Part shown: one piece after another, positions 1 through 64,000 of the stretch
Layout: every line of letters starts with the position of its first letter
How positions within the stretch are numbered: position 1 is the first letter of the stretch
Assembly: GCA_951406725.2 (NCBI GenBank)
Contig: OX597816.1
Location: forward strand, 129,952,001 to 130,016,000
DNA from: Octopus vulgaris
Lineage: Eukaryota
Length of the DNA stretch: 64,000 bases
Reading direction: 5' to 3'
Program-made: the position numbers and the translations under genes
The notes under the pieces: generated by a model
What the model was told of the DNA's origin: nothing
Database searches by the model: none
What the model saw: only the letters and a program-made list of their open reading frames with translations

Positions 1-249
1 CTGGACAAAATGCTTAGCGACATTTCGTCCGTCTTTACAATCTGGGTTCAAATTATGCGAGTTCGACTTTACTTTTCATCTCCTTTCGGAGTCCATAAAA
101 TAGGTACCAGTTGAGCACTGGAGTCGATGTAATCTTTGGGTGCATCAAGTTTCAGTATGAATAGTTGCAAGCAGAGAGAAGATGAAACCCATCTCTCCCC
201 ACCCCCATTTCAAACTGAAGTTCTCGTTTCTACAATTCTTCATATAAGT

Positions 250-2240
250 AAAGAGCTGATAAAACCTCTAATTGAACAGGAGAATAAAAAGGGAGTTACG
301 TAAACGTTGATTGATGAGGAGATAAGCTAAAATATCGTAGAAACTGTAATCGTAGTCAATGAGCAGCTAGTGCGCAGCTTTCAATAGAATTTTGCAGATT
401 TCTTAGCCAGTCTGACACTAAAGACGTTCTCAAGCAATTTTGGTTATACCAGTTTCAATAAGTGACAGGAAGTCAATGTCGGGGGGCGCTATGGCCCAAC
501 ATAGCTGGTGCGTTTTCATCTCTCAGTCACCTTACTATGCAGTAACTTTATGTATTCTATTTCTCATCATGATTTGGTAGTTTCTCATGGGAAGGCTTTG
601 ATCATGTGCTGCTATCCATCGACCTCAGCTTTCAGTATTGCAATTTTCACCCAGTGCCGCAGATTTTTACTGCGTACTGCTACCCTACTCAGCTTTATCA
701 CATATTGGCAATGCAGACGATTTTCCTGACATCGTTTTACATAACATTCTACAGTCCTTCTATTGTTATTTCTTCTTTTTCGTCGCAACTATCTGTTATT
801 TCAGCTTGTTTTGGATTTGTAGGCTTCCTTGCAGACAGAAAACGGTTTTTGCTTGTTTGGTTCGTGTTTTGTAGCTGTTTATTTTATTTTTACATTATTC
901 TTTACTAGATTTTTTGTAGTCCTATAACGGCTATTAAATAAATAGTTTACTAGTTGCATAAAAACCTTACCCTACATGGTAAAAATTTTTTTTTTGTGAG
1001 TTAGATTTTACTCCTTTCTTTTGCATGACGTGGTGTTGTAATTATTAAGGTAATGCATCTATAACACACCATCCTAACTTTATCTTCCATTTGTTTTTTT
1101 GCTGTACACTCTATTTCATTGATTATAAGTATTTGCAAGTCTATGTTCGTTGTAATTCTTAGTTACTTTATCTAGCATGATGTTAGTATTTTCAATAAAC
1201 ATTCCTCTTTTCATTGTGGCCTTTCTAACCTGTATGCCGTGTCAATTTCTCTTATATTCTATATACTCTTTACAATGGTGTTTTATCTAAGTCCGGTTCA
1301 GCTTAACATGCAAGTTACAAGTTTGAGGTCCAGAAAGTAAAGGAGTTGAGAATATTTTACATCTCATGGAGATGTATTTAATTTTTATAAATTCCGTCTT
1401 GTATGTATCTGCAAAAATTATTAACCATTTACTCTTGACATCCTTCACGTATCTTCTTATTGCTAGGACTATCTTTCACATAATTGATGTCTCCAGATTC
1501 ACGTGAGTGAAACATGGTCAAAAGTCTTCTGGTAATCAATCCATGTTATATTCAAACATTTCTTTTTCTTCTTCGGTCTTCAGTTATAGCCTTGTTGATC
1601 AGTAACCGATCTTTAACACCATGAAGGCTTTGCAGCATCTTCGGAAAGCATCTCCAACCATCAGCTCCTTGCAGCATATTTTGCTCTTCTTGAAACATTT
1701 GTTATATTTTGTCTTGTTTTGTTTTCGCGTATCTATTTACTTTCTACGATATATTTGCTTTGTATGTCATAGGATTTGTTGTTTCTTTAATCTAAGAGAT
1801 TAAATTGGATTTCCTGCCAGTGTGTTTAGTCAAGTGTTTTTTCTGACCCCATCAATATCTCGTTAAACTCCTCTAGCAACTGATGTCTCTGCTAAATATT
1901 TTAATCATTGTTTGGAACTTTATCATGTCTTAGTGCTTTCCAGTAGGGGTTTTTCTTTTCTTTATTTTTTTTCGGGTTTTTTTTTTGTAGTGCTTCGGTT
2001 ACTTTTCCGTTGTGAAGGCCTTTCGCGATTGTTCAGATATTATGTACGCTGCTTCAAACAATCTCGACTTCGGTGATTCTTTCCTTGTTCATTTTCTTCC
2101 CAAAAATTCTTCTACTCCCCTTGCTACGGATGCTGCTTTGATTTCTATTTTATTTTTATCGAGTTTTGGATAAAAATCGTCTTAAGTCGAAATTATACTG
2201 TTTCATTCAAATAATTAACCGTTTTGTATACCCACCGATT
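250..2240 (-). mobile_element. Highly decayed R4/Dong-like non-LTR retrotransposon RT fragment
   Basis: Minus-strand remnants WIDYQKTFD (about 1520-1550), EEQ...KDRLLINKAI (about 1585-1690) and PYWKA...LKYL (about 1890-1950); many stops. Boundaries approximate. Confidence 0.65.
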
Positions 2241-2281
2241 TATTGCGATTTAGCAATGAATCAAGTGTTCTTTGGTTTCAG

Positions 2282-2287
<6 letters not shown>

Positions 2288-2343
<56 letters not shown>
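2288..2343. repeat. (CT)n microsatellite
   Basis: Direct inspection. Confidence 0.95.
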
Positions 2344-2346
<3 letters not shown>

Positions 2347-2859
2347 CCTCTCTCTTTATATATATATATATATAATATTTGCCTCCTCCTTCCTTTTTTG
2401 TATCATTTTGTTGTTGATTTCACTGACGTTTAACAGATATTTTCTTTTACGTTCTACATTCTTTCCTGCATATTTATCTTCATGCTTGTTTGAGATTAGA
2501 TCTGAAGGAGTACTCACTTTTCTTTATGATTATAGTAGCTACTGCACATTTATTTCATTTAAGCTGGTGATATTGGTGTTCGTTAGCACACCAGACAAAA
2601 AATGCTTAACGGCATTTCGTCCATCTTTACGTTCTGAGTTCATATGTCACCGAGATCGACTTTGTCTTTCATCCTTTCGGGGTCTATAAAAATAAGTACC
2701 AGTTGATCACTTGAGTCATTGTAATCGACTAGCCCTCTTCTCTAAATTTCGAGCCTTGGTGCCTGCAAGAGAAAGGATTATTAATTCCCTTTTCATCTCT
2801 AAATCTATCCTCGTTCCATCAGGTGCTCATTCATTGTTTGTCACTTGCGCTTTACTTAT

Positions 2860-4075
2860 GATTATTATTACTTGATTATGAAAACTCAGCTTATTTTGCT
2901 GGGTATGGTGGAAAATGTCAGCTGTCTACAGCCAGCAGACTAAGGTGACACTTGTTCACTGGTCATTCTTTCAAGAACTCTACGAAGAATTCTTACAGTT
3001 TCAAGCAATGCTGATTTTTGTAAGTGTTCTACCTTTACATCTGTACCAATCTTTTTGAGCCATGTTGGTAGTTGAGTGCTAATACTTCCAAGTGCACTAA
3101 TTACTATTAGTATCACGTCTATTCTCCTCATTGACCACAATCTTCGTATTTCCCACTTCAAATTGTCGTAGTTGTTCAGTTTTTCTTCTTTCTCTTTGAT
3201 CCGGGAGATATAAGTGCTTCTGTTTCTATCTTCAGGTCACTCCTCATCCATAGCCACCGGTCTTCAGTATCTGTTCGTATCTCTTGCAAACTGACCGTAC
3301 ATTTTTTCTCCTTCCATACTGTTTCTTTTTTATGTGTTCTTTTCCTCTTTAAGTTTTTTTCTTTCTTTACACAATTATCAGTTTTAATGACTCCGAACTC
3401 CTTCACATATTCAACAATGGTTCCACGATATTTGTTACATACCACCTTAAGTTGTTTCCCTCTGTTTCGATACAATCCTGGCAACTGGTCGAACCTCTCC
3501 CACCGTTTCTTCTGGACAAGTACAGCCTATCGGTGTCACTGTTAGCGTGGAAGGCTCCGTGCACAGTCAATATTTTTCTTGTCTTCGTATCCATGTTCAT
3601 CAGTTCTTTCTTTTGCCATTTTATGGTTCTAGCTCCATACCAAAGTGATGCTATTGCCCATGAATTAACTCCCTGGATTTTATTCCATCCTGTCAATTTT
3701 GAGCGCAACACCAGTTTTAGTCTTCGGAAATATTCCATCCTCAGTTATTCTTTCATTTCCTTCTCCATGATTTCGTTGAACTCTAGTATGCCAAGGCATT
3801 TGTAGCTTTCCTTGTCAATTTGTTTAATCGGTTCTCTATTACATAATTCTATCCCTGCTAGGGACTGTACCTTGCCCCTTTTCAGGTACATTATACCACA
3901 CTTCTTGAGTTCGAATTCCATTCTAATATCAGTACTAAAACAGTGGACCGTGTTCACCAAAGAAATCACTTGTGCCTCATCTTTGCCATCCAGCTTCAAC
4001 TCATCCATGAAGAGGAGGTGATTGATTGTTTGAGATTTTCCCTTTAACTGATATCCCAGGATACCTTCCTCATCG
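2860..4075 (-). mobile_element. R4/Dong-clade (REL endonuclease) LINE, 3' part, pseudogenised
   Basis: HLLFMDELKL, MEFELKKC, YKCLG, RLYLSRRNGGRG, IVISALG and LQKSALLETVRILRRVL in minus-strand ORFs. Confidence 0.88.
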
Positions 4076-4757
4076 TCGTCGTCGTTGTAACCGTCATCAT
4101 CATCATCATCATCATCATCATCTTCATCTTCAGTCGACTATACTCCTACTCCAAATTTAAGGCTTTGTGCCTATTTAAGACATCATCATCATCATCACAA
4201 GAAGAAGAATTTTTATTTGATTTTGCAATCGTAGGATGTGCTTTCGCTTCACTCATAAATTGAAACGCGGAAAAAGAAAAAGAATTCAATTTAATTCAAT
4301 GAAAACTTGAATGTAATATTTTATTGAATTTTTATTTGAGAGTCATTTTGTATTTCAATTCACACCACCCATGCCATCACCTCCGCAGTTTTGTTTATAA
4401 ATATATTGCCCCCCCCTCTCTCTCACCCTCGCGCTCTCTCTTCCTTTCTCTTTCTCTCTCTCCCTCTTCCTCTCTCTCCCCTCTCATGCTATATCTTTCT
4501 CCTGCATAAAAATCATGTAAGCTATAAGAACTTAAATGAAAGTTTCCAGCTGTAGTTGATAAAACTCGCAATTATTATTATTGTCCTGCTTGTACCCAGC
4601 AGGTCGAGCTGACTTGGTAACAGCAAACAGATGTAAAATAATCAATATTATATCTGTTGGCTTGATAGTCACAAGGGAAGTTTGACCAGAACTTAGCAAC
4701 AGCACAGCATCGTGTCTGTCATGCGCCATAAATATCAGTGTGATAACAGATTTTTTT

Positions 4758-4810
<53 letters not shown>

Positions 4811-5028
4811 CAGAGACAGAAAGACAGGCAGAGACACACAGACACAGGGACGAAGATAAACTTGCATATATATTCCATATATAGAGACAGACAGACAGAC
4901 AGACAGAGATTGAATGGTACTGCCCAGGTGTCGAAACCATAATGATATCTGTGGGGCAGCTGATGATGGAGATATGTTGGATCGTTGGTATGGCAGTGGA
5001 ATAGTATCATAACACATTCTTTTGACAT

Positions 5029-5029
<1 letters not shown>

Positions 5030-5126
<97 letters not shown>
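5030..5126. repeat. (GACA)n(GATA)n microsatellite; another at 4760-4810
   Basis: Direct inspection. Confidence 0.95.
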
Positions 5127-5902
5127 GTGTGTTTGGTGTATAAAGGGTTGAGTACACATACTACCTTGTTTACAAAGTAGAGAATATTCTGGAATATTTG
5201 TCAATGCAGAGTAGAAGAGTATACCAAGATTTTGTGAATATTCATGTATTTGTTCTTGACTAAATAATCTTTTCTGCTATAGATAAGAGGCATGCAATTT
5301 CGGGGGAGGGGACTAGTCGATTACACCGACCCCAGTGCTCAACTGATACTTATTTCATCGACCCCCGAAAGAATGAAAAGCAATGTCGACCAGGCCGTGA
5401 TTTGAACTCAGAACATAAAGGCAGAAGAAATGCCATTTCTTGGTTAAATAATTTTGGTCTATTTACGGTCCTATAACTTAGCGGTTCGACAAAAGAGACT
5501 GATAGAATAAGTGCCGGGGTCGATTTGTTCGATTAAACCCTTCAAGGCGCAGGTCACTAGCTGAAACTAGTAAAAGATAAGATATCTAAGTCAGAGAAGG
5601 AAGAACGGTGCCCAGCATTTTTATCACAGCTTCCGAGGTTGGTGGGAGGAAGGGAGAAAAACACCCTCCAATTGTAGATATGGCTGGAAAGCTTACAACA
5701 GTTTGTGCTCCTCTAAAGGCACCCAAAGGTCATGTGGTACTGTTAAACCACGTGAGACAGATTAAATCTACCAACCAAGAACAAAAACAGCTTCACACTT
5801 GCACCAATCTTTTTCAGCTATGCTAGTAGTTGAGTGCTGATACTTCCAAGTGCACCAGTACTTTTATTATTATTATTATCATTATCATTATTATTATTAT
5901 TA

Positions 5903-5937
<35 letters not shown>

Positions 5938-5939
<2 letters not shown>

Positions 5940-6215
5940 GTTTTACTTTTGCTTTGCATTTGTACAAGTTGGTTCCAAGTCTCAACCAGAGACTTCAAAA
6001 GACAAGTTAGAAGTTCATGTTGGTGTTATGCCCAGGGAGTCATATATTTGATTTTGCACATAGTATTGTTCTAGAGAATGTTTAAGAAAACATAAGAAAA
6101 TTATAAGTTTGTTTTAAAATTTGAGATTACATAGTATTTTACGTAGGATATGGGCAGTTCTCATGAGCACTATCTTTTGAATTTCTGCCATGTGGGGGTT
6201 TCCTTGTATCTGAGA
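5938..6215 (-). mobile_element. R4/Dong-like LINE 3' end with (TAA)n tail
   Basis: EIQKIVLMRTAHILRKIL on minus strand; (ATT)n tract at 5863-5938. Confidence 0.75.
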
Positions 6216-6537
6216 TATTATTATCATTATTATTATTATTATTATCATATAATTGTTCAAGATTTGGTAGTGTGGAGGCAAATTGCTACGGCATCATTTA
6301 CTACACCTCCGTGTTGCTGGGGTGTGTGCAGCATTGTGTATTCTTTTCTATTTTGGGAAATACGCAAACTCTTTCCAGTATTGTTTTGTGTTACTAGTTT
6401 TTCCCTTGAGGTGTGGTGCAGTATTTTGTTGTGTTACTGCTTGTATTGTTTTGAGTGTGTAATGCGTTGGTTATCTAGCTTGCTGGTGGAAGTTTATTTC
6501 ACTGGGTAATTACTGTCTATTATTGTTGTTGTTGTTA

Positions 6538-6750
6538 TGCTTCTTCTTCTTCTTTAATCCCTAGCTGACGACTGGAAAGGGAAGCTGTCTTCTCAACCAG
6601 TACGTAACTGTGGATACTGCTTAATGACGCATTCCGATCCATGGCGCTGGCCTTAACATGCTCGAGTTCGTGACACTGTGACTTCAGGCCTTCTTCAATT
6701 CGTTTCGCCCATGTCTTCTTTGTATTCTTCTTCACCACCCGATCATTAAG
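6538..6750 (-). mobile_element. RTE-clade LINE 3' end with (GAA)n tail
   Basis: KKTWAKRIEEGL...AMDRN C-terminus and GAA repeats. Confidence 0.6.
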
Positions 6751-7562
6751 ATAGTTGCATTTGATTTGAGGAATATCATGCTGCTATTTCAGGGAGGCCT
6801 AGCAACCATGTAGAGCATCTCAACCACCCACCCCACCCGGCTGCTTCATTGGTTTAAAGTGTTTGTCATGATTGTTGTAAGTGAGGATGGAAGCATTAAT
6901 GATGGTTGCAGCTCTAGAGGTGTGAGATGTAATGATATGTGTAGTATTACACCTGACGGCAGCGGTGATGTTGGTGGTTTCAAAGTTGGCTTACAGAAAA
7001 TAGATTGAAGCTGCGAACCGCCAGCTAAAATTTCAGTCAAAGTGATAAAGCTGGAAAACGTGCTAAATATGATATCGTGATTCACACCTTAGCAGCAGGT
7101 CTCTAGGAGGCTGCAATGAAGAAGCTTAGAGTTCCACTTATGATAACATTTATGTAGAATGTTATATCAGATTTTGTTGCACCTTTGGTGGGTAAGACTG
7201 CCAATAAAATACTCTAGTTCATTTCACTATTGATAATTGTTTAATTAATTAATAATAAAAGAAGCTACAATCCATGTGAGCGTTTTTAGTGACAGAATTT
7301 CCATATAATAGTATCTATCTCAACACATGGCTTTATATCACGAATCTTACAACACAAATACAAAAACTAAATACAAAGTCTTAAATTTGACTGTAGAAGA
7401 CAATTAAATAGACCTCGAGTCACAAGATTTTTAAAAGTTTCAATACATAAAATATATATAAAATTTAAAAACCAAAAATATATTAGTTTTAACCCTACAG
7501 ACACTCCTTTAGGGAATTGGAAAAATTTAGATAACATTCTGAATGAGACGAATTCAATTGAA

Positions 7563-7599
<37 letters not shown>

Positions 7600-8746
7600 A
7601 TGATAAAATTTGTTACTCATGAAAGGCATTTTTTTTAATTTATTAGTTTGGTATGGAGAACGGGCTGTACCCATGACCATCACAAGCTCTCTAAGACCGA
7701 TGAGATTAATGCCTTTCACATGATCGTTATTTAACGTTCATGTTCCATGCTGTCATGGGTTGGACGGTTTTATAGGATCCGATGTGTTCAAGAACTGCAT
7801 CGTGCTCCGGTGTCCTTGCGTTCGTCAAAGATGCGTGTAAGTGATGAAAGTAGTTAACGTAGAGAGCTAGAGATAGTAAAAGATTCGGTTTCTGGACCGG
7901 AGCATCACTTTAGGAGAGGCCCAATAGTTAAGATTTACGATAATTGAAGTTACTGAGGACGATAACATCAAGGAACAGTAAAGTGTAATAGATGACCTAG
8001 ATACAGAAATACGAGAAATGATTAAAGAATTGGTAATGGTTCAAGGAGTTCTGAGAGCAGTAGAAGAAACAGATGTAGGGAAGATTTGAACCAGAGTCAC
8101 TGAAAGTCATTGTCGCTGATATCCAGAAGAGTGAGGTGGGTGGCGGGAAGAGTAGAAATTACTATGCACATACATCACCTTTCGTTGTTTGATAGGGTTA
8201 AGAATTTATATTTTAATGAAGAATAATAGGGTGTGTAGTTTGTATGTTGATAGGAGGTGATTTGTGATGGAAGGGTGGTCGACATCGAACTTTGTTCTGT
8301 TGCAAGCATTTGGATCGGGATTCCGATCAGTTTTTCAAAGAATACTTTGGTGATTATCTATCAGTGTTTCTCTCTTCATGTATTGGTGAGAACAACAACA
8401 ACAATAATACAAGAATAGAAGTACAAATGTTATGACACTTAAAACAGAATTTAGAAGATAGCAACAGAAGGAAAAGGAGACAGCAGGAAGTAACGACAAC
8501 AACAGTTTCTGCAAAGTCAATTAACTATTCTATAAATAAGTTTACCTTGTTTCAGTCATTGGACTGTGGCCAAACTGGGGCACTGCCTTCAATGGTTTAG
8601 TAGAATAAATCGATCCCAGTACTTACGTTTAAGTCTGGTACTATTTTCTTTTGAGGGTCTCTGTTACCGAAACCTAATGGGGACGTAAACAAATCAACAC
8701 CGGTTATCAAGCGGGTTAGGGGGTACACACACTCACACATACACAC

Positions 8747-8818
8747 GCATACATACATACATACATACATACATACATACATACATACATACATACATAC
8801 ATACATTCGTACGTACGT

Positions 8819-8857
<39 letters not shown>
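8747..8857. repeat. (CATA)n(CGTA)n(GT)n compound microsatellite
   Basis: Direct inspection. Confidence 0.95.
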
Positions 8858-8859
<2 letters not shown>

Positions 8860-9208
8860 CGATGGACTTCCATAGAGTTTGCAGCTCCCAAATTCACTTA
8901 CAAGGCATTGGTTGGCCCGGGGCGGGGTATAAAAAATATGGCAAAAATAGTTGGTCATGTGACTAAATCTACCGAAAACTAAAAAAATGATCGTCTCAGC
9001 TTCTGTAGTCTTGTAGTGTCATATAAATTTCTTAGTGTTACTTGTTAAGGTTATCTCTACAGATATTCTATAGAAATTATAAGCAGCACTGATTGTTGCT
9101 ACATTTCGTATACGAGGCGTCAGATGTAAACAAACAATGAGATCGAAGATAAGAAAAGGGTAATGGGTGTATGGTTGCATAACGAAATACCGCGTACCTA
9201 AAAATCAT

Positions 9209-9919
9209 TAGTTACCTCCGCCAAGGAAGAAGGTTATGTTTTCATTGACGTTGGTTTGTCCGTCTGTCCGTCTGTGTGCAAAATAACTCAAAAAGTTGCG
9301 AACGGTATTCGATGAAACTCGCAGGAAAAGTTGGTGATGACACAAGAAACAAGTGATGAAATTTTGGTAGTGATCCAGGAATTTTTATGGATTCTTGAAG
9401 GATTTTTCATTATATTTACTTTACATGAAGTATTACCGTTACGTTCTTTGTTTATCTCCCTTGAAAACACGTTTTATTTTCGTTTCTCTATAAGTAATTT
9501 TACTCACGTATCTATCTTACTGGAAACCGATGGATAAAGAGATCAAACTACATAAACAAACGGCGGCGAAACAGTTCAGAAGTTAAATGACACTAACATA
9601 TTCAAGGGTTTCTAAAAGCAGCAGCAGCAGAGGAGGAAGCAGTGGTAGCAACAACTGATGCTGAACCCTTGAGGGATGATTGATACTATACTGACCACAG
9701 AGGGATGTAAAGTAGGTAGGTAGATTTAGTTTGGTAAGGTTAGGATTAGGGTTTTTTTTTAATCATATGGCTGTGCTATTTTTTTGTTTTACCCCTTCCA
9801 AGAAGGTTATGTTTTTTCCGGCGTTGGTTTGGGAAATTGGGCGAATTTCAGCATGCGTGTATATGGGTAGAAATGAGCTGCTTGGCGGAGGTCTGCTCTC
9901 CCCGAGTGCTTTTCTAGTT
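9209..9919 (+). mobile_element. Non-autonomous Helentron-associated element (HINE/DINE-1-like)
   Basis: SubTIR ACCTCCGCCAAG (9214-9225) with inverted copy CTTGGCGGAGGT (9881-9892); (GTCY)n tract; short 3' hairpin; terminal CTAG (9914-9917). Confidence 0.75.
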
Positions 9920-11219
9920 CTTAATGTATCTCAAAAGAGTTTCCAATAACCTGCTTTCAATATTCAGCCAAACGTAGGAGTGTAGCTAGGGGATGCAGCA
10001 AGGGGTGGCCTGCTTCAGGCAACGCTTTTACGGAAGCCGCGCCCGCGCGTTTGGGTCTGCTGTATATTCCTGTATAGACTTGGAGGCCCGAGGCGGTGGT
10101 GGGAGATAAACGCAAAGGCTACCCCAGGTGGCAGATACTCTGGCTTACACTGTTTTAGCTGAGAGCCTAATGGTAAAGTGAGAGTCCAATGAAAGAGTAG
10201 GTATCCAGCGGGTCTAGCTCAGCAGAAACCATACTGAGAGTCACTGAGGAGAAACAGAGAGAGAGAGAGATTTAAATGGAGAGCAGGGAGAGAGAGAGAG
10301 ATTTAAATGGAGAGCAGGGAGAGAGAGAGGGAGTAAGAGAAAGATACAGATCCAAGGTGGAGAGAGAGAGATTGTGTGTGTGTATGTGTGCGTGCGTGCG
10401 TGTGTGTGTGTGTGTGAGTGAGTGTTTGTGTGTGCACGCGTGTGTGTGTATATTTGTATGTGTGTGTATTGTACTGGTATGAACAATAAGTAAGATGTAT
10501 GAGTCTATTGTTCTTTCCTGGCAATTGTGCTCCAAATGTCAACGTAATGACAATATGCATTACAATGACTTTCAGTCTTAGAAGCAGGACTTTGAAGAAA
10601 CTGGATATATTGTTTTTAACATATAAAACCATAAAAGGCAGTGAACTGGCAGAATCGTTAGCACACAGGGCAAATCGCTTAGCGACACTGCATGCTCTGA
10701 GTTCAAATTCTGCTATGGTTGACTTTGCCTTTCATCTTTTGGGGTTGATAAAATAAGTACCAGTTGAGCACTGGGGTCGATGTAACTGATTTAGTGCCTT
10801 CCCTGAAAATGCTTGTCTTTATTAAACCATATATGATATACTTCATAAGTTTTCCAAGTTACAAATGTTAGAAGAGGTATATAGTCAACTGAACTGAGCT
10901 AGTAATGACTGACTGTTACTAATTTTGTTGGTAAAAGAGGGAGAAAATGTATCATATAACATTATTAGCATTATGATACGGTATGATATATCTTTCATAT
11001 TGTGATGTCATATTTGTAAGCTGATAGCCTAACCACAATGACATTTAGACCAAGTGGTTATTTGATCAACAGCATCAAATGTCAAATTGACGCATATTTA
11101 AGAAACGATTTTTGAAGACCAAGTGGTTGTCATCATCATCATCATCCTCATCACCATCATTATCAAAATTATGCTCTTGAGAGCATCCATAAGTTGGACC
11201 ATGCTAACCTTATCTCTTT

Positions 11220-11800
11220 TAATGGCAAAAACAATTCAAGCATTACTTATATCAAGAAAGCACCACTGTACCCATGCTCCAACAAAATATGAGTGTTACT
11301 CAATTAAAAATCTTCACAGTTGCTCTAAATGTTGGCCTCACTATCAGCAACGATCTCACCAAGCAAAAGCCATTCTTAGCATAACTAGGACCACTTCCTC
11401 CAAACTGGCCCTTCATTTTAGAGCCAGCCAATACTTCAGTCCTCAACAGCTATTAACATTCTACAAGACTCAAGTGAGGCCCATAATAGAGTACTGCTCT
11501 CACATTTGGGACAGTACTGCTGCTACACATACTGACATCTTGGATCCTATCCACTTGGCTGATTGGCACTCTATCACTTATGAGTCACACTCCAGCCTCT
11601 GGTCCACTGTCATGTTGTCTCCTCTTTCAGTCCTTTCCATCATTATTATGATAGTCTTTGCACTTCAGAGCTGGCTGGTTTCATACCTCTACCACTTCAG
11701 CATCCCCAACCCACTCTCCCTTTCACATACTAACCACTATGCCCAATTCTTCATCCTCAAAACAATATCTTCCCTACTTGTATCACTCCTGTATCCTAAA
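11220..11800 (+). mobile_element. CR1/L2-group LINE RT C-terminal fragment
   Basis: LLTFYKTQVRPIIEYCSHIW motif; frameshifted. Confidence 0.8.
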
Positions 11801-14060
11801 TGGAACATTACTCAGAGGGCCCACAGGTGTCATTGTCCCTACTCCTTACTCCAAACTCAGCAAGGAAAAGGGAAAAAATGCTTTTATATTGAGAAAACAC
11901 TATTATGTATCCAAGTGTAATTATACTATATATGCAATATTGTCTATGAAACCAAGACTTCTATTATGTGATCAAATCAAGCATTTTCATCTTTAATATT
12001 ATAGGAGATTGTGAGTGGTATCTTCTCCTTCATCCATCTCATATTATCTCAGAGTATTTCTTTCCTTCACGATGTATAATTAATTTACCTGTTCATATAT
12101 TAGCCTTTGATGCTAAGCTGGTTTTACACTTTTACCAGCTCATTTACACTTATTAGTTCTCTCTCTCAATTTCATCATTGCACAGCCAATAGTTTAGACT
12201 CAATTCATCCTACATCAATTGTATAAAATATCATACTTCATAAACATGCTGTCTACCTTATTTTGGCTTGAAAGAAAATCTCTTCATCATCTCAAAAGCA
12301 CTTCCTTAACCCTTTTGATGTCAAAACACATGTTTTAATGAGTTTATACAGTCGAAAATCTCTAATCTGAAATTTCTGAAACTGAAAATGTCAATTTCAG
12401 ATTTTTTTTTAATTTCAAAATATACTTATATATACACCTATACATTTCATAATATAGTTTATAAATAAACTATGAATGTAATGCCATATAAATCTTTAAT
12501 AATTTTTCATACATAAAACCAAGAGAAAAACAAGATATCACTCTCCACCTATGATGTCCTGCTTTGATTAAAATGTTACAGTACTCGTACACTATTTGTA
12601 TTTATCTTTTATTTTACAGGTATTAGGTTTCATGTAAAGTGTAAATACAAACTATTGAAGATGATTACAAGTGAAATGTAAACTGAAAAAAAGGCTGCAT
12701 CATATTTTTAAAGTATAAACAAGTAATGATGCTAGTCATGTTACATTCGTACATAGAGGTCAAATTTAGATCTCATGTAAAAATAACATTTTGTTCTTCC
12801 TATACAAAACAAAACACAATGATCACTGCTTACAAACTCGTGGTAGACAGAAACTGAAAGAAACTTGTTGTCTGTCTGTATGTGAGTGTGTGTGTGTGTG
12901 TGTGTCCGTCCTTGTCCTGACCTTGCACAGTTGTTGTGAAATTCTGCCTGTCCAGGACCCCTGTACCTCAGTCTACATTTACTCTACATAGATATATTAC
13001 ACCTTTTTGGAATCAGGATGATCCCAGGGTTGAAAATCTACCCTTCATTTGGTTCTTGAACATCCAGCATTGGGATCTGATTAAAAAGCATTTCAGTTGC
13101 TATTTCTAGCAGGTAAAACTTGGTTGATTCATACCATCTTGGCTGGCATTTGTCAGATGGCATCAGAGATCAAGGGGGAGATAGATGACATTTGCTTCAT
13201 TAATTTTATGTGAAGACAAGAACTTTGGGACAAATTGGCCAACAGTTGGAGTTCAACTTGGGACTGGAACAATAGAATGATTGCATTACAGAATTAATTC
13301 TCATCCATCCTTAACCTCTGATCAAACACCAGCAAGACACATAGTCATTATAGACATATTATAGTCATGCCATTTAACTCTCTTTAGCCTTCTGCAGGAA
13401 TTAGCTTAAAAGTCCGCGTGAGCTTTTAAGTTAATTCTGGCAATAAGAAAATATTAGTTTGCTTGGAGTCCAACCCATGCAAATATAGAAAAGTAGATGT
13501 TAAAATGATGATGCTGATGCAAAGAAAATAGTTCATATGACCACAAAGTATTAATGGTCTTACTTTGTAGTTATATAAACCAGAGGTATGAAAGAGTAAA
13601 ATGCTTCTGGAAAACCTTGAACAAGTGACACAAATCTTCGAATTTAATTAATTAAAGCAATTAGTAAGAATCTTTACCTACATGTACATATGTATACATA
13701 CACACATACATGCAGATATGCATACATATCATGTTCCTCCATTAGAGCAATGAGGACTCTCTAGTTATCCTTAAGGATGACTGATGACTTGCACAATGAC
13801 TTTCTTTAATCATTTAGCATTCAGATTACTCTGTCAAAAGCAATGCTTATTTATTCCCATTGTTTTGAATTAATCATGCTTTAACTTGTAGCTTTGCGAT
13901 TTTGATGAGGTAACTGTTAATTTTCAGAATATTGTAGTGCTGGTGCGAGAAACCAGATCTGGCCAGTTTGAACATACAACAGGTGGAATATTTTGCCTCA
14001 TCATGCTCTCTACACTCCACAGCTGCCTTCCTTCCATAAAGACATAAAGGTTTCTATTAA

Positions 14061-14285
14061 GGCGGCGAGCTGGCAGAAATATTAGTATGCCGGGCAAAAT
14101 GCTTAGTGGTATTTCATCTGTCTTTACATTCTGAGTTCAAATTCCACCAAGGTTGACTTTGTCTTTCATCCTTTTGGGGTCGATAAATTACACACTGGGG
14201 TCTATGTAATCGACTTAATCCATTTGTCTGTCCTTGTTTGTCCCCTCTATGTTTAGCCCCTTGTGGGCAATAAAGAAATAAGAAA
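14061..14285 (+). mobile_element. tRNA-derived SINE family A, representative copy; others near 1-135, 2570-2780, 5280-5440, 10637-10815, 15465-15665, 24371-24605, 25736-25945, 33455-33620, 37740-37950, 39305-39500, 47700-47960, 60590-60797
   Basis: Shared GGCGGCGAGCTGGCAGAA...GTTCAAATTCC...GACTTTGCCTTTCATCCTTTCGGGGTCGATAAA...AGTACCAG body, resembling a Meta-type central domain. Coordinates approximate. Confidence 0.85.
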
Positions 14286-16160
14286 CATGAAGGTTTCTTT
14301 CTCAGAGTTTGTCAAATCCAGTCTTCACATGCATAGGTAGGTAAGTCCTAATATGCTAATTAACCCACAGCTGAAACCCTGATAGGTGCTACTGTTCTGA
14401 GTCAGAGAAGACCTGGAAACAATAGTGACTAAGAGGTGGTTCAACACTCCTTAAAACCCTGAAACTCCCAAACCAGTATCTAACTACCAGATGCTGCTTA
14501 AAGTTATCCCCAAGATTTATGCATACATATATAAACATGTGGCAGTGTGGTAAGAAGCTTGCTTCTCAACCAGATGGCTCTGGGCTCGGTCCCACCACAT
14601 GACACCTTGAGCAAGTGTCTTTTATTAGAGCCTTAGGCCAACCAAAGTATTGTGGCTGGATTTTGTTGACGGAAACTGAAAGAAACTCATCGTATCAGTA
14701 TATATATATCTGTGTGTGTGTGTGTGTGTGTGTGTGTTTATGTCTGTGTTTGTCCTCTACCATCACTTGACAACCAATGTTGGTGTGTTTATGTCCCCAT
14801 AACTTATCAGTTTGGCAAAACAGACTGATAGAATAAGTACCAGGCTTAACAAAAAAATAAGTATTAGGGTTGATTAATTTGACTAAAAATTCTTCAAGGT
14901 ATTGCCCCAGCATGACCGCAGTCTAATGACTGAAACAAGTAAAGTAACTGGATCACTGTTGGTTTCAATAATGAATATCTTAATAATTCAATCAACTGAA
15001 CTATCTGCCCCATGCATTAGTATGGAAATGGTTGTGTATTCCACAGACTCATATATCTTAACATAATCTAGCATGGTATCATATGTGACAAAGCTGGGCC
15101 TTTGAATTACAGTGAAAATCCAGCTGATGGGCTTCTAAACACTTTTTATCTACACAATTCCACTCACAAGTTTTAGGTAAACCTAGGGATATGTCAAATA
15201 ACACACATCCATGATGCCATGTAGTAGGATGAAGCCTAGAACCACATGATTGCAAAAGTAGCTTTTTAACTATTTGGCCATGCTACAAACACACACACTG
15301 ATAATCATACACATGCTCATGTGTGTACATGCAAACAGCTCTCATCAAACAAATTAGAATAAAACAATGGAAAAGATTTCAACCCTTTTTTGTTTCATCC
15401 AAAAAGAAATGAAAACAGAAAAATTCAATGACATATTCTAATAGATAAATAACGACCTCATATTTTGCCACAAAGCCACCAGTTTTCAAGGTGATGGGGA
15501 AGAGACTTGATGTAATTGATCCCAGTACTTGACTGGTACTTATCTTATCAAGCCTGAAAGGATGAAAAGCAAAGTCAACTTCACCAGAGTTCAGAATGTA
15601 AATATGGATGAAATGTCACTAAGCCCTTGTCCAGCATGCTAATGGTTCTACCAGCTTGCTGCCTTTAAAAGAAAAAAAATTGTAATAAATAATGTTTTTA
15701 GTAGAATCTATGTCAAGCTCTAATAAGCAATATTTATTATAAACTGTGAAGCAAACTCAAAATGTGTCATAACCTACACTGTGTATTTAAAAAAATATAA
15801 TAATGAGTTTAAACTAGACTATGAAACTGTAATTCTTGAAATCTTCAAGATAACTAGAATATAAAAATATTTCATGAATGGCAGTGAATAACACAGGGAA
15901 GTTAGTATGTCAGCAGAGTTAGCTATCTTCTGTTTACATCTTGAATAATTTGGAGGTGTCTAAGAACAGTTAATATCTTATGTTTTAGTAGCTAACATAT
16001 TTATTTTTTTAGCTTAATTATATTGTAGCATATTTTACTCGGTGGTTAGATGAAATGATATAAATCTGATTTTTAAAAAATAATAGCTGTGAGGTTAAGG
16101 TACAGGATTTTAACACTTTTATTTCCACATTTCAATTGAAATAAACTACTTTCGTTTCAG

Positions 16161-16381
16161 TTAACCCTTTCTTTACTGTATTTATTTTGAGATGCTGTGT
16201 TTCTTCCAATTATTTAAAATATAACAAAGAATTTAGTAAAATAACATCGTTATCATTAAGCTAGTGTTAGGAACATAAATTGTGACTAAGGTTTGGTGGA
16301 AGATTTGAATTCAAAACTTATAAAAACAAGACACTAAAGAGCCAGAGCCAGTTTCAGCCGGGTTGGTAACGAAAAGGTTAA
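16161..16381. mobile_element. piggyBac-like MITE, nested in a related copy
   Basis: TTAA at both ends; TIR CCCTTTCTTTAC / GTAACGAAAAGG. Confidence 0.65.
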
Positions 16382-16549
16382 TTTTCAAAATACTGAAGAA
16401 TTTCTTAACATTTTGGTGTTTGGAATATAAATGAACATGAAATTTTGATTGGAGGATTTAATTTAGATCATTTTAAAACAGAAAGTTTATATTATATAAC
16501 AAGAAGTGGCCTAAAAAATAGTTAAACCACATTGTCATATGTTTAAGCT

Positions 16550-16815
16550 TCACATTGAGCATTAAATAGTGCTCCAACAAGTTTATGGTCAAGCCTATAG
16601 CAGTAGAAACATCCAGCATTCTTGGCTCCCAGACCATATCTCTACTCACCACTATCTGGGTGGAGATGGTTGTCCACAAGTGTGAGCCCCATGAGTCAGA
16701 AAGGCTGTTCCAGCACATCTCCCTCACCATCCACCAGGGCATCACCTTTTCCTTTTTGTCTGCTGGGGCCATGAGGCAGTCTGACTTACAGGAAATTATA
16801 TATTCCACTCCTTAA
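16550..16815 (+). mobile_element. CRE-like non-LTR retrotransposon 3' fragment (restriction-like endonuclease)
   Basis: PIAVETSSILG...ESERLFQHISLTIHQG resembles the CRE-clade PxAVETxG...FLxQRISxAIQRGN terminus. Confidence 0.65.
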
Positions 16816-17117
16816 TGTAATGTTTCCACATCCATATTCTCACAATTCCATTTATGGTGAGTGAGAAATTGTGTGGCCAATCCTTAAGTTATTTCTTGTT
16901 TTGCCTTTATATCAAATTTTTAAAATAATCTTTGAATAATCAATTTTATCCGGACTTTTTACAAACCCCTAAACAATGTAAACTCTGGGCTTCATTCAGC
17001 CAAGCTAATAAGTAATTTCATTCCCACTTCTATGGGTGAGTGGTTAGCACTAGGAAATGTATCTCACTGTAAAAACAGTTACCTCAATATGTCCAAACTT
17101 CCAAAAATAGGTAAGAA

Positions 17118-17162
<45 letters not shown>

Positions 17163-18012
17163 AAAGAGAGAGAGGGATTTAGAAAAAAAAATTTCTCCTT
17201 GCATTTTGTACAATATTTGATGTTAAACTATTTTTTATGCTGTCTGTTAACTCTGTTCATTTAACCAATCAAATAAGTAAGCAAGAATTATTAGGTTTTA
17301 AACTGATAATTTTGTAAGTAAAATTTCAGTGAAGTTATTGGGGAGATTTATAGTGCAGAATATGGCAACAGTTGTGACCCATAGTTTTTCAGTTAACGTT
17401 ATAGCTCTTCTTGCAATGAATACTGTAGTTCTTCAAAAAGGGTTAAGATTCTTTTCATTGACTTATTTTATAGGAAATTATATTTAGAAAATACAAATGC
17501 TTTAAAATTTTAAAATAAAGCAATTTAAAATTTAAAAAAAGACTATAATTCAAATATTATCAACTTGGAAATTAGCTTCAACTAACTACTGAAAGAATAA
17601 TAGTTTAAGACATTCAGCGTTTAAAGATAGAAAGTCAGCTCTTACACATTTAGATGGTTGAAGTAAAAGTCCAGCATCTTGAACAAAATTAGTTGCTTTG
17701 AGGGGATCAGAGGAAAAATCCCAGCTGTGTCAACGGCATAGCAGCAACACATGATTATTAAAGTGAACTTTCCCATTACCCCAGTCAGTTCTTCTTTGAT
17801 GTCATACATTTTATATATACACTGATGTAGATACAGATGGATTTTTGTTTATATAAGAGATAAAAAGTAATATCACTTTGTAGTAAAAGTTTTTTGATAA
17901 ATACACTGGAAGTAGAGAGTTTCTCATGTCTTCTACATATTTATAGTAGACGTATTTATAGACTGGAGAAGAAACATTCGAATATTGAAGAATTTCAGTT
18001 AAATTAACAACA

Positions 18013-20030
18013 CAGGAGTTGGACAAAAATAATGGAAATACCACTTTTATTTAGCTATTTTTCCAATTGGCAATATGACTAATTCAGAACTGTTCTAGTC
18101 TTTTTATATGTGTTCATATGCTATATGTATGCCTTGTACTTCATGATATAGCCCTCTGGTTTTCCCTTTTTGCAGATATTTATATTTAAATATTAGGTCG
18201 TCAAGTATGAAATTTGTAGTAAGGTATATGGTAAACTTTGACAGATACACATTTTGTGCCATTATTATATTTTGACAATCTTTATTTTTTGTTAGAAAGC
18301 TGATACATTTATTTCTTTATTCTCATTTTGCGCTTTATTAAGTATTTATAAATCATTTTTTGCTATTTTTGTTTAGAGATAGATAAATCAGGAATTCGTG
18401 CAGTTTTGAAATTTGAGTTCTTTCTTGGAAATACAGCATCACAGACACCTCGGAATATTAATGGAGTATTTCATTCTAATGTTGTTACACAGCAGACAGT
18501 ATCAAATTGGTTTGCAAAATTTCGTTCTGGCAACTTTGACCTCACAAATGAGCAACGCGGTCAACCAGAAACAAAGGTGGAAAATGACAAACTGAAAGCT
18601 ATTGTCGAGTCAGATCCATCTCAAAGTGCCTGTGAATTATCGTTGTTGTTTGGTGTTAGCAAGCAAACAATACTGACTCACCTACTTCAAATTGGTAAAA
18701 TGAAAAAGTTGGATAAGTGGGTTCTATATGAACACAAGGAAAATCAGAAACAGCAACGTTTAGAAGCCTGCATTATGCTACTTTCTCGTCACAAAAATGA
18801 ATCATTTTGGAATTAAATTGTAACATGATAAGAAATGGATCCAATACAACTGTAAACGTTCAGTACAATGGTTGGACAAAGACAAGCCACCAAAACACAG
18901 TCTAAAAAGCAAAATTCATCAAAAGAAGCTGATGGTGTGTTTGGTGGTCTGGCGCAGGTGTGATCCATTATGATTTCATTAAACCTGGCTCATCAATCAT
19001 GGCCAAAGTATACTACAGCCAACTGGACCAAATGATGCAGAAACTTACAAAAAAAAAAGCAGCCTAGATTAGTCAACAGATCCACTCCTATTTTATTGCA
19101 AGACAATGCCAGACCACATATCGTAAAAATGACATTGGCGAAACAACAGGAGTTGAAATTGGAAGTTCTCCATCATCTATCATACTCACCTGATCTTGCC
19201 TCCACTGACTAATTTGGATAACTTTTTGATAGGAAAAAATTTGATTCTGATGATGCTATAAAACAGGCCTTCTAAGATTTTATTGACTCTAGATTGCCAG
19301 GCTTTTACAGTTCTGGGCTGGACAAGCTACCACTGAAATGGCAAAAGTGTATTGACAACATGGGTGCATACTTTGATGAATAAAACTATTTGTATTTATA
19401 AAACATTAGCAAACATTTTTTTCTACAAATTTCATACTTGACGACCTGATAAGTCAAAATACAAGACCAATCTGATTTCCAAAGAGGACAGATTGTTGGA
19501 ATGCAGGTGGCTAGAGCTTCAGTCATGAAAATTGCTGGATTGTTTTATGTTTTGAGAGATCCAGTCTCTAAAACAATGTTGGTAGTGCAGATCCAAGGTA
19601 AAACCACCACTGGCAAGCATAATTCTGGATGGAAGACAAACTTTACGGAGAGGTACACAGAATAATGAAACATATTGTTTAAAAACTATCAAACTGTAGC
19701 ATCAAAAGTGACAGCAGAACTGAACCATTTTACCAGTGCTGTGTCACACAAAACTGTCCATTGTGAACTCAATAAAGGTGGCTATCATGGGAGGGCTGTA
19801 ATTGCTAAATCTCTGTTGTCCTCCATCAAAATTCATAGGTAGAACAAATGGTAACCAGGCTATCAGAAGTGGTCAATAGCTCAATGGAATCACCATTCAC
19901 CATTTATCCCAGCTCAGGGAAAGTTTATGTCAGGAAACAGCCCAAAGAAATCTTCAATTCTGATTATGTGGTCCCCTACCATGATGCATGGAGGTGGCCC
20001 TGTGACGATTTGGGCAGTCATATCACAGAA
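18013..20030 (+). mobile_element. Tc1-family transposon remnant, 3'-truncated, interrupted by a mariner
   Basis: Left end CAGGAGTTGGACAAAAATAATGGAAATACC; transposase remnants SDFQRGQIVG, KVTAELN, KTVHCELNK, GRAVIAK and GKVYVRKQPKE at 19470-20020. Confidence 0.85.
18193..19449 (+). mobile_element. Full-length mariner element (Hsmar1/cecropia-like), transposase pseudogene
   Basis: 27-bp TIRs (26/27 match), TA target duplication, 1257 bp. Motifs WFAKFRSG, KKLDKWV, QDNARPH, YSPDLA; in-frame stop at 18814-18816 and frameshifts. Confidence 0.95.
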
Positions 20031-20189
20031 TCCTCTCTCTCTCTATATATATATAAAATTATAGTTAAGAGCATCTAAAAGATACCATCATGCTAGATAT
20101 AGCAGTCAAAACTTGACTCTAAAGCCACATCAAATATTCATACAGCACCAGAAGAGAAGACAAAGGGACAAAATAAACTAGCAAAAATA

Positions 20190-20540
20190 TTATTGGATAA
20201 TTCCTACATCGGAAGCACATGAAAACTGCATGTATACATTAAGGAACACATTCAGGCAGATACTTCCATGAAGAAACATCCACAGAAATGCTAGACCTGG
20301 GAGTTCACAGTGCACATCAAGGCAACACAGCAAAACAGGGGCAACCTTAGAATCTCTGAGGCTATCCTCATACACCAAAAGAAACCCAAGATCAATAATA
20401 TAAAGGAGTTACAGGAAGCTAGCTGGTTGCTATAGCAACACCCTTCTGTGCATGTCCACTCCACACTGCACATCGGCAACATTCGACAATATCTTGAAAA
20501 TGGAGTCATAACCCCGAAATAGTGAATACAAGGTAAGTCT
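20190..20540 (+). mobile_element. Penelope-like element 3' fragment: GIY-YIG endonuclease remnant plus decayed hammerhead core
   Basis: YIGST*KLHVYIKEH...KH...LRISEAILIHQKKPKIN; then TTGAAAA (20494-20500) ... GAAA (20516-20519). Confidence 0.8.
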
Positions 20541-21748
20541 ACATTAATTCACATATTTGATTTCTTGTGATTTACCGTGCATTTACTTCGCATTGTTTTG
20601 GCCTTACCCGCTATCTTTTATACAATATTTTCTACACAATGCTTCACAGTAATTATTCCTTATACATATTCCCGAGAAAGTGGGGCTTATCCCTTGGTTC
20701 TGTTCTCATAACTGTTTCGCTAATCCAATAACAACAATACAGATATGTAGCCCTTAAAGCGGTTTTTGTGCATTTACAGAGAATACTGAACTATCTTACA
20801 CAGGATCTTGTTTTTAGGAATTCACAATAAGTTATGAATATCCAAATTGTGAAATCAATTATTTAACAACATGAAATTAGTTACCCAATAGTAAGAATTC
20901 AAATAAAGTAGCCCAAAAAGAGCTTTAATGCATTCCCAGAGTATCTAGAACATAGAGGAAATACTAACAAGGTATGTATACTAAAATCGTGAAGCATGTT
21001 ATGTAATAATAGGCTAATCAAATATGAGATAATAACAATTTAAAGTAAATAACTCTGAAAAGGGCTTTTTGCACTCACAGAGAATATTATCCTTGGGGGC
21101 ACTAGTATTGGTATATTCGTGAATAAGTCACTAACCAAAATAAGTGGATGTATTGTTTAGGAAAATACTATTTACTTGTTTAAGGGTTGCACTGGATAAA
21201 TTGCAAAAATAGCTCTAACAGTTCAAATACTAAGAGATAAGCATATTCAATTTGATTTATACCAAATAACTTAGGAAAATGAATGGGTTATTTCCCTTAG
21301 CTATATATAAGGATCCCTTCCAGGAGCAAATGAGTTATTTCCCTTGGTTTTTAAAATAAAATATATTAGATATATATAAGGATCCCTTCCAGGGGCCCTA
21401 TTATCGATATTTTTCAATAATCTGAGTATGCCATGAGGTTTCCAGGCATGAGTTCTACTCATGTGTCAAATTTCATCAAAATCGATAAAACGATGTAGAA
21501 GGAGTTAGCTAACAACTCCACAAACACACCCACAAACAGAATTTCCCACATATGTAATATATATATATATACATATAGAGAAGGAACTATTCAGATATGA
21601 ACATTCATAAAGATATTATTATTGTTAATATAATCTGTGGTAAATATAAGATATTGATAATAATAACAGCAATAATATAGGTGGTTACAGGTATTGAATA
21701 GCATCAAGTAGCTATAAAATTAAAATTAGCATTAAGTATAAGGATGTC

Positions 21749-21991
21749 CTGGGCATCTAACCTGTTTAGAAATAGGAATCAATACCCCAATAAACCACCA
21801 ATGACACTGAAAATATGACAGAGAACAACAGTAAGCGGGTGAATGGTTAAGAATTAAAAACATACCATTAAAGATAATGGCATAATTCTTTAACCGTTTG
21901 CCTGATTATTGTTGTTCTCTGTCATATTTTCAGTGTTAATGGTGGTTTATTGGGGTTTTGACTCCTACTTCTAAACAGGTTAGATGCCCAG
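21749..21991. repeat. Long inverted repeat (about 108-bp arms, 26-nt spacer)
   Basis: 21749-21856 is complementary to 21883-21991. Confidence 0.9.
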
Positions 21992-22677
21992 TCTGTCCTT
22001 TTGCTTAGTCCCTCTTTGCTTCTCATTTACCTCTACTATATCTCACTTCTAGTCTTACACTAATTATTTCCTCTGGTCTTTTCTTCCCAGAATATCAACT
22101 GTAATTCCCTCCTTGACAATGATTTTCTTAAAGACATCAAAACTTACAGACATTCAATCTTAATGCAATGCAAACCACATCAGTTTTACCAGTCTCGGAG
22201 AGGTTGCAAAGGTCATAAGTATAGCTCCTTTAACTTGACCAAAAACAAAAGAAAAAGACTACACCACCCAATCCGCTTTTCCCCTCATACAGTATAAGAT
22301 ATATACCTGAAAGAGAGATTTATTTGCTATATCAAGCAGGCCACACATTCTTTCTTTGGCTCATATTTTACATTGATTGTGAGCAGCTAAACTGACTAAA
22401 ACTCAAGAAAATATTATGCACAAGATTAGAGAGTAATCTCCTCACAGACTAAGACCAACTCTCAGTATTTTAGTGACTATCCTTTAAAGGTTCTGCTAGT
22501 TTAATAAAAATCATCTTTTGTTGTATCACAGAAATAAGTTTCCAAAACCAATTCATATTGATCAGCAACTTTTCTTATAGATATTTTCATGTATGTGCGT
22601 GTGTGTATAGATATATAGATATAGGTAGATAGACAGATAGATATGTGTGTATTCATACACACACACACACACATAAT

Positions 22678-22904
22678 CATCATCATCATCATCGTTTATC
22701 ATCCGTTTTCCATGCTGGCATGGATTGGACAATTTGACTAGGATCTGGGAAGCTAGGAGGCTGCACTAGGTTCCAATCTGATTTAAAACACTGCCAGATC
22801 AGATTGGAGCCTGGTGCAGCCTCCTGGCTTCCCAGACCCCAGTCAAACTAGCCAACCCATGCCAGCATGGAAAACAGCCGTTAAACGATGACGATGATGA
22901 TGAT
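22678..22904. repeat. Foldback of two head-to-head copies of an abundant RTE-tail repeat
   Basis: Arms of about 105 bp ending in (CAT)n/(ATG)n; 15-nt spacer at 22783-22797. Confidence 0.9.
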
Positions 22905-23631
22905 GTATGTGTGTATGTATGTGCATGTTACACACACACACACACACACACATATACATAAATATATGCACACACACACACACACACATATACATATTCT
23001 CACTTGAACTCTCCTTGTCACTAATGTTGTCCAAGAGAAAAGTATGATAAAAAGTAAAGTTCAGACACTAAAAGGCATCCTGTCCAACACCCTTACAATT
23101 CTGCTGAACCATTACTTTAGACAAGTACTTTACTTTATCAACCCTGAATTTCCAAGGTGAACTGCAGCGGGACTCAACCTAAAACAACATGGCTGGAAAG
23201 CAAACTTCTTATCAACACAGCTATGCCTGCACTTAAAATCCAGCAATACCTCCCGCATCCAATAAGTTAAATAAAAATTGTGTTCAAGGGAAACCACCTC
23301 ATCTACAGATGAGCCAACAAAGACTTTCACTATGCAGTCATTTGGCAGCAAGAAATAGCAACTAAATCTCCCTCAAATCCCCTCTTACATATTTTAAAAA
23401 TGGAATGATATATTAGACAAAGTAGAGATGCAAAACAGACAGAATGGTCACTGATAGAACACTTTCAGTCAAAAGTCTACTTAATCAGGATTAAACAATA
23501 ACTAATCTCATTAATAAATCATTAATAACTCTTTGAATCATTTTAAGTTGTTAATATAATATTTAATTGGTCATTTAAGAGAATATCCTCTCTCAGAAAA
23601 ACAATGATCATAACAACAGCTTTGATTGTTC

Positions 23632-23703
23632 TCAAATAACATTAATTTCTCCTATAATGTTGACAACTCTGTTTTTGTATTTCTTGGACACTTCACCTTC
23701 AAT
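23632..23703 (-). CDS. CDK5RAP3: CDK5RAP3 last coding exon (IEGEVSKKYKNRVVNIIGEINVI*)
   Basis: CAG acceptor, TGA at 23634-23632; candidate ATTAAA poly(A) signal at 23567-23562. Confidence 0.94.
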   Translation of the reverse strand: MEGEVSKKYKNRVVNIIGEINVI

Positions 23704-26598
23704 CTGAAAAGAAAAGAAAACATATTTAGTATTTTCTCTCATCTCTAAAATAATTTCATCTTCATAACAAAAAGAATATGTTCAGAAACTGTTATTCATT
23801 TTATTAACTTGAATTTATCTTTGACTTTCACATATGGTGTAAATTTGGAGTTTTAATAACATTGTTAATTTATTTTTCCATGCTGGTATGTGTTGGACAA
23901 GAATTATTGAAGCAGTATCCTATGGCTGGGCATCCTTACTGTTGCTAATCTTACCCATATTTCAAGTTAGGTACTTTTATTTGACTTGTCTTCACATACT
24001 GAAACAGCCAAACATCGTCACTACCCAAATGGTGTCATGTGAAGACACGCAAAAATGAACATGCACACACACATACATGCATGTGTTTTTTTGTTTTGTT
24101 TTTTAATTAATTTGTCCCAAACAAGGCTTGCAACCACTATAGCTTAAGGGACTACAAAACAAACAAAAGATACAAGAAAAAAAAAGAAGAGGCCTACATA
24201 TTCAAAAGATGTTGATCAATAGAAAGCTTAAAGAAATGAATATCATAGGGCTGAAGAAAATAAAACAATGGTAGTAAGTTCCAGAGAACAGTAGTTGGAG
24301 GAAAGAAGCTATTAGAATTAAAGGAATTATGTTTAATAGGAAACCTGATAAAGAAATGATATGACTGGAAGGTGGTGAGCTGGCAGAAACGTTGACATGC
24401 TGGGTGAAATGCTTAGCAGTATTTCGTCTGCCGTTATGTTCTGAGTTTGAATTCTGCCGAGGTCGACTTTGCCTTTCATCCTTTCAGGGTCAATAAATTA
24501 AGTACCAGTTATGAACTGGGGTCGATATAATCGACTTAATCCCTTTGTCTGTCCTTGTTTGTCCCCCTCTATGTTTAGCCTCTTGTGGGCAATAAAGAAA
24601 TAAGAAATATGACTGGAAAGTAACAAGAGGCAGGTAACAAGTTTAAAGGTCCTGACAGAGGGTACCAGGTGAGAAATACCATCAGAGCAATGATCACTGA
24701 AATACTTATAGAAAAGATACAACAAAGATACATTTCGATGATGAGCCAAAGACTCCAACCTAGCAAAAAGAAGAGGACTGACCATGTTAACAACACAATT
24801 CTGATTTTGATCAAGCAAGTTATTAAGGTTACCAGAGGAGGCACCAGCCCAAAAATGACAGTAATATTCAATGTAAGGTTGAATGGTGGCCTTATAGGGA
24901 TTCAAGCTATTTTCAGGCATTAGAAATTTGTGAGCATGGAAAAAAGATCCAACCTTCTTAGCAGATGACATGGCAATAAGCTGAACATATTTGTTCCAAA
25001 AGAGATCCTTAGTCCAGGTCAAACCAAGAAGTCAGACACTATAGCTTTCTGCAAGATCAACCCTCTCCATAGCAACAAACACACACACACACACACACAC
25101 TACATCACATATATAACAGGTTTCAGTACAGTTTCCATTTACCAATTTTTACTCCCAAAATATTGGTCAGTCCAAGGAGGCTATAGTAGAAGACACTTAC
25201 TCAAGGCGACATACAGTGGGATAGACCTTAAACCATGTGGTTATGAAGTAAACTTTGTTACCAATAGCCATGCCTGTGTAATGTATGTAGATGATATAAG
25301 CTGCATATATAAACTGTATACTAATATTCTAATCCTTACCTGTTTTTTAAGCTCTTTTGTTTCACTCCGTAAGGCATCAAGTTTTGGTTGTAGCTCTCCT
25401 TCTTCTCTTTGAGCTTCTTGTCTTCTCCTTGCCATTTCCTTTTCTTGAAAGACCATCTTATCTGCCAGAATCAGGTTTTGTCGTAAACTCTCTTCCAATC
25501 TTTCAACATACCTGAAAAATAATGAAACATTGTTTATTCCTCAGCTACTTTTATAAACTTAGACTAAATATAACGAGTACTGTTGGAAGAATGATTGACA
25601 CAGGGATAAGCTGGCACTATCAAAGATCAAGTAGAGCAGGAAGTAAAAACACTAAGCACATAAAAGTGACAAGAGCCTAAGAGGTGGAATATTGGTGTAA
25701 TAATCCAATCTATATCCCAATTTATATGAATGTAAGGCAATGAGGTGGCAGAATCATTAGCATGCTGGGTGAAATGCTTAGCGGCATTTCATCTATCTTC
25801 ATTTCAGTTCAGATTCCGCTGATGTCAACTTTGCCTTTCATGCTTTCAGGATTGATAAAATAAATACCTTGTTGAGTACCAGGGTTGATGTAATTGACTT
25901 GCTCCCACATTAAAAAATGCCGGCCTTGTGCCAAAACTTGAAATTAATTTATATGAACAGGTGAATGAGAATAAAAATAGATATACTTCCTATTTCACAG
26001 TTGTACAACTTCCACCAATATAACAAGATGAAGATGATATCTGGATTGTGTAATCAAAATCTTTTAGGATATTCTCTAAAACCTAGAAACATTTTCTCCA
26101 TATATATTCCACTGTTCCTGACTTGTTTTTTTTTCTAATTAAAGATTATCAATGTCCTTCAATTTTGACACTAACTCCACACTCTTATACAACAAACACA
26201 TGATATTATAACTATATTTTTGTTGATTGAATTTCTTAGATAATTTTTACCTTGCTGAAGTTTCTGTGACATACAGAACTACAGAATATTGTCCTGATAT
26301 TTACACCATACACAAATTTTTTTCACCATCTTAAGCAGAACCTATTATGTAACATCACAACGACGATTTTACATAAGGTAGATAACTCTACCATATGTCG
26401 AATTGTCTCTATTTACTTTTTCACTTGAGAGCAGATAGAGTTTTCAGGTAATATGGTGAATATTTTATTCTAAAGAAATACCTTTTAGGTGAAATGAATC
26501 TTTGTCGTTAGCTAACTTAATATATGGTTTTAGCATCTAATTATAGGAAACTAACAGAGATAAAAATACAAATTTCAAGATTAAAGTTTGATTAAATA

Positions 26599-26643
<45 letters not shown>

Positions 26644-28933
26644 ATGTCCAACCCATGTCAACATGGAAAATGGATGTATGATGATGATGATGAATGTTAG
26701 CATAGAATGTACAGAATGAAACAACAAAAAGAAAGCATGTCCTTACTTTGGAGATCGTTTAATTTGCAATAAATGCTTCGTGTGTTCTAAAGCAAAGAGG
26801 TCCCAGGCTGTTTTTACTAGATTTATCATTGAAGAGATATCTTCAGGTGACAGAAGGATATCCTGTGATGCATTTTCAAACTGACTCATACTTAGGGTAT
26901 TCACAGGCTCTCGGAGTTCATTTAAGCGTTGGTTGAGAAAAAATTCCAGCTGTGGAAATACATATATTCATATACGGTACATTACATAGACTGACAAGGT
27001 AATTATTTCAAGAGTAATGATTTCAAATCAGCGGCATTATTTCAATGTACATTTTTCCTTCTCATACTGGAACTGGTGCAGCTCTCCTGCTTACTAGCTG
27101 TGGTCAAACCATCCAACTTATGCCAGCATGAAAAGTGGACATTAAAGGAGGATGATAATGGTGTTTCTTTTTTCCATTCTGATAAGAGTTGGATAGATCG
27201 ATAACACAGAATTGATATAATCACATCTGAAGCTTAGCATCATACTAGTTGACTCACTGCTACTTCTCATTCCCTAAATCATCAGTGTTGGCTTAATGAC
27301 ACTGATGCAAGAGACATAGATTTCTATGGTATCAAGCTCAGTACTTTTAATTTATGAGTTTTGATTTCACCAAGCTTCACACTGCCTTTCATACATCAAA
27401 AATAGATAAAACATACTAATAATATAATAGGGACCATTCAATTGATCACCTTTTATCTTTTACTTGTTTCAGTCATTGGACTGCGACCATGCTGGGGCAC
27501 CACATTGAAGGGTTTAATTGAACAAATCGACCCCAGTACTTATTCTTTTTAAGTCTGTTGGTCTCTTTTGGCAAATCTGCTAAGTTACAAGGACATAAGC
27601 AAACCAACACCAGTTGTCAAATAGTGGTGGGGAAGCCACACACAAATACAGAGACACACAGACATACATACATATGATAGGCTTCTACACAGTTTCCATC
27701 TAACAAATTCACTCACAAGTCACTGGTCAGACTGGAGCTATGGTAGAAGACACTTGCCCAAGGTGCTACAAAGTTGGATTGAACCTAAAACCATTTAGCT
27801 GCAAAGCAAGTTTCTTATCCACACAAACATGCCTGCACCTATAGTATGTCTACTTTTCATTTAAAAAATATCCTAAGCCATTTCAAAAAGAAAAAAAATC
27901 TTTATTGTTTCAGTCTCTTTTGTACTGTTGGTATCCATTGAATAAATACAATGAATAGATTTTTCAGATAATCTGAAAGACTGTTTATCTAATTTCAACC
28001 AGTTGTTTGTCTCTTGGAAGTAAAACTCCAATCAACTAGAAATTTTCTAAATTAGTTTAATTAGCACATATCTAAATTATTTTGAAATATCTGCAACTAG
28101 TTTTCTACAGAAATTTTATCAATAAACATATGCAGTCAGCAGAAATGAATGGCTCTATATATTCCTACACAAATTTTCAAATTAAAAAATTAATTGTATT
28201 CATTAGACTAAGAACTGTTTAAACCTTTAGCATTTAAACCAGCCATATCTGACTAAAATGTTCTCTCTGTTTTATGGCCAAACCAGCCACAACTGGCCTC
28301 TCACACTTACCCTGCAATGTTATTCTAAAAATAAACAAACATATCATTAAAATCTCAAAGCTTTAAGATATTGCATGATTAATTCAAAACAATGAATTAA
28401 TAAGTGTTAAATTTGTCAGAGTAATATGAATGTAAAAGGGTTAAATATAAAGACAATACAAACAATACTTTTACCTCCATCAAGTCTTCCATCAACAAAT
28501 TTCTTGTATCCAGGGCCTCAAGAACTGTGAGGGCATCATTACCTCGGGCTACTCCACGTTCTAAATTAATGAAACAGTTAAGCTTGAAAGTCTGTGTTCT
28601 TACCTATAATGCCAAACCAATATTCTTTCACCCTCACCTCCACTACCCTATAGATATGGTGAGAACTGAGGAAATAACTAACCTAATCCTCCTACTTTAA
28701 TTTATCATTACTTTACAAGTGTGTGTGTATGTGCGTGCGTGCATGTGCAGGTATGTTCATCTGTATGTGATGATGTTATTATTTAGACCCTTGTAAGCCA
28801 AGATCAAGCAGACTTATGATCAAAAACATCCATCTTATTGTACGTTAAGAATTTCATTGTCCAGAATGTCCTTCTTTACTTAAGATGGGATTTGGTTGCT
28901 ATTTCTAGCAGGGTGAGCAACCTTATGCAGGCA

Positions 28934-28966
<33 letters not shown>

Positions 28967-31900
28967 GTGTGTGTGACATGTTTCACTTAAGCAGAACAAT
29001 TAACTTAAAAGGTTTCAAATTTTGCAACAGTTCAATAAACCACAGAGAAACACACTTATATATCTAACTTGAAAGGACCATTTTTTAAGCTACTCAATTA
29101 CTTTCATGGCTTTGAGCCTTTTGTTACTGTATTTCTCTGTTGAAATACACTGCCTTTCTGTCAGTTACATTTTAAAAACAATGAAAAATCTAATAAAATA
29201 ACTTTGTCCTTGATGACTTGATGTTTGGAACACACATTACCATGGAATCTTACTGGAAGGTTTCAATTTAGATCACTTGAAAACAGGAAGTTTGAATCAT
29301 AGAACTAGGGGTGATTTTAGGAATGGGGTGTTAAAAGGATCAAAGGGAAACCATTCCCCTGTGAAATGTACTTCCAAGATGAACATCTTTCAAAAATGAA
29401 TATTGTAAATCTGCCTTTAATAATTAGACTGTATAACGAAATTTTTATTTTTTTCATTTATTTATTTATTGTCTTTGGTCAGTAAGTGTTATTTCCTATT
29501 TGCTTCTATCTAGAAATCAAAGGAAATGACTACTACTCTACTATTCCCTTCAAACTTTGCTTTTGTGACCTGGACATCAATGTATTGAAACTGACTCATT
29601 TTCCATTACATTTCAGACAGATTCAGCACTGAGTTGCTGAAGCAGAAATATCATTATAGCAAATATTCTGCTCAATACCACAGATTTGCTTGCCAGTTGC
29701 TTGATCTTAACCACCTGAGCATGTCTCTTCATGGCTGATAATATGTGCCTCTCTGATCATGAGCAGGAGCATTAGGAAAGCATCATAGCCATGTGTTAAG
29801 AGGGATTCTTTTGAGTTTGAATAAATGTAACAAAAGTATAGTTTGAAGGAAATATTAGCCATTATTCATACTTTCTAAGGGTAAGCAAATAGGAAATATC
29901 AGTTGCTACCCAAGGACAAAAATTGTGTTACACAGTGTAATAGATACAATGGGTGACTATTAAGAAAGCATTCAGGACTAGAGACAAAGATTAGGGATGA
30001 TAAATGTAAACAAAGGGAATACAAACCTTTAATTTTAGCAGGTTCTTTAGATGTCTTATCAGTGGTTTCTGTGTCATCTCCCCAATCTATTCCACCATTT
30101 GTCTGTTAAAGTTAATTGAAAAATAGAAAAAAAATTATGAATTAGTCATGTTTCACAATTATTTATTTAAACATAACAAGCAAAGGTGACTTAATGGTGT
30201 TAACCTTTTAGCTTTTAAACCAGCCATATCTGGTCCGAATATTCTACTTGTTTTGTATTCAAACCAACCAGATCTGGTATCTCACACCTACCTTACAATG
30301 TCATTCTGGAAATAAACAATCAATCATCAAAATCTTGAACCTACAAGATACTGCATGATTAATTCAAAACAATGTGAATAAATAAGCATTATTTTTGACA
30401 GAGTAATCTGAATACTAAAGGGTTAAATGTATTTTTTGAAATATTAAGGCTCTGAAGTTTTAAAAAAATGTTGCCCATAAGACAAGGTATCTCCTACTTA
30501 AGAATCAAGCAGTTTATAGTAAGCAGTAAAAACAATATAAAACAAAAAAATTTGAAATTATGTGAAATAGCTTAAAATCGAAGAACTTTCTTCAAACTAG
30601 TTGAGATAATTTTTACTTGGTATAAATAAAAAATCTCAACAGATGGCAGACTCAGTAAAGATCAGAAAATGAAAATAAAAGAAGACATAATCCTACCTCA
30701 TTATTTTCAGAAGATTCTACAGTTATCTGGGACATATCAAAATCAATATCTTCAAAATTAACTTCATTGCTTTCTTCAATATTTCCCCAATCAATCTAAA
30801 ATATGAGAAATAAATCAAAGAATATTAAAACCCAGACAAATGTATAAATAAATATTCTCCCAGTTATCTACATTCAAGAAGGCCTGCAATGTATACATTG
30901 AATTCTCACTAGTTTAGTTTTGCTAACTGTAAATAGCTATAATATGAAGGGGTACAAAAAAGTTCCTGGGTTTGGGTAAAAAGAAAATACAGTTTCCTTC
31001 AACCAAATCCACTCACAAGGCTTTGGTTGGTATGGCACTATAGCAGAAGGCACTTATGCAAGGTGCTAACAGTGGGAGTGAACATGAAACCATATGGTTG
31101 GGAAACAAGCTTCTAAACCACACAGCCACGTATGGTGTATGTGCACATGTGTGTGTGCGTGAATATATATGGGTGTATGGCTGAAAATTTTGCTCCTCAA
31201 CCTACTGTAATCCAGGACCAACCAAACCTTTATGAGTAGGTTTGGCGGACAGAAAATAAAAGAAGTTTAGAGAGAGTGTGAGAGTGAGTGAGAGAGAGAG
31301 AGAGTGAGTGAGTGTTACCTTGCCTTGACATTGCATGATAGTTGTAAATGAGTATTACTGTTATATTGTGCAAAAGCATGCCTAACTATGGGGCATAGGA
31401 AGATCTACCTCAATAAACTCCACCTGACCCTTGAAAGCACAGAAAAGTGGATGGTAAGAATCTTGGCCCCCCTACCCCATAACTCCAGGTTCAGTCCCAC
31501 TGCATGGCACCTTGGACAAGTGTCTTCTACTATAACCTCAGGCTAACCAAAGCCTTGGGAGTGGGTATAGCAGACAGAAACTGGAAGAAGCCTGTCACAC
31601 ACACATATATGTGTATTTAAAAAATTTCACAGAAACAACTAACAGAAAATTCGTAGCTAATTCCTCATCAGTCAACATCCAAAACATCCTTACAATTTCG
31701 CACCTTTAATGCGGATATTGTTCACTTTTGGTGGCGCCAGCAATAGAAAGTCACTGATAATAGCTAATGAACGTACAGGACAATGAAAAAGCAAACACGA
31801 CAAAATAAAATAATTGTTTGTGCGTGTGTGTGTCCTCCAATACCACTTGGCAACCTGTGTTGATGTGTTTATGCCCCTGTAACTTAGCAGTTTGCTTACA

Positions 31901-34900
31901 TAGACTGATAGAATAAGTACAAGGCTTAAAAAATAAGTATAGGGGGTTGATTCATTCAACTAAAAATTCTTCAAGGCAATGCCTCAGCATGGCTGCTGTC
32001 TAATGACCGAAACAAACAAAAGATGAAAGATAAAAAAGAGTAAAGTGAAATTGCCATAAGGAATGGAAAATCCAATGTTTCAGACAGAGTCCTTCTTCAA
32101 GGGAAAAGTTGAAAGGAGAAAATAAGGGAGAAAAATAAAAGAGACAAAAGAGTTTTGTAACTTAGATTTTTAAAAAAACTCTGCTGACTCTCATTAATTT
32201 CTCTCCTTTCAACTTTTTCTGAGGAAGGACCTTGCTCAAAACATTGGATCTCCCATTCCCCATGGCAACTATACTTTACTATTTTTATTGATTTTACTAA
32301 TTAATATGTCTTTTCAATGCAAAACAACAACACCAGCCTCTTTGGAATCTGTTTGATCAGTAGCTGTGTGGTAAGAAGCTTGCCTTCCAGCCACATGGTT
32401 CCAAGTTTAGTCCTACTGTGTGGCACTTTAGGCAAGTGTTTTCTACTATAGCCTCAGGCCAACCAAAGCTTTATGAGTGGATTTGGTAGACAGAAACTGA
32501 AAGATGCCCATTATATATGCATATATATGTAAATAATTTAATGTGTTGTTTGTGTATGTGTCTGCCCCCCACTAACACTTGACAACCGGTGTCAGAGTGT
32601 TAATATTCCTGTAACTTAATGGTTTGGCAAAAGAGACTGCTAGAATAAGTACCAGGCTTTAAAAAAAAATTATAAAGTACTAGGGCTGATTCATTTGACT
32701 AAAATCCTTCAAGGCGATGCCCTAGCATGGCTGCATCTAATGACTGAAACAAATAAAAGAATATATATATATATATTCCAATTTACATGCGACAGACTTT
32801 AAATTATTTACACTATCATCTTGGGCACATTTGTCATTTTGTTCCTCAATGGTTAGCTGATGCTCATCTATTATAGTGATGGGTGGTTGACCTGTTCTCC
32901 ATTCATACATACTGCAGTTGCCTTTGTTGATGATAAACTTCACCATAGGTAGAGAATCTCCAGAGAAGTCATTTCTACAAAGAGAAAAGAAACAGCTGTA
33001 CATTATGGTGCCAAAAAGAATTTGGAAGCCACTACCTTGTCACTTAAGTTACAATAAATAGCAACCAAATTATTCTCAAATCACATCTTATCACCTCAAA
33101 GGGAAGGACACATTGGATATTGTAGTCTGAGATATACTATGTATGAAAAAAAGAGATGTGATCACAGCTGGAATGCATTTGATCATAAGTCTTACTAAGT
33201 TTCCATCTTCATAATCCCTTACACAAAGTGGCTTCTCGCCTTGTTTAAGACTTTCATAATAAAAAAATAATCTGAGACTCAACAACAACTTACAAAAATA
33301 AAGCCTTTTATAAAACATTTCACCGTTTGCTTCAAGGCAAGTGTTTTCTACTATAGCCTCAGGCCACTTGTATCTTTTTTGTGTGTCTAATATTAAAATA
33401 ACCATTTAAAAAATGTGTTTTTCTTATAAACCATAACTAGGCCTGGAGTATATTGATTTCGAATTTTGGCACAAGACCAGCAATTTCAGGGAGGGAGTAA
33501 GTCAATTGGATTGACTCCAGTGTTCAACTGGTATTTATTTTATTGACCCTGAAAAGCATGAAAGGCAAAGTCAACCTTGACAGAATCTGAATTCTGAACA
33601 TAAAGATGGGTGAAAGGCTGTCAGTCTTACTCAAGCAAACCTATGACACTTTGGTAGTCAATCAATTTAATTAATTATATATGACCCACAAACCAGATAT
33701 TTAATACTCAGGGCTGGCTGTGGATTATACTGTGCATTCCAATATACAGTATTGGTCATTGTTTAGCCCTGGTTAGGCTCCAATTGAGCAGGCCTAAAAT
33801 CAAAGGTATTTCAGAAGTGACCATCCTGTCTGCTGCTTAGCAGAAATAATTAATCTATGACTATATTCATCCAATGCTGTCTGTGTTTTTAAGAATTAAA
33901 GTGTGGTTTGAGGGAGATTTGGTTGTACTTCTGATAGATTACATAGCCATGTAGTGGCTTCTTTGTTGATTGGCATTGTAGTGTAGCAGAGTCTTGTCTG
34001 TAAGAAGTTAAATACAAATTAAGGGACATGAGAGGGTCATTAAAAACATTTCCCTATATGTTAGTTTAAATTACTGACCTTTCAACAATGAAATCAATAA
34101 AATTCCCATAGTAGTCAACAACTGGGTTGAGTGATTTGACAGCATTTGTTAAATCACATAATAACTGTGGTAATTCTTTCGCCAATTCAAACAACTCCAC
34201 CTTGATTTTATCACCCTGCAAGTAAAAAATTAGATATAACAATTAATACAGTTGGTGAGCTAAAGTAAAAATTAAACTGGTGGTAGTAATATTAATAGAG
34301 ATGATGACAGTAATGATCTTGGTGAAGTGGATGGTGATGGTGGTGGTAGTGAAGGAAATGGTGATAGTAATGGTTTTAGTAAAGTGGTGGTGGTAATATT
34401 GGTCTCAGTAAAGATGCTAATAGTGATAGTGATGGAGTTAGTGGTAGGGCTAAAACTAGTGGTGGTTAGTAATGGATTTGGTAAAGAATTGCAGTGATGG
34501 CGATGCTGTCAGTGCAATTGATGGAAGTGGTTTTAATAAAGATGAAAGCAGGAGTGTTAATGTTGCTAAGCAGTTCCAAGTCAACTTTAATAGAGTAGTC
34601 CTATGGTAACACAGGTAGACAGCTCAGCAATGAGATGTGATACATAGATCCACTAACCAACAGAGGCCTTAGATATAGATGTTTGCTACTCTTAAAATAC
34701 ACAGGCACCCCATCTGTTACAACGATGAGTGGTCCAGTTGATCCAATCAACAGAACAGCCTGCTCATGAAATTAACATGCAAGTGGCTGAGCACTCTACA
34801 GATATGTGTACCCTTAATGTAATTCTCAGGGAGAATGATGCTACCTTACTGACCAAGCAGGTAGGCCAACATTCTACTTGGATGCCTAAACCATCCTCCA

Positions 34901-37900
34901 CAGACCAACAAGACTGGCAAGAGAGTTTGTTTGTGGGAGATGTGAGAAAGGAACTGGAGGGCTGGCGAAGTCAGTGGAAACACTATGCGACAAGGTAGAG
35001 ACTGTGAGAGGGTTTTGTTATTTGGGAGAAAGGGAAGGTGTAAGTGGTGGATGTGAAGCAGCTGTGACAGCAAGAGCGAGACTTGGCTGGGTGAAGTTCA
35101 GGGAATGTGGAGCGTTGTTATATGGGAAAAGGTTCTCATTGAAGTTGAAAGGAAAGGTCTGTAGGAGTTGTGTGAGAGCTGCAATGCTGTATAGGAGTGA
35201 AAAATGGTGTTTGAGAGAGAGAGAGATGGCAATTTTGAGAAGGACTGAGAGAGTAATGGTGAGAGAAATGTGTGGCGTGAGGCTGTTTGATAAGAGGAGG
35301 ACTGAGGACTTGATGAGGATGCTGGGGTTGAAGGAATCAGTAGAATGGCTGACAAAGGTGAATGGAATGCAGTTGTATGAGCATGTGTTGAGGAGGGATG
35401 AGGAGCATGTTCTGAAGAGGGTGCTAGAGTTTGGGGTGAATGGACAGTGAAAGCAGAGGCGATTGGTAGGGTTGAGAAGGGAGGATACCCAAAACCGGGC
35501 AAGATGGCGAGGGTGATTGCGATGGCATTGAGGTAGATCTGCCCCCCCCTTCCCCCGTTAATGGAGACAAAACCCAGATTCAAAAGGTGGTGGAGGAGGA
35601 GGAGGAGGAGGATCCAGTATGACACGGAATGTGACAAGGCTGGTCTTAAAGTGTCTTGCTCTAGGACACAATGCACTGCCTGGAATCAAGTTCACACCTT
35701 TATGCTCATGAGCTAAATGCCCTAACCAGTAAACCATGTGCCTTCACTACTCTTAAAATAAATATGTATTTATATCACTGTATCACTGTACTGACCACAT
35801 TGCTAGATGGTATTATACTTCATTGGTCACAATACGCTTCCTCGCATTGTTGTAGTTTTTGAATGATGCTACCTTACTGGCCAAGTAGATAGGCCAACAT
35901 TCTAACTGGATGCCTAAACCATCCTCCACAGACCAACAACTTTTTAAATGACTGAAAATATTTAGTCTTTCAATGTCACTTTTTATTCTGTCACACAAAC
36001 AGTTCCAAACTACAAAACCTCTTGTTGCTTTGAAGATTTGAGAAATAATAGGAAGATTTGATATAAACATAAAACAATTATATTTAATACAAAAAAGAAA
36101 TGTAAAATAAAATATAAATCTTACTTTGATACCATACTTTTTGCAACTATTCTGGTATTTGTGTTTATAATCTGCAGCTTTGCTAGTGTTGTCTGATTCC
36201 TTTTTAAAACAATCCTATTAAACGAAAGAAATTGTAAACAGTACAGATAATTTTCCCATCAGTTATTTCAATTATATCAACATATAAAACAAATATAATG
36301 TTATATCATAGCTTTTGAAGATGAGACCAGGTCAAAATATCAGACTCCAATGCTTCTCATTTCAAAGAAGTTTATTGCATTTTACAAATATTTGATATTG
36401 CACTATGAAAAAAAATTGGTATAAAAATAATTAAACATTTCATTCATCCATATACACACACATGTATGAGTGTATGTACATATGTATGTATATATGTATG
36501 TACATACATATGTATGTATATCACTGTATATACATAAATACAGTGCACCATTGTGTCGACCAGTCTATCAAATGATGTAATACACTGCTGGTCTGGGAAT
36601 TGAAACCACTATCTTACAATTGTAAGTGCAACATCCTAATCACTAAGCTACACACATATACATATTGGAATAATTGGAATTCTTTTGTGAGAGACAGACC
36701 ATAGCCAATTGAATTCCCACCCAATATGTTGTTACAAGTCTCTCAGCTCACTAATGGAATAAAAGGCCAAGTCAATACAAGCAGGATTTGAACTTGGAAA
36801 AAAGAGTAAAGTCCAGTCATTTACATAAGACATGAAAAGTTAAGATAACAGGCCTACAAACTCATGAGTCATGGACTTAGACATGCTGCAGGCATATTAT
36901 AGAGTTTGTGGGTAAAGAAAAAGAGTTAAGTGAATTGAAGAAGATGCATGTTGTGAATATAAAGCCACAAATCATGGCTTGGTAGCCTGAAATTCTATCC
37001 TTTCAAGCAATAAGGATTTTCTTTATTTTATGAAATAATTTAACGATTTAGTATTCAGATTCCTCTCCTTCGCTTCATCATCATCATCATTTAATATCTG
37101 TTTTCCATGCTGGCATGGGTTGGATGGTTTGCCTGGAGCTTGTAAGGCCAGGAACTGCACCAGGCTCTATTGTCTGTTCTCACATGGTTGCTACAGCTAG
37201 ATGCCCTTCCTAATACCAACCACTCCATAGTGTATTGGGTGCTTTTTATATGGCACCAACACATGTGCTTTTAATGTAACACATATGCTTTTAATGTAAC
37301 ACCAGTGCTTTTAATGTGGCACCAGTGCTTTTAATGTGGCACCAGCTCCAGTATCAATTCTGCTGTGGCAGATGGGTTTACTTATACAGCAAGGCACCAG
37401 TTAACTCAGCCCTCTGGCATCACCTTTGTATGGCTCAGTGGCTTGAGATAGGTCTTCAATACTTTGTCCCATGTCTTCCTGGATCTCCCTCTTCCACAAG
37501 TTTCATCCACTTTAAAGAATGTTTATTTCTTCATATTGTTTGGAATTAATCATACAAAATTTCATAGACATGATTGTTTATTTCTAGAATGACATTGTAA
37601 AGTAGGCGTGAGAGGCCAAATTGGGCCAGTATGAACATAAAACAGGTAGAAAATTTGGGCCAGATATGGCCAGTTTACATGCTAATGGGTCAAAAAATAA
37701 ATTAAAAACTTTTAAAATAATAACTATAACAATTATTTCTAATTTTTGCACAAGGCCAGCAATTTTGAGGAGAGAGTGTTAGTTGATGCAATCAACCCTA
37801 GTGTTTGACTGGTACTTTATTTTATCAACCCTGAAAGGATGAAAAGCAAAAAATTGCTTTTAGTGGGATTTGAACACAGAATATAAAGATCCAGAAGAAA

Positions 37901-40900
37901 TGCAACTAAGCATTTTGGCCAACACGCTAATGATTCTGCCAGCTCACCATAATATTATTGATAATTAGAGAGGTAATAGATAAATGGATAACCTTTTCAA
38001 TCTGTTGACATCTGGCAATTTGACGTTTCAAATCTGGAATTTCATAATTTACATTTCTGGACATGATTTGGCCTGATTCAGCTGGTTAAATATTAAAATA
38101 AAAAAGAATATAGTATCAATTATCAACATAAGCAAATAAATTGCTTATAAAATCAACAATTATTAATTTTAAGGAACTGAAAGTTTTTGTTTCTATTTTT
38201 CATTTTAAAAATTACAAAATACTGAAAAGGTTTGTTTTTAATCAAAAGATTTAAGAAAGATAAAGCATAAATTATGCAAATAAGATAATTATCATCACCT
38301 TTTAATGTTGTTTTCCAGGCCAGCATGGGTTGGACATAATGAAAACACACTACATCCCTGGGTGGGCTTGAACCACCAACCTTTCAGCTAGCAGCTCCAC
38401 ATGCTAACTGACTGCACTACGGAGCTACATTCTAACAATGATTTAGCAAACTTTCTATGAAGTCAGTACAATTTCTATAAAAATAGTATCCTGCAAGAAT
38501 CCTTGAATTTGAGACATTATTAAAAATTTTATGAAACACAAAAATATTAATAAATAGCGAGGTGTTACTGTTCAACTTACCTAAATATAAGTTATTCTTT
38601 TCATATAAATTTAAAATTTCTGACCATGCCTAAAAGCAAAATAAATAATAATAGTAACTTCTCAGATTGAGACAGGTTACACATAGAGAAAAGTATAGAC
38701 AATTGAAAGAGTCACAGTATGAAGCTGATAGCTATTTTAACATAACTGGAGGGATGAAAGGCAAAAACAAACTATTGCAATGTAACAGTAATAACAAAAA
38801 AACAAAGAAGAGAAAATCAGGCAACATATTTGCTCAACCTGCTAGAAATTGCAGTCAAATTTCCCTTAATTCATACCCTTTCTCCTTAAGGAAAGGGAAA
38901 GGCATACAAAATAATGTACTTCTATATGCCTTTAAAAAAACAGGCTGATCACTGCTGGACGCATGTTATTTAAGGTTAAATAACAAGAACAATAATATTA
39001 ACAGTGATCAAAGTATAAATGTCTTTTTTTTTTTTTAAAGGTTCAAATCCCACCAGTTTGACTTTAATGCCTTTAGAAATCAATAAAAATAAGTGTTAAT
39101 GATATATTGGATTTAGTTTCGTGGTGGGATATAAACCACAAGTTTCATTTAAAAAATCACAAAAAAATGCTCCATAAAGTGGCAGCAAGAAAATGAGATT
39201 GTCATGACTTAAATACCTTTAGTCATAAGGCTGACCTAAACAACAATAACTGCAACAACATAATAAAGTGACAACACAATAACAATAAGTGTTTCTAATA
39301 TTAGTTTCAAATTCTTGGCACAAGGCCAGCTATTTCGGGGAGGGGCTAAGTCAATTTCAACAACCACAGTGATCAACTGGTACTTATTTTATTGTCCCTA
39401 AAAGGATGAAAAGCAAGTCACTCTCAGAACATAAAGATAGACGAAATACCAAAAAGCATTTCGCCCAGCATGCTAACGATTCTGCGAGCTGGCTGCCTTT
39501 CAAGTGTTTCTAATATTGATACAAGATCACAAATTTGTAGAGAGAGAGCAACTATATAATTGACTTTTGTGGTAAAAAGTTTGCTTCCCAGCCACATTGG
39601 TTATGTGTTCAGTCCCACTGTGTGACACCAAGAGAAAGTGTCTTCTTTTAAAGCCCAAGGCCAACCAAAGCCTTGTGAGTGGATTTAGTAGATAGAAACT
39701 GAAAGAAGCCCATTGCATGCAGATGCACATGCATGCATGTGTGTGTGTGTGTTTTACTATCCCTTTGCCTTAACAGCAAGGCAAGTGGTATCTGTCATTA
39801 CCAAACTTCCATGAAAACATGTCTGGTGACAGGGAAATACTACCTTGGGAACAGGTGGGGGTTGGTAACACGAAAAACATCCCGCTGTAGAAAATCCACC
39901 TCTACAAATTCTGTCTGATCCAAACAAGTATGGAAAAGTGGATGCTAAAACAACAATGATGATGATGATGATGATCCTGAAGAAAATTAAATGTGTAAGT
40001 CAACAATGTTGGGATTTCAACACAGAACATAACTAAATACAGTATGGTACTAAGTTCACTTCACTAGCAATTCTGCTTTCTGTCATCTTTAAAACAACAC
40101 TATCAAAATGAAATTTTTTAAAAATCACCTTAGTTAATTCATTTGAATATTGTCCTAGGATGTTCTTCTTTCCTGACTCTGAGTCTTGAGACAATAATGA
40201 CATTATTTCCTTCACATGGAAGTAAGTGATTTCTTGTAATATTACAAATGTCACCAAGAAAGAAAAAAAAAAGAAATAAAGAGAAAAAACATTTAATATA
40301 TAATTGATCCTGATTAAACATTTATGAAAGAAATTAATTTCCTGGAATATTACTTCAATGAAAATTATCGTGATTATCAGGTCATTAAGAATAAAATGTC
40401 CAATTTTCTTATGCACCAAGTTGATGGTTCTTTGTTTTACAACATTGAAGAGTTACATCATCACTCTTCAAAATGCAGTTCATGGTATCTGATTATATTG
40501 TGAGTTTTCTCTTGTAAAATCAATTTTTGTGAACCCATAGATAGATTAAAAATTCATGTTGTTTATGAATCTGAGTTCCATCATAGAATCAATGCATCCC
40601 AGACAGCTTGAAACATCAATGAGGTGTTTCGTGAAGATGTGGTGAATGAGCGCACTGTACATCAATGGTTTGAGAAGTTCCAGTCTGGTGACTTCACTCT
40701 TGAAAATCATGCCCATGGTAGACCTGAGACCAAGGTGGATAATGATGAGCTGGAAACTGTAGTGGAAGTGGATACATTTCAAACTACATGTGAGTTAGCA
40801 GCAAAGTTTGATGTTTTGATTCCAACTGTATTGGACCATCCAAAACAAATCAGCTGAGTGTGGCTACTTTGAGTAAACTGTTATCTCCCAGCCATAATCT

Positions 40901-42307
40901 CAATATTTTTTGATTTTTTAAAATACTTTTATTTTTGGATAGGAAATTGTGTTTTTCTTTTCCATTTATGCAAACAGTTCAATTTAACCCGAACAGCCTG
41001 CACATTTTCACCCTAAACATTTATGAGCTTTTAGCACTCAAAAAAATAAAAATTCCAAAACAATATGAAATTTACTTACTTGAATTTTTCATAATGTCAA
41101 CAACTTCGTTAACATCTGGCAAAGTCTTAAGTGCTTGGTTAATCTTGTCTCGAACTACCAAAGCTGATGCTGGCCAGTTCTGCTGACAATGTCTTCGGTT
41201 TATCAACCAATCTACAAATAACAAAAAAATTCAATGAACTGGATGTAGAGTAATATATATATTGAAGAATGCGTGGATGATGCCTTACACAAGAATGTTA
41301 CAGCATTTCCCTTTCCACACTAGCACGGGCAAGAAAAGACTTCTTAACCCTTTAGCATTTAAACTTATCAGGTCTAACCTCTCACACCAACCCTACAATA
41401 TCATTCTAAAAATTAACAGTTATCTCATCATAATCTCAAAGCTATAAGATAATGCATGATTAATTCAAAATAATGTGAATAAATAAGCATTACTTTTGAC
41501 AGAATAAATGTGAATGCTAAAGGGTTAATTTAGTATTCTTCCAGCTGATGCCAACACTTAGTTGTTTTCAGGTAAGGTACTTTACTCCACTAGGTTCTTG
41601 CATGTCAAACTGCCAAGCTGCAAAACAGATTGTTTATGTAGAACATAAACAAACATCACTGTTACCCAAGTGATGTAAATGTAAAAACATATGGAGACAC
41701 ACATCATGCATCATTTAACATTCATTTTTCCATGCTTGCATGAATCAGATGGAATTTGTCAAGGCAGATATTTTATGGCTAGATTCCCTTTCTGTCACCA
41801 ATGTGTGTGTGTGGGTGGGGGGAGGCAACTGAAATAAGAGTTTTGACATTCATATTTACTGAATATTATTAGGTAAATAGAAATAGCTTAAAAGTGAATT
41901 CTAAAACATTTCAACCCTATTTAATCCCTAAATTCATGCCCAGCCCCTTAAAATACCTAGATGTATCAACGCTTAAGGGGTTGGATAGAGGGAACCTATG
42001 ACCTTTTCAAATACTTCCAAATTTGTGTTGATGATGTTCAGTTTGAACTTCTTTGGGTTGATATCTGTAAGAAAAGAATAAGGGCAGCGGAAGACTTCAA
42101 GAGACTATATATAATCTTCTTGTTGATGAAGTCTGACTTTAAAAGTTGCAGGGAGGATGACAAGAGTTTCATAAACATCTTTCTAAAATGAAAACTTCAT
42201 AACAATAGCACAAAGGAAGTCAGTTAAAAGGTAATTTTTCTCATACCTGTAAGTTTGTTATAATGTATGTCAATTGGAAGGTTTTCATAATTAACTTCGT
42301 GAGCCAT
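23632..42307 (-). CDS. CDK5RAP3: CDK5 regulatory subunit-associated protein 3 (C53/LZAP; UFMylation/ER-phagy adaptor), 14 coding exons, 1533 nt, about 510 aa
   Basis: Manual splice reconstruction with GT-AG introns and consistent phases. The protein starts MAHEVNYENLPIDIHYNKLTDWLINRRHC, contains RNVNYEIP, KGNCSMYEWRTG, IDWG twice and GVARGNDALTVLE, and ends IEGEVSKKYKNRVVNIIGEINVI*. These blocks match CDK5RAP3 as I recall it. Confidence 0.96.
24200..25070 (-). mobile_element. CR1/L2-group LINE fragment interrupted by a SINE (24371-24605)
   Basis: YKATIQPYIEYYCHFWAGA and LESLAHHRNVSLLYLFYKY. Confidence 0.8.
25340..25511 (-). CDS. CDK5RAP3: CDK5RAP3 coding exon 13 (YVERLEESLRQ...PKLDALRSETKELKKQ)
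   Basis: CAG acceptor, GTAAGG donor; overlaps track ORF 25241..25498. Confidence 0.95.
26747..26949 (-). CDS. CDK5RAP3: CDK5RAP3 coding exon 12 (LEFFLNQRLNEL...HLLQIKRSP)
   Basis: CAG acceptor, GTAAGG donor. Confidence 0.95.
28475..28560 (-). CDS. CDK5RAP3: CDK5RAP3 coding exon 11 (RGVARGNDALTVLEALDTRNLLMEDLME)
   Basis: TAG acceptor, GTAAAA donor. Confidence 0.95.
29429..29935. mobile_element. MITE-like element with long imperfect terminal inverted repeats
   Basis: GTCTTTGGTCAGTAAGTGTTATTTCCTATTTGCTT versus AAGCAAATAGGAAATATCAGTTGCTACCCAAGGAC, plus outer matching segments. Confidence 0.55.
30027..30102 (-). CDS. CDK5RAP3: CDK5RAP3 coding exon 10 (TNGGIDWGDDTE...)
   Basis: CAG acceptor, GTTTGT donor; GIDWGDD motif. 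Confidence 0.92.
30697..30795 (-). CDS. CDK5RAP3: CDK5RAP3 coding exon 9 (IDWGNIEES...DIDFDMSQITVE)
   Basis: TAG acceptor, GTAGGA donor; IDWG motif. Confidence 0.93.
32039..32280. repeat. Inverted repeat (about 86-bp arms) carrying decayed hammerhead cores
   Basis: 32039-32125 is complementary to 32194-32280. Confidence 0.8.
32362..32512 (+). mobile_element. tRNA/CORE-like SINE family B, representative copy; others near 14538-14700, 25115-25278, 27675-27842, 30990-31130, 31480-31600, 39565-39715, 51835-51990, 56325-56460
   Basis: Shared GTGTGGTAAGAAGCTTGC...GTGGCACCTTGGGCAAGTGTCTTCTACTATAGCC...GGATTTGGTAGAC body; often followed by (TG)n and a second conserved module. Confidence 0.85.
32812..32974 (-). 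CDS. CDK5RAP3: CDK5RAP3 coding exon 8 (LPMVKFIINKGNCSMYEWRTG)
   Basis: TAG acceptor, GTAAAT donor; conserved GN.T/S.YEWRTG. Confidence 0.95.
34079..34215 (-). CDS. CDK5RAP3: CDK5RAP3 coding exon 7 (GDKIKVELFELAKELP...FIVE)
   Basis: CAG acceptor, GTCAGT donor. Confidence 0.93.
34700..35746 (-). mobile_element. tRNA-derived SINE with 14-bp TSD, interrupted by an RTE insertion
   Basis: TSD CTACTCTTAAAATA at 34686-34699 and 35747-35760; head resembles the plus-strand copy at about 59157-59490. Confidence 0.8.
34975..35611 (+). mobile_element. RTE-clade LINE 3' fragment
   Basis: FCYLG, ARARLGWVKFRE, KLKGKVCRSCVRAAMLYRSEKW; (GGA)n tail. Confidence 0.9.
36125..36214 (-). CDS. CDK5RAP3: CDK5RAP3 coding exon 6 (DCFKKE...CKKYGIK)
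   Basis: TAG acceptor, GTAAG donor, phase 0/0. Confidence 0.94.
37266..37345. repeat. 20-bp minisatellite, 4 copies (TGCTTTTAATGTRRCACCAG)
   Basis: Tandem units inside an interspersed repeat. Confidence 0.9.
37993..38081 (-). CDS. CDK5RAP3: CDK5RAP3 coding exon 5 (ESGQIMSRNVNYEIPDLKRQIARCQQIEK)
   Basis: CAG acceptor, GT donor; conserved RNVNYEIP. Confidence 0.95.
38353..38425 (-). pseudogene. tRNA-Asn(GTT)-derived pseudogene
   Basis: GCTCCGTAGTGCAGTCAGTTAGCATG...GAAAGGTTGGTGGTTCAAGCCCACCCAGGGATG is collinear with metazoan tRNA-Asn; anticodon position reads GCT and the anticodon stem is broken. Confidence 0.75.
38581..38629 (-). CDS. CDK5RAP3: CDK5RAP3 coding exon 4 (AWSEILNLYEKNNLYL)
   Basis: TAG acceptor, GTAAGT donor. 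Confidence 0.94.
40129..40232 (-). CDS. CDK5RAP3: CDK5RAP3 coding exon 3 (ITYFHVKEIM...KNILGQYSNELTK)
   Basis: AAG acceptor, GTGATT donor; matches the conserved IHYFH...KNIFGRYS block. Confidence 0.92.
40380..40860 (+). mobile_element. Mariner 5' fragment
   Basis: ERTVHQWFEKFQSGDFTLEN..GRPETKVDNDEL HTH region; related to the 18193 element. Confidence 0.85.
41080..41211 (-). CDS. CDK5RAP3: CDK5RAP3 coding exon 2 (WLINRRHCQQNWP...IMKNS)
   Basis: TAG acceptor, GTAAGT donor, phase 1/1. Confidence 0.95.
41344..41528. mobile_element. piggyBac-like MITE; related copies near 13810-13990, 28220-28444, 30200-30425, 37540-37692
   Basis: TTAA-CCCTTTAGCATT ... AATGCTAAAGGG-TTAA. Confidence 0.8.
42247..42307 (-). 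CDS. CDK5RAP3: CDK5RAP3 coding exon 1 (MAHEVNYENLPIDIHYNKLT)
   Basis: ATG at 42307-42305 in ACACCATGG context; donor GTATGA. An acceptor TAG at 42331-42329 implies an upstream UTR exon. Confidence 0.93.
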
Positions 42308-42771
42308 GGTGTCAACTCTTCAAAAAGACTATAATTAAATAGAAAAACAAATAAATTAAAAATAAAATAAAGACAAATAAATAAAAATGAATAAAAAAAA
42401 TATTCAATTGAAAATTTCAAAACCAGCAAATTCACAAAACAGAAGGAACTAATTATGATATAACAATCCAACTCTTAGAAATTGAAAACATAATTCAGCT
42501 CTTTCATAACCAAATATTTAATTTCTTACACTGTTTAGGTATTTTAATAAATTTTGAAACTATTCAGGAATTTTGAGGTATTTACATGTTTTAGTAAAAT
42601 AACCATCATATGGTCTGGTAACAAAATATGATAAATGTTTTTATTTTTCATTCTCTTCAAAATTACTGTGGTTTGGATTTTGACTGGTCCTTCTAGCATG
42701 CTAGGTGTCCTGTCAAGGCACCTTTTATGTGTTTAAATGTACACTAATTTTATATGCATGTATATATATAA

Positions 42772-42802
<31 letters not shown>

Positions 42803-42970
42803 GTGTGTGTATATTGGCAGGGCAAGACTGCTAGGTAGTTGGCCGTATGCTAGAAATAGATCATCAACGATCAAACTACAAAGAAAGTTCTCTAGAGGAA
42901 AAATTCAGCGAACACCAGAACCAAATTTGGCGGGCAGGACAGATGAAAATTTATATAAAAAACAGAATTA

Positions 42971-43047
42971 ATTGCATACCTCGGTTTCGGCCTTTAACAA
43001 AAGAATTACTTACATAATTCAAATGTCCGTGGCTTCATCAGTGCAAT
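42971..43047 (-). ncRNA. Type I hammerhead ribozyme motif, near-intact
   Basis: Minus strand reads AUUGCA-CUGAUGA-(stem II)-GAAA-CC GA GG-UA-UGCAAU: full core, 6-bp stem I, GUA cleavage triplet. Confidence 0.8.
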
Positions 43048-44212
43048 CGTTCAGTGTAAATGCAATCTAATGATATAGTAGAAATAGCTGTGCAAACAAC
43101 CAAGCTTGCATTAAAAAGTTATTAGAAAGTTTGAGGAGTATTTGATAAAGATTCTTATCTATAATTACAGTAAACTGGTGCAAGTAAGTTATCTCCAGCT
43201 GAAAAATTACTTAATATACGACTGTGAATAGTAATAAACTCTCTCCATGAGGTTGAACAAATAGTTAATTCAAAAACAATATAATGAAATTTTCTATAGA
43301 TGGACATTACATCCAAATGCCAGAAACAGGGTCTAGATTATACTTGAATATGAAATAGTTCAATTGACATCAGTTGAACAAATAGCTCCTAAATATCCTA
43401 CTCCAAGCATATTTGCAAATCACAATAATGTTATCAATGGGTCAATAATATCACCAGCATCTCCTACAGAGCTGCCAGATGATCATGTGATCCCCTGTAG
43501 TAATGTTTCTAACAGGTTAAGAATACCAATTTCTCCAATTACCATTGTTGCAACTATTCAATCACTAACACCTCCCACACTACCAATACTAAATCCCATT
43601 TACACTCACAGCATTTTATTAAAAATAAAATCCCCATATAAGAGTTGTAGGATCACAAAGGGAATTCAGAAGCCATAAAGATAATGACTAAGGCAAATTA
43701 CATTTTGTGGTTAGAATAATATTTAGATAATAGTATTCTCTTATTAATATATAAATGTATCTCTGAGGTCAACTTTGCTTTTCATCCTTTTGGGGGTCAA
43801 TAAATTAAGTACCAGTCATGTACTGGGGTTGATCTAATTGACTGGCCCCCTCCCCCAAAATTTCAAGCCTTGTGCCTAGAGTAGAAAAGAATATATAGCA
43901 CACTGTTATGCTGACATGGTGTTGTTTGTATGCTGCATGCTTTCCTGTGGTGATACCAGTTCAATGTCAGATACAGTCGTATGGCCATAAGACTGTGTCT
44001 GATAATGTTGGAGAATTACAATACTCAGTTAAAACAGTTGTTTGAAGTTTCAAATTTACTGTTGTGAATTTAAATAATGACTGAGGCACATTAACTGATC
44101 AAGTTCTTTCATATGGTCGACTAATATATACTAACAGCTACATCACAATCTATAACATTTTTTAGAATAAAATAAATTAGAAATGCCAGAGATAAGTTAA
44201 TGTTATCTTCAA

Positions 44213-45220
44213 TAAGGGTGGGGCAAAATGAATAATCTTTGATTTCTTGTCACTTTCTTCCTACTTGTTTAAAACCATTACATTGAAAATATTGCATCGT
44301 CATTTTGTACAGTTGCATTATCGTTTTGGGGAGTACAAATTGGTCAGCAAAGTTGTTGCTGAAGTTGTCAGGTGGCAGGTACTTTTTCCCCAAGAAATTT
44401 TTCAATTTTGACCCAATTTTGTAGTTAGAATAATGTTTAGATAATAAACATAAATAAATGTATCTCTGAGGTCGACTTTGCCTTTCATCCTTTTGGGGGT
44501 CAATAAATTAAGTACCAGTCATGTACTGGGGTCGATCTAATCGACTGGCCCCCTCCCCCAAAATTTCCCCAAGAAATTCAGTTAGCTAATAAAATATCTG
44601 GATAATTTTTTATGTTTAACAATCGATATTCTTTTCTCTGTTGGATTCCAACTCAATCTATTTCCTACACTAATAACTAATTTGATAATTTTCAATTTAG
44701 AAAAAAATATGTCTGGAGTGGGGTAAAATGAGTAATGACTAATTCAAATAATTCCTTGCCTCAGTTGCGTGATGTATTTACATATCTGGAAGAGAGCCAT
44801 TCCAGAAGACCATAAAGAAGCTATAGAGAATATTTTATGCTGAGTTTTTAGATTTATTCGCGTATCATTTATTAATTATCATGTGTCATTTTCCATGACC
44901 CTCATTTTTTTTTTTTTGCATTTCTGATCTTTATGATGCATAAGGATGGATAGTAATCTGTATGAGCCTTTTCTCAAATGTAATTCTGGAGAATTGAAGA
45001 GACAAATTTACCTTATTTCGTCTTATTTTGCTCCACCTAAATGTCTTTTGTATACTCAAAGAGAATGAGGATAATTTTCTGAAATGTTTTTAATGCATTT
45101 AGAGAAGGTCACTTTCTTACCCGATATGGTTTTTGTAAGGTAGTGAACAATTGTAAAAAAAAACTTTTTTCCTCAAAGTAAAAAATACAGTAAATATTAC
45201 TCATTGTGCCCCACATCCAT
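44213..45220. mobile_element. MITE-like DNA element with GGGGCAAAATGAATAAT-type inverted ends
   Basis: GTGGGGCAAAATGAATAAT (about 44218) versus ATTACTCATTGTGCCCCAC (about 45196); internal copies of the motif. Confidence 0.5.
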
Positions 45221-45248
45221 AATCATTTTATTAAAAACAGTAGCTTAC

Positions 45249-45297
45249 CAGTGTTTAAGTGACTGGGCTACCGTTTCGTATATTATCATCGGGTAGA
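45249..45297 (-). other. CDK5RAP3: Putative non-coding 5' UTR exon of CDK5RAP3 (upper boundary uncertain)
   Basis: Strong donor CTG|GTAAGC at 45248 in non-repeat, CpG-containing sequence; the ATG exon carries an acceptor. Confidence 0.45.
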
Positions 45298-46256
45298 CTG
45301 CAGGGTTTTTTTTCTTTATTAATTTTTTATTTCTTAACACAACCCCCAAATATTAGCACGTTAATGTTGTAAGATACGGAAATAGAATATAGAATCGAAA
45401 ATAGATCATAGTGGATCGGAAATTCTCTCACATATGTGCCAAAGTTTGATTTCTAAATAATTCATTTGCATCATTTAAACAATGGTAACTTTTAAATAAA
45501 ATTAAAAACCTGGCACCTAGAGAGTTAAACTGGGTGTTGAGCAGAAGATGCAGAAGAGATCTAAGACGAGAATGGAATTATAATAGAAAATAAACAACAA
45601 TCATACATTCGGTAAATTCAACAACAAAAAAGAATATTTAGAACGTTAACTTTAACAACGCAAAATACTATAGTTGTAATAGTTGATAATAATTAAAATT
45701 AATATCCTACAAACTTCGTGTCATTTACCAATATAAATATAATTGGTTTCTTCTGCTTATGCTTTCATTGTTCAAAATAATCACAATCTGATATAATCAA
45801 CCAACATATGGGATATTTTAGAAATAAAAATAACAGCATTCATCAAGTTAAAATCGTCTGATATACCTTACTTTGCCTATTTGTTGAAATAATTTCAATC
45901 TCTTGTCTAAACAAAGTTTATAACAACTATATTACATTGTTTTAAAATAAATTGACACGTTGTAACTGAAGAGTAAACAATTTATAATCATGACGATTTT
46001 ATGCCGGGTTTCTTTCAACAAAATAATGCTGTTTTATCCGATATGCTTATTTTAAAAACCGTTAGTAAATTATAACAAAAGAAACAGACCTTATACAGCA
46101 AGAATAGATGTGAAATTTCAGTAAATTTTATGTAGTGTATCCTAACATCAACAATACATCGCCATCAGGACCGCCGATTGCTAAGCAGACTGAATTATTT
46201 CCCTTAACACAACATGAATTATCTTTCCTTGATTCTCCTTATCTCTCAGTCTTCAA
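45298..46256. promoter_or_regulatory. Putative bidirectional promoter region, CDK5RAP3 / ILKAP
   Basis: Divergent genes; about 1 kb with no recognisable TE; CGGAAA (ETS-like) motifs near 45377 and 45417. TSSs not located. Confidence 0.55.
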
Positions 46257-46287
46257 ATGGATCTTTTCGGAGATTTACCGGAGCCAG
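46257..46287 (+). CDS. ILKAP: ILKAP coding exon 1 ([10 protein letters not shown])
   Basis: ATG at 46257, donor GTGATA. A polypyrimidine tract plus CAG ending at 46249 suggests an upstream UTR exon. Confidence 0.93.
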
Positions 46288-49200
46288 GTGATATGAATTT
46301 TTATTGAACTGTTAAAATATCTATTATATTCGTTCTTTCTCGTGTTATGAAGTATAAATACTTTACGTTACTTAATATATATGTAATTTACCTAATGAAA
46401 TTTGATTTACATCTTAGTTTAGAAATGAATCAATGAAGAAGCCTCTACGTGGTTATTTGACCTATTAGAAATTGCAGCACAATCTCCTTCAGATCACATT
46501 TATTTATCTTTTTAAAAAACGACAGCGTGTCATGTAAAACACTATATCGAGAAAAGTTGAGATTGTCACACCTGGAACGCAATTCATAATATATCTGTGC
46601 TATCTGTAGCGACCTGGGACGAAACAATTTTGTCGTAATAGTAAAGATTTCCTTTACGAAAAAGGAAATAATTGATTCAACTCAGATACAGACTACATTA
46701 TACCTTCACAAGATATCATAATACGCAGAAAGTTTTTTTTTTTTCCTATAGCTATATAATTGCTTACCAAACTCTAGTGAAGAACAAACACGATGTTGAC
46801 GAAGTAAGCGGATCCAATGAAAAGCTAAACAAAAAATAACCAAATGTAAATCATTCATATTATCCAAGATTCCTTTTTAAAATATTTTAATGACATAGCC
46901 ATGACCATAAAAACATAAAAATCGTATCTAATGAAGGCAGAACCACAGCGCAATTATTCAATGTACATAAACTAAGATCAACTTATTAGCAAACAAACAA
47001 CATGACTATATATATGTGTGTGTGTGTGTGTGTGTATATAAGTAGTGCATTTTGTTTGTTTTTCTCTTTTTTTTTCTTTCTTTTGAACTTTCGTTTTAAG
47101 ATAGTCTTTATGTTACCAACATTGTATAATATACAATAGATGTTTACTCTAAGTGTTTACTCTTTGTGCTGCATAAATGATAAGCACAAAAGATAGAAAT
47201 ATAGTTTGCTTTTACTTATTTATTCACAAGCACGTTCTCAACATATCGTATATCAGTAATAAAATTAGTCAAAGAGAAATAACAGCAACAAGTGAAAAAT
47301 AACAACTTTAAAAAAAAATAGATTGAATATTTCAAAGGATAGCTCTAATTCCATTGACTGAAGCTTATTATAAATGGAGAGACGGCGATGCTGAGCACTG
47401 GGGATCGATGCGGTCAACTTTCTTCCACCCTTTAACATTGCTGGCTTTGTGCCAAAATTAGAAAGAATTAGTGTTGGTTTCGAATTTAAGCACAAGGACA
47501 GCAATTTCAGGGGTGGGAGTAAGTCGATTATATCGACCCCAGTGGTCAGCTGGTACTTATTTTATCGACTTCGAAAGGATGAAAGGCAAAGTTGAATTCG
47601 GCAGACGAATTTGAAAAACATGTCTGGCCAATACTACCTTGCTTGTAAATATTTTGCCAGCTTACCACCTTACTAAAAATAATTATTATTGTTATCAAGA
47701 CGGTGAGCTGGCAGAACAGTTAGAATTCCGGGCAAAAATGCTTAGTGGCATTTCACCCGTCCGTATTATACGTTCTGAGTTCAAATTCCGTCAAGGTCGA
47801 CTAGGCGGCGAACTGACGGAATCGTTAACGCACCGAGTAAAATGCTTGGCGGCATTTCGTCTGTCTTTACGTTCTGAGTTCGAATTTCGCCGTGGCCGAC
47901 ATTTGCTTTCATCCTTTCGGGGTCAATAAAATAAGTACCAGTAGAGCTTTGGGGTCGATTATTTACATTTGACGGATATTTGTCTTCATCTTGTTTATTG
48001 TTAACACAACGTTTCGGCTGATATACCATCCAGCCTTCATCAGGTGTCTTAGGAAAATTTCGAACATGGGTTTTCGTTCCTAAGGTATTTTTCGATGTTG
48101 TTGCTGTTGTTATTATTATTATTATTATTATGGTCACTACCTGGAATCGAACTCGGAATCTTGGGGTTAAGAGCGCAGACTACTAACCCCAAAATTCCGA
48201 GTTCGATTCCGTCAATGGGTCACAACAAAAAAGTTTGACAAACGCAGGCTTAGAGCAATTGTCCACAAAGGTAGTATGTGGTCTCTGTTCAAAATTTCAA
48301 AAGGCTGCAGTGTGAAATGTATAAATATTCAGTTATATATATCTTTCAATAGGGAGATGAAACTGGGAAAATAAGTTTTGTTGATAAAATTGGCCTATTA
48401 AGAGGACAAAACTTTTAAAAGCCTGCGATCCATGGGAAAATTCATTCAAATAAAAAGACTCTTTGGTAGTAAGAAAAGTTGGGGACCATTGGCAGAGAGA
48501 CTTCCTGGCAAAGAGAAATGCCAAATGGCCGAGTTTTCTGTTCTGACACAAATATATACAAATATGTATGGGATAAGAGGACTGACCCTTCAGTTTTGCA
48601 TGGAGTTAGAGCTAAAAGAGGGTGGTCGAGGAGTCCTCTTATATTGGTGGGGACTTTATATGTCGTTTGTTGTTACAGAATGTTACTATATAAATATATT
48701 TCTGGTTTCTCACCATAAAGAGTATCATTATGGTGTATCATCAGACCCTAATATATATATATATATATATATATTTTATATGTATATATATATATATATT
48801 TAGCAGAAGTAACAGAGTAACTGAAGGCCCGAGAGTTTCGTGTGTTGGCACTTATCAAACTAGTTTGATAAGTGCCAAAGCACGACACTCTCGGACCTTG
48901 AGTCACTCTGTAACTTCTGCTAAATATTAATAAAGATATACATATACTCATATTTTGAGTTCTATTTGTCTATTTGTTCGACTAAAAACCCTTCAAAGTG
49001 GTGCTCCAGCATAGCTGTAATAAAATGACTGAAGCAAATAAAAGAATATATATTGAATTGTTAATCCCTACAAATTTTTTTCTCTCTTCGTTTTTTTTTT
49101 TTTACCCTCTCAGTCCTTTCTGTCAAAAAGCATAAGCTCAAAACATCAAAGACGTTTCCATTCTTCCCAAGCGTTAAATTAATACACCTACTTCTTGTTC

Positions 49201-52200
49201 CTACACCTGTCTTCGTTTTTTGTTTACTGTAAATTTGAACTCTATATATATATATCAAGTTGGTGCAAGGGTAATGACCGATTTTAAGGTCTCTATTAAA
49301 ATGAAAAGGTGCATGAATAAGACAATATTTATTCATTAACATAATTTCTATCGCTTTCTAGAACTTCATTCCATCTGTCAACAAGCTTATAAATGCCACG
49401 CTTGTAAAATTGTTTAGGTTTACATACGAAATATGAATCCAACTCATTTTCATCCTCTTCTCTTGATGTCAACTTTAGACCATTCAAATGGTTCTGTAGT
49501 CCCTGAAACAAGTGATAATCAGAAGGAGCAATGTCTGGAGAATATGGAAGATGAAAATATTTCCTAACCAAGCTCTTCCAAGAGATCTTAGGTCAGTTGA
49601 GCTGTGTGAGGACGAGCATTATCATGGTGGAAGATGACACCTTTTATGTTGACTATGCAGGGTCACTTTCTGTTCAAAGCAGCTTTCAAATGATAAAGTT
49701 GATCACAGTAAAGATTAGCAGTTATTCTTTGATTGTTGTCTAACAGTTCATAATGGACAATTCCTTCAATATCCCACCATACACTCAACATGATCTTCCT
49801 TGGATGAAATCCTCTTGGTTGTTGAACAGGTCTTCCTCGACTGATCGACGATCAGCTAACATTAGAGTAAAATACCCACTTCTCATCACCTGTAACAAGC
49901 TTTCATAAAAAGTTCCTTAAGGTGTCATAAAAGCAATGACTGACAACAAACAACACGCTGTTGCAGATTCTCTGGAGATAGCTCGTGCACGACTCATTTT
50001 CCAGCCACTGAAACCTTTCCGATCCTTTTCAGTTGGTGTAGAACAGTTGTTTGGGCTATGTTAAACTGTTCTGCAATTTCTCTACAAGTAGCAGCTGGAT
50101 TTTCTGTGACAACATTTTTCAACTTTTCAGAATCAAATTGTTTTTAATTATCTTCTTTTGGTTCGTCTTTCAAACTCAAATCCCCCTCTTCTGAAGCAAA
50201 AAAAAACACCTCCTGCAACTTCTTTCACTCATTACATCATCCCCATAAACTCTCTGAAGAAACTTTGCTGCTGTGCTTGCATTGACACCTTTATGAAACT
50301 CATGTTTAATGTGATCTTTAGATGGGTCAAACATGGGTGCAAATATAGCAGAAGATTGTGGCAATTACAATTAGAATCTGAAAGAAAAATCTATAAATTG
50401 CTCAATGTAACATTCTGAAAATATTGCAAGAGGCACTATTTAAAAAAATAATATTAAAAACTATTTTCTGACAAATCGGCCATTACCTTTGCACCAACCT
50501 GATATATATATAAAAGATAGTGGTACAACAATGCACCAATATTTACTGGAAATAGCAGTCAATGATATATCTAGAGAGAGAGAGAGAGAGAAAATTAATG
50601 TAGTTGTTGGTTATGGTTGATCAGGCCATAACAAGAAGTGTGGTGGAATAGTAGGAAGGTTAACAGAGAAAGTTGTGTTGGTATGTGGAAGATGTGCAAG
50701 AGCCATAAAGACTACAGATTGAGAATTAAATGCATTGTCTTCATTACAGTATTTAAATATTTTATATTCTTGTTGTAATTGTAGCAAAAAAGAAAGCTAG
50801 GGTTTTTTTTTTTTTCTTTTTTCAATTTTATAAATAATATCTGAGTCATTTTGATGTAGATCTAGTTCTGGGTGGCAAGACTTCCTTTTATACCCCATCC
50901 CCCAAAACACCCCTTTTTTTATTTATTTTTTTTCTACACAAACCCCCGTTTTCGGCTATGGAGAATACAAATCTGCAAAAAAAAATTGGCAAAAATCGAC
51001 ATTTCGAAATTACACCCCACCTATCCACCACCACCACCCCTAAATTCTTTATTTTTAACTTTTTTCAGATTTTTTTTTTTTTTTTTTCAAATTTGTGGAA
51101 AAATACAGAGATTATGATTCTGAAAAAGTTTTCTCATCATCATTGTTCGACTGTGATCAAGACAATGGAATTTACTATGTTACGCCAGACTTCACGGCCC
51201 ATCATAGCATTACGGAGGTCCTGTTGCTGGATGCCTGTATCCCTGGAGATTACATCAGGGTAGGAGAGTGTGCATCCTCTGGTATCACGAGCAGATGGCT
51301 TCCAGAGGAGAAGAGTAGAAATTACCTCGTTTTCAGCTCTACAACAATGTCCAGCAAACTGGACTCTTCTACCTTTTACAAGAGATGATACAGGTGGTAG
51401 TTTCCCATATATTTGTACTTTGGTTGGATGATGCTTCCACGAGAGATTTCTACTTAAGGTTAGGGTTAGGGTTATAGAAAAAAGTGGAAAATGAAGAAAT
51501 GGGGGGGGGTTCAAAATTCTGATTTTTGGCAATTTTCTGGAATTTTCGTATCTGAAAACGGTTTTTGGCAAAAAAAAATGGTGGAGAGACGGGAGGAAGA
51601 CTTTCCACATGTAGTCCCAGGTTAGACCTGATTGAAGACATTGCACTCATCTATTATCTTTTACTTGTTTCTGTCATTAGACTGTGGCCATGCTGGGGGC
51701 ACCACCTTGAAGAATTTTTAGGCAAATGAAGTGATCCCAGTATCCTTTCTTTAAAGCCTGGTACTTATTCTATCGGCCTCTTTTGCCTAACTGATAAGTT
51801 ACGGGGATATAAACACACCAACACCTGTTGTCATATGATAGGCCGCTTTCAGTTTTCATCTACCAAATCTATACAGTAGGCTTTGGTCGTCCCGGGGCTA
51901 TAATAGAAGACACTTACCCTAGGTGCCATGCAATGGAACTGAACCTGGAACTATGTGGTTACGAAGCAAGCTTCTTACTACACAGCTGGTCTTTTTTTTT
52001 TTTTAGAGGGCAATTTAGCTGCTTTTTGTAGCAGGTTTGGAGACATGACATGTCAGTCAGTAAAAAATTAAAAAAACACTTGTTGCTGAACATTTGGCAA
52101 GTAACATACCCTCTTAGTTATCGTATTTCTGCTGTGAACTGCCAATCACCAGCATGGAGAATGAATTTGCTGGTTGGGCTACGATAATCCTTCATACTGC

Positions 52201-55200
52201 CCCACCACTAAGTGATTGTAAGTTTGTTTTTATTTTTTATTTCTTCCCTCACCCTGGTTTGGACTGAAGGAAGGAGTTTTTATCATGTCCCGAAAGCGCA
52301 GTGGAATCGACTCACTCAGTGGTCTTCTTGAATAACTTGTCAGTTGTAACAAAAACATGAACCGAGAAAGAATTCCAGACAATTGATGTTCAGAAGGGAG
52401 GATGGAGCATAGTACACAAACTCAGTGGGGAGGAACATAATATGGGTGACGAGAAAAGAGACATGTGAACCAAAAATGCCTGGGTAGAGGTAGCATTAAG
52501 TGCAGCAGTCACTATAGTGTTAGAAAAGGCAAAGGACGTCTATAGGTCAGAGGCTGATGTTGTCTGGCTACTTGATAACAATCAGTCTGGCCATCTTTTT
52601 TGGATGCAGTCTAGGATGTCTGGATGTAAAGCAGCAGGACCATCCTAGATATGGATGCAGTATTCTATTGCTGTTCTCACTGTGCTCCATACAGTGTTTG
52701 TAGTTGCTAAGAGCTGATATTTCCTGGTCCTAAACAGGAAGTCTTGTCTTGGTTATGTTGAGTGTGTGTATGTTTGTCAGTAAAGATCTTCAGTGAAAGT
52801 AAGGCCTAGCATGTTCTTGTTGCATGTTGTTCATGTATGGAGTTGATGGGATACTATATTATTTTCATGACATGTGTAGTGATTGTATCTTTGTGCATTT
52901 GAAAGAGACACGTCTAACATAACACTGTTGGAAGAGAGCTATCTGTACAAATTGATCTGGTTGGTCTACTGAATAAGCCAATTGCAATTATTATCCTATT
53001 TGAAAAACTTGATCTCATTCATTATCTATTGTCTTTGTGTTGTGTTTGTTCAATTTGTTATTAATTTGAATCACTGCCAGGTCACCAGTCCAACTCAGTG
53101 GAAAATAAAGAATGCAACAATGAAGAGAAACAAACTAAAACAACAAATGGTGCAGCGACAAAAAGGAAAGCCACACACTCATCTGCAGATGAAGTGTCTG
53201 CAACTGCAGCTAAACAAAGACAATCAAGTATGTCATTGTAATAATAATAATAATAATAATTTATTAGATAGGTGCAATGCTACAAATTTAGCAGGAGGCA
53301 TACTGTTAACTGATTAAGTTTGATTCCAATATTTTACTGATATTTTATTTAAAAATTAAAGATTAGAAAGCAAAGTTGATCTTGGTTGGATTTGAACTCT
53401 CAACATAAAGGATCTTAACTAGATACTATAAGGCATTTTGAACAGCATTCTACTGATTCTGTCACTTTGTAATTAATGATATTGCCCAATATTACTGTAT
53501 TTCAATGTATATTATATATACTCTAAGCTACTTAACAATGCTGCATTCTCAGAGATCATGTATTTTAATTTTATGTTCATTTTGAACAGCCTAACTCTTA
53601 CCTTTCATTCTTTTAACTCATTTTTGCAATTCCTTACCCAGTTAATATGTCCTGTACATTAGTATTCTCATAAATGGACTATGTGAGTACTATGAAAGTA
53701 ACAGACTATTGACTCATAGAAATTGAGAATTCAAATCCACTACTAATATTTCAATAAACAGCACATGTCATTCTGCTGGTTTCAATAATCCTAGTTTTTA
53801 GTAATAGTTATAAAATTACCTGAACATATTCTTACAATAGACTGGCATGCTACTTAAAGTAAGATTTATCCTTTCATGCACTCTTTATTGAAGAAACACG
53901 ATTGAACTTAAAAGATGCCCTGGAAATATGTATATTTTAAAATACCCTCCTGCCTCCTTCTGGCTATTCCCTACTAAAAACCTCATAATTCTTCTTTGTC
54001 TTCTGTTGATATTTTCCAGTTTTAATATTCTTCAGTTTAGATTTGCTAAAAATTTATTGTTTTCAATAATTTCCTGAAAATCATATATATAGTCAATATA
54101 ACCTAACAAATACATGTTCTTTAAAATTTCAGCTTTTAAGAAAACTTGCTGTCTTTTGAAGTTAAAGATTGTAAACTATATACTAATTATAGTGTTTACT
54201 ACTGGATTACCTGAGAGTTAGGAAATGCTATTTCACTCTCCTATTAAAATTATATCACTCTTATTCTCTAGTTGCATTGCTAACATTCCAGATTCCTTCT
54301 AAGTCTAACACGTAAGGGATTTTTCTTGCAGTGAACATCAGCTTAGATTGAGTGTCTTCTGTTATAGCCTTGTGTTGACCAAGGCTTGATGAGTGAAATT
54401 TAGTAAACAGAAATTGTCAAATACAGGAAGTCTTCCTGTATTTGGGTAGAAAAAGAGGAACACTCTCTTAGTACTACCTTCTGTGGTTCTTCTATGCCTC
54501 TATCAGAGTACACTCTGTTGCAGATATTTAGACTATATGTCTGAGCATATACTTTTCCCACCAGTCTTGGTGGCATTGAAAAGGCATGTGAGCACTACCA
54601 TTGCTCCTCTGACTAAACAATTAGAATTCTTATTAGGTGTCTCTCAACTCCTTCTCTGCTTTGTAGCCCCAGATCAATTTTGATTAAACAAACTGCTTAA
54701 CTACCTTCTTTACAGGAATAAGTACTAGGAAAAGTAAATAATATATTAGTTACAGTTGGTCATCCATTCCATCCATCCATCTGTTTTATTTATCACTTTT
54801 CATCTTTGTCATTTCAGTTAATTATTATTTAAAAGGTTATGTAAGAGAAATGAAAGGAGAAAGAGATGAAATGCAAGATGCACATATTGTACTTGACGGT
54901 TTTGCTACTGAGTTTGATGATCTACATCCATCTGTGTAAGTTTAATTCTCTCTTCTTAAAATTATTGAAATATACATGTAAAATAATTGGATAGCAGATG
55001 ATACAACCAAAATATTTTCTGAACATTACATCTTTATATTTGATATATAAACATATTTAACTACTGTAATCTGTCTTTTAGTCAAATAGGATTTACATAA
55101 ATATCAATGCAAATAATCCAAATATTCTATAACATCTAAGAAAAGAAATTCAAAATGTGGAAAAAACACCTGAATTAGAGGATCTTAAAATTAACTCAGC

Positions 55201-55593
55201 AAACACCAAGGTTCTAGTAAGCAAGAAATAAGACAAGACTCTACCTCCTTCAGGTAACTGGCCCTGCTCAATATGTAAGAAAGGTGTAGGTGGAAATTTC
55301 ATTTGGTGTACCCAGTGCAAGCTATGGACACACAAGAGGTGCAGTGGAATAGTAGGAAGGTTAACAGAGAGAGTCATGTTTGTGTGTGGAAGATATACAA
55401 GAATCATAGACTACAGATACATGGGAAACTGATTTCTTCAAATGTCCCAGAGGCTCTCTGAAAGTAACAGATAATTTCTGCTACCTAGGTGGCCTAATTA
55501 ATAGAGGATGAGATGTACCAAAAATGTAATTGCTAGAATAAGAATAGGATGGAGAAAGTTCAGAGAGCTTTTTATTTCTGTTGGCAAACAAAG

Positions 55594-55664
<71 letters not shown>

Positions 55665-56115
55665 AGTGAAAGGAAGGGTGTATGATGCATGTATATGAAT
55701 AGCAATGCTACTTGGTAGTGAGATGTGGGCGTGAATGCAGAGGACATGTGAAAACTAGAGTGGAATGAAGCTGGTATGCTCCACTGGATGTGCAATGTCG
55801 GTGTACATATGTGATAGAGTGCAATCGTATGGAGATTGTTTTGATTTCATCATGTAATGTGTATGGATGATGACAGTTGCATAAAGAAGTGCTTATCACA
55901 TAAAGTAGTTGGATGTTGTGGAAGAGGGAGACCCAGTAAGATATGATGAAATATAGAGGGCCATTCTCAAAATCCTATGTCTTACAAAAGAGGTGACAAA
56001 GAACTGAGATATATGACACATTGCTGTTCTCAGAAGACCCACCCACCCACATAAAAAGCACTGGCGATGATGCCATGCAAAAAGCACTGGTGCTGGTGCC
56101 ACATAAAAAGCACTG

Positions 56116-56209
<94 letters not shown>

Positions 56210-56259
56210 TCACACACACACACACACATTATATATATATATACTCTCTCACACACACA

Positions 56260-56305
<46 letters not shown>

Positions 56306-59300
56306 CATACACACACACACAACAGACCTCTTTCAGTTTCCGTCAACCAAATCCACTCATAAAACTTTGGTCAGCCCAAGGCTATAAAAGAAAACACTTG
56401 TCCAGAATGTTTCAGTGGGAGTGAACTTAGACCATACAGTCAAGATGCCTGCACCTAGCCAATGATCTTGAGAAATGGCAACTGGATCTACTCAACCTTA
56501 AAATACTAAATTTCTAGTTTTTGAAAAGCATCATAAAAACATATAAATAATGATTTAATGGTTGGTGGATTGGTAGAATTGTGGACAAAATATCTTGCTA
56601 TCTTTAGTTATGACTCTTTATTTCTAAGTTCAAATTCACAAAGATCATCTTTGTCTTTCACCTCACTGACCTTGATAAAATAAGTACCAGTTAAATACTG
56701 ATATGAATATAATCAACTTCTGCTTAATTTCAGACGTTTTGACTCTTTGAGAAATCAATGTTACCTTATTTTTTATCTGTCACTTGTTTCAGGCATTTGA
56801 CTGCAGTCATCCTAGGACAGCACCTTGAAGGGTTTTAGTCAAACAAATTGACCCCACAACTTATTTTTTTAAGCCTGGTACTTATCCGATCAGTCTCTTT
56901 TGCTGAACTGCTAAGTTTCAGGGATGTAAACATACCAACACCAGTTATGGGGAGACAAACACAGACACAAAGACACACACATATAGATATATATATACAC
57001 ACAATGAGCTTTTTTCAGTTTCCATCCGCCAAATCCACTCACAAGGCTTGTTGTGGAAGGATCTTGACCACCCACCACATGACTGAAAGTGGACTAATGT
57101 ATTTCAATAAATTAAAGAAACTGTGTGAACTGTCAGCAGTTGACAGCATTGATCGTCCGTGTTGGATTACTGTGTTAGTTTAATATTGTAACTGTGTTTG
57201 GAGTAGTACGAAATGCGTTCTGTGTAAACATATTAATTCATATTCAAATATTTATTTAGGTAATACTATTCTTACACACATGTTCAACCACGTCGTAACA
57301 AGGCTATAGTAGAATACATTGGCCCAAGGTGCCACACAGTGGGACTGAACCAGAAACCATGTGGTTGAGAAACAAGCTTAACTTTTAAGAATTTAATTCT
57401 GTGTCCACCTGGGGAAAGAAAATCTAGAATTTAGATAAAATCTTCCTCATAAGTAAAATATATTTACTTTTATAAATAATTTTATCTCTTGCCTTTGTAT
57501 ATTTACAGTTCATTTTTTTTTTTTTTAATCTTTTTCTTTTAGTTGCAGACTGGCAGTGTATGGTGTGTTTGATGGCCATGGTGGATCCCGAGCCGCATGC
57601 TTTGCCTCCAAACACTTATACAAGAATCTGAGAACAGTTTTTCCCAAGGGTAATATACTGCCCATCAGGCTGCTGCAAACCACTGCTACTTTGGAACAAA
57701 ACAATCTTTCAATCTTTTCCCATTTTCATGTCCAGCTTTTATTTAAAAATAACTTTTTTAAAAAATATAAAAAAATGAAACGTTTAAAAAAAAATGTTAG
57801 CTTTATAATTATTTTATTGTTCATTATCCATGATTGGGAAGAAACTTGTCAAATAGCAAGATCTTCTGATACTTCGGGTTGTTGAGTTCAACATTTTGGT
57901 AATGTAATTATTCGGAATATTATTTCCAATTTATTAAATTCTCTCTGTTTAACATACCATTCTAGTTTGCCAACATTAATGCTACATTCATCTTTTATTA
58001 ATAGCTTTAGTCTAATAGAAGTGATGATATCACCTGGAGATCTATTTGTTCTTTAACTATATCCTGAAAATGAAACCTCTACATGGTATTTATCTTGTAC
58101 AGCTGCAATAAACATACAATTTTCTCATATTTCTTAAGCATGTGACTATTATTTAACATTTGGTTAGTATTTTCTCCAAAAATTAAGTCCATCTAAATAT
58201 TTAAAATAAACATTTATATTTATTGTACTTGATGTGCGTTACAAAAATACATACCCTTTATTGTTGCATCATGTATTTATTGCTGATGCGATATATTTTC
58301 AGGTGACATTAAACAAGTGGAAAAGGAAATTAAAAGATCTTTTATTGAAGCCTACAAACAGACAGACAGAGATTATCTGACAGTTGCTGCTAAAAAGTAA
58401 TTTATTTCCATTACTTAATGATATTCTTTAGTTCTCCTTTGTGTTTAGATGTTTGAAATATAACAGTTTTGTAAATTCTTTTGGTGAATTGTCTTAGAAA
58501 GTAATTCTCTGGAAGTTTCTTCCTCAGGCTTGATTTGCATGATGACTAGTCTAAGAGTTTCTCATTACAATTTTTTCATCATCATTTACCATCCATTTTC
58601 CATGCTGGCATAAGTTGGATGGTTTGACAGGAGCTGGCAAACCAGACGACTGCATCAATCTCTACTGTCTGTCCTGGTATTGTTTTTACAGCTGGATTCC
58701 TTTCCAAACATCAACTACTTTACAGAATGGGCTGGGTGTTTTCCATGTGACAAGATCTATTTTGGTATGGTTTTTATGGCTAGATGCCCTCCCTAATGCC
58801 AAACACTTTTCAGAGTGGACTGTTTCAATATGTTATTTGGTGTTCATTGGTTTTTTTTTTTAATTTTACTGTATTTTTTAGATTGTAATTCTTATAAATG
58901 CACCAAGTAATATAGTGCATTTTAAGTGGGGTGGGGTTCCTTTTAGTTTATGCAACTTTTCACAACAAATATAATACTGCAGAAGTTTCTGTTCAATTTC
59001 TTATTCATATGTGTAAAATCAGGAATATACAGGGTGTCCATAAATTATCTTTATCACTTCCACAATTTAGTGTGACATTGGTTGCTTGCAACCAAGAGCC
59101 CACATGGAAGAGTTCTAGTATTTCTAATAAAACTTTTGTTTGCCTGTTTCTCAATGTGAAGGTGCATGGCTCAGTGGTTAGTGTTGGGTTCACAATCATG
59201 AGGTAGTGAGTTTGATTCCCAAACCAGATTGTGTGTTGTGTTCTTGAACAAGACAGTTTACTTCACATTGCTCCAGTTCACTCAGCTGTAGAAATGAGTT

Positions 59301-62300
59301 GTGATGTCACTGGTGCCAAGCTAGATTGGCTTTACCAATATATTTGGATAACATCACTGGCATGGAGAGGGGAGGTTGGTATGCATGGACAACTGCTGGT
59401 TTTCTATAAACAGTCTTGCCCAGACTTGTGCCTAGGAAAGGAATTTTCTAGGTACAATCCATTCATGACTGAAGGGGGGTCTTTACCCTATGTTTTCCAA
59501 TAAACTCTGCTGAGTTATCCTTATTTTACTTTTTCCTTCTGAATCTTTCAAATGATAAAGGTAATTTATGGATACCCTGTATATTTTGTGGTTTTCCTTC
59601 TAAAATCAAGCTTAATTTTTTTTATTTATATTCTTGTTTATTTTGTATTCTCTAGTAAACCAGCATGGAAAGATGGCTCCACTGCAACAGTTGTATTAGC
59701 AATAAATGATACCTTGTACATATCCAACTTAGGAGACAGCAAGGTAAATTATTTTCAAACTCTCATCATCCTTTCATTTACATGACATTATTTTCAACCT
59801 CAGAAAATAGTTTTATTATAATTGAGGAAAATTAACCATTGTTAATTTAATTACAACAAAATGTTAAGTAAATTTATTTTGCTTTTACATTATACAATAC
59901 AATGTTGAATTCATTTTCTTTTACTTAATATTCTTGTGGGCCCTTTAAAAATATCATGAACTTGTATTTATATCTTACTTTCAGGCAATATTATGTCGAT
60001 ACAAAGAAAATACTCAACAGTATGTAGCAGTACCACTAACTACTGAACACCACCCTACTGTTTATGAAGAAAGAATGCGAATTCAAAAGGCTGGAGGCCA
60101 TGTTAAGTAATATATCAGATTTAATCTGAAATATTTATTGGCAAACCCTCTTTTTATTACTTTTTTATTTTGTTAATGTTTCTTTTTATACTTTAAAGAG
60201 ATGGTCGTGTGATGGGTACTCTAGAGATCTCTCGCTCCCTAGGAGATGGACAATATAAGAATCATGGTGTCATCTGTGTACCTGATGTTAGGAAATGCCA
60301 GCTAACTGACAATGATCGGTAAAAATACTCCATTTTCTTTTCTAAATTGCATTGAAAAATATTAAATAGGAGAGATAATTAGAATTATATATTAGTAAGT
60401 ATTTTATAACTAATACAGTTCTATATTTGGGAGATGAGGAATTATTTACATTTGACGGATATTTGTCCTCATCTTGTTTGTTGTGAACATGTTTCAGCTG
60501 ATATACTCTCCAGCCTTCATTAGGTGTCTTGGAGGTATTTCAAACCTGGGTTCTTGTTCCTCAGGTATTTTTTGATGTTATTCTTTTCTACTCTAGGCAC
60601 AAGGCCTGAATTTTTTTTTGGGGGGGGCAATCAATTAGATAGACTCCAGTATGCAACTGGTACTTAATTTATCGACCCTGAAAGGATGAAAGATAATGTT
60701 CACCTTGGCAGAGATTGAACTCAGAACATAAAGACAGACGAAACACTGGTAAGCATTTCGCCCAGCGTGCTAACATTTCAGCCAGCTCACCGCCTTTCAC
60801 TCTCTGAAATCAAGCTCAATTCCAGGCAGTGACCTGAATAATAATGACGACGACGATGATGATGATGATGTCATCGTTGTCATCGAAAAATACCTTAGGA
60901 ATGAGAACCAAGATTCAAAATTTCCCCAAGACACCTGACGAAGGCTGGAGAGTATATCAGCTGAAACATGTTAACAACAAACAAAATGAGGACAAATATC
61001 CGTCAAATGTAAATAATGTATTTTATAACTGTATATTTTTTTGGTTATTTTGTACAAGGTCACTTGACTGAAATAAATTAAATTGCCTAATGATATAATA
61101 AAATTATACATAGAAGAATTAGCAGCCAGAACTCCTATAAATTTTAAGACATACACATTGAATAACGTAGTCCTAGATACACTTTGTGTGAAAAAAATAT
61201 TAAGAACAGGCTTGTAAGGTTGAAACACTAATAGTTCAGTTCAATCAGGGCTGACCTGAGATTAAACATCAATAAATATATATATATGTTATTTTGGTTT
61301 ATAAAGATTTAAATTCAACCATTTGCTAATTTTTTTTCCATTTCATCTTCAACGTTAATGAGAAAATCGGTTTTACTTTTAGCAGAAGCAAGATATTACT
61401 AATTTCAATATCTTATCAGGGGAAAAAAAAATCCAAAACAACATGGAATAATACTGGACACTTGCTGTTAAACTTAATGGAATGAATCTGTTAAAAGTAT
61501 ACATCAAGATTTTATTTCAATATATAGTTAGTAGTCATTTTATGAAAAACACTGACCTGTTTATAAAATAATGAATCATATAAGAATGCAGTGAAATTCA
61601 GAAATTTATAATGCTGTAAGGGGGAGAGACTAATGTTTCGAGACACTTTTTGTCTGAGAAAAAACATTTTTTTTTCTTCTTAGTCTATCCAAAAACTTAA
61701 GATTTACTCTTAATTTCAATTTAAAGATAGATATCAAAGAATAGAAATTTAAACTTTATTCCAAGTTCATCTAAATATTCCTTAAACAGAGAGATATTGA
61801 ATGGGTTTACTAACTTACCTTTATTTAATCATTCTTTTTTCTGACTTAGCTATTTCATCACTTCAGACACTCTTAAAGAAATTACATTTCTATGTCACAT
61901 ATCTTGTTTTATCATTTATATGAATCCACTTCAAAAAAATTCATTACCCAGAATATCCATAATGACTTTAAATCTCTTGTCTTACAGATTTTTTATCATT
62001 GCTTGTGATGGACTTTGGAAATCTTTAACTCCTGAAGAATGTATCCAGTTTGTTTGCAATGTTTTAGAGGTAAATTTCAGGCTATTCCATTTCTATGAAA
62101 CTAGTTTATATTTCTTTTACCTCAATATTTTGTTAAATGAATCTCTGAAAACTGAGATCTGTAACCCAAATCTAACACTTAGGCACGATTTTCCTTGCCT
62201 CACAGATCACACTTCAGGAAAGACATTTATATACTTGAATAAATATAGTTACATCCATATCCTTGACAAACAAATATTTAGTCTTGGAAAGAAGATCTAA

Positions 62301-63427
62301 CTCTTTCTAGTTTCATCTTTCATAAAGACTTATCAGGGATTGCTTATAATATCTGTTATTTATAAATAGTTCATACATTAATTGAATTAGTGTCACAAAC
62401 GGTTTCATTTCAGTATAAATTGCACTTTGAATATAAAGCAACAAGTGACTGTTATAGATCTGAACTTACATTTCAACTATGAAGGCAGTAAAATTGGCCA
62501 AGAGAGTAAAGGGAAGATGTCAGATTCTTTAGATTATCTAGTTCAGTCACTGTTTTAGAAATCGAAATGATAAAGGTAACTACCAATACTAACAGAAATG
62601 AAAAAAGCAAGCAGATAAGCTCTTAAAATAAAAGGTTGTGAATTGTAAACTCAATTTTACTGCAAATGTATCACTGTCTCTGTACAAGCCATCTTATTGT
62701 GCATACCCAACTGCAGAGAAGGGCCAGGTCTTCTGGAAAAAAGTTAATTGTAATATAAATATAAATGGCATTGCTGAAAGGATATTTTTCCTATTCGTAT
62801 AATATTACAGAAATTTGAGCTCACTGCATGTCTAGTGGATAACTATGGTTTATAGAAATATTAACTCATCATCATCATTTAATGTCGATCTTCCATGCTG
62901 GCATGGGTTTGGACAGTTCAACAGGATCTGAGAAGCTGGAGGACTACATCAAGCTCCAAGGTCTGCTTTGGTGTGGATGGGGACAGATGATTAAACATGA
63001 GTGGAGGCATAGTCAATGGTGAGTCTCAGTTTGAGAAGTGAGGTAAAGAAAAATAGGAGGGAGTCAACAAGGCAGAGGAAGTGACAGATGGTAGTATATA
63101 ATGGAGAGCAACAGTAAATGAGTGTATGTGTATATATATATATATATATCAGTAATATATGTATGGTAACAAAGTTTATCAACTTCTTGCTCATACATTT
63201 ATAGTGTCAACAAAATATAAAAACTTACTCCACTGTTGATTCATTTGTTTTAGGATAAATCAATTGAAGGCAATGGCACCAAAGGTACAGAAGAAATGCG
63301 CTATGAAGCAGCTTGCCAGAGGCTTGTCAATGAAGCTATCCTGCGACTCACTGCTGATAACGTCACGGTAGTTTTGGTATCCATCTCTCATTTCACTAAG
63401 TTTAATTCTAATTTCTGTTGTCCCTGA
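46257..63427 (+). CDS. ILKAP: Integrin-linked kinase-associated serine/threonine phosphatase 2C (PPM family), 10 coding exons, 1083 nt, about 360 aa
   Basis: N-terminus [10 protein letters not shown] is characteristic of ILKAP. PP2C motifs present: [64 protein letters not shown]. All introns are GT-AG with consistent phase. Confidence 0.96.
47960..48210 (-). mobile_element. SINE-like element: tRNA-derived head (B box GTTCGATTCC) + (AAT)n + hammerhead tail, with inverted duplication of the head
   Basis: Same module order in the copy near 60810-61017; head inverted repeat 48143-48169 / 48184-48210. Confidence 0.7.
48003..48048 (-). ncRNA. Minimal (dimer-type) hammerhead ribozyme motif, Penelope style
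   Basis: Minus strand reads GACAC-CUGAUGA-A-GGCUG(10-nt loop)CAGCC-GAAA-CG-UU-GUGUU; stem III is the palindrome ACGU. Confidence 0.8.
48796..48927. repeat. 132-bp loopless palindrome; each arm carries a damaged U3-A8 hammerhead motif
   Basis: 66-bp arms centred on CTAG (48860-48863), 7 mismatches; flanked by (TA)n. Confidence 0.9.
49255..50502 (-). mobile_element. Full-length mariner element (Hsmar1-like TIRs), pseudogenised
   Basis: TIRs TCAAGTTGGTGCAAGGGTAATGACCGATTT / AAATCGGCCATTACCTTTGCACCAACCTGA, TA flanks; HDNARPH and [16 protein letters not shown] motifs. Confidence 0.93.
51135..51450 (-). mobile_element. RTE-X-like LINE 3' fragment
   Basis: [25 protein letters not shown]...LLLWKP...AMMGREVWR. 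Confidence 0.8.
52240..52980 (-). mobile_element. Decayed CR1/L2-group LINE fragment
   Basis: [10 protein letters not shown] and YCIHI remnants on minus strand. Confidence 0.55.
53081..53227 (+). CDS. ILKAP: ILKAP coding exon 2 ([10 protein letters not shown]...ATKRKA...KQRQS)
   Basis: CAG acceptor, GTATGT donor, phase 1/1; basic KRK NLS-like motif as in vertebrate ILKAP. Confidence 0.85.
54818..54935 (+). CDS. ILKAP: ILKAP coding exon 3 ([19 protein letters not shown])
   Basis: CAG acceptor, GTAAGT donor. Confidence 0.95.
55170..55880 (+). mobile_element. RTE-clade LINE fragment with Cys-rich domain, split by (CT)n
   Basis: [46 protein letters not shown]; short related piece near 50630-50720. 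Confidence 0.8.
56119..56320. repeat. (TA)n/(CA)n compound microsatellite
   Basis: Direct inspection. Confidence 0.95.
57049..57300. mobile_element. Probable solo LTR inserted in a SINE
   Basis: 252 bp, TGTT...AACA ends, flanked by AGGCT on both sides; the flanking repeat may partly come from the host SINE. Confidence 0.6.
57543..57649 (+). CDS. ILKAP: ILKAP coding exon 4 ([13 protein letters not shown]...FPK)
   Basis: TAG acceptor (a possible in-frame CAG lies 6 nt downstream), GTAATA donor. Confidence 0.94.
58303..58396 (+). CDS. ILKAP: ILKAP coding exon 5 ([21 protein letters not shown])
   Basis: CAG acceptor, GTAATT donor. Confidence 0.94.
59656..59743 (+). CDS. ILKAP: ILKAP coding exon 6 ([10 protein letters not shown]...NLGDSK)
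   Basis: TAG acceptor, GTAAAT donor. Confidence 0.96.
59985..60106 (+). CDS. ILKAP: ILKAP coding exon 7 (AILCRY...[13 protein letters not shown])
   Basis: CAG acceptor, GTAATA donor. Confidence 0.96.
60199..60318 (+). CDS. ILKAP: ILKAP coding exon 8 ([20 protein letters not shown])
   Basis: AAG acceptor, GTAAAA donor. Confidence 0.96.
60441..61017. repeat. Inverted pair of hammerhead-tail element copies (60441-60577 minus, 60881-61017 plus) around a SINE, in ILKAP intron 8
   Basis: 137-nt arms, clearly homologous to each other and to 47960-48097. Confidence 0.9.
61988..62069 (+). CDS. ILKAP: ILKAP coding exon 9 ([11 protein letters not shown]...VLE)
   Basis: CAG acceptor, GTAAAT donor. 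Confidence 0.96.
63254..63427 (+). CDS. ILKAP: ILKAP last coding exon (RYEAACQRL...ADNVTV...NFCCP*)
   Basis: TAG acceptor; TGA at 63425-63427. Confidence 0.93.
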   Translation, partial: DKSIEGNGTKGTEEMRYEAACQRLVNEAILRLTADNVTVVLVSISHFTKFNSNFCCP

Positions 63428-64000
63428 TTATTAAAATAATTTTATTAACAACTTGCACTATCATCTTTTCTTTGGTTTGGTTATGGCTTTAGAGTACTTA
63501 GTTAGCCAATATGTGAAACCCTGTTGCTATGCATAGTTGCATTGATCAAACAGAATAACTAAGAGGTTTGCTAATGCTCTATAACATGACAATCAGAAGA
63601 GTGAGGTGTTCCAGATTGCAAAGCAGTGTCAGTATGAATCAAGGCATTGAAAATTGTCCACAAATATAGTGGCACACATCTTCACTGATGTCAAGATGGA
63701 GACATGAAAATGCCATTACACAAATGTTGCTAAATGAGAATAAGTAGGCGAAAGATGGACTGCCTTCAATAGACCCAACAAAAAGAATTCACTACTGAAT
63801 TGAGTAACAATATAGTTGAAATAGCTTTTAACAATATGAAAGTAGGGAAAGCAGTTGGGCAATTAGAGGAGTCACTGAGATGCTGAAAATATCCAAGGAT
63901 GCATGCTAATCACTTGCATAATCAGTCAGTTGGTAGAGGGAGTGATTGTTCCCAGTTGTCTAGCAATATTATTAACTGCTACAAATGCGGTAGTGATACT

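Follow-up and report, generated by a model that had tools for sequence, protein, structure and literature searches.

A palindromic hammerhead-bearing repeat in the first intron of an octopus ILKAP-like gene, probably a head-to-head stub of a Penelope-like element

The window analysed here is a 64-kb stretch of Octopus vulgaris DNA. Protein mapping placed the first coding exon of an ILKAP-like PP2C gene at 46257 and the start of its second exon near 53079, so that intron 1 runs from 46288 to about 53079 and contains the palindrome described below. The identity of the gene was supported by an exon at 60197 to 60319, which matched the Pfam PP2C family and shared 98% identity with an ILKAP-like protein of Octopus vulgaris. 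A CDK5RAP3-like gene (42280, minus strand) lies head to head with the ILKAP-like gene (46257, plus strand), with about 4 kb between the first coding bases. The features at the locus are as follows.

46257 to 46287, plus strand: coding exon 1 of the ILKAP-like PP2C gene, by protein mapping
48751 to 48799, no strand: (TA)n microsatellite forming the left flank, 25 copies of AT by TRF
48796 to 48861, minus strand: inverted arm of 66 nt, arm offsets 66 to 1, no tail; outer boundary with the TA run uncertain to within a few bases
48816 to 48861, minus strand: left-arm hammerhead with UUGAUAA and GAAA intact, one broken pair in each of helices II and III, and a GUU triplet
48862 to 48927, plus strand: direct arm of 66 nt, by arm comparison
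48862 to 48907, plus strand: right-arm hammerhead, read as UUGAUAA, GUGC-CAAA-GCAC, GACA, CUC-9 nt-GAG, UC
48862 to 48864 with 48905 to 48907, plus strand: right-arm helix I, 3 bp
48865 to 48871, plus strand: right-arm core U3 to A9, by motif reading
48872 to 48883, plus strand: right-arm helix II, by motif reading
48884 to 48887, plus strand: right-arm GACA, GAAA in the family, by motif reading and contig comparison
48887 to 48903, plus strand: right-arm helix III, by motif reading
48904, plus strand: right-arm C17, by motif reading
48928 to 48967, plus strand: one-sided family tail with AATAAA at 48929 to 48934, by contig comparison
48968 to 49048, plus strand: a different high-copy repeat, 5'-truncated, abutting the tail, by contig comparison

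The original prediction of a loopless 132-bp palindrome was borne out by an inverted-repeat search, which placed the centre between 48861 and 48862 with 0 nt between the arms, and by an arm-against-arm comparison, in which 59 of 66 positions were identical. The mismatches fall at arm offsets 18, 19, 25, 34, 39, 43 and 51, and a looser match extends to 74 of 85 positions through the TA-rich flanks. In a scan of the window this was the sole loopless palindrome that was not simple sequence. Three other inverted repeats were recorded in the window: one of 118 nt at 21733 to 22007 (86% complementarity across a spacer of 39 nt; the scan placed no hammerhead there), one of 107 nt at 22676 to 22904 (87% complementary, 15-nt spacer, with ATC/GAT repeats on both sides) and one of 27 nt at 48143 to 48210 (96% complementary, 14-nt spacer), the last containing what we take to be a tRNA-like box sequence.

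As RNA, the palindrome folded at −96.6 kcal/mol (z-score −16.8), and none of 200 shuffles was equal or better. A hairpin in ILKAP pre-mRNA had also been predicted. Its location in an intron was upheld, and its length of 66 bp was corrected: on the plus strand 60 of the 66 positions pair (one of them as G-U), six of the seven arm differences break the pairing, and the longest run without a break is 17 bp. Six changes private to this copy were counted over 132 sites (4.5%, range 1.7 to 9.9%), or about three per arm. When set against the clock implied in PMC13282606, 0.09 per 25 million years, this level of private change gives the copy a rough age of 13 million years (5 to 28).

The arm-by-arm readings of the hammerhead, right arm on the plus strand and left arm on the minus strand, were found to be correct. 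The ILKAP-like gene is on the plus strand, and the right-arm ribozyme is therefore on the transcribed strand. On the minus strand, the left arm retains 3-bp helices II and III. The arms and their majority sequence were compared with a type I hammerhead descriptor of the U3-A8 kind, in which the core tested was U3-U4-G5-A6-N7-A8-A9, G12-A13-A14-A15.1 and U16.1-H17. The majority arm, with helices I, II and III of 3, 4 and 4 bp, and the left arm both passed, the right arm failed (A14C), and none of 200,000 shuffles passed. The Rfam hammerhead models gave no match at the gathering threshold in the 64-kb window, and no hammerhead was among the 22 Rfam matches to E 10 over 40000 to 56000, where a C3-G8 motif at 48043 was missed likewise.

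That motif bears on the claim that the palindrome is unrelated in sequence to other hammerheads nearby. A descriptor scan found only one other in the window, and the arms gave no blastn match there. The second hammerhead is a minimal C3-G8 type with its core at 48043 on the minus strand, within 47968 to 48130, and has a 5-bp helix I, a 6-bp helix II and GAAAC/GUU. It belongs to a different family, has AAT repeats ahead of it and AATAAA behind it, and likely represents another Penelope-like stub.

Folding calculations did not favour an active ribozyme in single arms. With a helix I of 3 bp, the ribozyme fold was calculated at −4.6 kcal/mol versus −9.7 kcal/mol for the preferred fold, the majority arm included, and it became the lowest-energy fold only once helix I reached 10 bp. 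In the transcript of the locus, the three ribozyme helices had predicted probabilities below 1e-12 on either strand. Because the hairpin sequesters both ribozymes, both are predicted by this modelling to be inactive and the copy at 48796 to 48927 to be inert. Activation of dimers through loop III was considered and found no support apart from the helix III strands themselves, as self-pairing of the 9-nt loop was no better than that of shuffled loops (685 of 2000 as good).

The major data for the family were contigs from four public runs, compared with 48797 to 49230 at 80% likeness. These were four of the 24 runs listed, three DNA runs under three organism labels and one guessed to be RNA; none of the runs listed is on record as RNA, and contig depth is not a measure of copy number. 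In the three DNA runs the palindrome was found to belong to a many-copy family, with 124 to 125 contigs in each at 48886. This position was A in 95%, 96% and 97% of the depth, from which it was deduced that GAAA, as predicted for the consensus, is the family state and that the right-arm GACA is a lesion. The predicted 4-bp stem III was also recovered, since 48823 is C on the plus strand (G at arm offset 39) in 82 to 89% and completes helix III. The GUC of the consensus was supported only indirectly, in that 48904 was not among the 40 differences listed, beyond which lay 112 further rows. Right-arm positions 3, 8 and 17 were likewise without a listed difference, which indirectly points to U3-A8 and GUC as the family majority. 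GUU may be a minority state; 48904 and the left-arm U17 (48819) were both absent among the differences listed. The original prediction had named the lack of GAAA or GUC, or unconserved stems II and III, as evidence against itself, and the contigs instead contain GAAA and the helix III base in the family.

Among the same 40 differences, the helices carried only a one-sided change, C11.1 to U, seen in 20 to 26% with the pair kept as G-U; the remainder of the changes bearing on the fold were in the loops, and no two-sided compensation was found. In loop II, position 48879 is split about evenly between C and T, and loop III varies over 48892 to 48897. Of 24 DNA contig pieces listed, which were the longest kept and so give no frequency, 19 cross the palindrome centre with 15 to 26 other letters and 1 to 10 gaps. 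These differences indicate near-complete palindromes at other loci. Eleven of the 19 extend into the tail past 48940, and the orthologous locus was absent among the contig pieces listed. A-to-G differences numbered 19 in run X9, the guessed RNA run, which pools many loci, versus 17 to 18 in the DNA runs, and the count therefore carries no information on editing or expression.

Pattern scans of viral and of metagenome contigs gave 0 matches each. Two prokaryote matches of 22 to 23 nt, in SAR116 contigs, were rejected as chance since no similarity extended beyond the match. The family was not found by text search in one supplement of PMC8557442 (a file other than the hammerhead file S2), in the supplement of PMC13282606, which does not contain the repeat library, or in four supplement files of PMC9699675. 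A search of the literature listed no publication on octopus hammerheads, and the family may already be catalogued in Repbase or Dfam. Neither an RT nor a GIY-YIG frame was found at the locus or, in the contigs viewed over 48797 to 49230, in linkage with the family, and arm plus tail contains no ATG.

The element had been predicted to end at 48927, but the family sequence continues to 48967. Behind 48967, about 22 further shared nucleotides followed by TA repeats were observed in 143, 108 and 143 contigs. From this shared sequence a full unit of about 128 nt was deduced, with a tail of about 60 nt and with the left arm ending near offset 66; the left ends of other copies are visible only to 48797, the start of the compared stretch. 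At the present locus the tail breaks off at 48967 against the next repeat, which we take to be SINE-like. The right insertion junction is thereby lost and a target-site duplication is not readable. The tail meets this repeat at a common GTC (48965 to 48970), which suggests a microhomology deletion; judged from the sequence, this deletion may have removed the end of the tail together with the TA flank on the right and the 5' portion of the next repeat. A third high-copy repeat adjoins at 49053 to 49230 and shows many A-to-G differences versus its own family, in the DNA runs included.

The inner ends of the arms proved particularly variable. Of 27 junction rows listed, six outside the element, two duplicates, one of unclear direction and one continuation from arm to tail were dropped, leaving 17 head-to-head junctions; a further 115 rows lay beyond this listing. 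Their inner ends are unequal, for example offsets 3/36, 4/44, 1/54, 3/79 and 15/19. In 11 of these 17, one arm ends at offsets 1 to 5, that is, within five bases of the helix I start, and the other arm starts at 36 to 79. Where the intervening letters were given, in four of the junctions listed, they numbered 10 or fewer; as they are unseen in the others, part of the clustering at offsets 1 to 5 may reflect the edge of the reference. Some junctions are without a whole arm (offsets 1/78, 3/79 and 9/77). Among the loose ends listed, 17 contigs of run X19 continue before 48861 into AT-rich, flank-like sequence with an agreement of 0.5; a conserved CAGAGT upstream of the core was not seen in this listing, beyond which lay 1637 further rows. 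In one junction, from 48858 to 48905, the overlap consists of the three helix I bases and CAGAGT is created before the core on the minus strand by fold-back. This junction was seen in one contig of run X5 (depth 184) and was absent from the other runs.

The proposed truncation of stem I at the inversion is unproven, as a common start point is shared by many copies. Candidates for what sets this 5' boundary are an RNA start, a splice site or a founder copy. The palindrome centre fits the initiator consensus YYANWYY; such sites occur at 10 per kb in intron 1, and an initiator at the boundary is therefore only a lead. For comparison, the start site of Drosophila Penelope is reported (PMC2377424) to lie 46 bp plus a 75-bp intron upstream. 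A start of the copies at the cleavage site was considered and found no support. Depth rises at about 48898 versus a predicted cut site between 48904 and 48905, and with the step off the cut site nothing points to copying of cleaved RNA.

These features were compared with published Penelope-like elements (PLEs), which make up 6.83% of O. vulgaris according to the PMC13282606 supplement. In Arkhipova et al. 2013 (PMC3846280), inverted pLTRs are arranged head to head, their junctions are palindromic and one of the pLTRs carries a 31-bp tail; solo pLTRs are reported too, and the inversions are attributed, as a proposal, to self-priming. Craig et al. 2021 (PMC8557442) describe an inverted 5'-truncated copy, a tail and a (TA)n bias. 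In what these sources describe, PLE insertions resemble the octopus copies in their head-to-head arrangement, palindromic junction, one-sided extension, AT-rich or (TA)n site and ORF-less solo pLTRs. They differ in that the octopus unit has about 130 nt per arm plus tail and no ORF at the locus or linked to it, in that the junction here has no spacer, and in the tail, about 60 nt versus 30 to 40 published. By analogy with the bias in PMC8557442, the (TA)n left flank is likely the insertion target. Penelope features present are thus a hammerhead in a putative terminal repeat, an inverted 5'-truncated copy at the 5' end (at this locus and in the 17 junctions listed) and an AT-rich or microsatellite target.

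The ribozyme gave a mixed comparison. According to Cervera and De la Pena 2014 (PMC4209133), U3-A8 cores occur in Schistosoma PLEs and hammerheads occur in opposite-strand pairs. The metazoan PLE hammerheads described there share with the octopus motif the type I architecture, U3-A8, a short helix I, a location mostly outside full elements and the opposite-strand pairing. In contrast, helix II is 4 bp without the unpaired 5' base in octopus versus 7 to 8 bp with it, helix III is 4 bp with a 9-nt loop versus absent or tiny and palindromic, and the octopus copies abut with a helix I of 3 bp, whereas the published pairs are 100 to 700 bp apart. Further likeness was seen with PAc, the Poseidon element of Anolis, as described by Frangieh et al. 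2024 (PMC11167929). The PLE protein cuts and extends both strands of AT-rich DNA in vitro, which would give paired cDNAs; two internal RNA start sites bound the tail; and hammerhead cleavage is unnecessary. In PAc as in the octopus family, 3' ends fall at two points beyond the hammerhead and the target is AT-rich, but the PAc ORF starts inside the hammerhead versus no ATG in the octopus unit.

Taken together, the locus holds one degraded copy of an octopus repeat present in many copies, likely a hammerhead-bearing pLTR stub of a Penelope-like element inserted as a head-to-head pair, with ribozymes predicted to be inactive. The Penelope pLTR alternative of the original prediction fits the inverted pairs, the one-sided tail and the (TA)n flank. 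As no RT or endonuclease gene is linked to the family, we infer its Penelope membership, and by this analogy it is likely a non-autonomous or truncated member. Points that count against a Penelope origin are this lack of a linked RT or GIY-YIG frame and of an ATG in arm plus tail, the long tail and unreadable target-site duplication, helices II and III unlike the minimal PLE type, the disfavoured ribozyme fold with a 3-bp helix I, and a depth step away from the cut site.

A distinctly doubtful alternative is that the palindrome moves whole, as a foldback or MITE-like element or from a palindromic master, and that the unequal junctions arose by later central deletions. Long palindromes do undergo asymmetric central deletion, near-complete palindromes with nearly the same centre were seen at many other loci (19 of the 24 pieces listed), and TA is the target type of Tc1/mariner-type elements, which would also fit the TA flanks. 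A fixed MITE-like foldback, as the original prediction had offered, does not fit because the inner arm ends vary between copies: fixed symmetric ends and a constant interior would be expected, and instead the family extends about 60 nt past one arm only and the centres vary. Neither the junctions lacking a whole arm nor a hammerhead core kept at 95 to 97%, which a DNA element does not need, is readily accommodated. A fragment of a non-LTR retrozyme (a tandem element with a canonical type I hammerhead) inverted by repair is quite improbable. PMC7229834 and a 2026 preprint (10.64898/2026.07.22.740005) describe elements that are likewise non-coding, many-copy and equipped with a type I hammerhead, the 4-bp helix II and stable helix III are nearer to canonical type I than to the minimal PLE form (PMC4209133, PMC7229834), and the preprint argues that retrozymes derive from PLEs. 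Retrozymes, however, form head-to-tail arrays of units of about 300 bp, whereas among the copies listed the octopus family is dispersed or head to head and ends in TA repeats; no tandem unit was found at the locus and no head-to-tail units among the junction rows listed, for units within 48797 to 49230.

Retention of the copy by selection as a regulatory hairpin acting on editing, splicing or expression in ILKAP intron 1 is very improbable. The intron is transcribed, the fold reaches about −97 kcal/mol, and A-to-I editing in animals acts mainly on young repeats (PMC9989829); the breaks in plus-strand pairing are nevertheless what neutral decay would leave, and private change amounts to about 4.5% per site. 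That the palindrome is a hairpin gene for a microRNA or siRNA with the miR-96 family seed is hardly credible. The Rfam mir-96 model matched 48836 to 48887 on the minus strand (32.4 bits, E 0.0018) with a 9-base run in common, but this is half of the 65-bit gathering score, the hairpin has no loop, the sequence is a many-copy repeat, and the motif was absent from four supplement files of an octopus microRNA paper. The 9-base run is the start of the mature mir-96 consensus of Rfam and lies across helix II; the match is below threshold and chance is likely. Other Rfam hairpin models gave matches below threshold only.

To our knowledge, no enzyme has been assigned to the octopus family, and for a Penelope-like insertion we infer the priming, the joining and an enzyme acting in trans by analogy with the published elements. 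A Penelope-type RT/endonuclease supplied in trans would nick both strands of the (TA)n tract, and a short RNA would be reverse transcribed from two internal sites, the tailed arm arising from a start near offset 128 and the arm without a tail from one near offset 66. The cDNAs would then be joined head to head at their 3' ends, or alternatively one cDNA would fold back and prime itself. Where both cDNAs reached the common 5' boundary, namely the first helix I base, a loopless palindrome would result. About three private substitutions per arm would have been acquired later, and the copy would now be carried in ILKAP pre-mRNA as a passive imperfect hairpin.

A more specific version, unlikely on present evidence, is that the family is a stand-alone non-autonomous Penelope parasite of about 128 nt whose RNA starts exactly at helix I. 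A single copy, with its 3-bp helix I, could not fold, and head-to-head insertion would act as a ribozyme switch. Joining at the 5' boundary would give a loopless hairpin that silences both ribozymes, as at this locus, and fold-back through the AGU/ACU match of helix I would lengthen that helix and so complete a monomeric U3-A8 ribozyme. This suggestion derives from the single X5 contig (depth 184) and from the calculation that the ribozyme becomes the lowest-energy fold at a 10-bp helix I. If it is true, the octopus junctions would be a direct record of twin-primed versus self-primed Penelope insertion.

As it stands, the finding adds an octopus family to the known anatomy of Penelope ends and is of little significance beyond that. 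Penelope stubs of this kind would seed imperfect double-stranded hairpins in introns, in a group of animals with heavy A-to-I editing. With its variable junctions and a 5' boundary that seems fixed, a short family of many copies could be used to separate the models of inversion from an assembly alone.

What the first reader, a model, noticed from the sequence alone, without database searches (positions are those of the whole stretch)
47960..48210. SINE-like element that fuses a tRNA-derived Pol III head to a Penelope-type hammerhead ribozyme
Seen, on the minus strand: TAACCCCAAGATTCCGAGTTCGATTCC (B box), then (AAT)n, then an 8-bp stem CTTAGGAA/TTCCTAAG, then a complete minimal hammerhead, GACAC CUGAUGA A GGCUG..CAGCC GAAA CG UU^GUGUU (48048-48003). 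The same module order recurs near 60810-61017 and the tail recurs at 60441-60577, so this is a dispersed family. The head is duplicated in inverted form (27-bp arms, 1 mismatch). Known: minimal hammerheads with a palindromic stem III that cleave as dimers typify Penelope pseudo-LTRs and retrozymes, whereas SINE tails normally come from LINEs. Inference: a Pol III-transcribed, self-cleaving, non-autonomous retroelement mobilised by Penelope RT/GIY-YIG, in effect a SINE/retrozyme hybrid. I cannot confirm that it is undescribed.
Basis: partly seen in the sequence, partly recalled or inferred. Interest (0 to 1): 0.85.

Follow-up and report, generated by a model that had tools for sequence, protein, structure and literature searches.

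The report
Penelope terminal repeat with tRNA promoter
The repeat is the stand-alone terminal repeat of a Penelope-type jumping gene, present at an estimated tens of thousands of places; it carries a tRNA-derived segment that likely works as an RNA polymerase III promoter, and a minimal hammerhead motif lying inside the first codons of the element's own reading frame.

Summary
Observation confirmed; interpretation needs revising. The unit (tRNA-Arg-like head, (AAY)n, minimal hammerhead, tail) is not a SINE fused to a borrowed tail. It is the pseudo-LTR of an autonomous Penelope/Poseidon-type element. All 30 loci picked by that element's GIY-YIG frame carry the head just behind the stop codon. 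The 'tail' is the first ~55 codons of its ORF, with the hammerhead in codons ~11-25. About 35,000 insertions are estimated (10 in 800 kb), mostly ORF-less. Head-to-head pairs show Penelope marks: the 3' extension on one arm only (35 of 36) and exact 10-14-bp TSDs (21 of 36). Pol III drive is inferred: A and B boxes intact in the family, 60 of 98 heads start at tRNA +1, and no T4 run in the 2.45-kb majority ORF. One other Penelope family is also T4-poor, and RNA-seq shows only read-through. Self-cleavage, tandem arrays and circles are unsupported. tRNA-SINE plus hammerhead is known from schistosomes; a tRNA head inside an autonomous Penelope pLTR was not found in my searches.

The parts
48165..48210 (+). 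Inverted partial copy of the tRNA-like head (head positions 17-62; B box, no A box); includes the 27-bp arm 48184-48210
48132..48169 (-). 3' half of the tRNA-Arg-like head with B box (48152-48143); A box missing in this copy
48097..48131 (-). (AAT)n(AAC)n linker of variable length between head and ORF start
47958..48096 (-). pLTR body = 19-nt leader plus first codons of the Penelope ORF (start codon at 48077-48075, ACG in this copy); the optional ~35-40-bp extension is absent
48003..48048 (-). Minimal type I hammerhead without helix III, core intact; predicted cleavage between 48008 and 48007; read in frame as T-P-D-E-G-W...P-K-R-C-V
   Evidence: definition from PMC4209133
60399..60411 (+). 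Left copy of the 13-bp target-site duplication of the second (two-arm) insertion
60415..60582 (-). Inverted arm of the second insertion: pLTR body (60444-60576, hammerhead core damaged) plus the one-sided extension (60415-60443)
60813..61017 (+). Forward arm of the second insertion: head remnant (60813-60837), linker, pLTR body (60882-61017, 3-nt loss in the core), no extension
61018..61030 (+). Right copy of the 13-bp target-site duplication

Best explanation
The sequence is a truncated solo pseudo-LTR of a Penelope/Poseidon-type retrotransposon, bearing that family's insertion marks, and its tRNA-Arg-like head likely serves as an internal Pol III promoter for both the full element and the short copies. 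Shown: in the autonomous element the order is ORF stop, 33-nt spacer ending in a GCCC-NN-GGGC hairpin, tRNA-like head with A and B boxes, (AAY)n, ATG, hammerhead in codons ~11-25, rest of the ORF (RT, C-terminal GIY-YIG). Insertions are often head-to-head pairs with a 10-14-bp TSD and the extension on one arm only. Inferred: transcription starts at the head; in a pLTR-ORF-pLTR copy it runs through a T4-free ORF, and in a solo pLTR it gives a ~300-nt SINE-like RNA that the element's RT/endonuclease re-inserts in trans. Inferred: the hammerhead can pair as a dimer in cis only in full-length RNA, which has two sense copies; in solo copies it is mostly an uncleaved passenger or recognition structure.
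For: Head 33 nt behind the stop in most, and within 120 nt in all, of 30 ORF-selected loci; pLTR body within 600 bp in 24 of 30. Tail and extension translate in frame into the ORF start, 45% identical over 260 aa to an 847-aa RT protein P0132 that keeps the hammerhead-footprint peptide. Full-length copy L363; partial tandems L381, L395. One-sided extension 22 of 22 and 13 of 14; exact TSD of 10 bp or more 12 of 22 and 9 of 14, versus 0.65% of 462 mismatched flank pairs. Same marks are described for Penelope in PMC3846280 and PMC8557442 (passages). Head: best match tRNA-Arg, 47 of 73 nt, z 9, among 20 G000 tRNAs. 60 of 98 head-bearing arms start within -12..+3 of tRNA +1, against 9 in the next 28 nt upstream and 7 further up. 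No T4 run in the column-majority 2.45-kb ORF (shuffle mean 4.1, P 0.007; same result on 5 references); natural copies 0.32 T4/kb against 3.8 and 2.7 in two other Penelope families.
Against: No direct sign of Pol III transcripts: 85-86% of RNA-seq reads run on into unlike flanks, both directions equally, with no start or end pile-up (organism B, apparently unstranded 150-nt library). A third Penelope family with no head found downstream of its ORF is also T4-poor (0.46/kb over ~1.2 kb). Synonymous-codon shuffles give no significant T4 deficit, and Phe TTT avoidance is significant in 1 of 5 overlapping segments. The pile-up at +1 coincides with a hairpin, so RT stalling or snap-back explains it as well. 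No sequence variants separate solo from ORF-linked pLTRs beyond a selection-biased column 58, so independent amplification of solos is not shown. How an uncapped Pol III RNA would be translated is open. No intact ORF seen (longest open frame 569 aa among 150 hits).
Confidence: 0.55

Rival explanations
1. Same identity (solo pLTR of the Penelope element), but the tRNA-like head is a passenger: a tRNA retrocopy or SINE with an (AAT)n tail that landed in the pLTR. The element is transcribed by Pol II or by read-through, and the short copies are just 5'-truncated products that stop and fold back at the GCCC-NN-GGGC hairpin.
For: Head plus (AAT)n looks like a complete SINE insertion. Junction palindromes and self-priming are described for Penelope (PMC3846280). 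The two characterised PLE promoters are internal, with an intron (PMC8557442). RNA-seq shows read-through only. One head-less family is T4-poor too.
Against: A and B boxes and their 45-nt spacing are kept and sit exactly in promoter position, about 100-150 nt before the ATG. Zero T4 runs in 13 runs of three or more T, against 26 of 80 in three control ORFs (Fisher P 0.017).
Confidence: 0.33
2. One reading: an independent SINE/retrozyme hybrid whose RNA self-cleaves as a dimer, circularises and is re-inserted.
For: Core intact in 42 of 52 top hits and 20 of 39 unselected arms. 7 of 61 truncated arms start at columns 90-92, just behind the cleavage site, and 11 of 61 in columns 84-93 (P 0.04). 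Precedents: Sm-alpha/Sj-alpha and retrozymes as non-autonomous PLE derivatives.
Against: The head is part of the autonomous element. 1 direct tandem in 108 clusters. 172 arms are full length across the cleavage site. No end pile-up in RNA-seq. No compensatory changes in helix II, and one in helix I, among 91 copies. The window at 84-93 was chosen after seeing the data, and two of its arms share one junction.
Confidence: 0.08
3. An ordinary LINE-mobilised tRNA SINE with a chance hammerhead-like motif.
For: Rfam finds no hammerhead.
Against: All min-HHR features of PMC4209133 are present; ORF linkage, one-sided extension and inverted pairs are Penelope marks.
Confidence: 0.02

Closest known systems
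Penelope/Poseidon EN+ Penelope-like elements (Arkhipova et al. 2013, PMC3846280, passages; Craig et al. 2021, PMC8557442, passages)
   Same: RT plus C-terminal GIY-YIG with the two inner cysteines and no CX2-5CxxC linker; pLTR that includes the first codons of the ORF; inverted 5' copy with palindromic junctions; optional 30-40-bp tail on one end; TSD; hammerhead in the pLTR.
   Different: The pLTR begins with a tRNA-derived A/B-box segment, where the described promoters are internal with an intron or TATA/Inr-like. ORF-less pLTR copies dominate (ORF sequence at 1 of 10 random loci).
Minimal hammerheads (min-HHR) of metazoan PLEs (Cervera and de la Pena 2014, PMC4209133, parts 1-2 of 4 read)
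   Same: No helix III, 5-bp helix I, extra base before G10.1-C11.1, palindromic 15.2-16.2, mostly dispersed single motifs.
   Different: Here it is read in frame as protein and lies behind a tRNA head. That paper found no monomer cleavage and weak dimer cleavage; nothing was assayed here.
Schistosome Sm-alpha / Sj-alpha SINE-like elements (passages in PMC2770079, PMC6765202, PMC8490949; original papers not held)
   Same: tRNA-derived, Pol III-type promoter followed by a type I hammerhead; tens of thousands of copies.
   Different: Sm-alpha is described as tandem, with an active hammerhead freeing units from multimers; no autonomous partner carrying the head is described in those passages. This family is dispersed, inverted rather than tandem, and part of the partner itself.
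Animal non-LTR retrozymes (PMC7761336 passages; Li, Clavereau and Pollet 2026, 10.64898/2026.07.22.740005, parts 1-2 of 5 plus term search)
   Same: Non-coding hammerhead-bearing units related to pLTRs and thought to use PLE enzymes.
   Different: Defined as tandem repeats giving circular RNA; the preprint has 0 occurrences of 'tRNA' or 'Pol III'. No arrays or circles seen here.
Non-autonomous Chlamys PLEs such as MRC1 (PMC8557442, passage)
   Same: Short PLE derivatives sharing the 3' end with an autonomous family.
   Different: No tRNA head reported in the passages read; most Chlamys lack hammerheads.

Membership tests
Penelope/Poseidon PLE (pLTR of) | Linked single ORF with RT and C-terminal GIY-YIG | tested here: met
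   frames align to aa 18-846 of P0132 (RVT_1 E 5.7e-11; Pfam GIY-YIG only E 0.23 and nothing on the L213 piece); motif read directly: YSIPCSCG..YKGET.
Penelope/Poseidon PLE (pLTR of) | Two cysteines inside GIY-YIG, no CX2-5CxxC linker finger | tested here: met
   By inspection of translations against the definition in PMC8557442; other G000 families do have the linker.
Penelope/Poseidon PLE (pLTR of) | Direct pLTRs flanking the ORF, pLTR overlapping the ORF start | tested here: met
   L363 full length; L375, L381, L395.
Penelope/Poseidon PLE (pLTR of) | Inverted 5' copy, 30-40-bp tail on one end, TSD | tested here: met
   One-sided extension 35 of 36; exact TSD of 10 bp or more in 21 of 36. 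The focal copy itself shows no clear TSD.
Penelope/Poseidon PLE (pLTR of) | Hammerhead in the pLTR | tested here: met
Penelope/Poseidon PLE (pLTR of) | Placement in the clade by RT phylogeny | not tested
   No named reference sequences were at hand; the clade is assigned from motifs only.
Penelope/Poseidon PLE (pLTR of) | Internal promoter with intron in the pLTR | not tested
   Described for two elements; not examined here.
tRNA-derived SINE | tRNA-related head with A and B boxes | tested here: met
   47 of 73 nt to tRNA-Arg(TCT), z 9, best of 20 G000 tRNAs covering only 6 isotypes; box consensus recalled; ARAGORN/Rfam negative. Focal copy lacks the A box.
tRNA-derived SINE | Pol III transcription | tested here: inconclusive
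   Indirect only; RNA-seq shows read-through.
tRNA-derived SINE | Head not shared with the autonomous partner (only the 3' tail is shared) | tested here: not met
   30 of 30 ORF-selected loci carry the head.
tRNA-derived SINE | Amplifies as its own lineage | tested here: inconclusive
   60 of 98 heads start at +1, but no clean diagnostic variants.
Animal non-LTR retrozyme | Head-to-tail tandem units each with a hammerhead | tested here: not met
   1 direct tandem (L212) in 108 clusters.
Animal non-LTR retrozyme | Circular RNA joined at the cleavage site | tested here: inconclusive
   No end pile-up; no same-strand joint at the site among the 15 joints shown, 147 not shown.
Animal non-LTR retrozyme | Self-cleavage in vitro | not testable with these tools
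   Weak indirect hint: 7 of 61 truncated arms start at columns 90-92.

The most novel reading that the evidence does not exclude
An autonomous, protein-coding Penelope retrotransposon that is transcribed by RNA polymerase III from a tRNA-derived promoter in its pLTR, keeps its 2.4-kb ORF free of T4 terminators, regulates its own mRNA through a dimer-only hammerhead that cuts inside codon 24, and sheds solo pLTRs that are ready-made SINEs: a route to SINE birth that needs no head-tail fusion.
Probability: 0.4. Interest if true: 0.82.

Novelty: new variant of a known kind. Interest (0 to 1): 0.66.

Why it matters
How Penelope elements are transcribed, and what their hammerheads do, are open questions (PMC8557442). 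This family puts a tRNA-type promoter, the start codon and the hammerhead in one 300-nt testable unit. If Pol III drives it, it is a protein-coding transposon on Pol III and a SINE that arises directly from its partner's terminal repeat. It also warns that automated libraries would file such pLTRs as SINEs. The inverted-pair insertions are ready-made long hairpins in host RNA and look A-to-I edited.

Tried and rejected
Rfam and ARAGORN: no hammerhead or tRNA hit on the element. Partner hunt: Pfam GIY-YIG found young Neptune-like families with other hammerheads and (TA)n-flanked ends, none sharing the tail; two further families likewise; a Neptune-based profile missed the true partner in loci that held it. 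It was found through the shared upstream sequence of loci. PDB sequence search with the Neptune ORF: 0 hits. Covariation within the family is uninformative (star-like decay, 4.4% from column majority). Paired arms share few private variants (0.63 vs 0.29, P 0.016, driven by the window pair), so copying of one arm from the other is not shown. An MFE co-fold of two hammerheads did not give the catalytic dimer; MFE is a poor test. The upstream 8-bp stem was rejected as a family feature. Literature: 10 searches found no tRNA-headed autonomous PLE or PLE-mobilised tRNA SINE. The Ferbeyre 1998 and Lunse 2017 papers are not held, Repbase/Dfam and the Zenodo library of PMC13282606 could not be searched, and bioRxiv supplements are closed, so the family may exist there as an unlabelled SINE or Penelope entry. 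An earlier count said 14/15 and 9/15; the recount is 13 of 14 and 9 of 14.

Full report
Observation. The hammerhead has a 5-bp helix I, CUGAUGA, an extra A, a GGCUG/CAGCC helix II and GAAAC-GUU with no helix III. This matches the minimal hammerhead defined for Penelope-like elements (PLEs) in PMC4209133 (parts 1-2 of 4 read), where monomers did not cleave and dimers cleaved weakly. Rfam and ARAGORN see neither head nor hammerhead. The perfect 8-bp stem depends on a T present in 10 of 91 copies. This copy lacks the A box on both arms.

Family size. The exact hammerhead pattern occurs 2,090 times in G000 (2.8 Gb) and the head pattern 1,394 times, with 0 control hits each. Eighty 10-kb stretches taken at fixed round coordinates held 10 insertion loci, about 35,000 genome-wide (Poisson range roughly 17,000-64,000). 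Copies differ 4.4% from the column majority, a figure biased low by selection. Head and tail are linked: 17 of 24 new tail-selected loci have a forward head directly upstream, and 12 of 16 head-selected loci have the tail downstream. Complete heads carry TGGCGTAGTGG and GTTCGATTCC 45 nt apart (A and B box consensus recalled) and match tRNA-Arg best, 47 of 73 nt, z 9, among 20 G000 tRNAs of six isotypes.

Insertion marks. Many insertions are head-to-head pairs. A 35-40-bp extension lies on exactly one arm in 22 of 22 pairs of a first set and 13 of 14 of a second. Exact flank repeats of 10-14 bp occur in 12 of 22 and 9 of 14, against 0.65% of 462 mismatched flank pairs. Pairs whose second arm ended short were not counted. 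The window's 60415-61017 stretch is one such pair, with a 13-bp TSD and a different SINE between the arms. Inverted pLTRs, junction palindromes, a one-sided 30-40-bp tail and TSDs are described for Penelope in PMC3846280 and PMC8557442 (passages). A direct tandem was seen once (L212) in 108 clusters.

The partner. Several Neptune-like and other PLE families in G000 did not share the tail. Loci then showed a shared sequence upstream of the head that translates to a GIY-YIG C-terminus. All 30 loci selected by this protein carry the head within 120 nt of the stop, nearly all at 33 nt, and 24 of 30 the pLTR body. Conversely, the 'tail' and its extension are the start of the same ORF: natural copy L208 reads [33 protein letters not shown], and other copies continue in frame into the ORF. 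They are 45% identical over 260 aa to P0132, an unnamed 847-aa RT protein from another source that keeps the peptide TPDDG...PKRCV. The hammerhead thus occupies codons ~11-25 and would cut inside codon 24. L363 is a full-length decayed copy; L381 and L395 are partial tandems. Motifs fit the Penelope/Poseidon clade (definition); no tree was built. No intact ORF was seen among 150 hits. ORF sequence was found at 1 of the 10 random loci. The finding is therefore a solo pLTR.

Mechanism. In a pLTR-ORF-pLTR copy the head sits where the promoter must be. Three indirect results favour Pol III. The boxes are intact in the family. 60 of 98 head-bearing arms in ORF-unselected loci start within -12..+3 of tRNA +1, 22 inside the head, 9 in the spacer and 7 in the ORF. 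The column-majority ORF has no T4 run in 2.45 kb (shuffle mean 4.1, P 0.007; all 5 references; 0 of 13 against 26 of 80 runs in controls, P 0.017), and natural copies have 0.32 T4/kb against 3.8 and 2.7 in two other families.

Against this reading: a third family is also T4-poor (0.46/kb); codon-preserving shuffles show no deficit; the +1 peak coincides with a GCCC-NN-GGGC hairpin that could stall RT; and no clean variants mark a solo lineage. RNA-seq of organism B (about 6% of three runs) gave 6,800-9,245 reads each, in both directions equally, 85-86% running into unlike flanks, with no start or end pile-up. That is read-through, in a library poorly suited to short Pol III RNA.

The hammerhead. 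The core is intact in 42 of 52 top hits and 20 of 39 unselected arms, without informative covariation. 172 arms span the cleavage site in full. Of 61 arms truncated inside the body, 7 start at columns 90-92, just behind the site (11 in columns 84-93, P 0.04, window chosen afterwards). That is a weak hint of occasional cleavage. Only full-length RNA holds two sense hammerheads, so dimer cleavage in cis would concern the autonomous mRNA, where it would remove the start codon (inference).

Comparison and novelty. A tRNA-derived Pol III repeat with a hammerhead is known: schistosome Sm-alpha/Sj-alpha (passages in PMC2770079, PMC6765202, PMC8490949), described as tandem. Retrozymes as non-autonomous PLE derivatives are proposed in a 2026 preprint (parts 1-2 of 5 and term search; no 'tRNA'). 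Ten searches found no tRNA head in an autonomous PLE. An octopus repeat annotation (PMC13282606, parts 1-2 of 3 and its supplement searched) lists Penelope and SINE families; the parts read describe none like this and the supplement has no 'hammerhead', but its library is not visible. Other papers were seen as passages only (PMC10886601, PMC6962438, PMC7761336, PMC9977147). The host is probably an octopod, from recalled likeness of the flanking SINE; not tested. Three unchecked scan notes on other animal genomes report tRNA-bearing non-coding elements with Penelope insertion marks; they are leads that the tRNA-PLE link may recur, not support.

Verdict. Real, abundant and mechanistically informative: a new variant of Penelope pLTR rather than a new class. 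Identity as a pLTR about 0.9; Pol III role about 0.55; full novel case 0.4. Interest 0.66.

Noticed in passing
L208:1345-1640 with runs X21-X23: RNA reads show 32-35 A>G and 24-28 T>C variable places, against 4 and 3 in contigs of X16 and 8 and 6 among G000 copies: likely A-to-I editing of the inverted-pair hairpins. No matched DNA; organism B also has its own transversion variants.
   Followed up: partly
L091:2245-4587 and L092-L102: Very young Neptune-like PLE with an intact 781-aa ORF in many near-identical copies, ending at (TA)n, with a U3-A8-type hammerhead-like motif.
   Followed up: partly
L242-L270: Abundant PLE family (14,433 candidates) with a hammerhead-like motif whose CUGANGA box is altered (CTGT[TC]GA) about 110 nt before a (TA)n end.
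   Followed up: no
L221-L240: Older PLE family (4,993 candidates) with no hammerhead seen and a T4-poor ORF end (0.46/kb); worth checking for a Pol III element.
   Followed up: partly
window 47700-47957 (-) and about 15 other places, e.g. 24370-24526, 60656-60795: A very abundant different SINE flanks the focal copy and lies between the arms of the second insertion; recalled as octopus OR/OK type.
   Followed up: no
window 48048-48085 (-): The stem-loop upstream of the hammerhead has, in most copies, the outline stem / GAACC-CA-GGTTC / GAAA-TTT-C, like a second, core-less hammerhead; speculative.
   Followed up: no
L006, L009, L016, L017, L019, L024, L288, L297: pLTR copies often join at the (AAT)n tails of other repeats, suggesting microhomology at the linker.
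   Followed up: no
window 38353-38426 (-): Weak tRNA-like match, 27.9 bits, below the Rfam cut-off.
   Followed up: no
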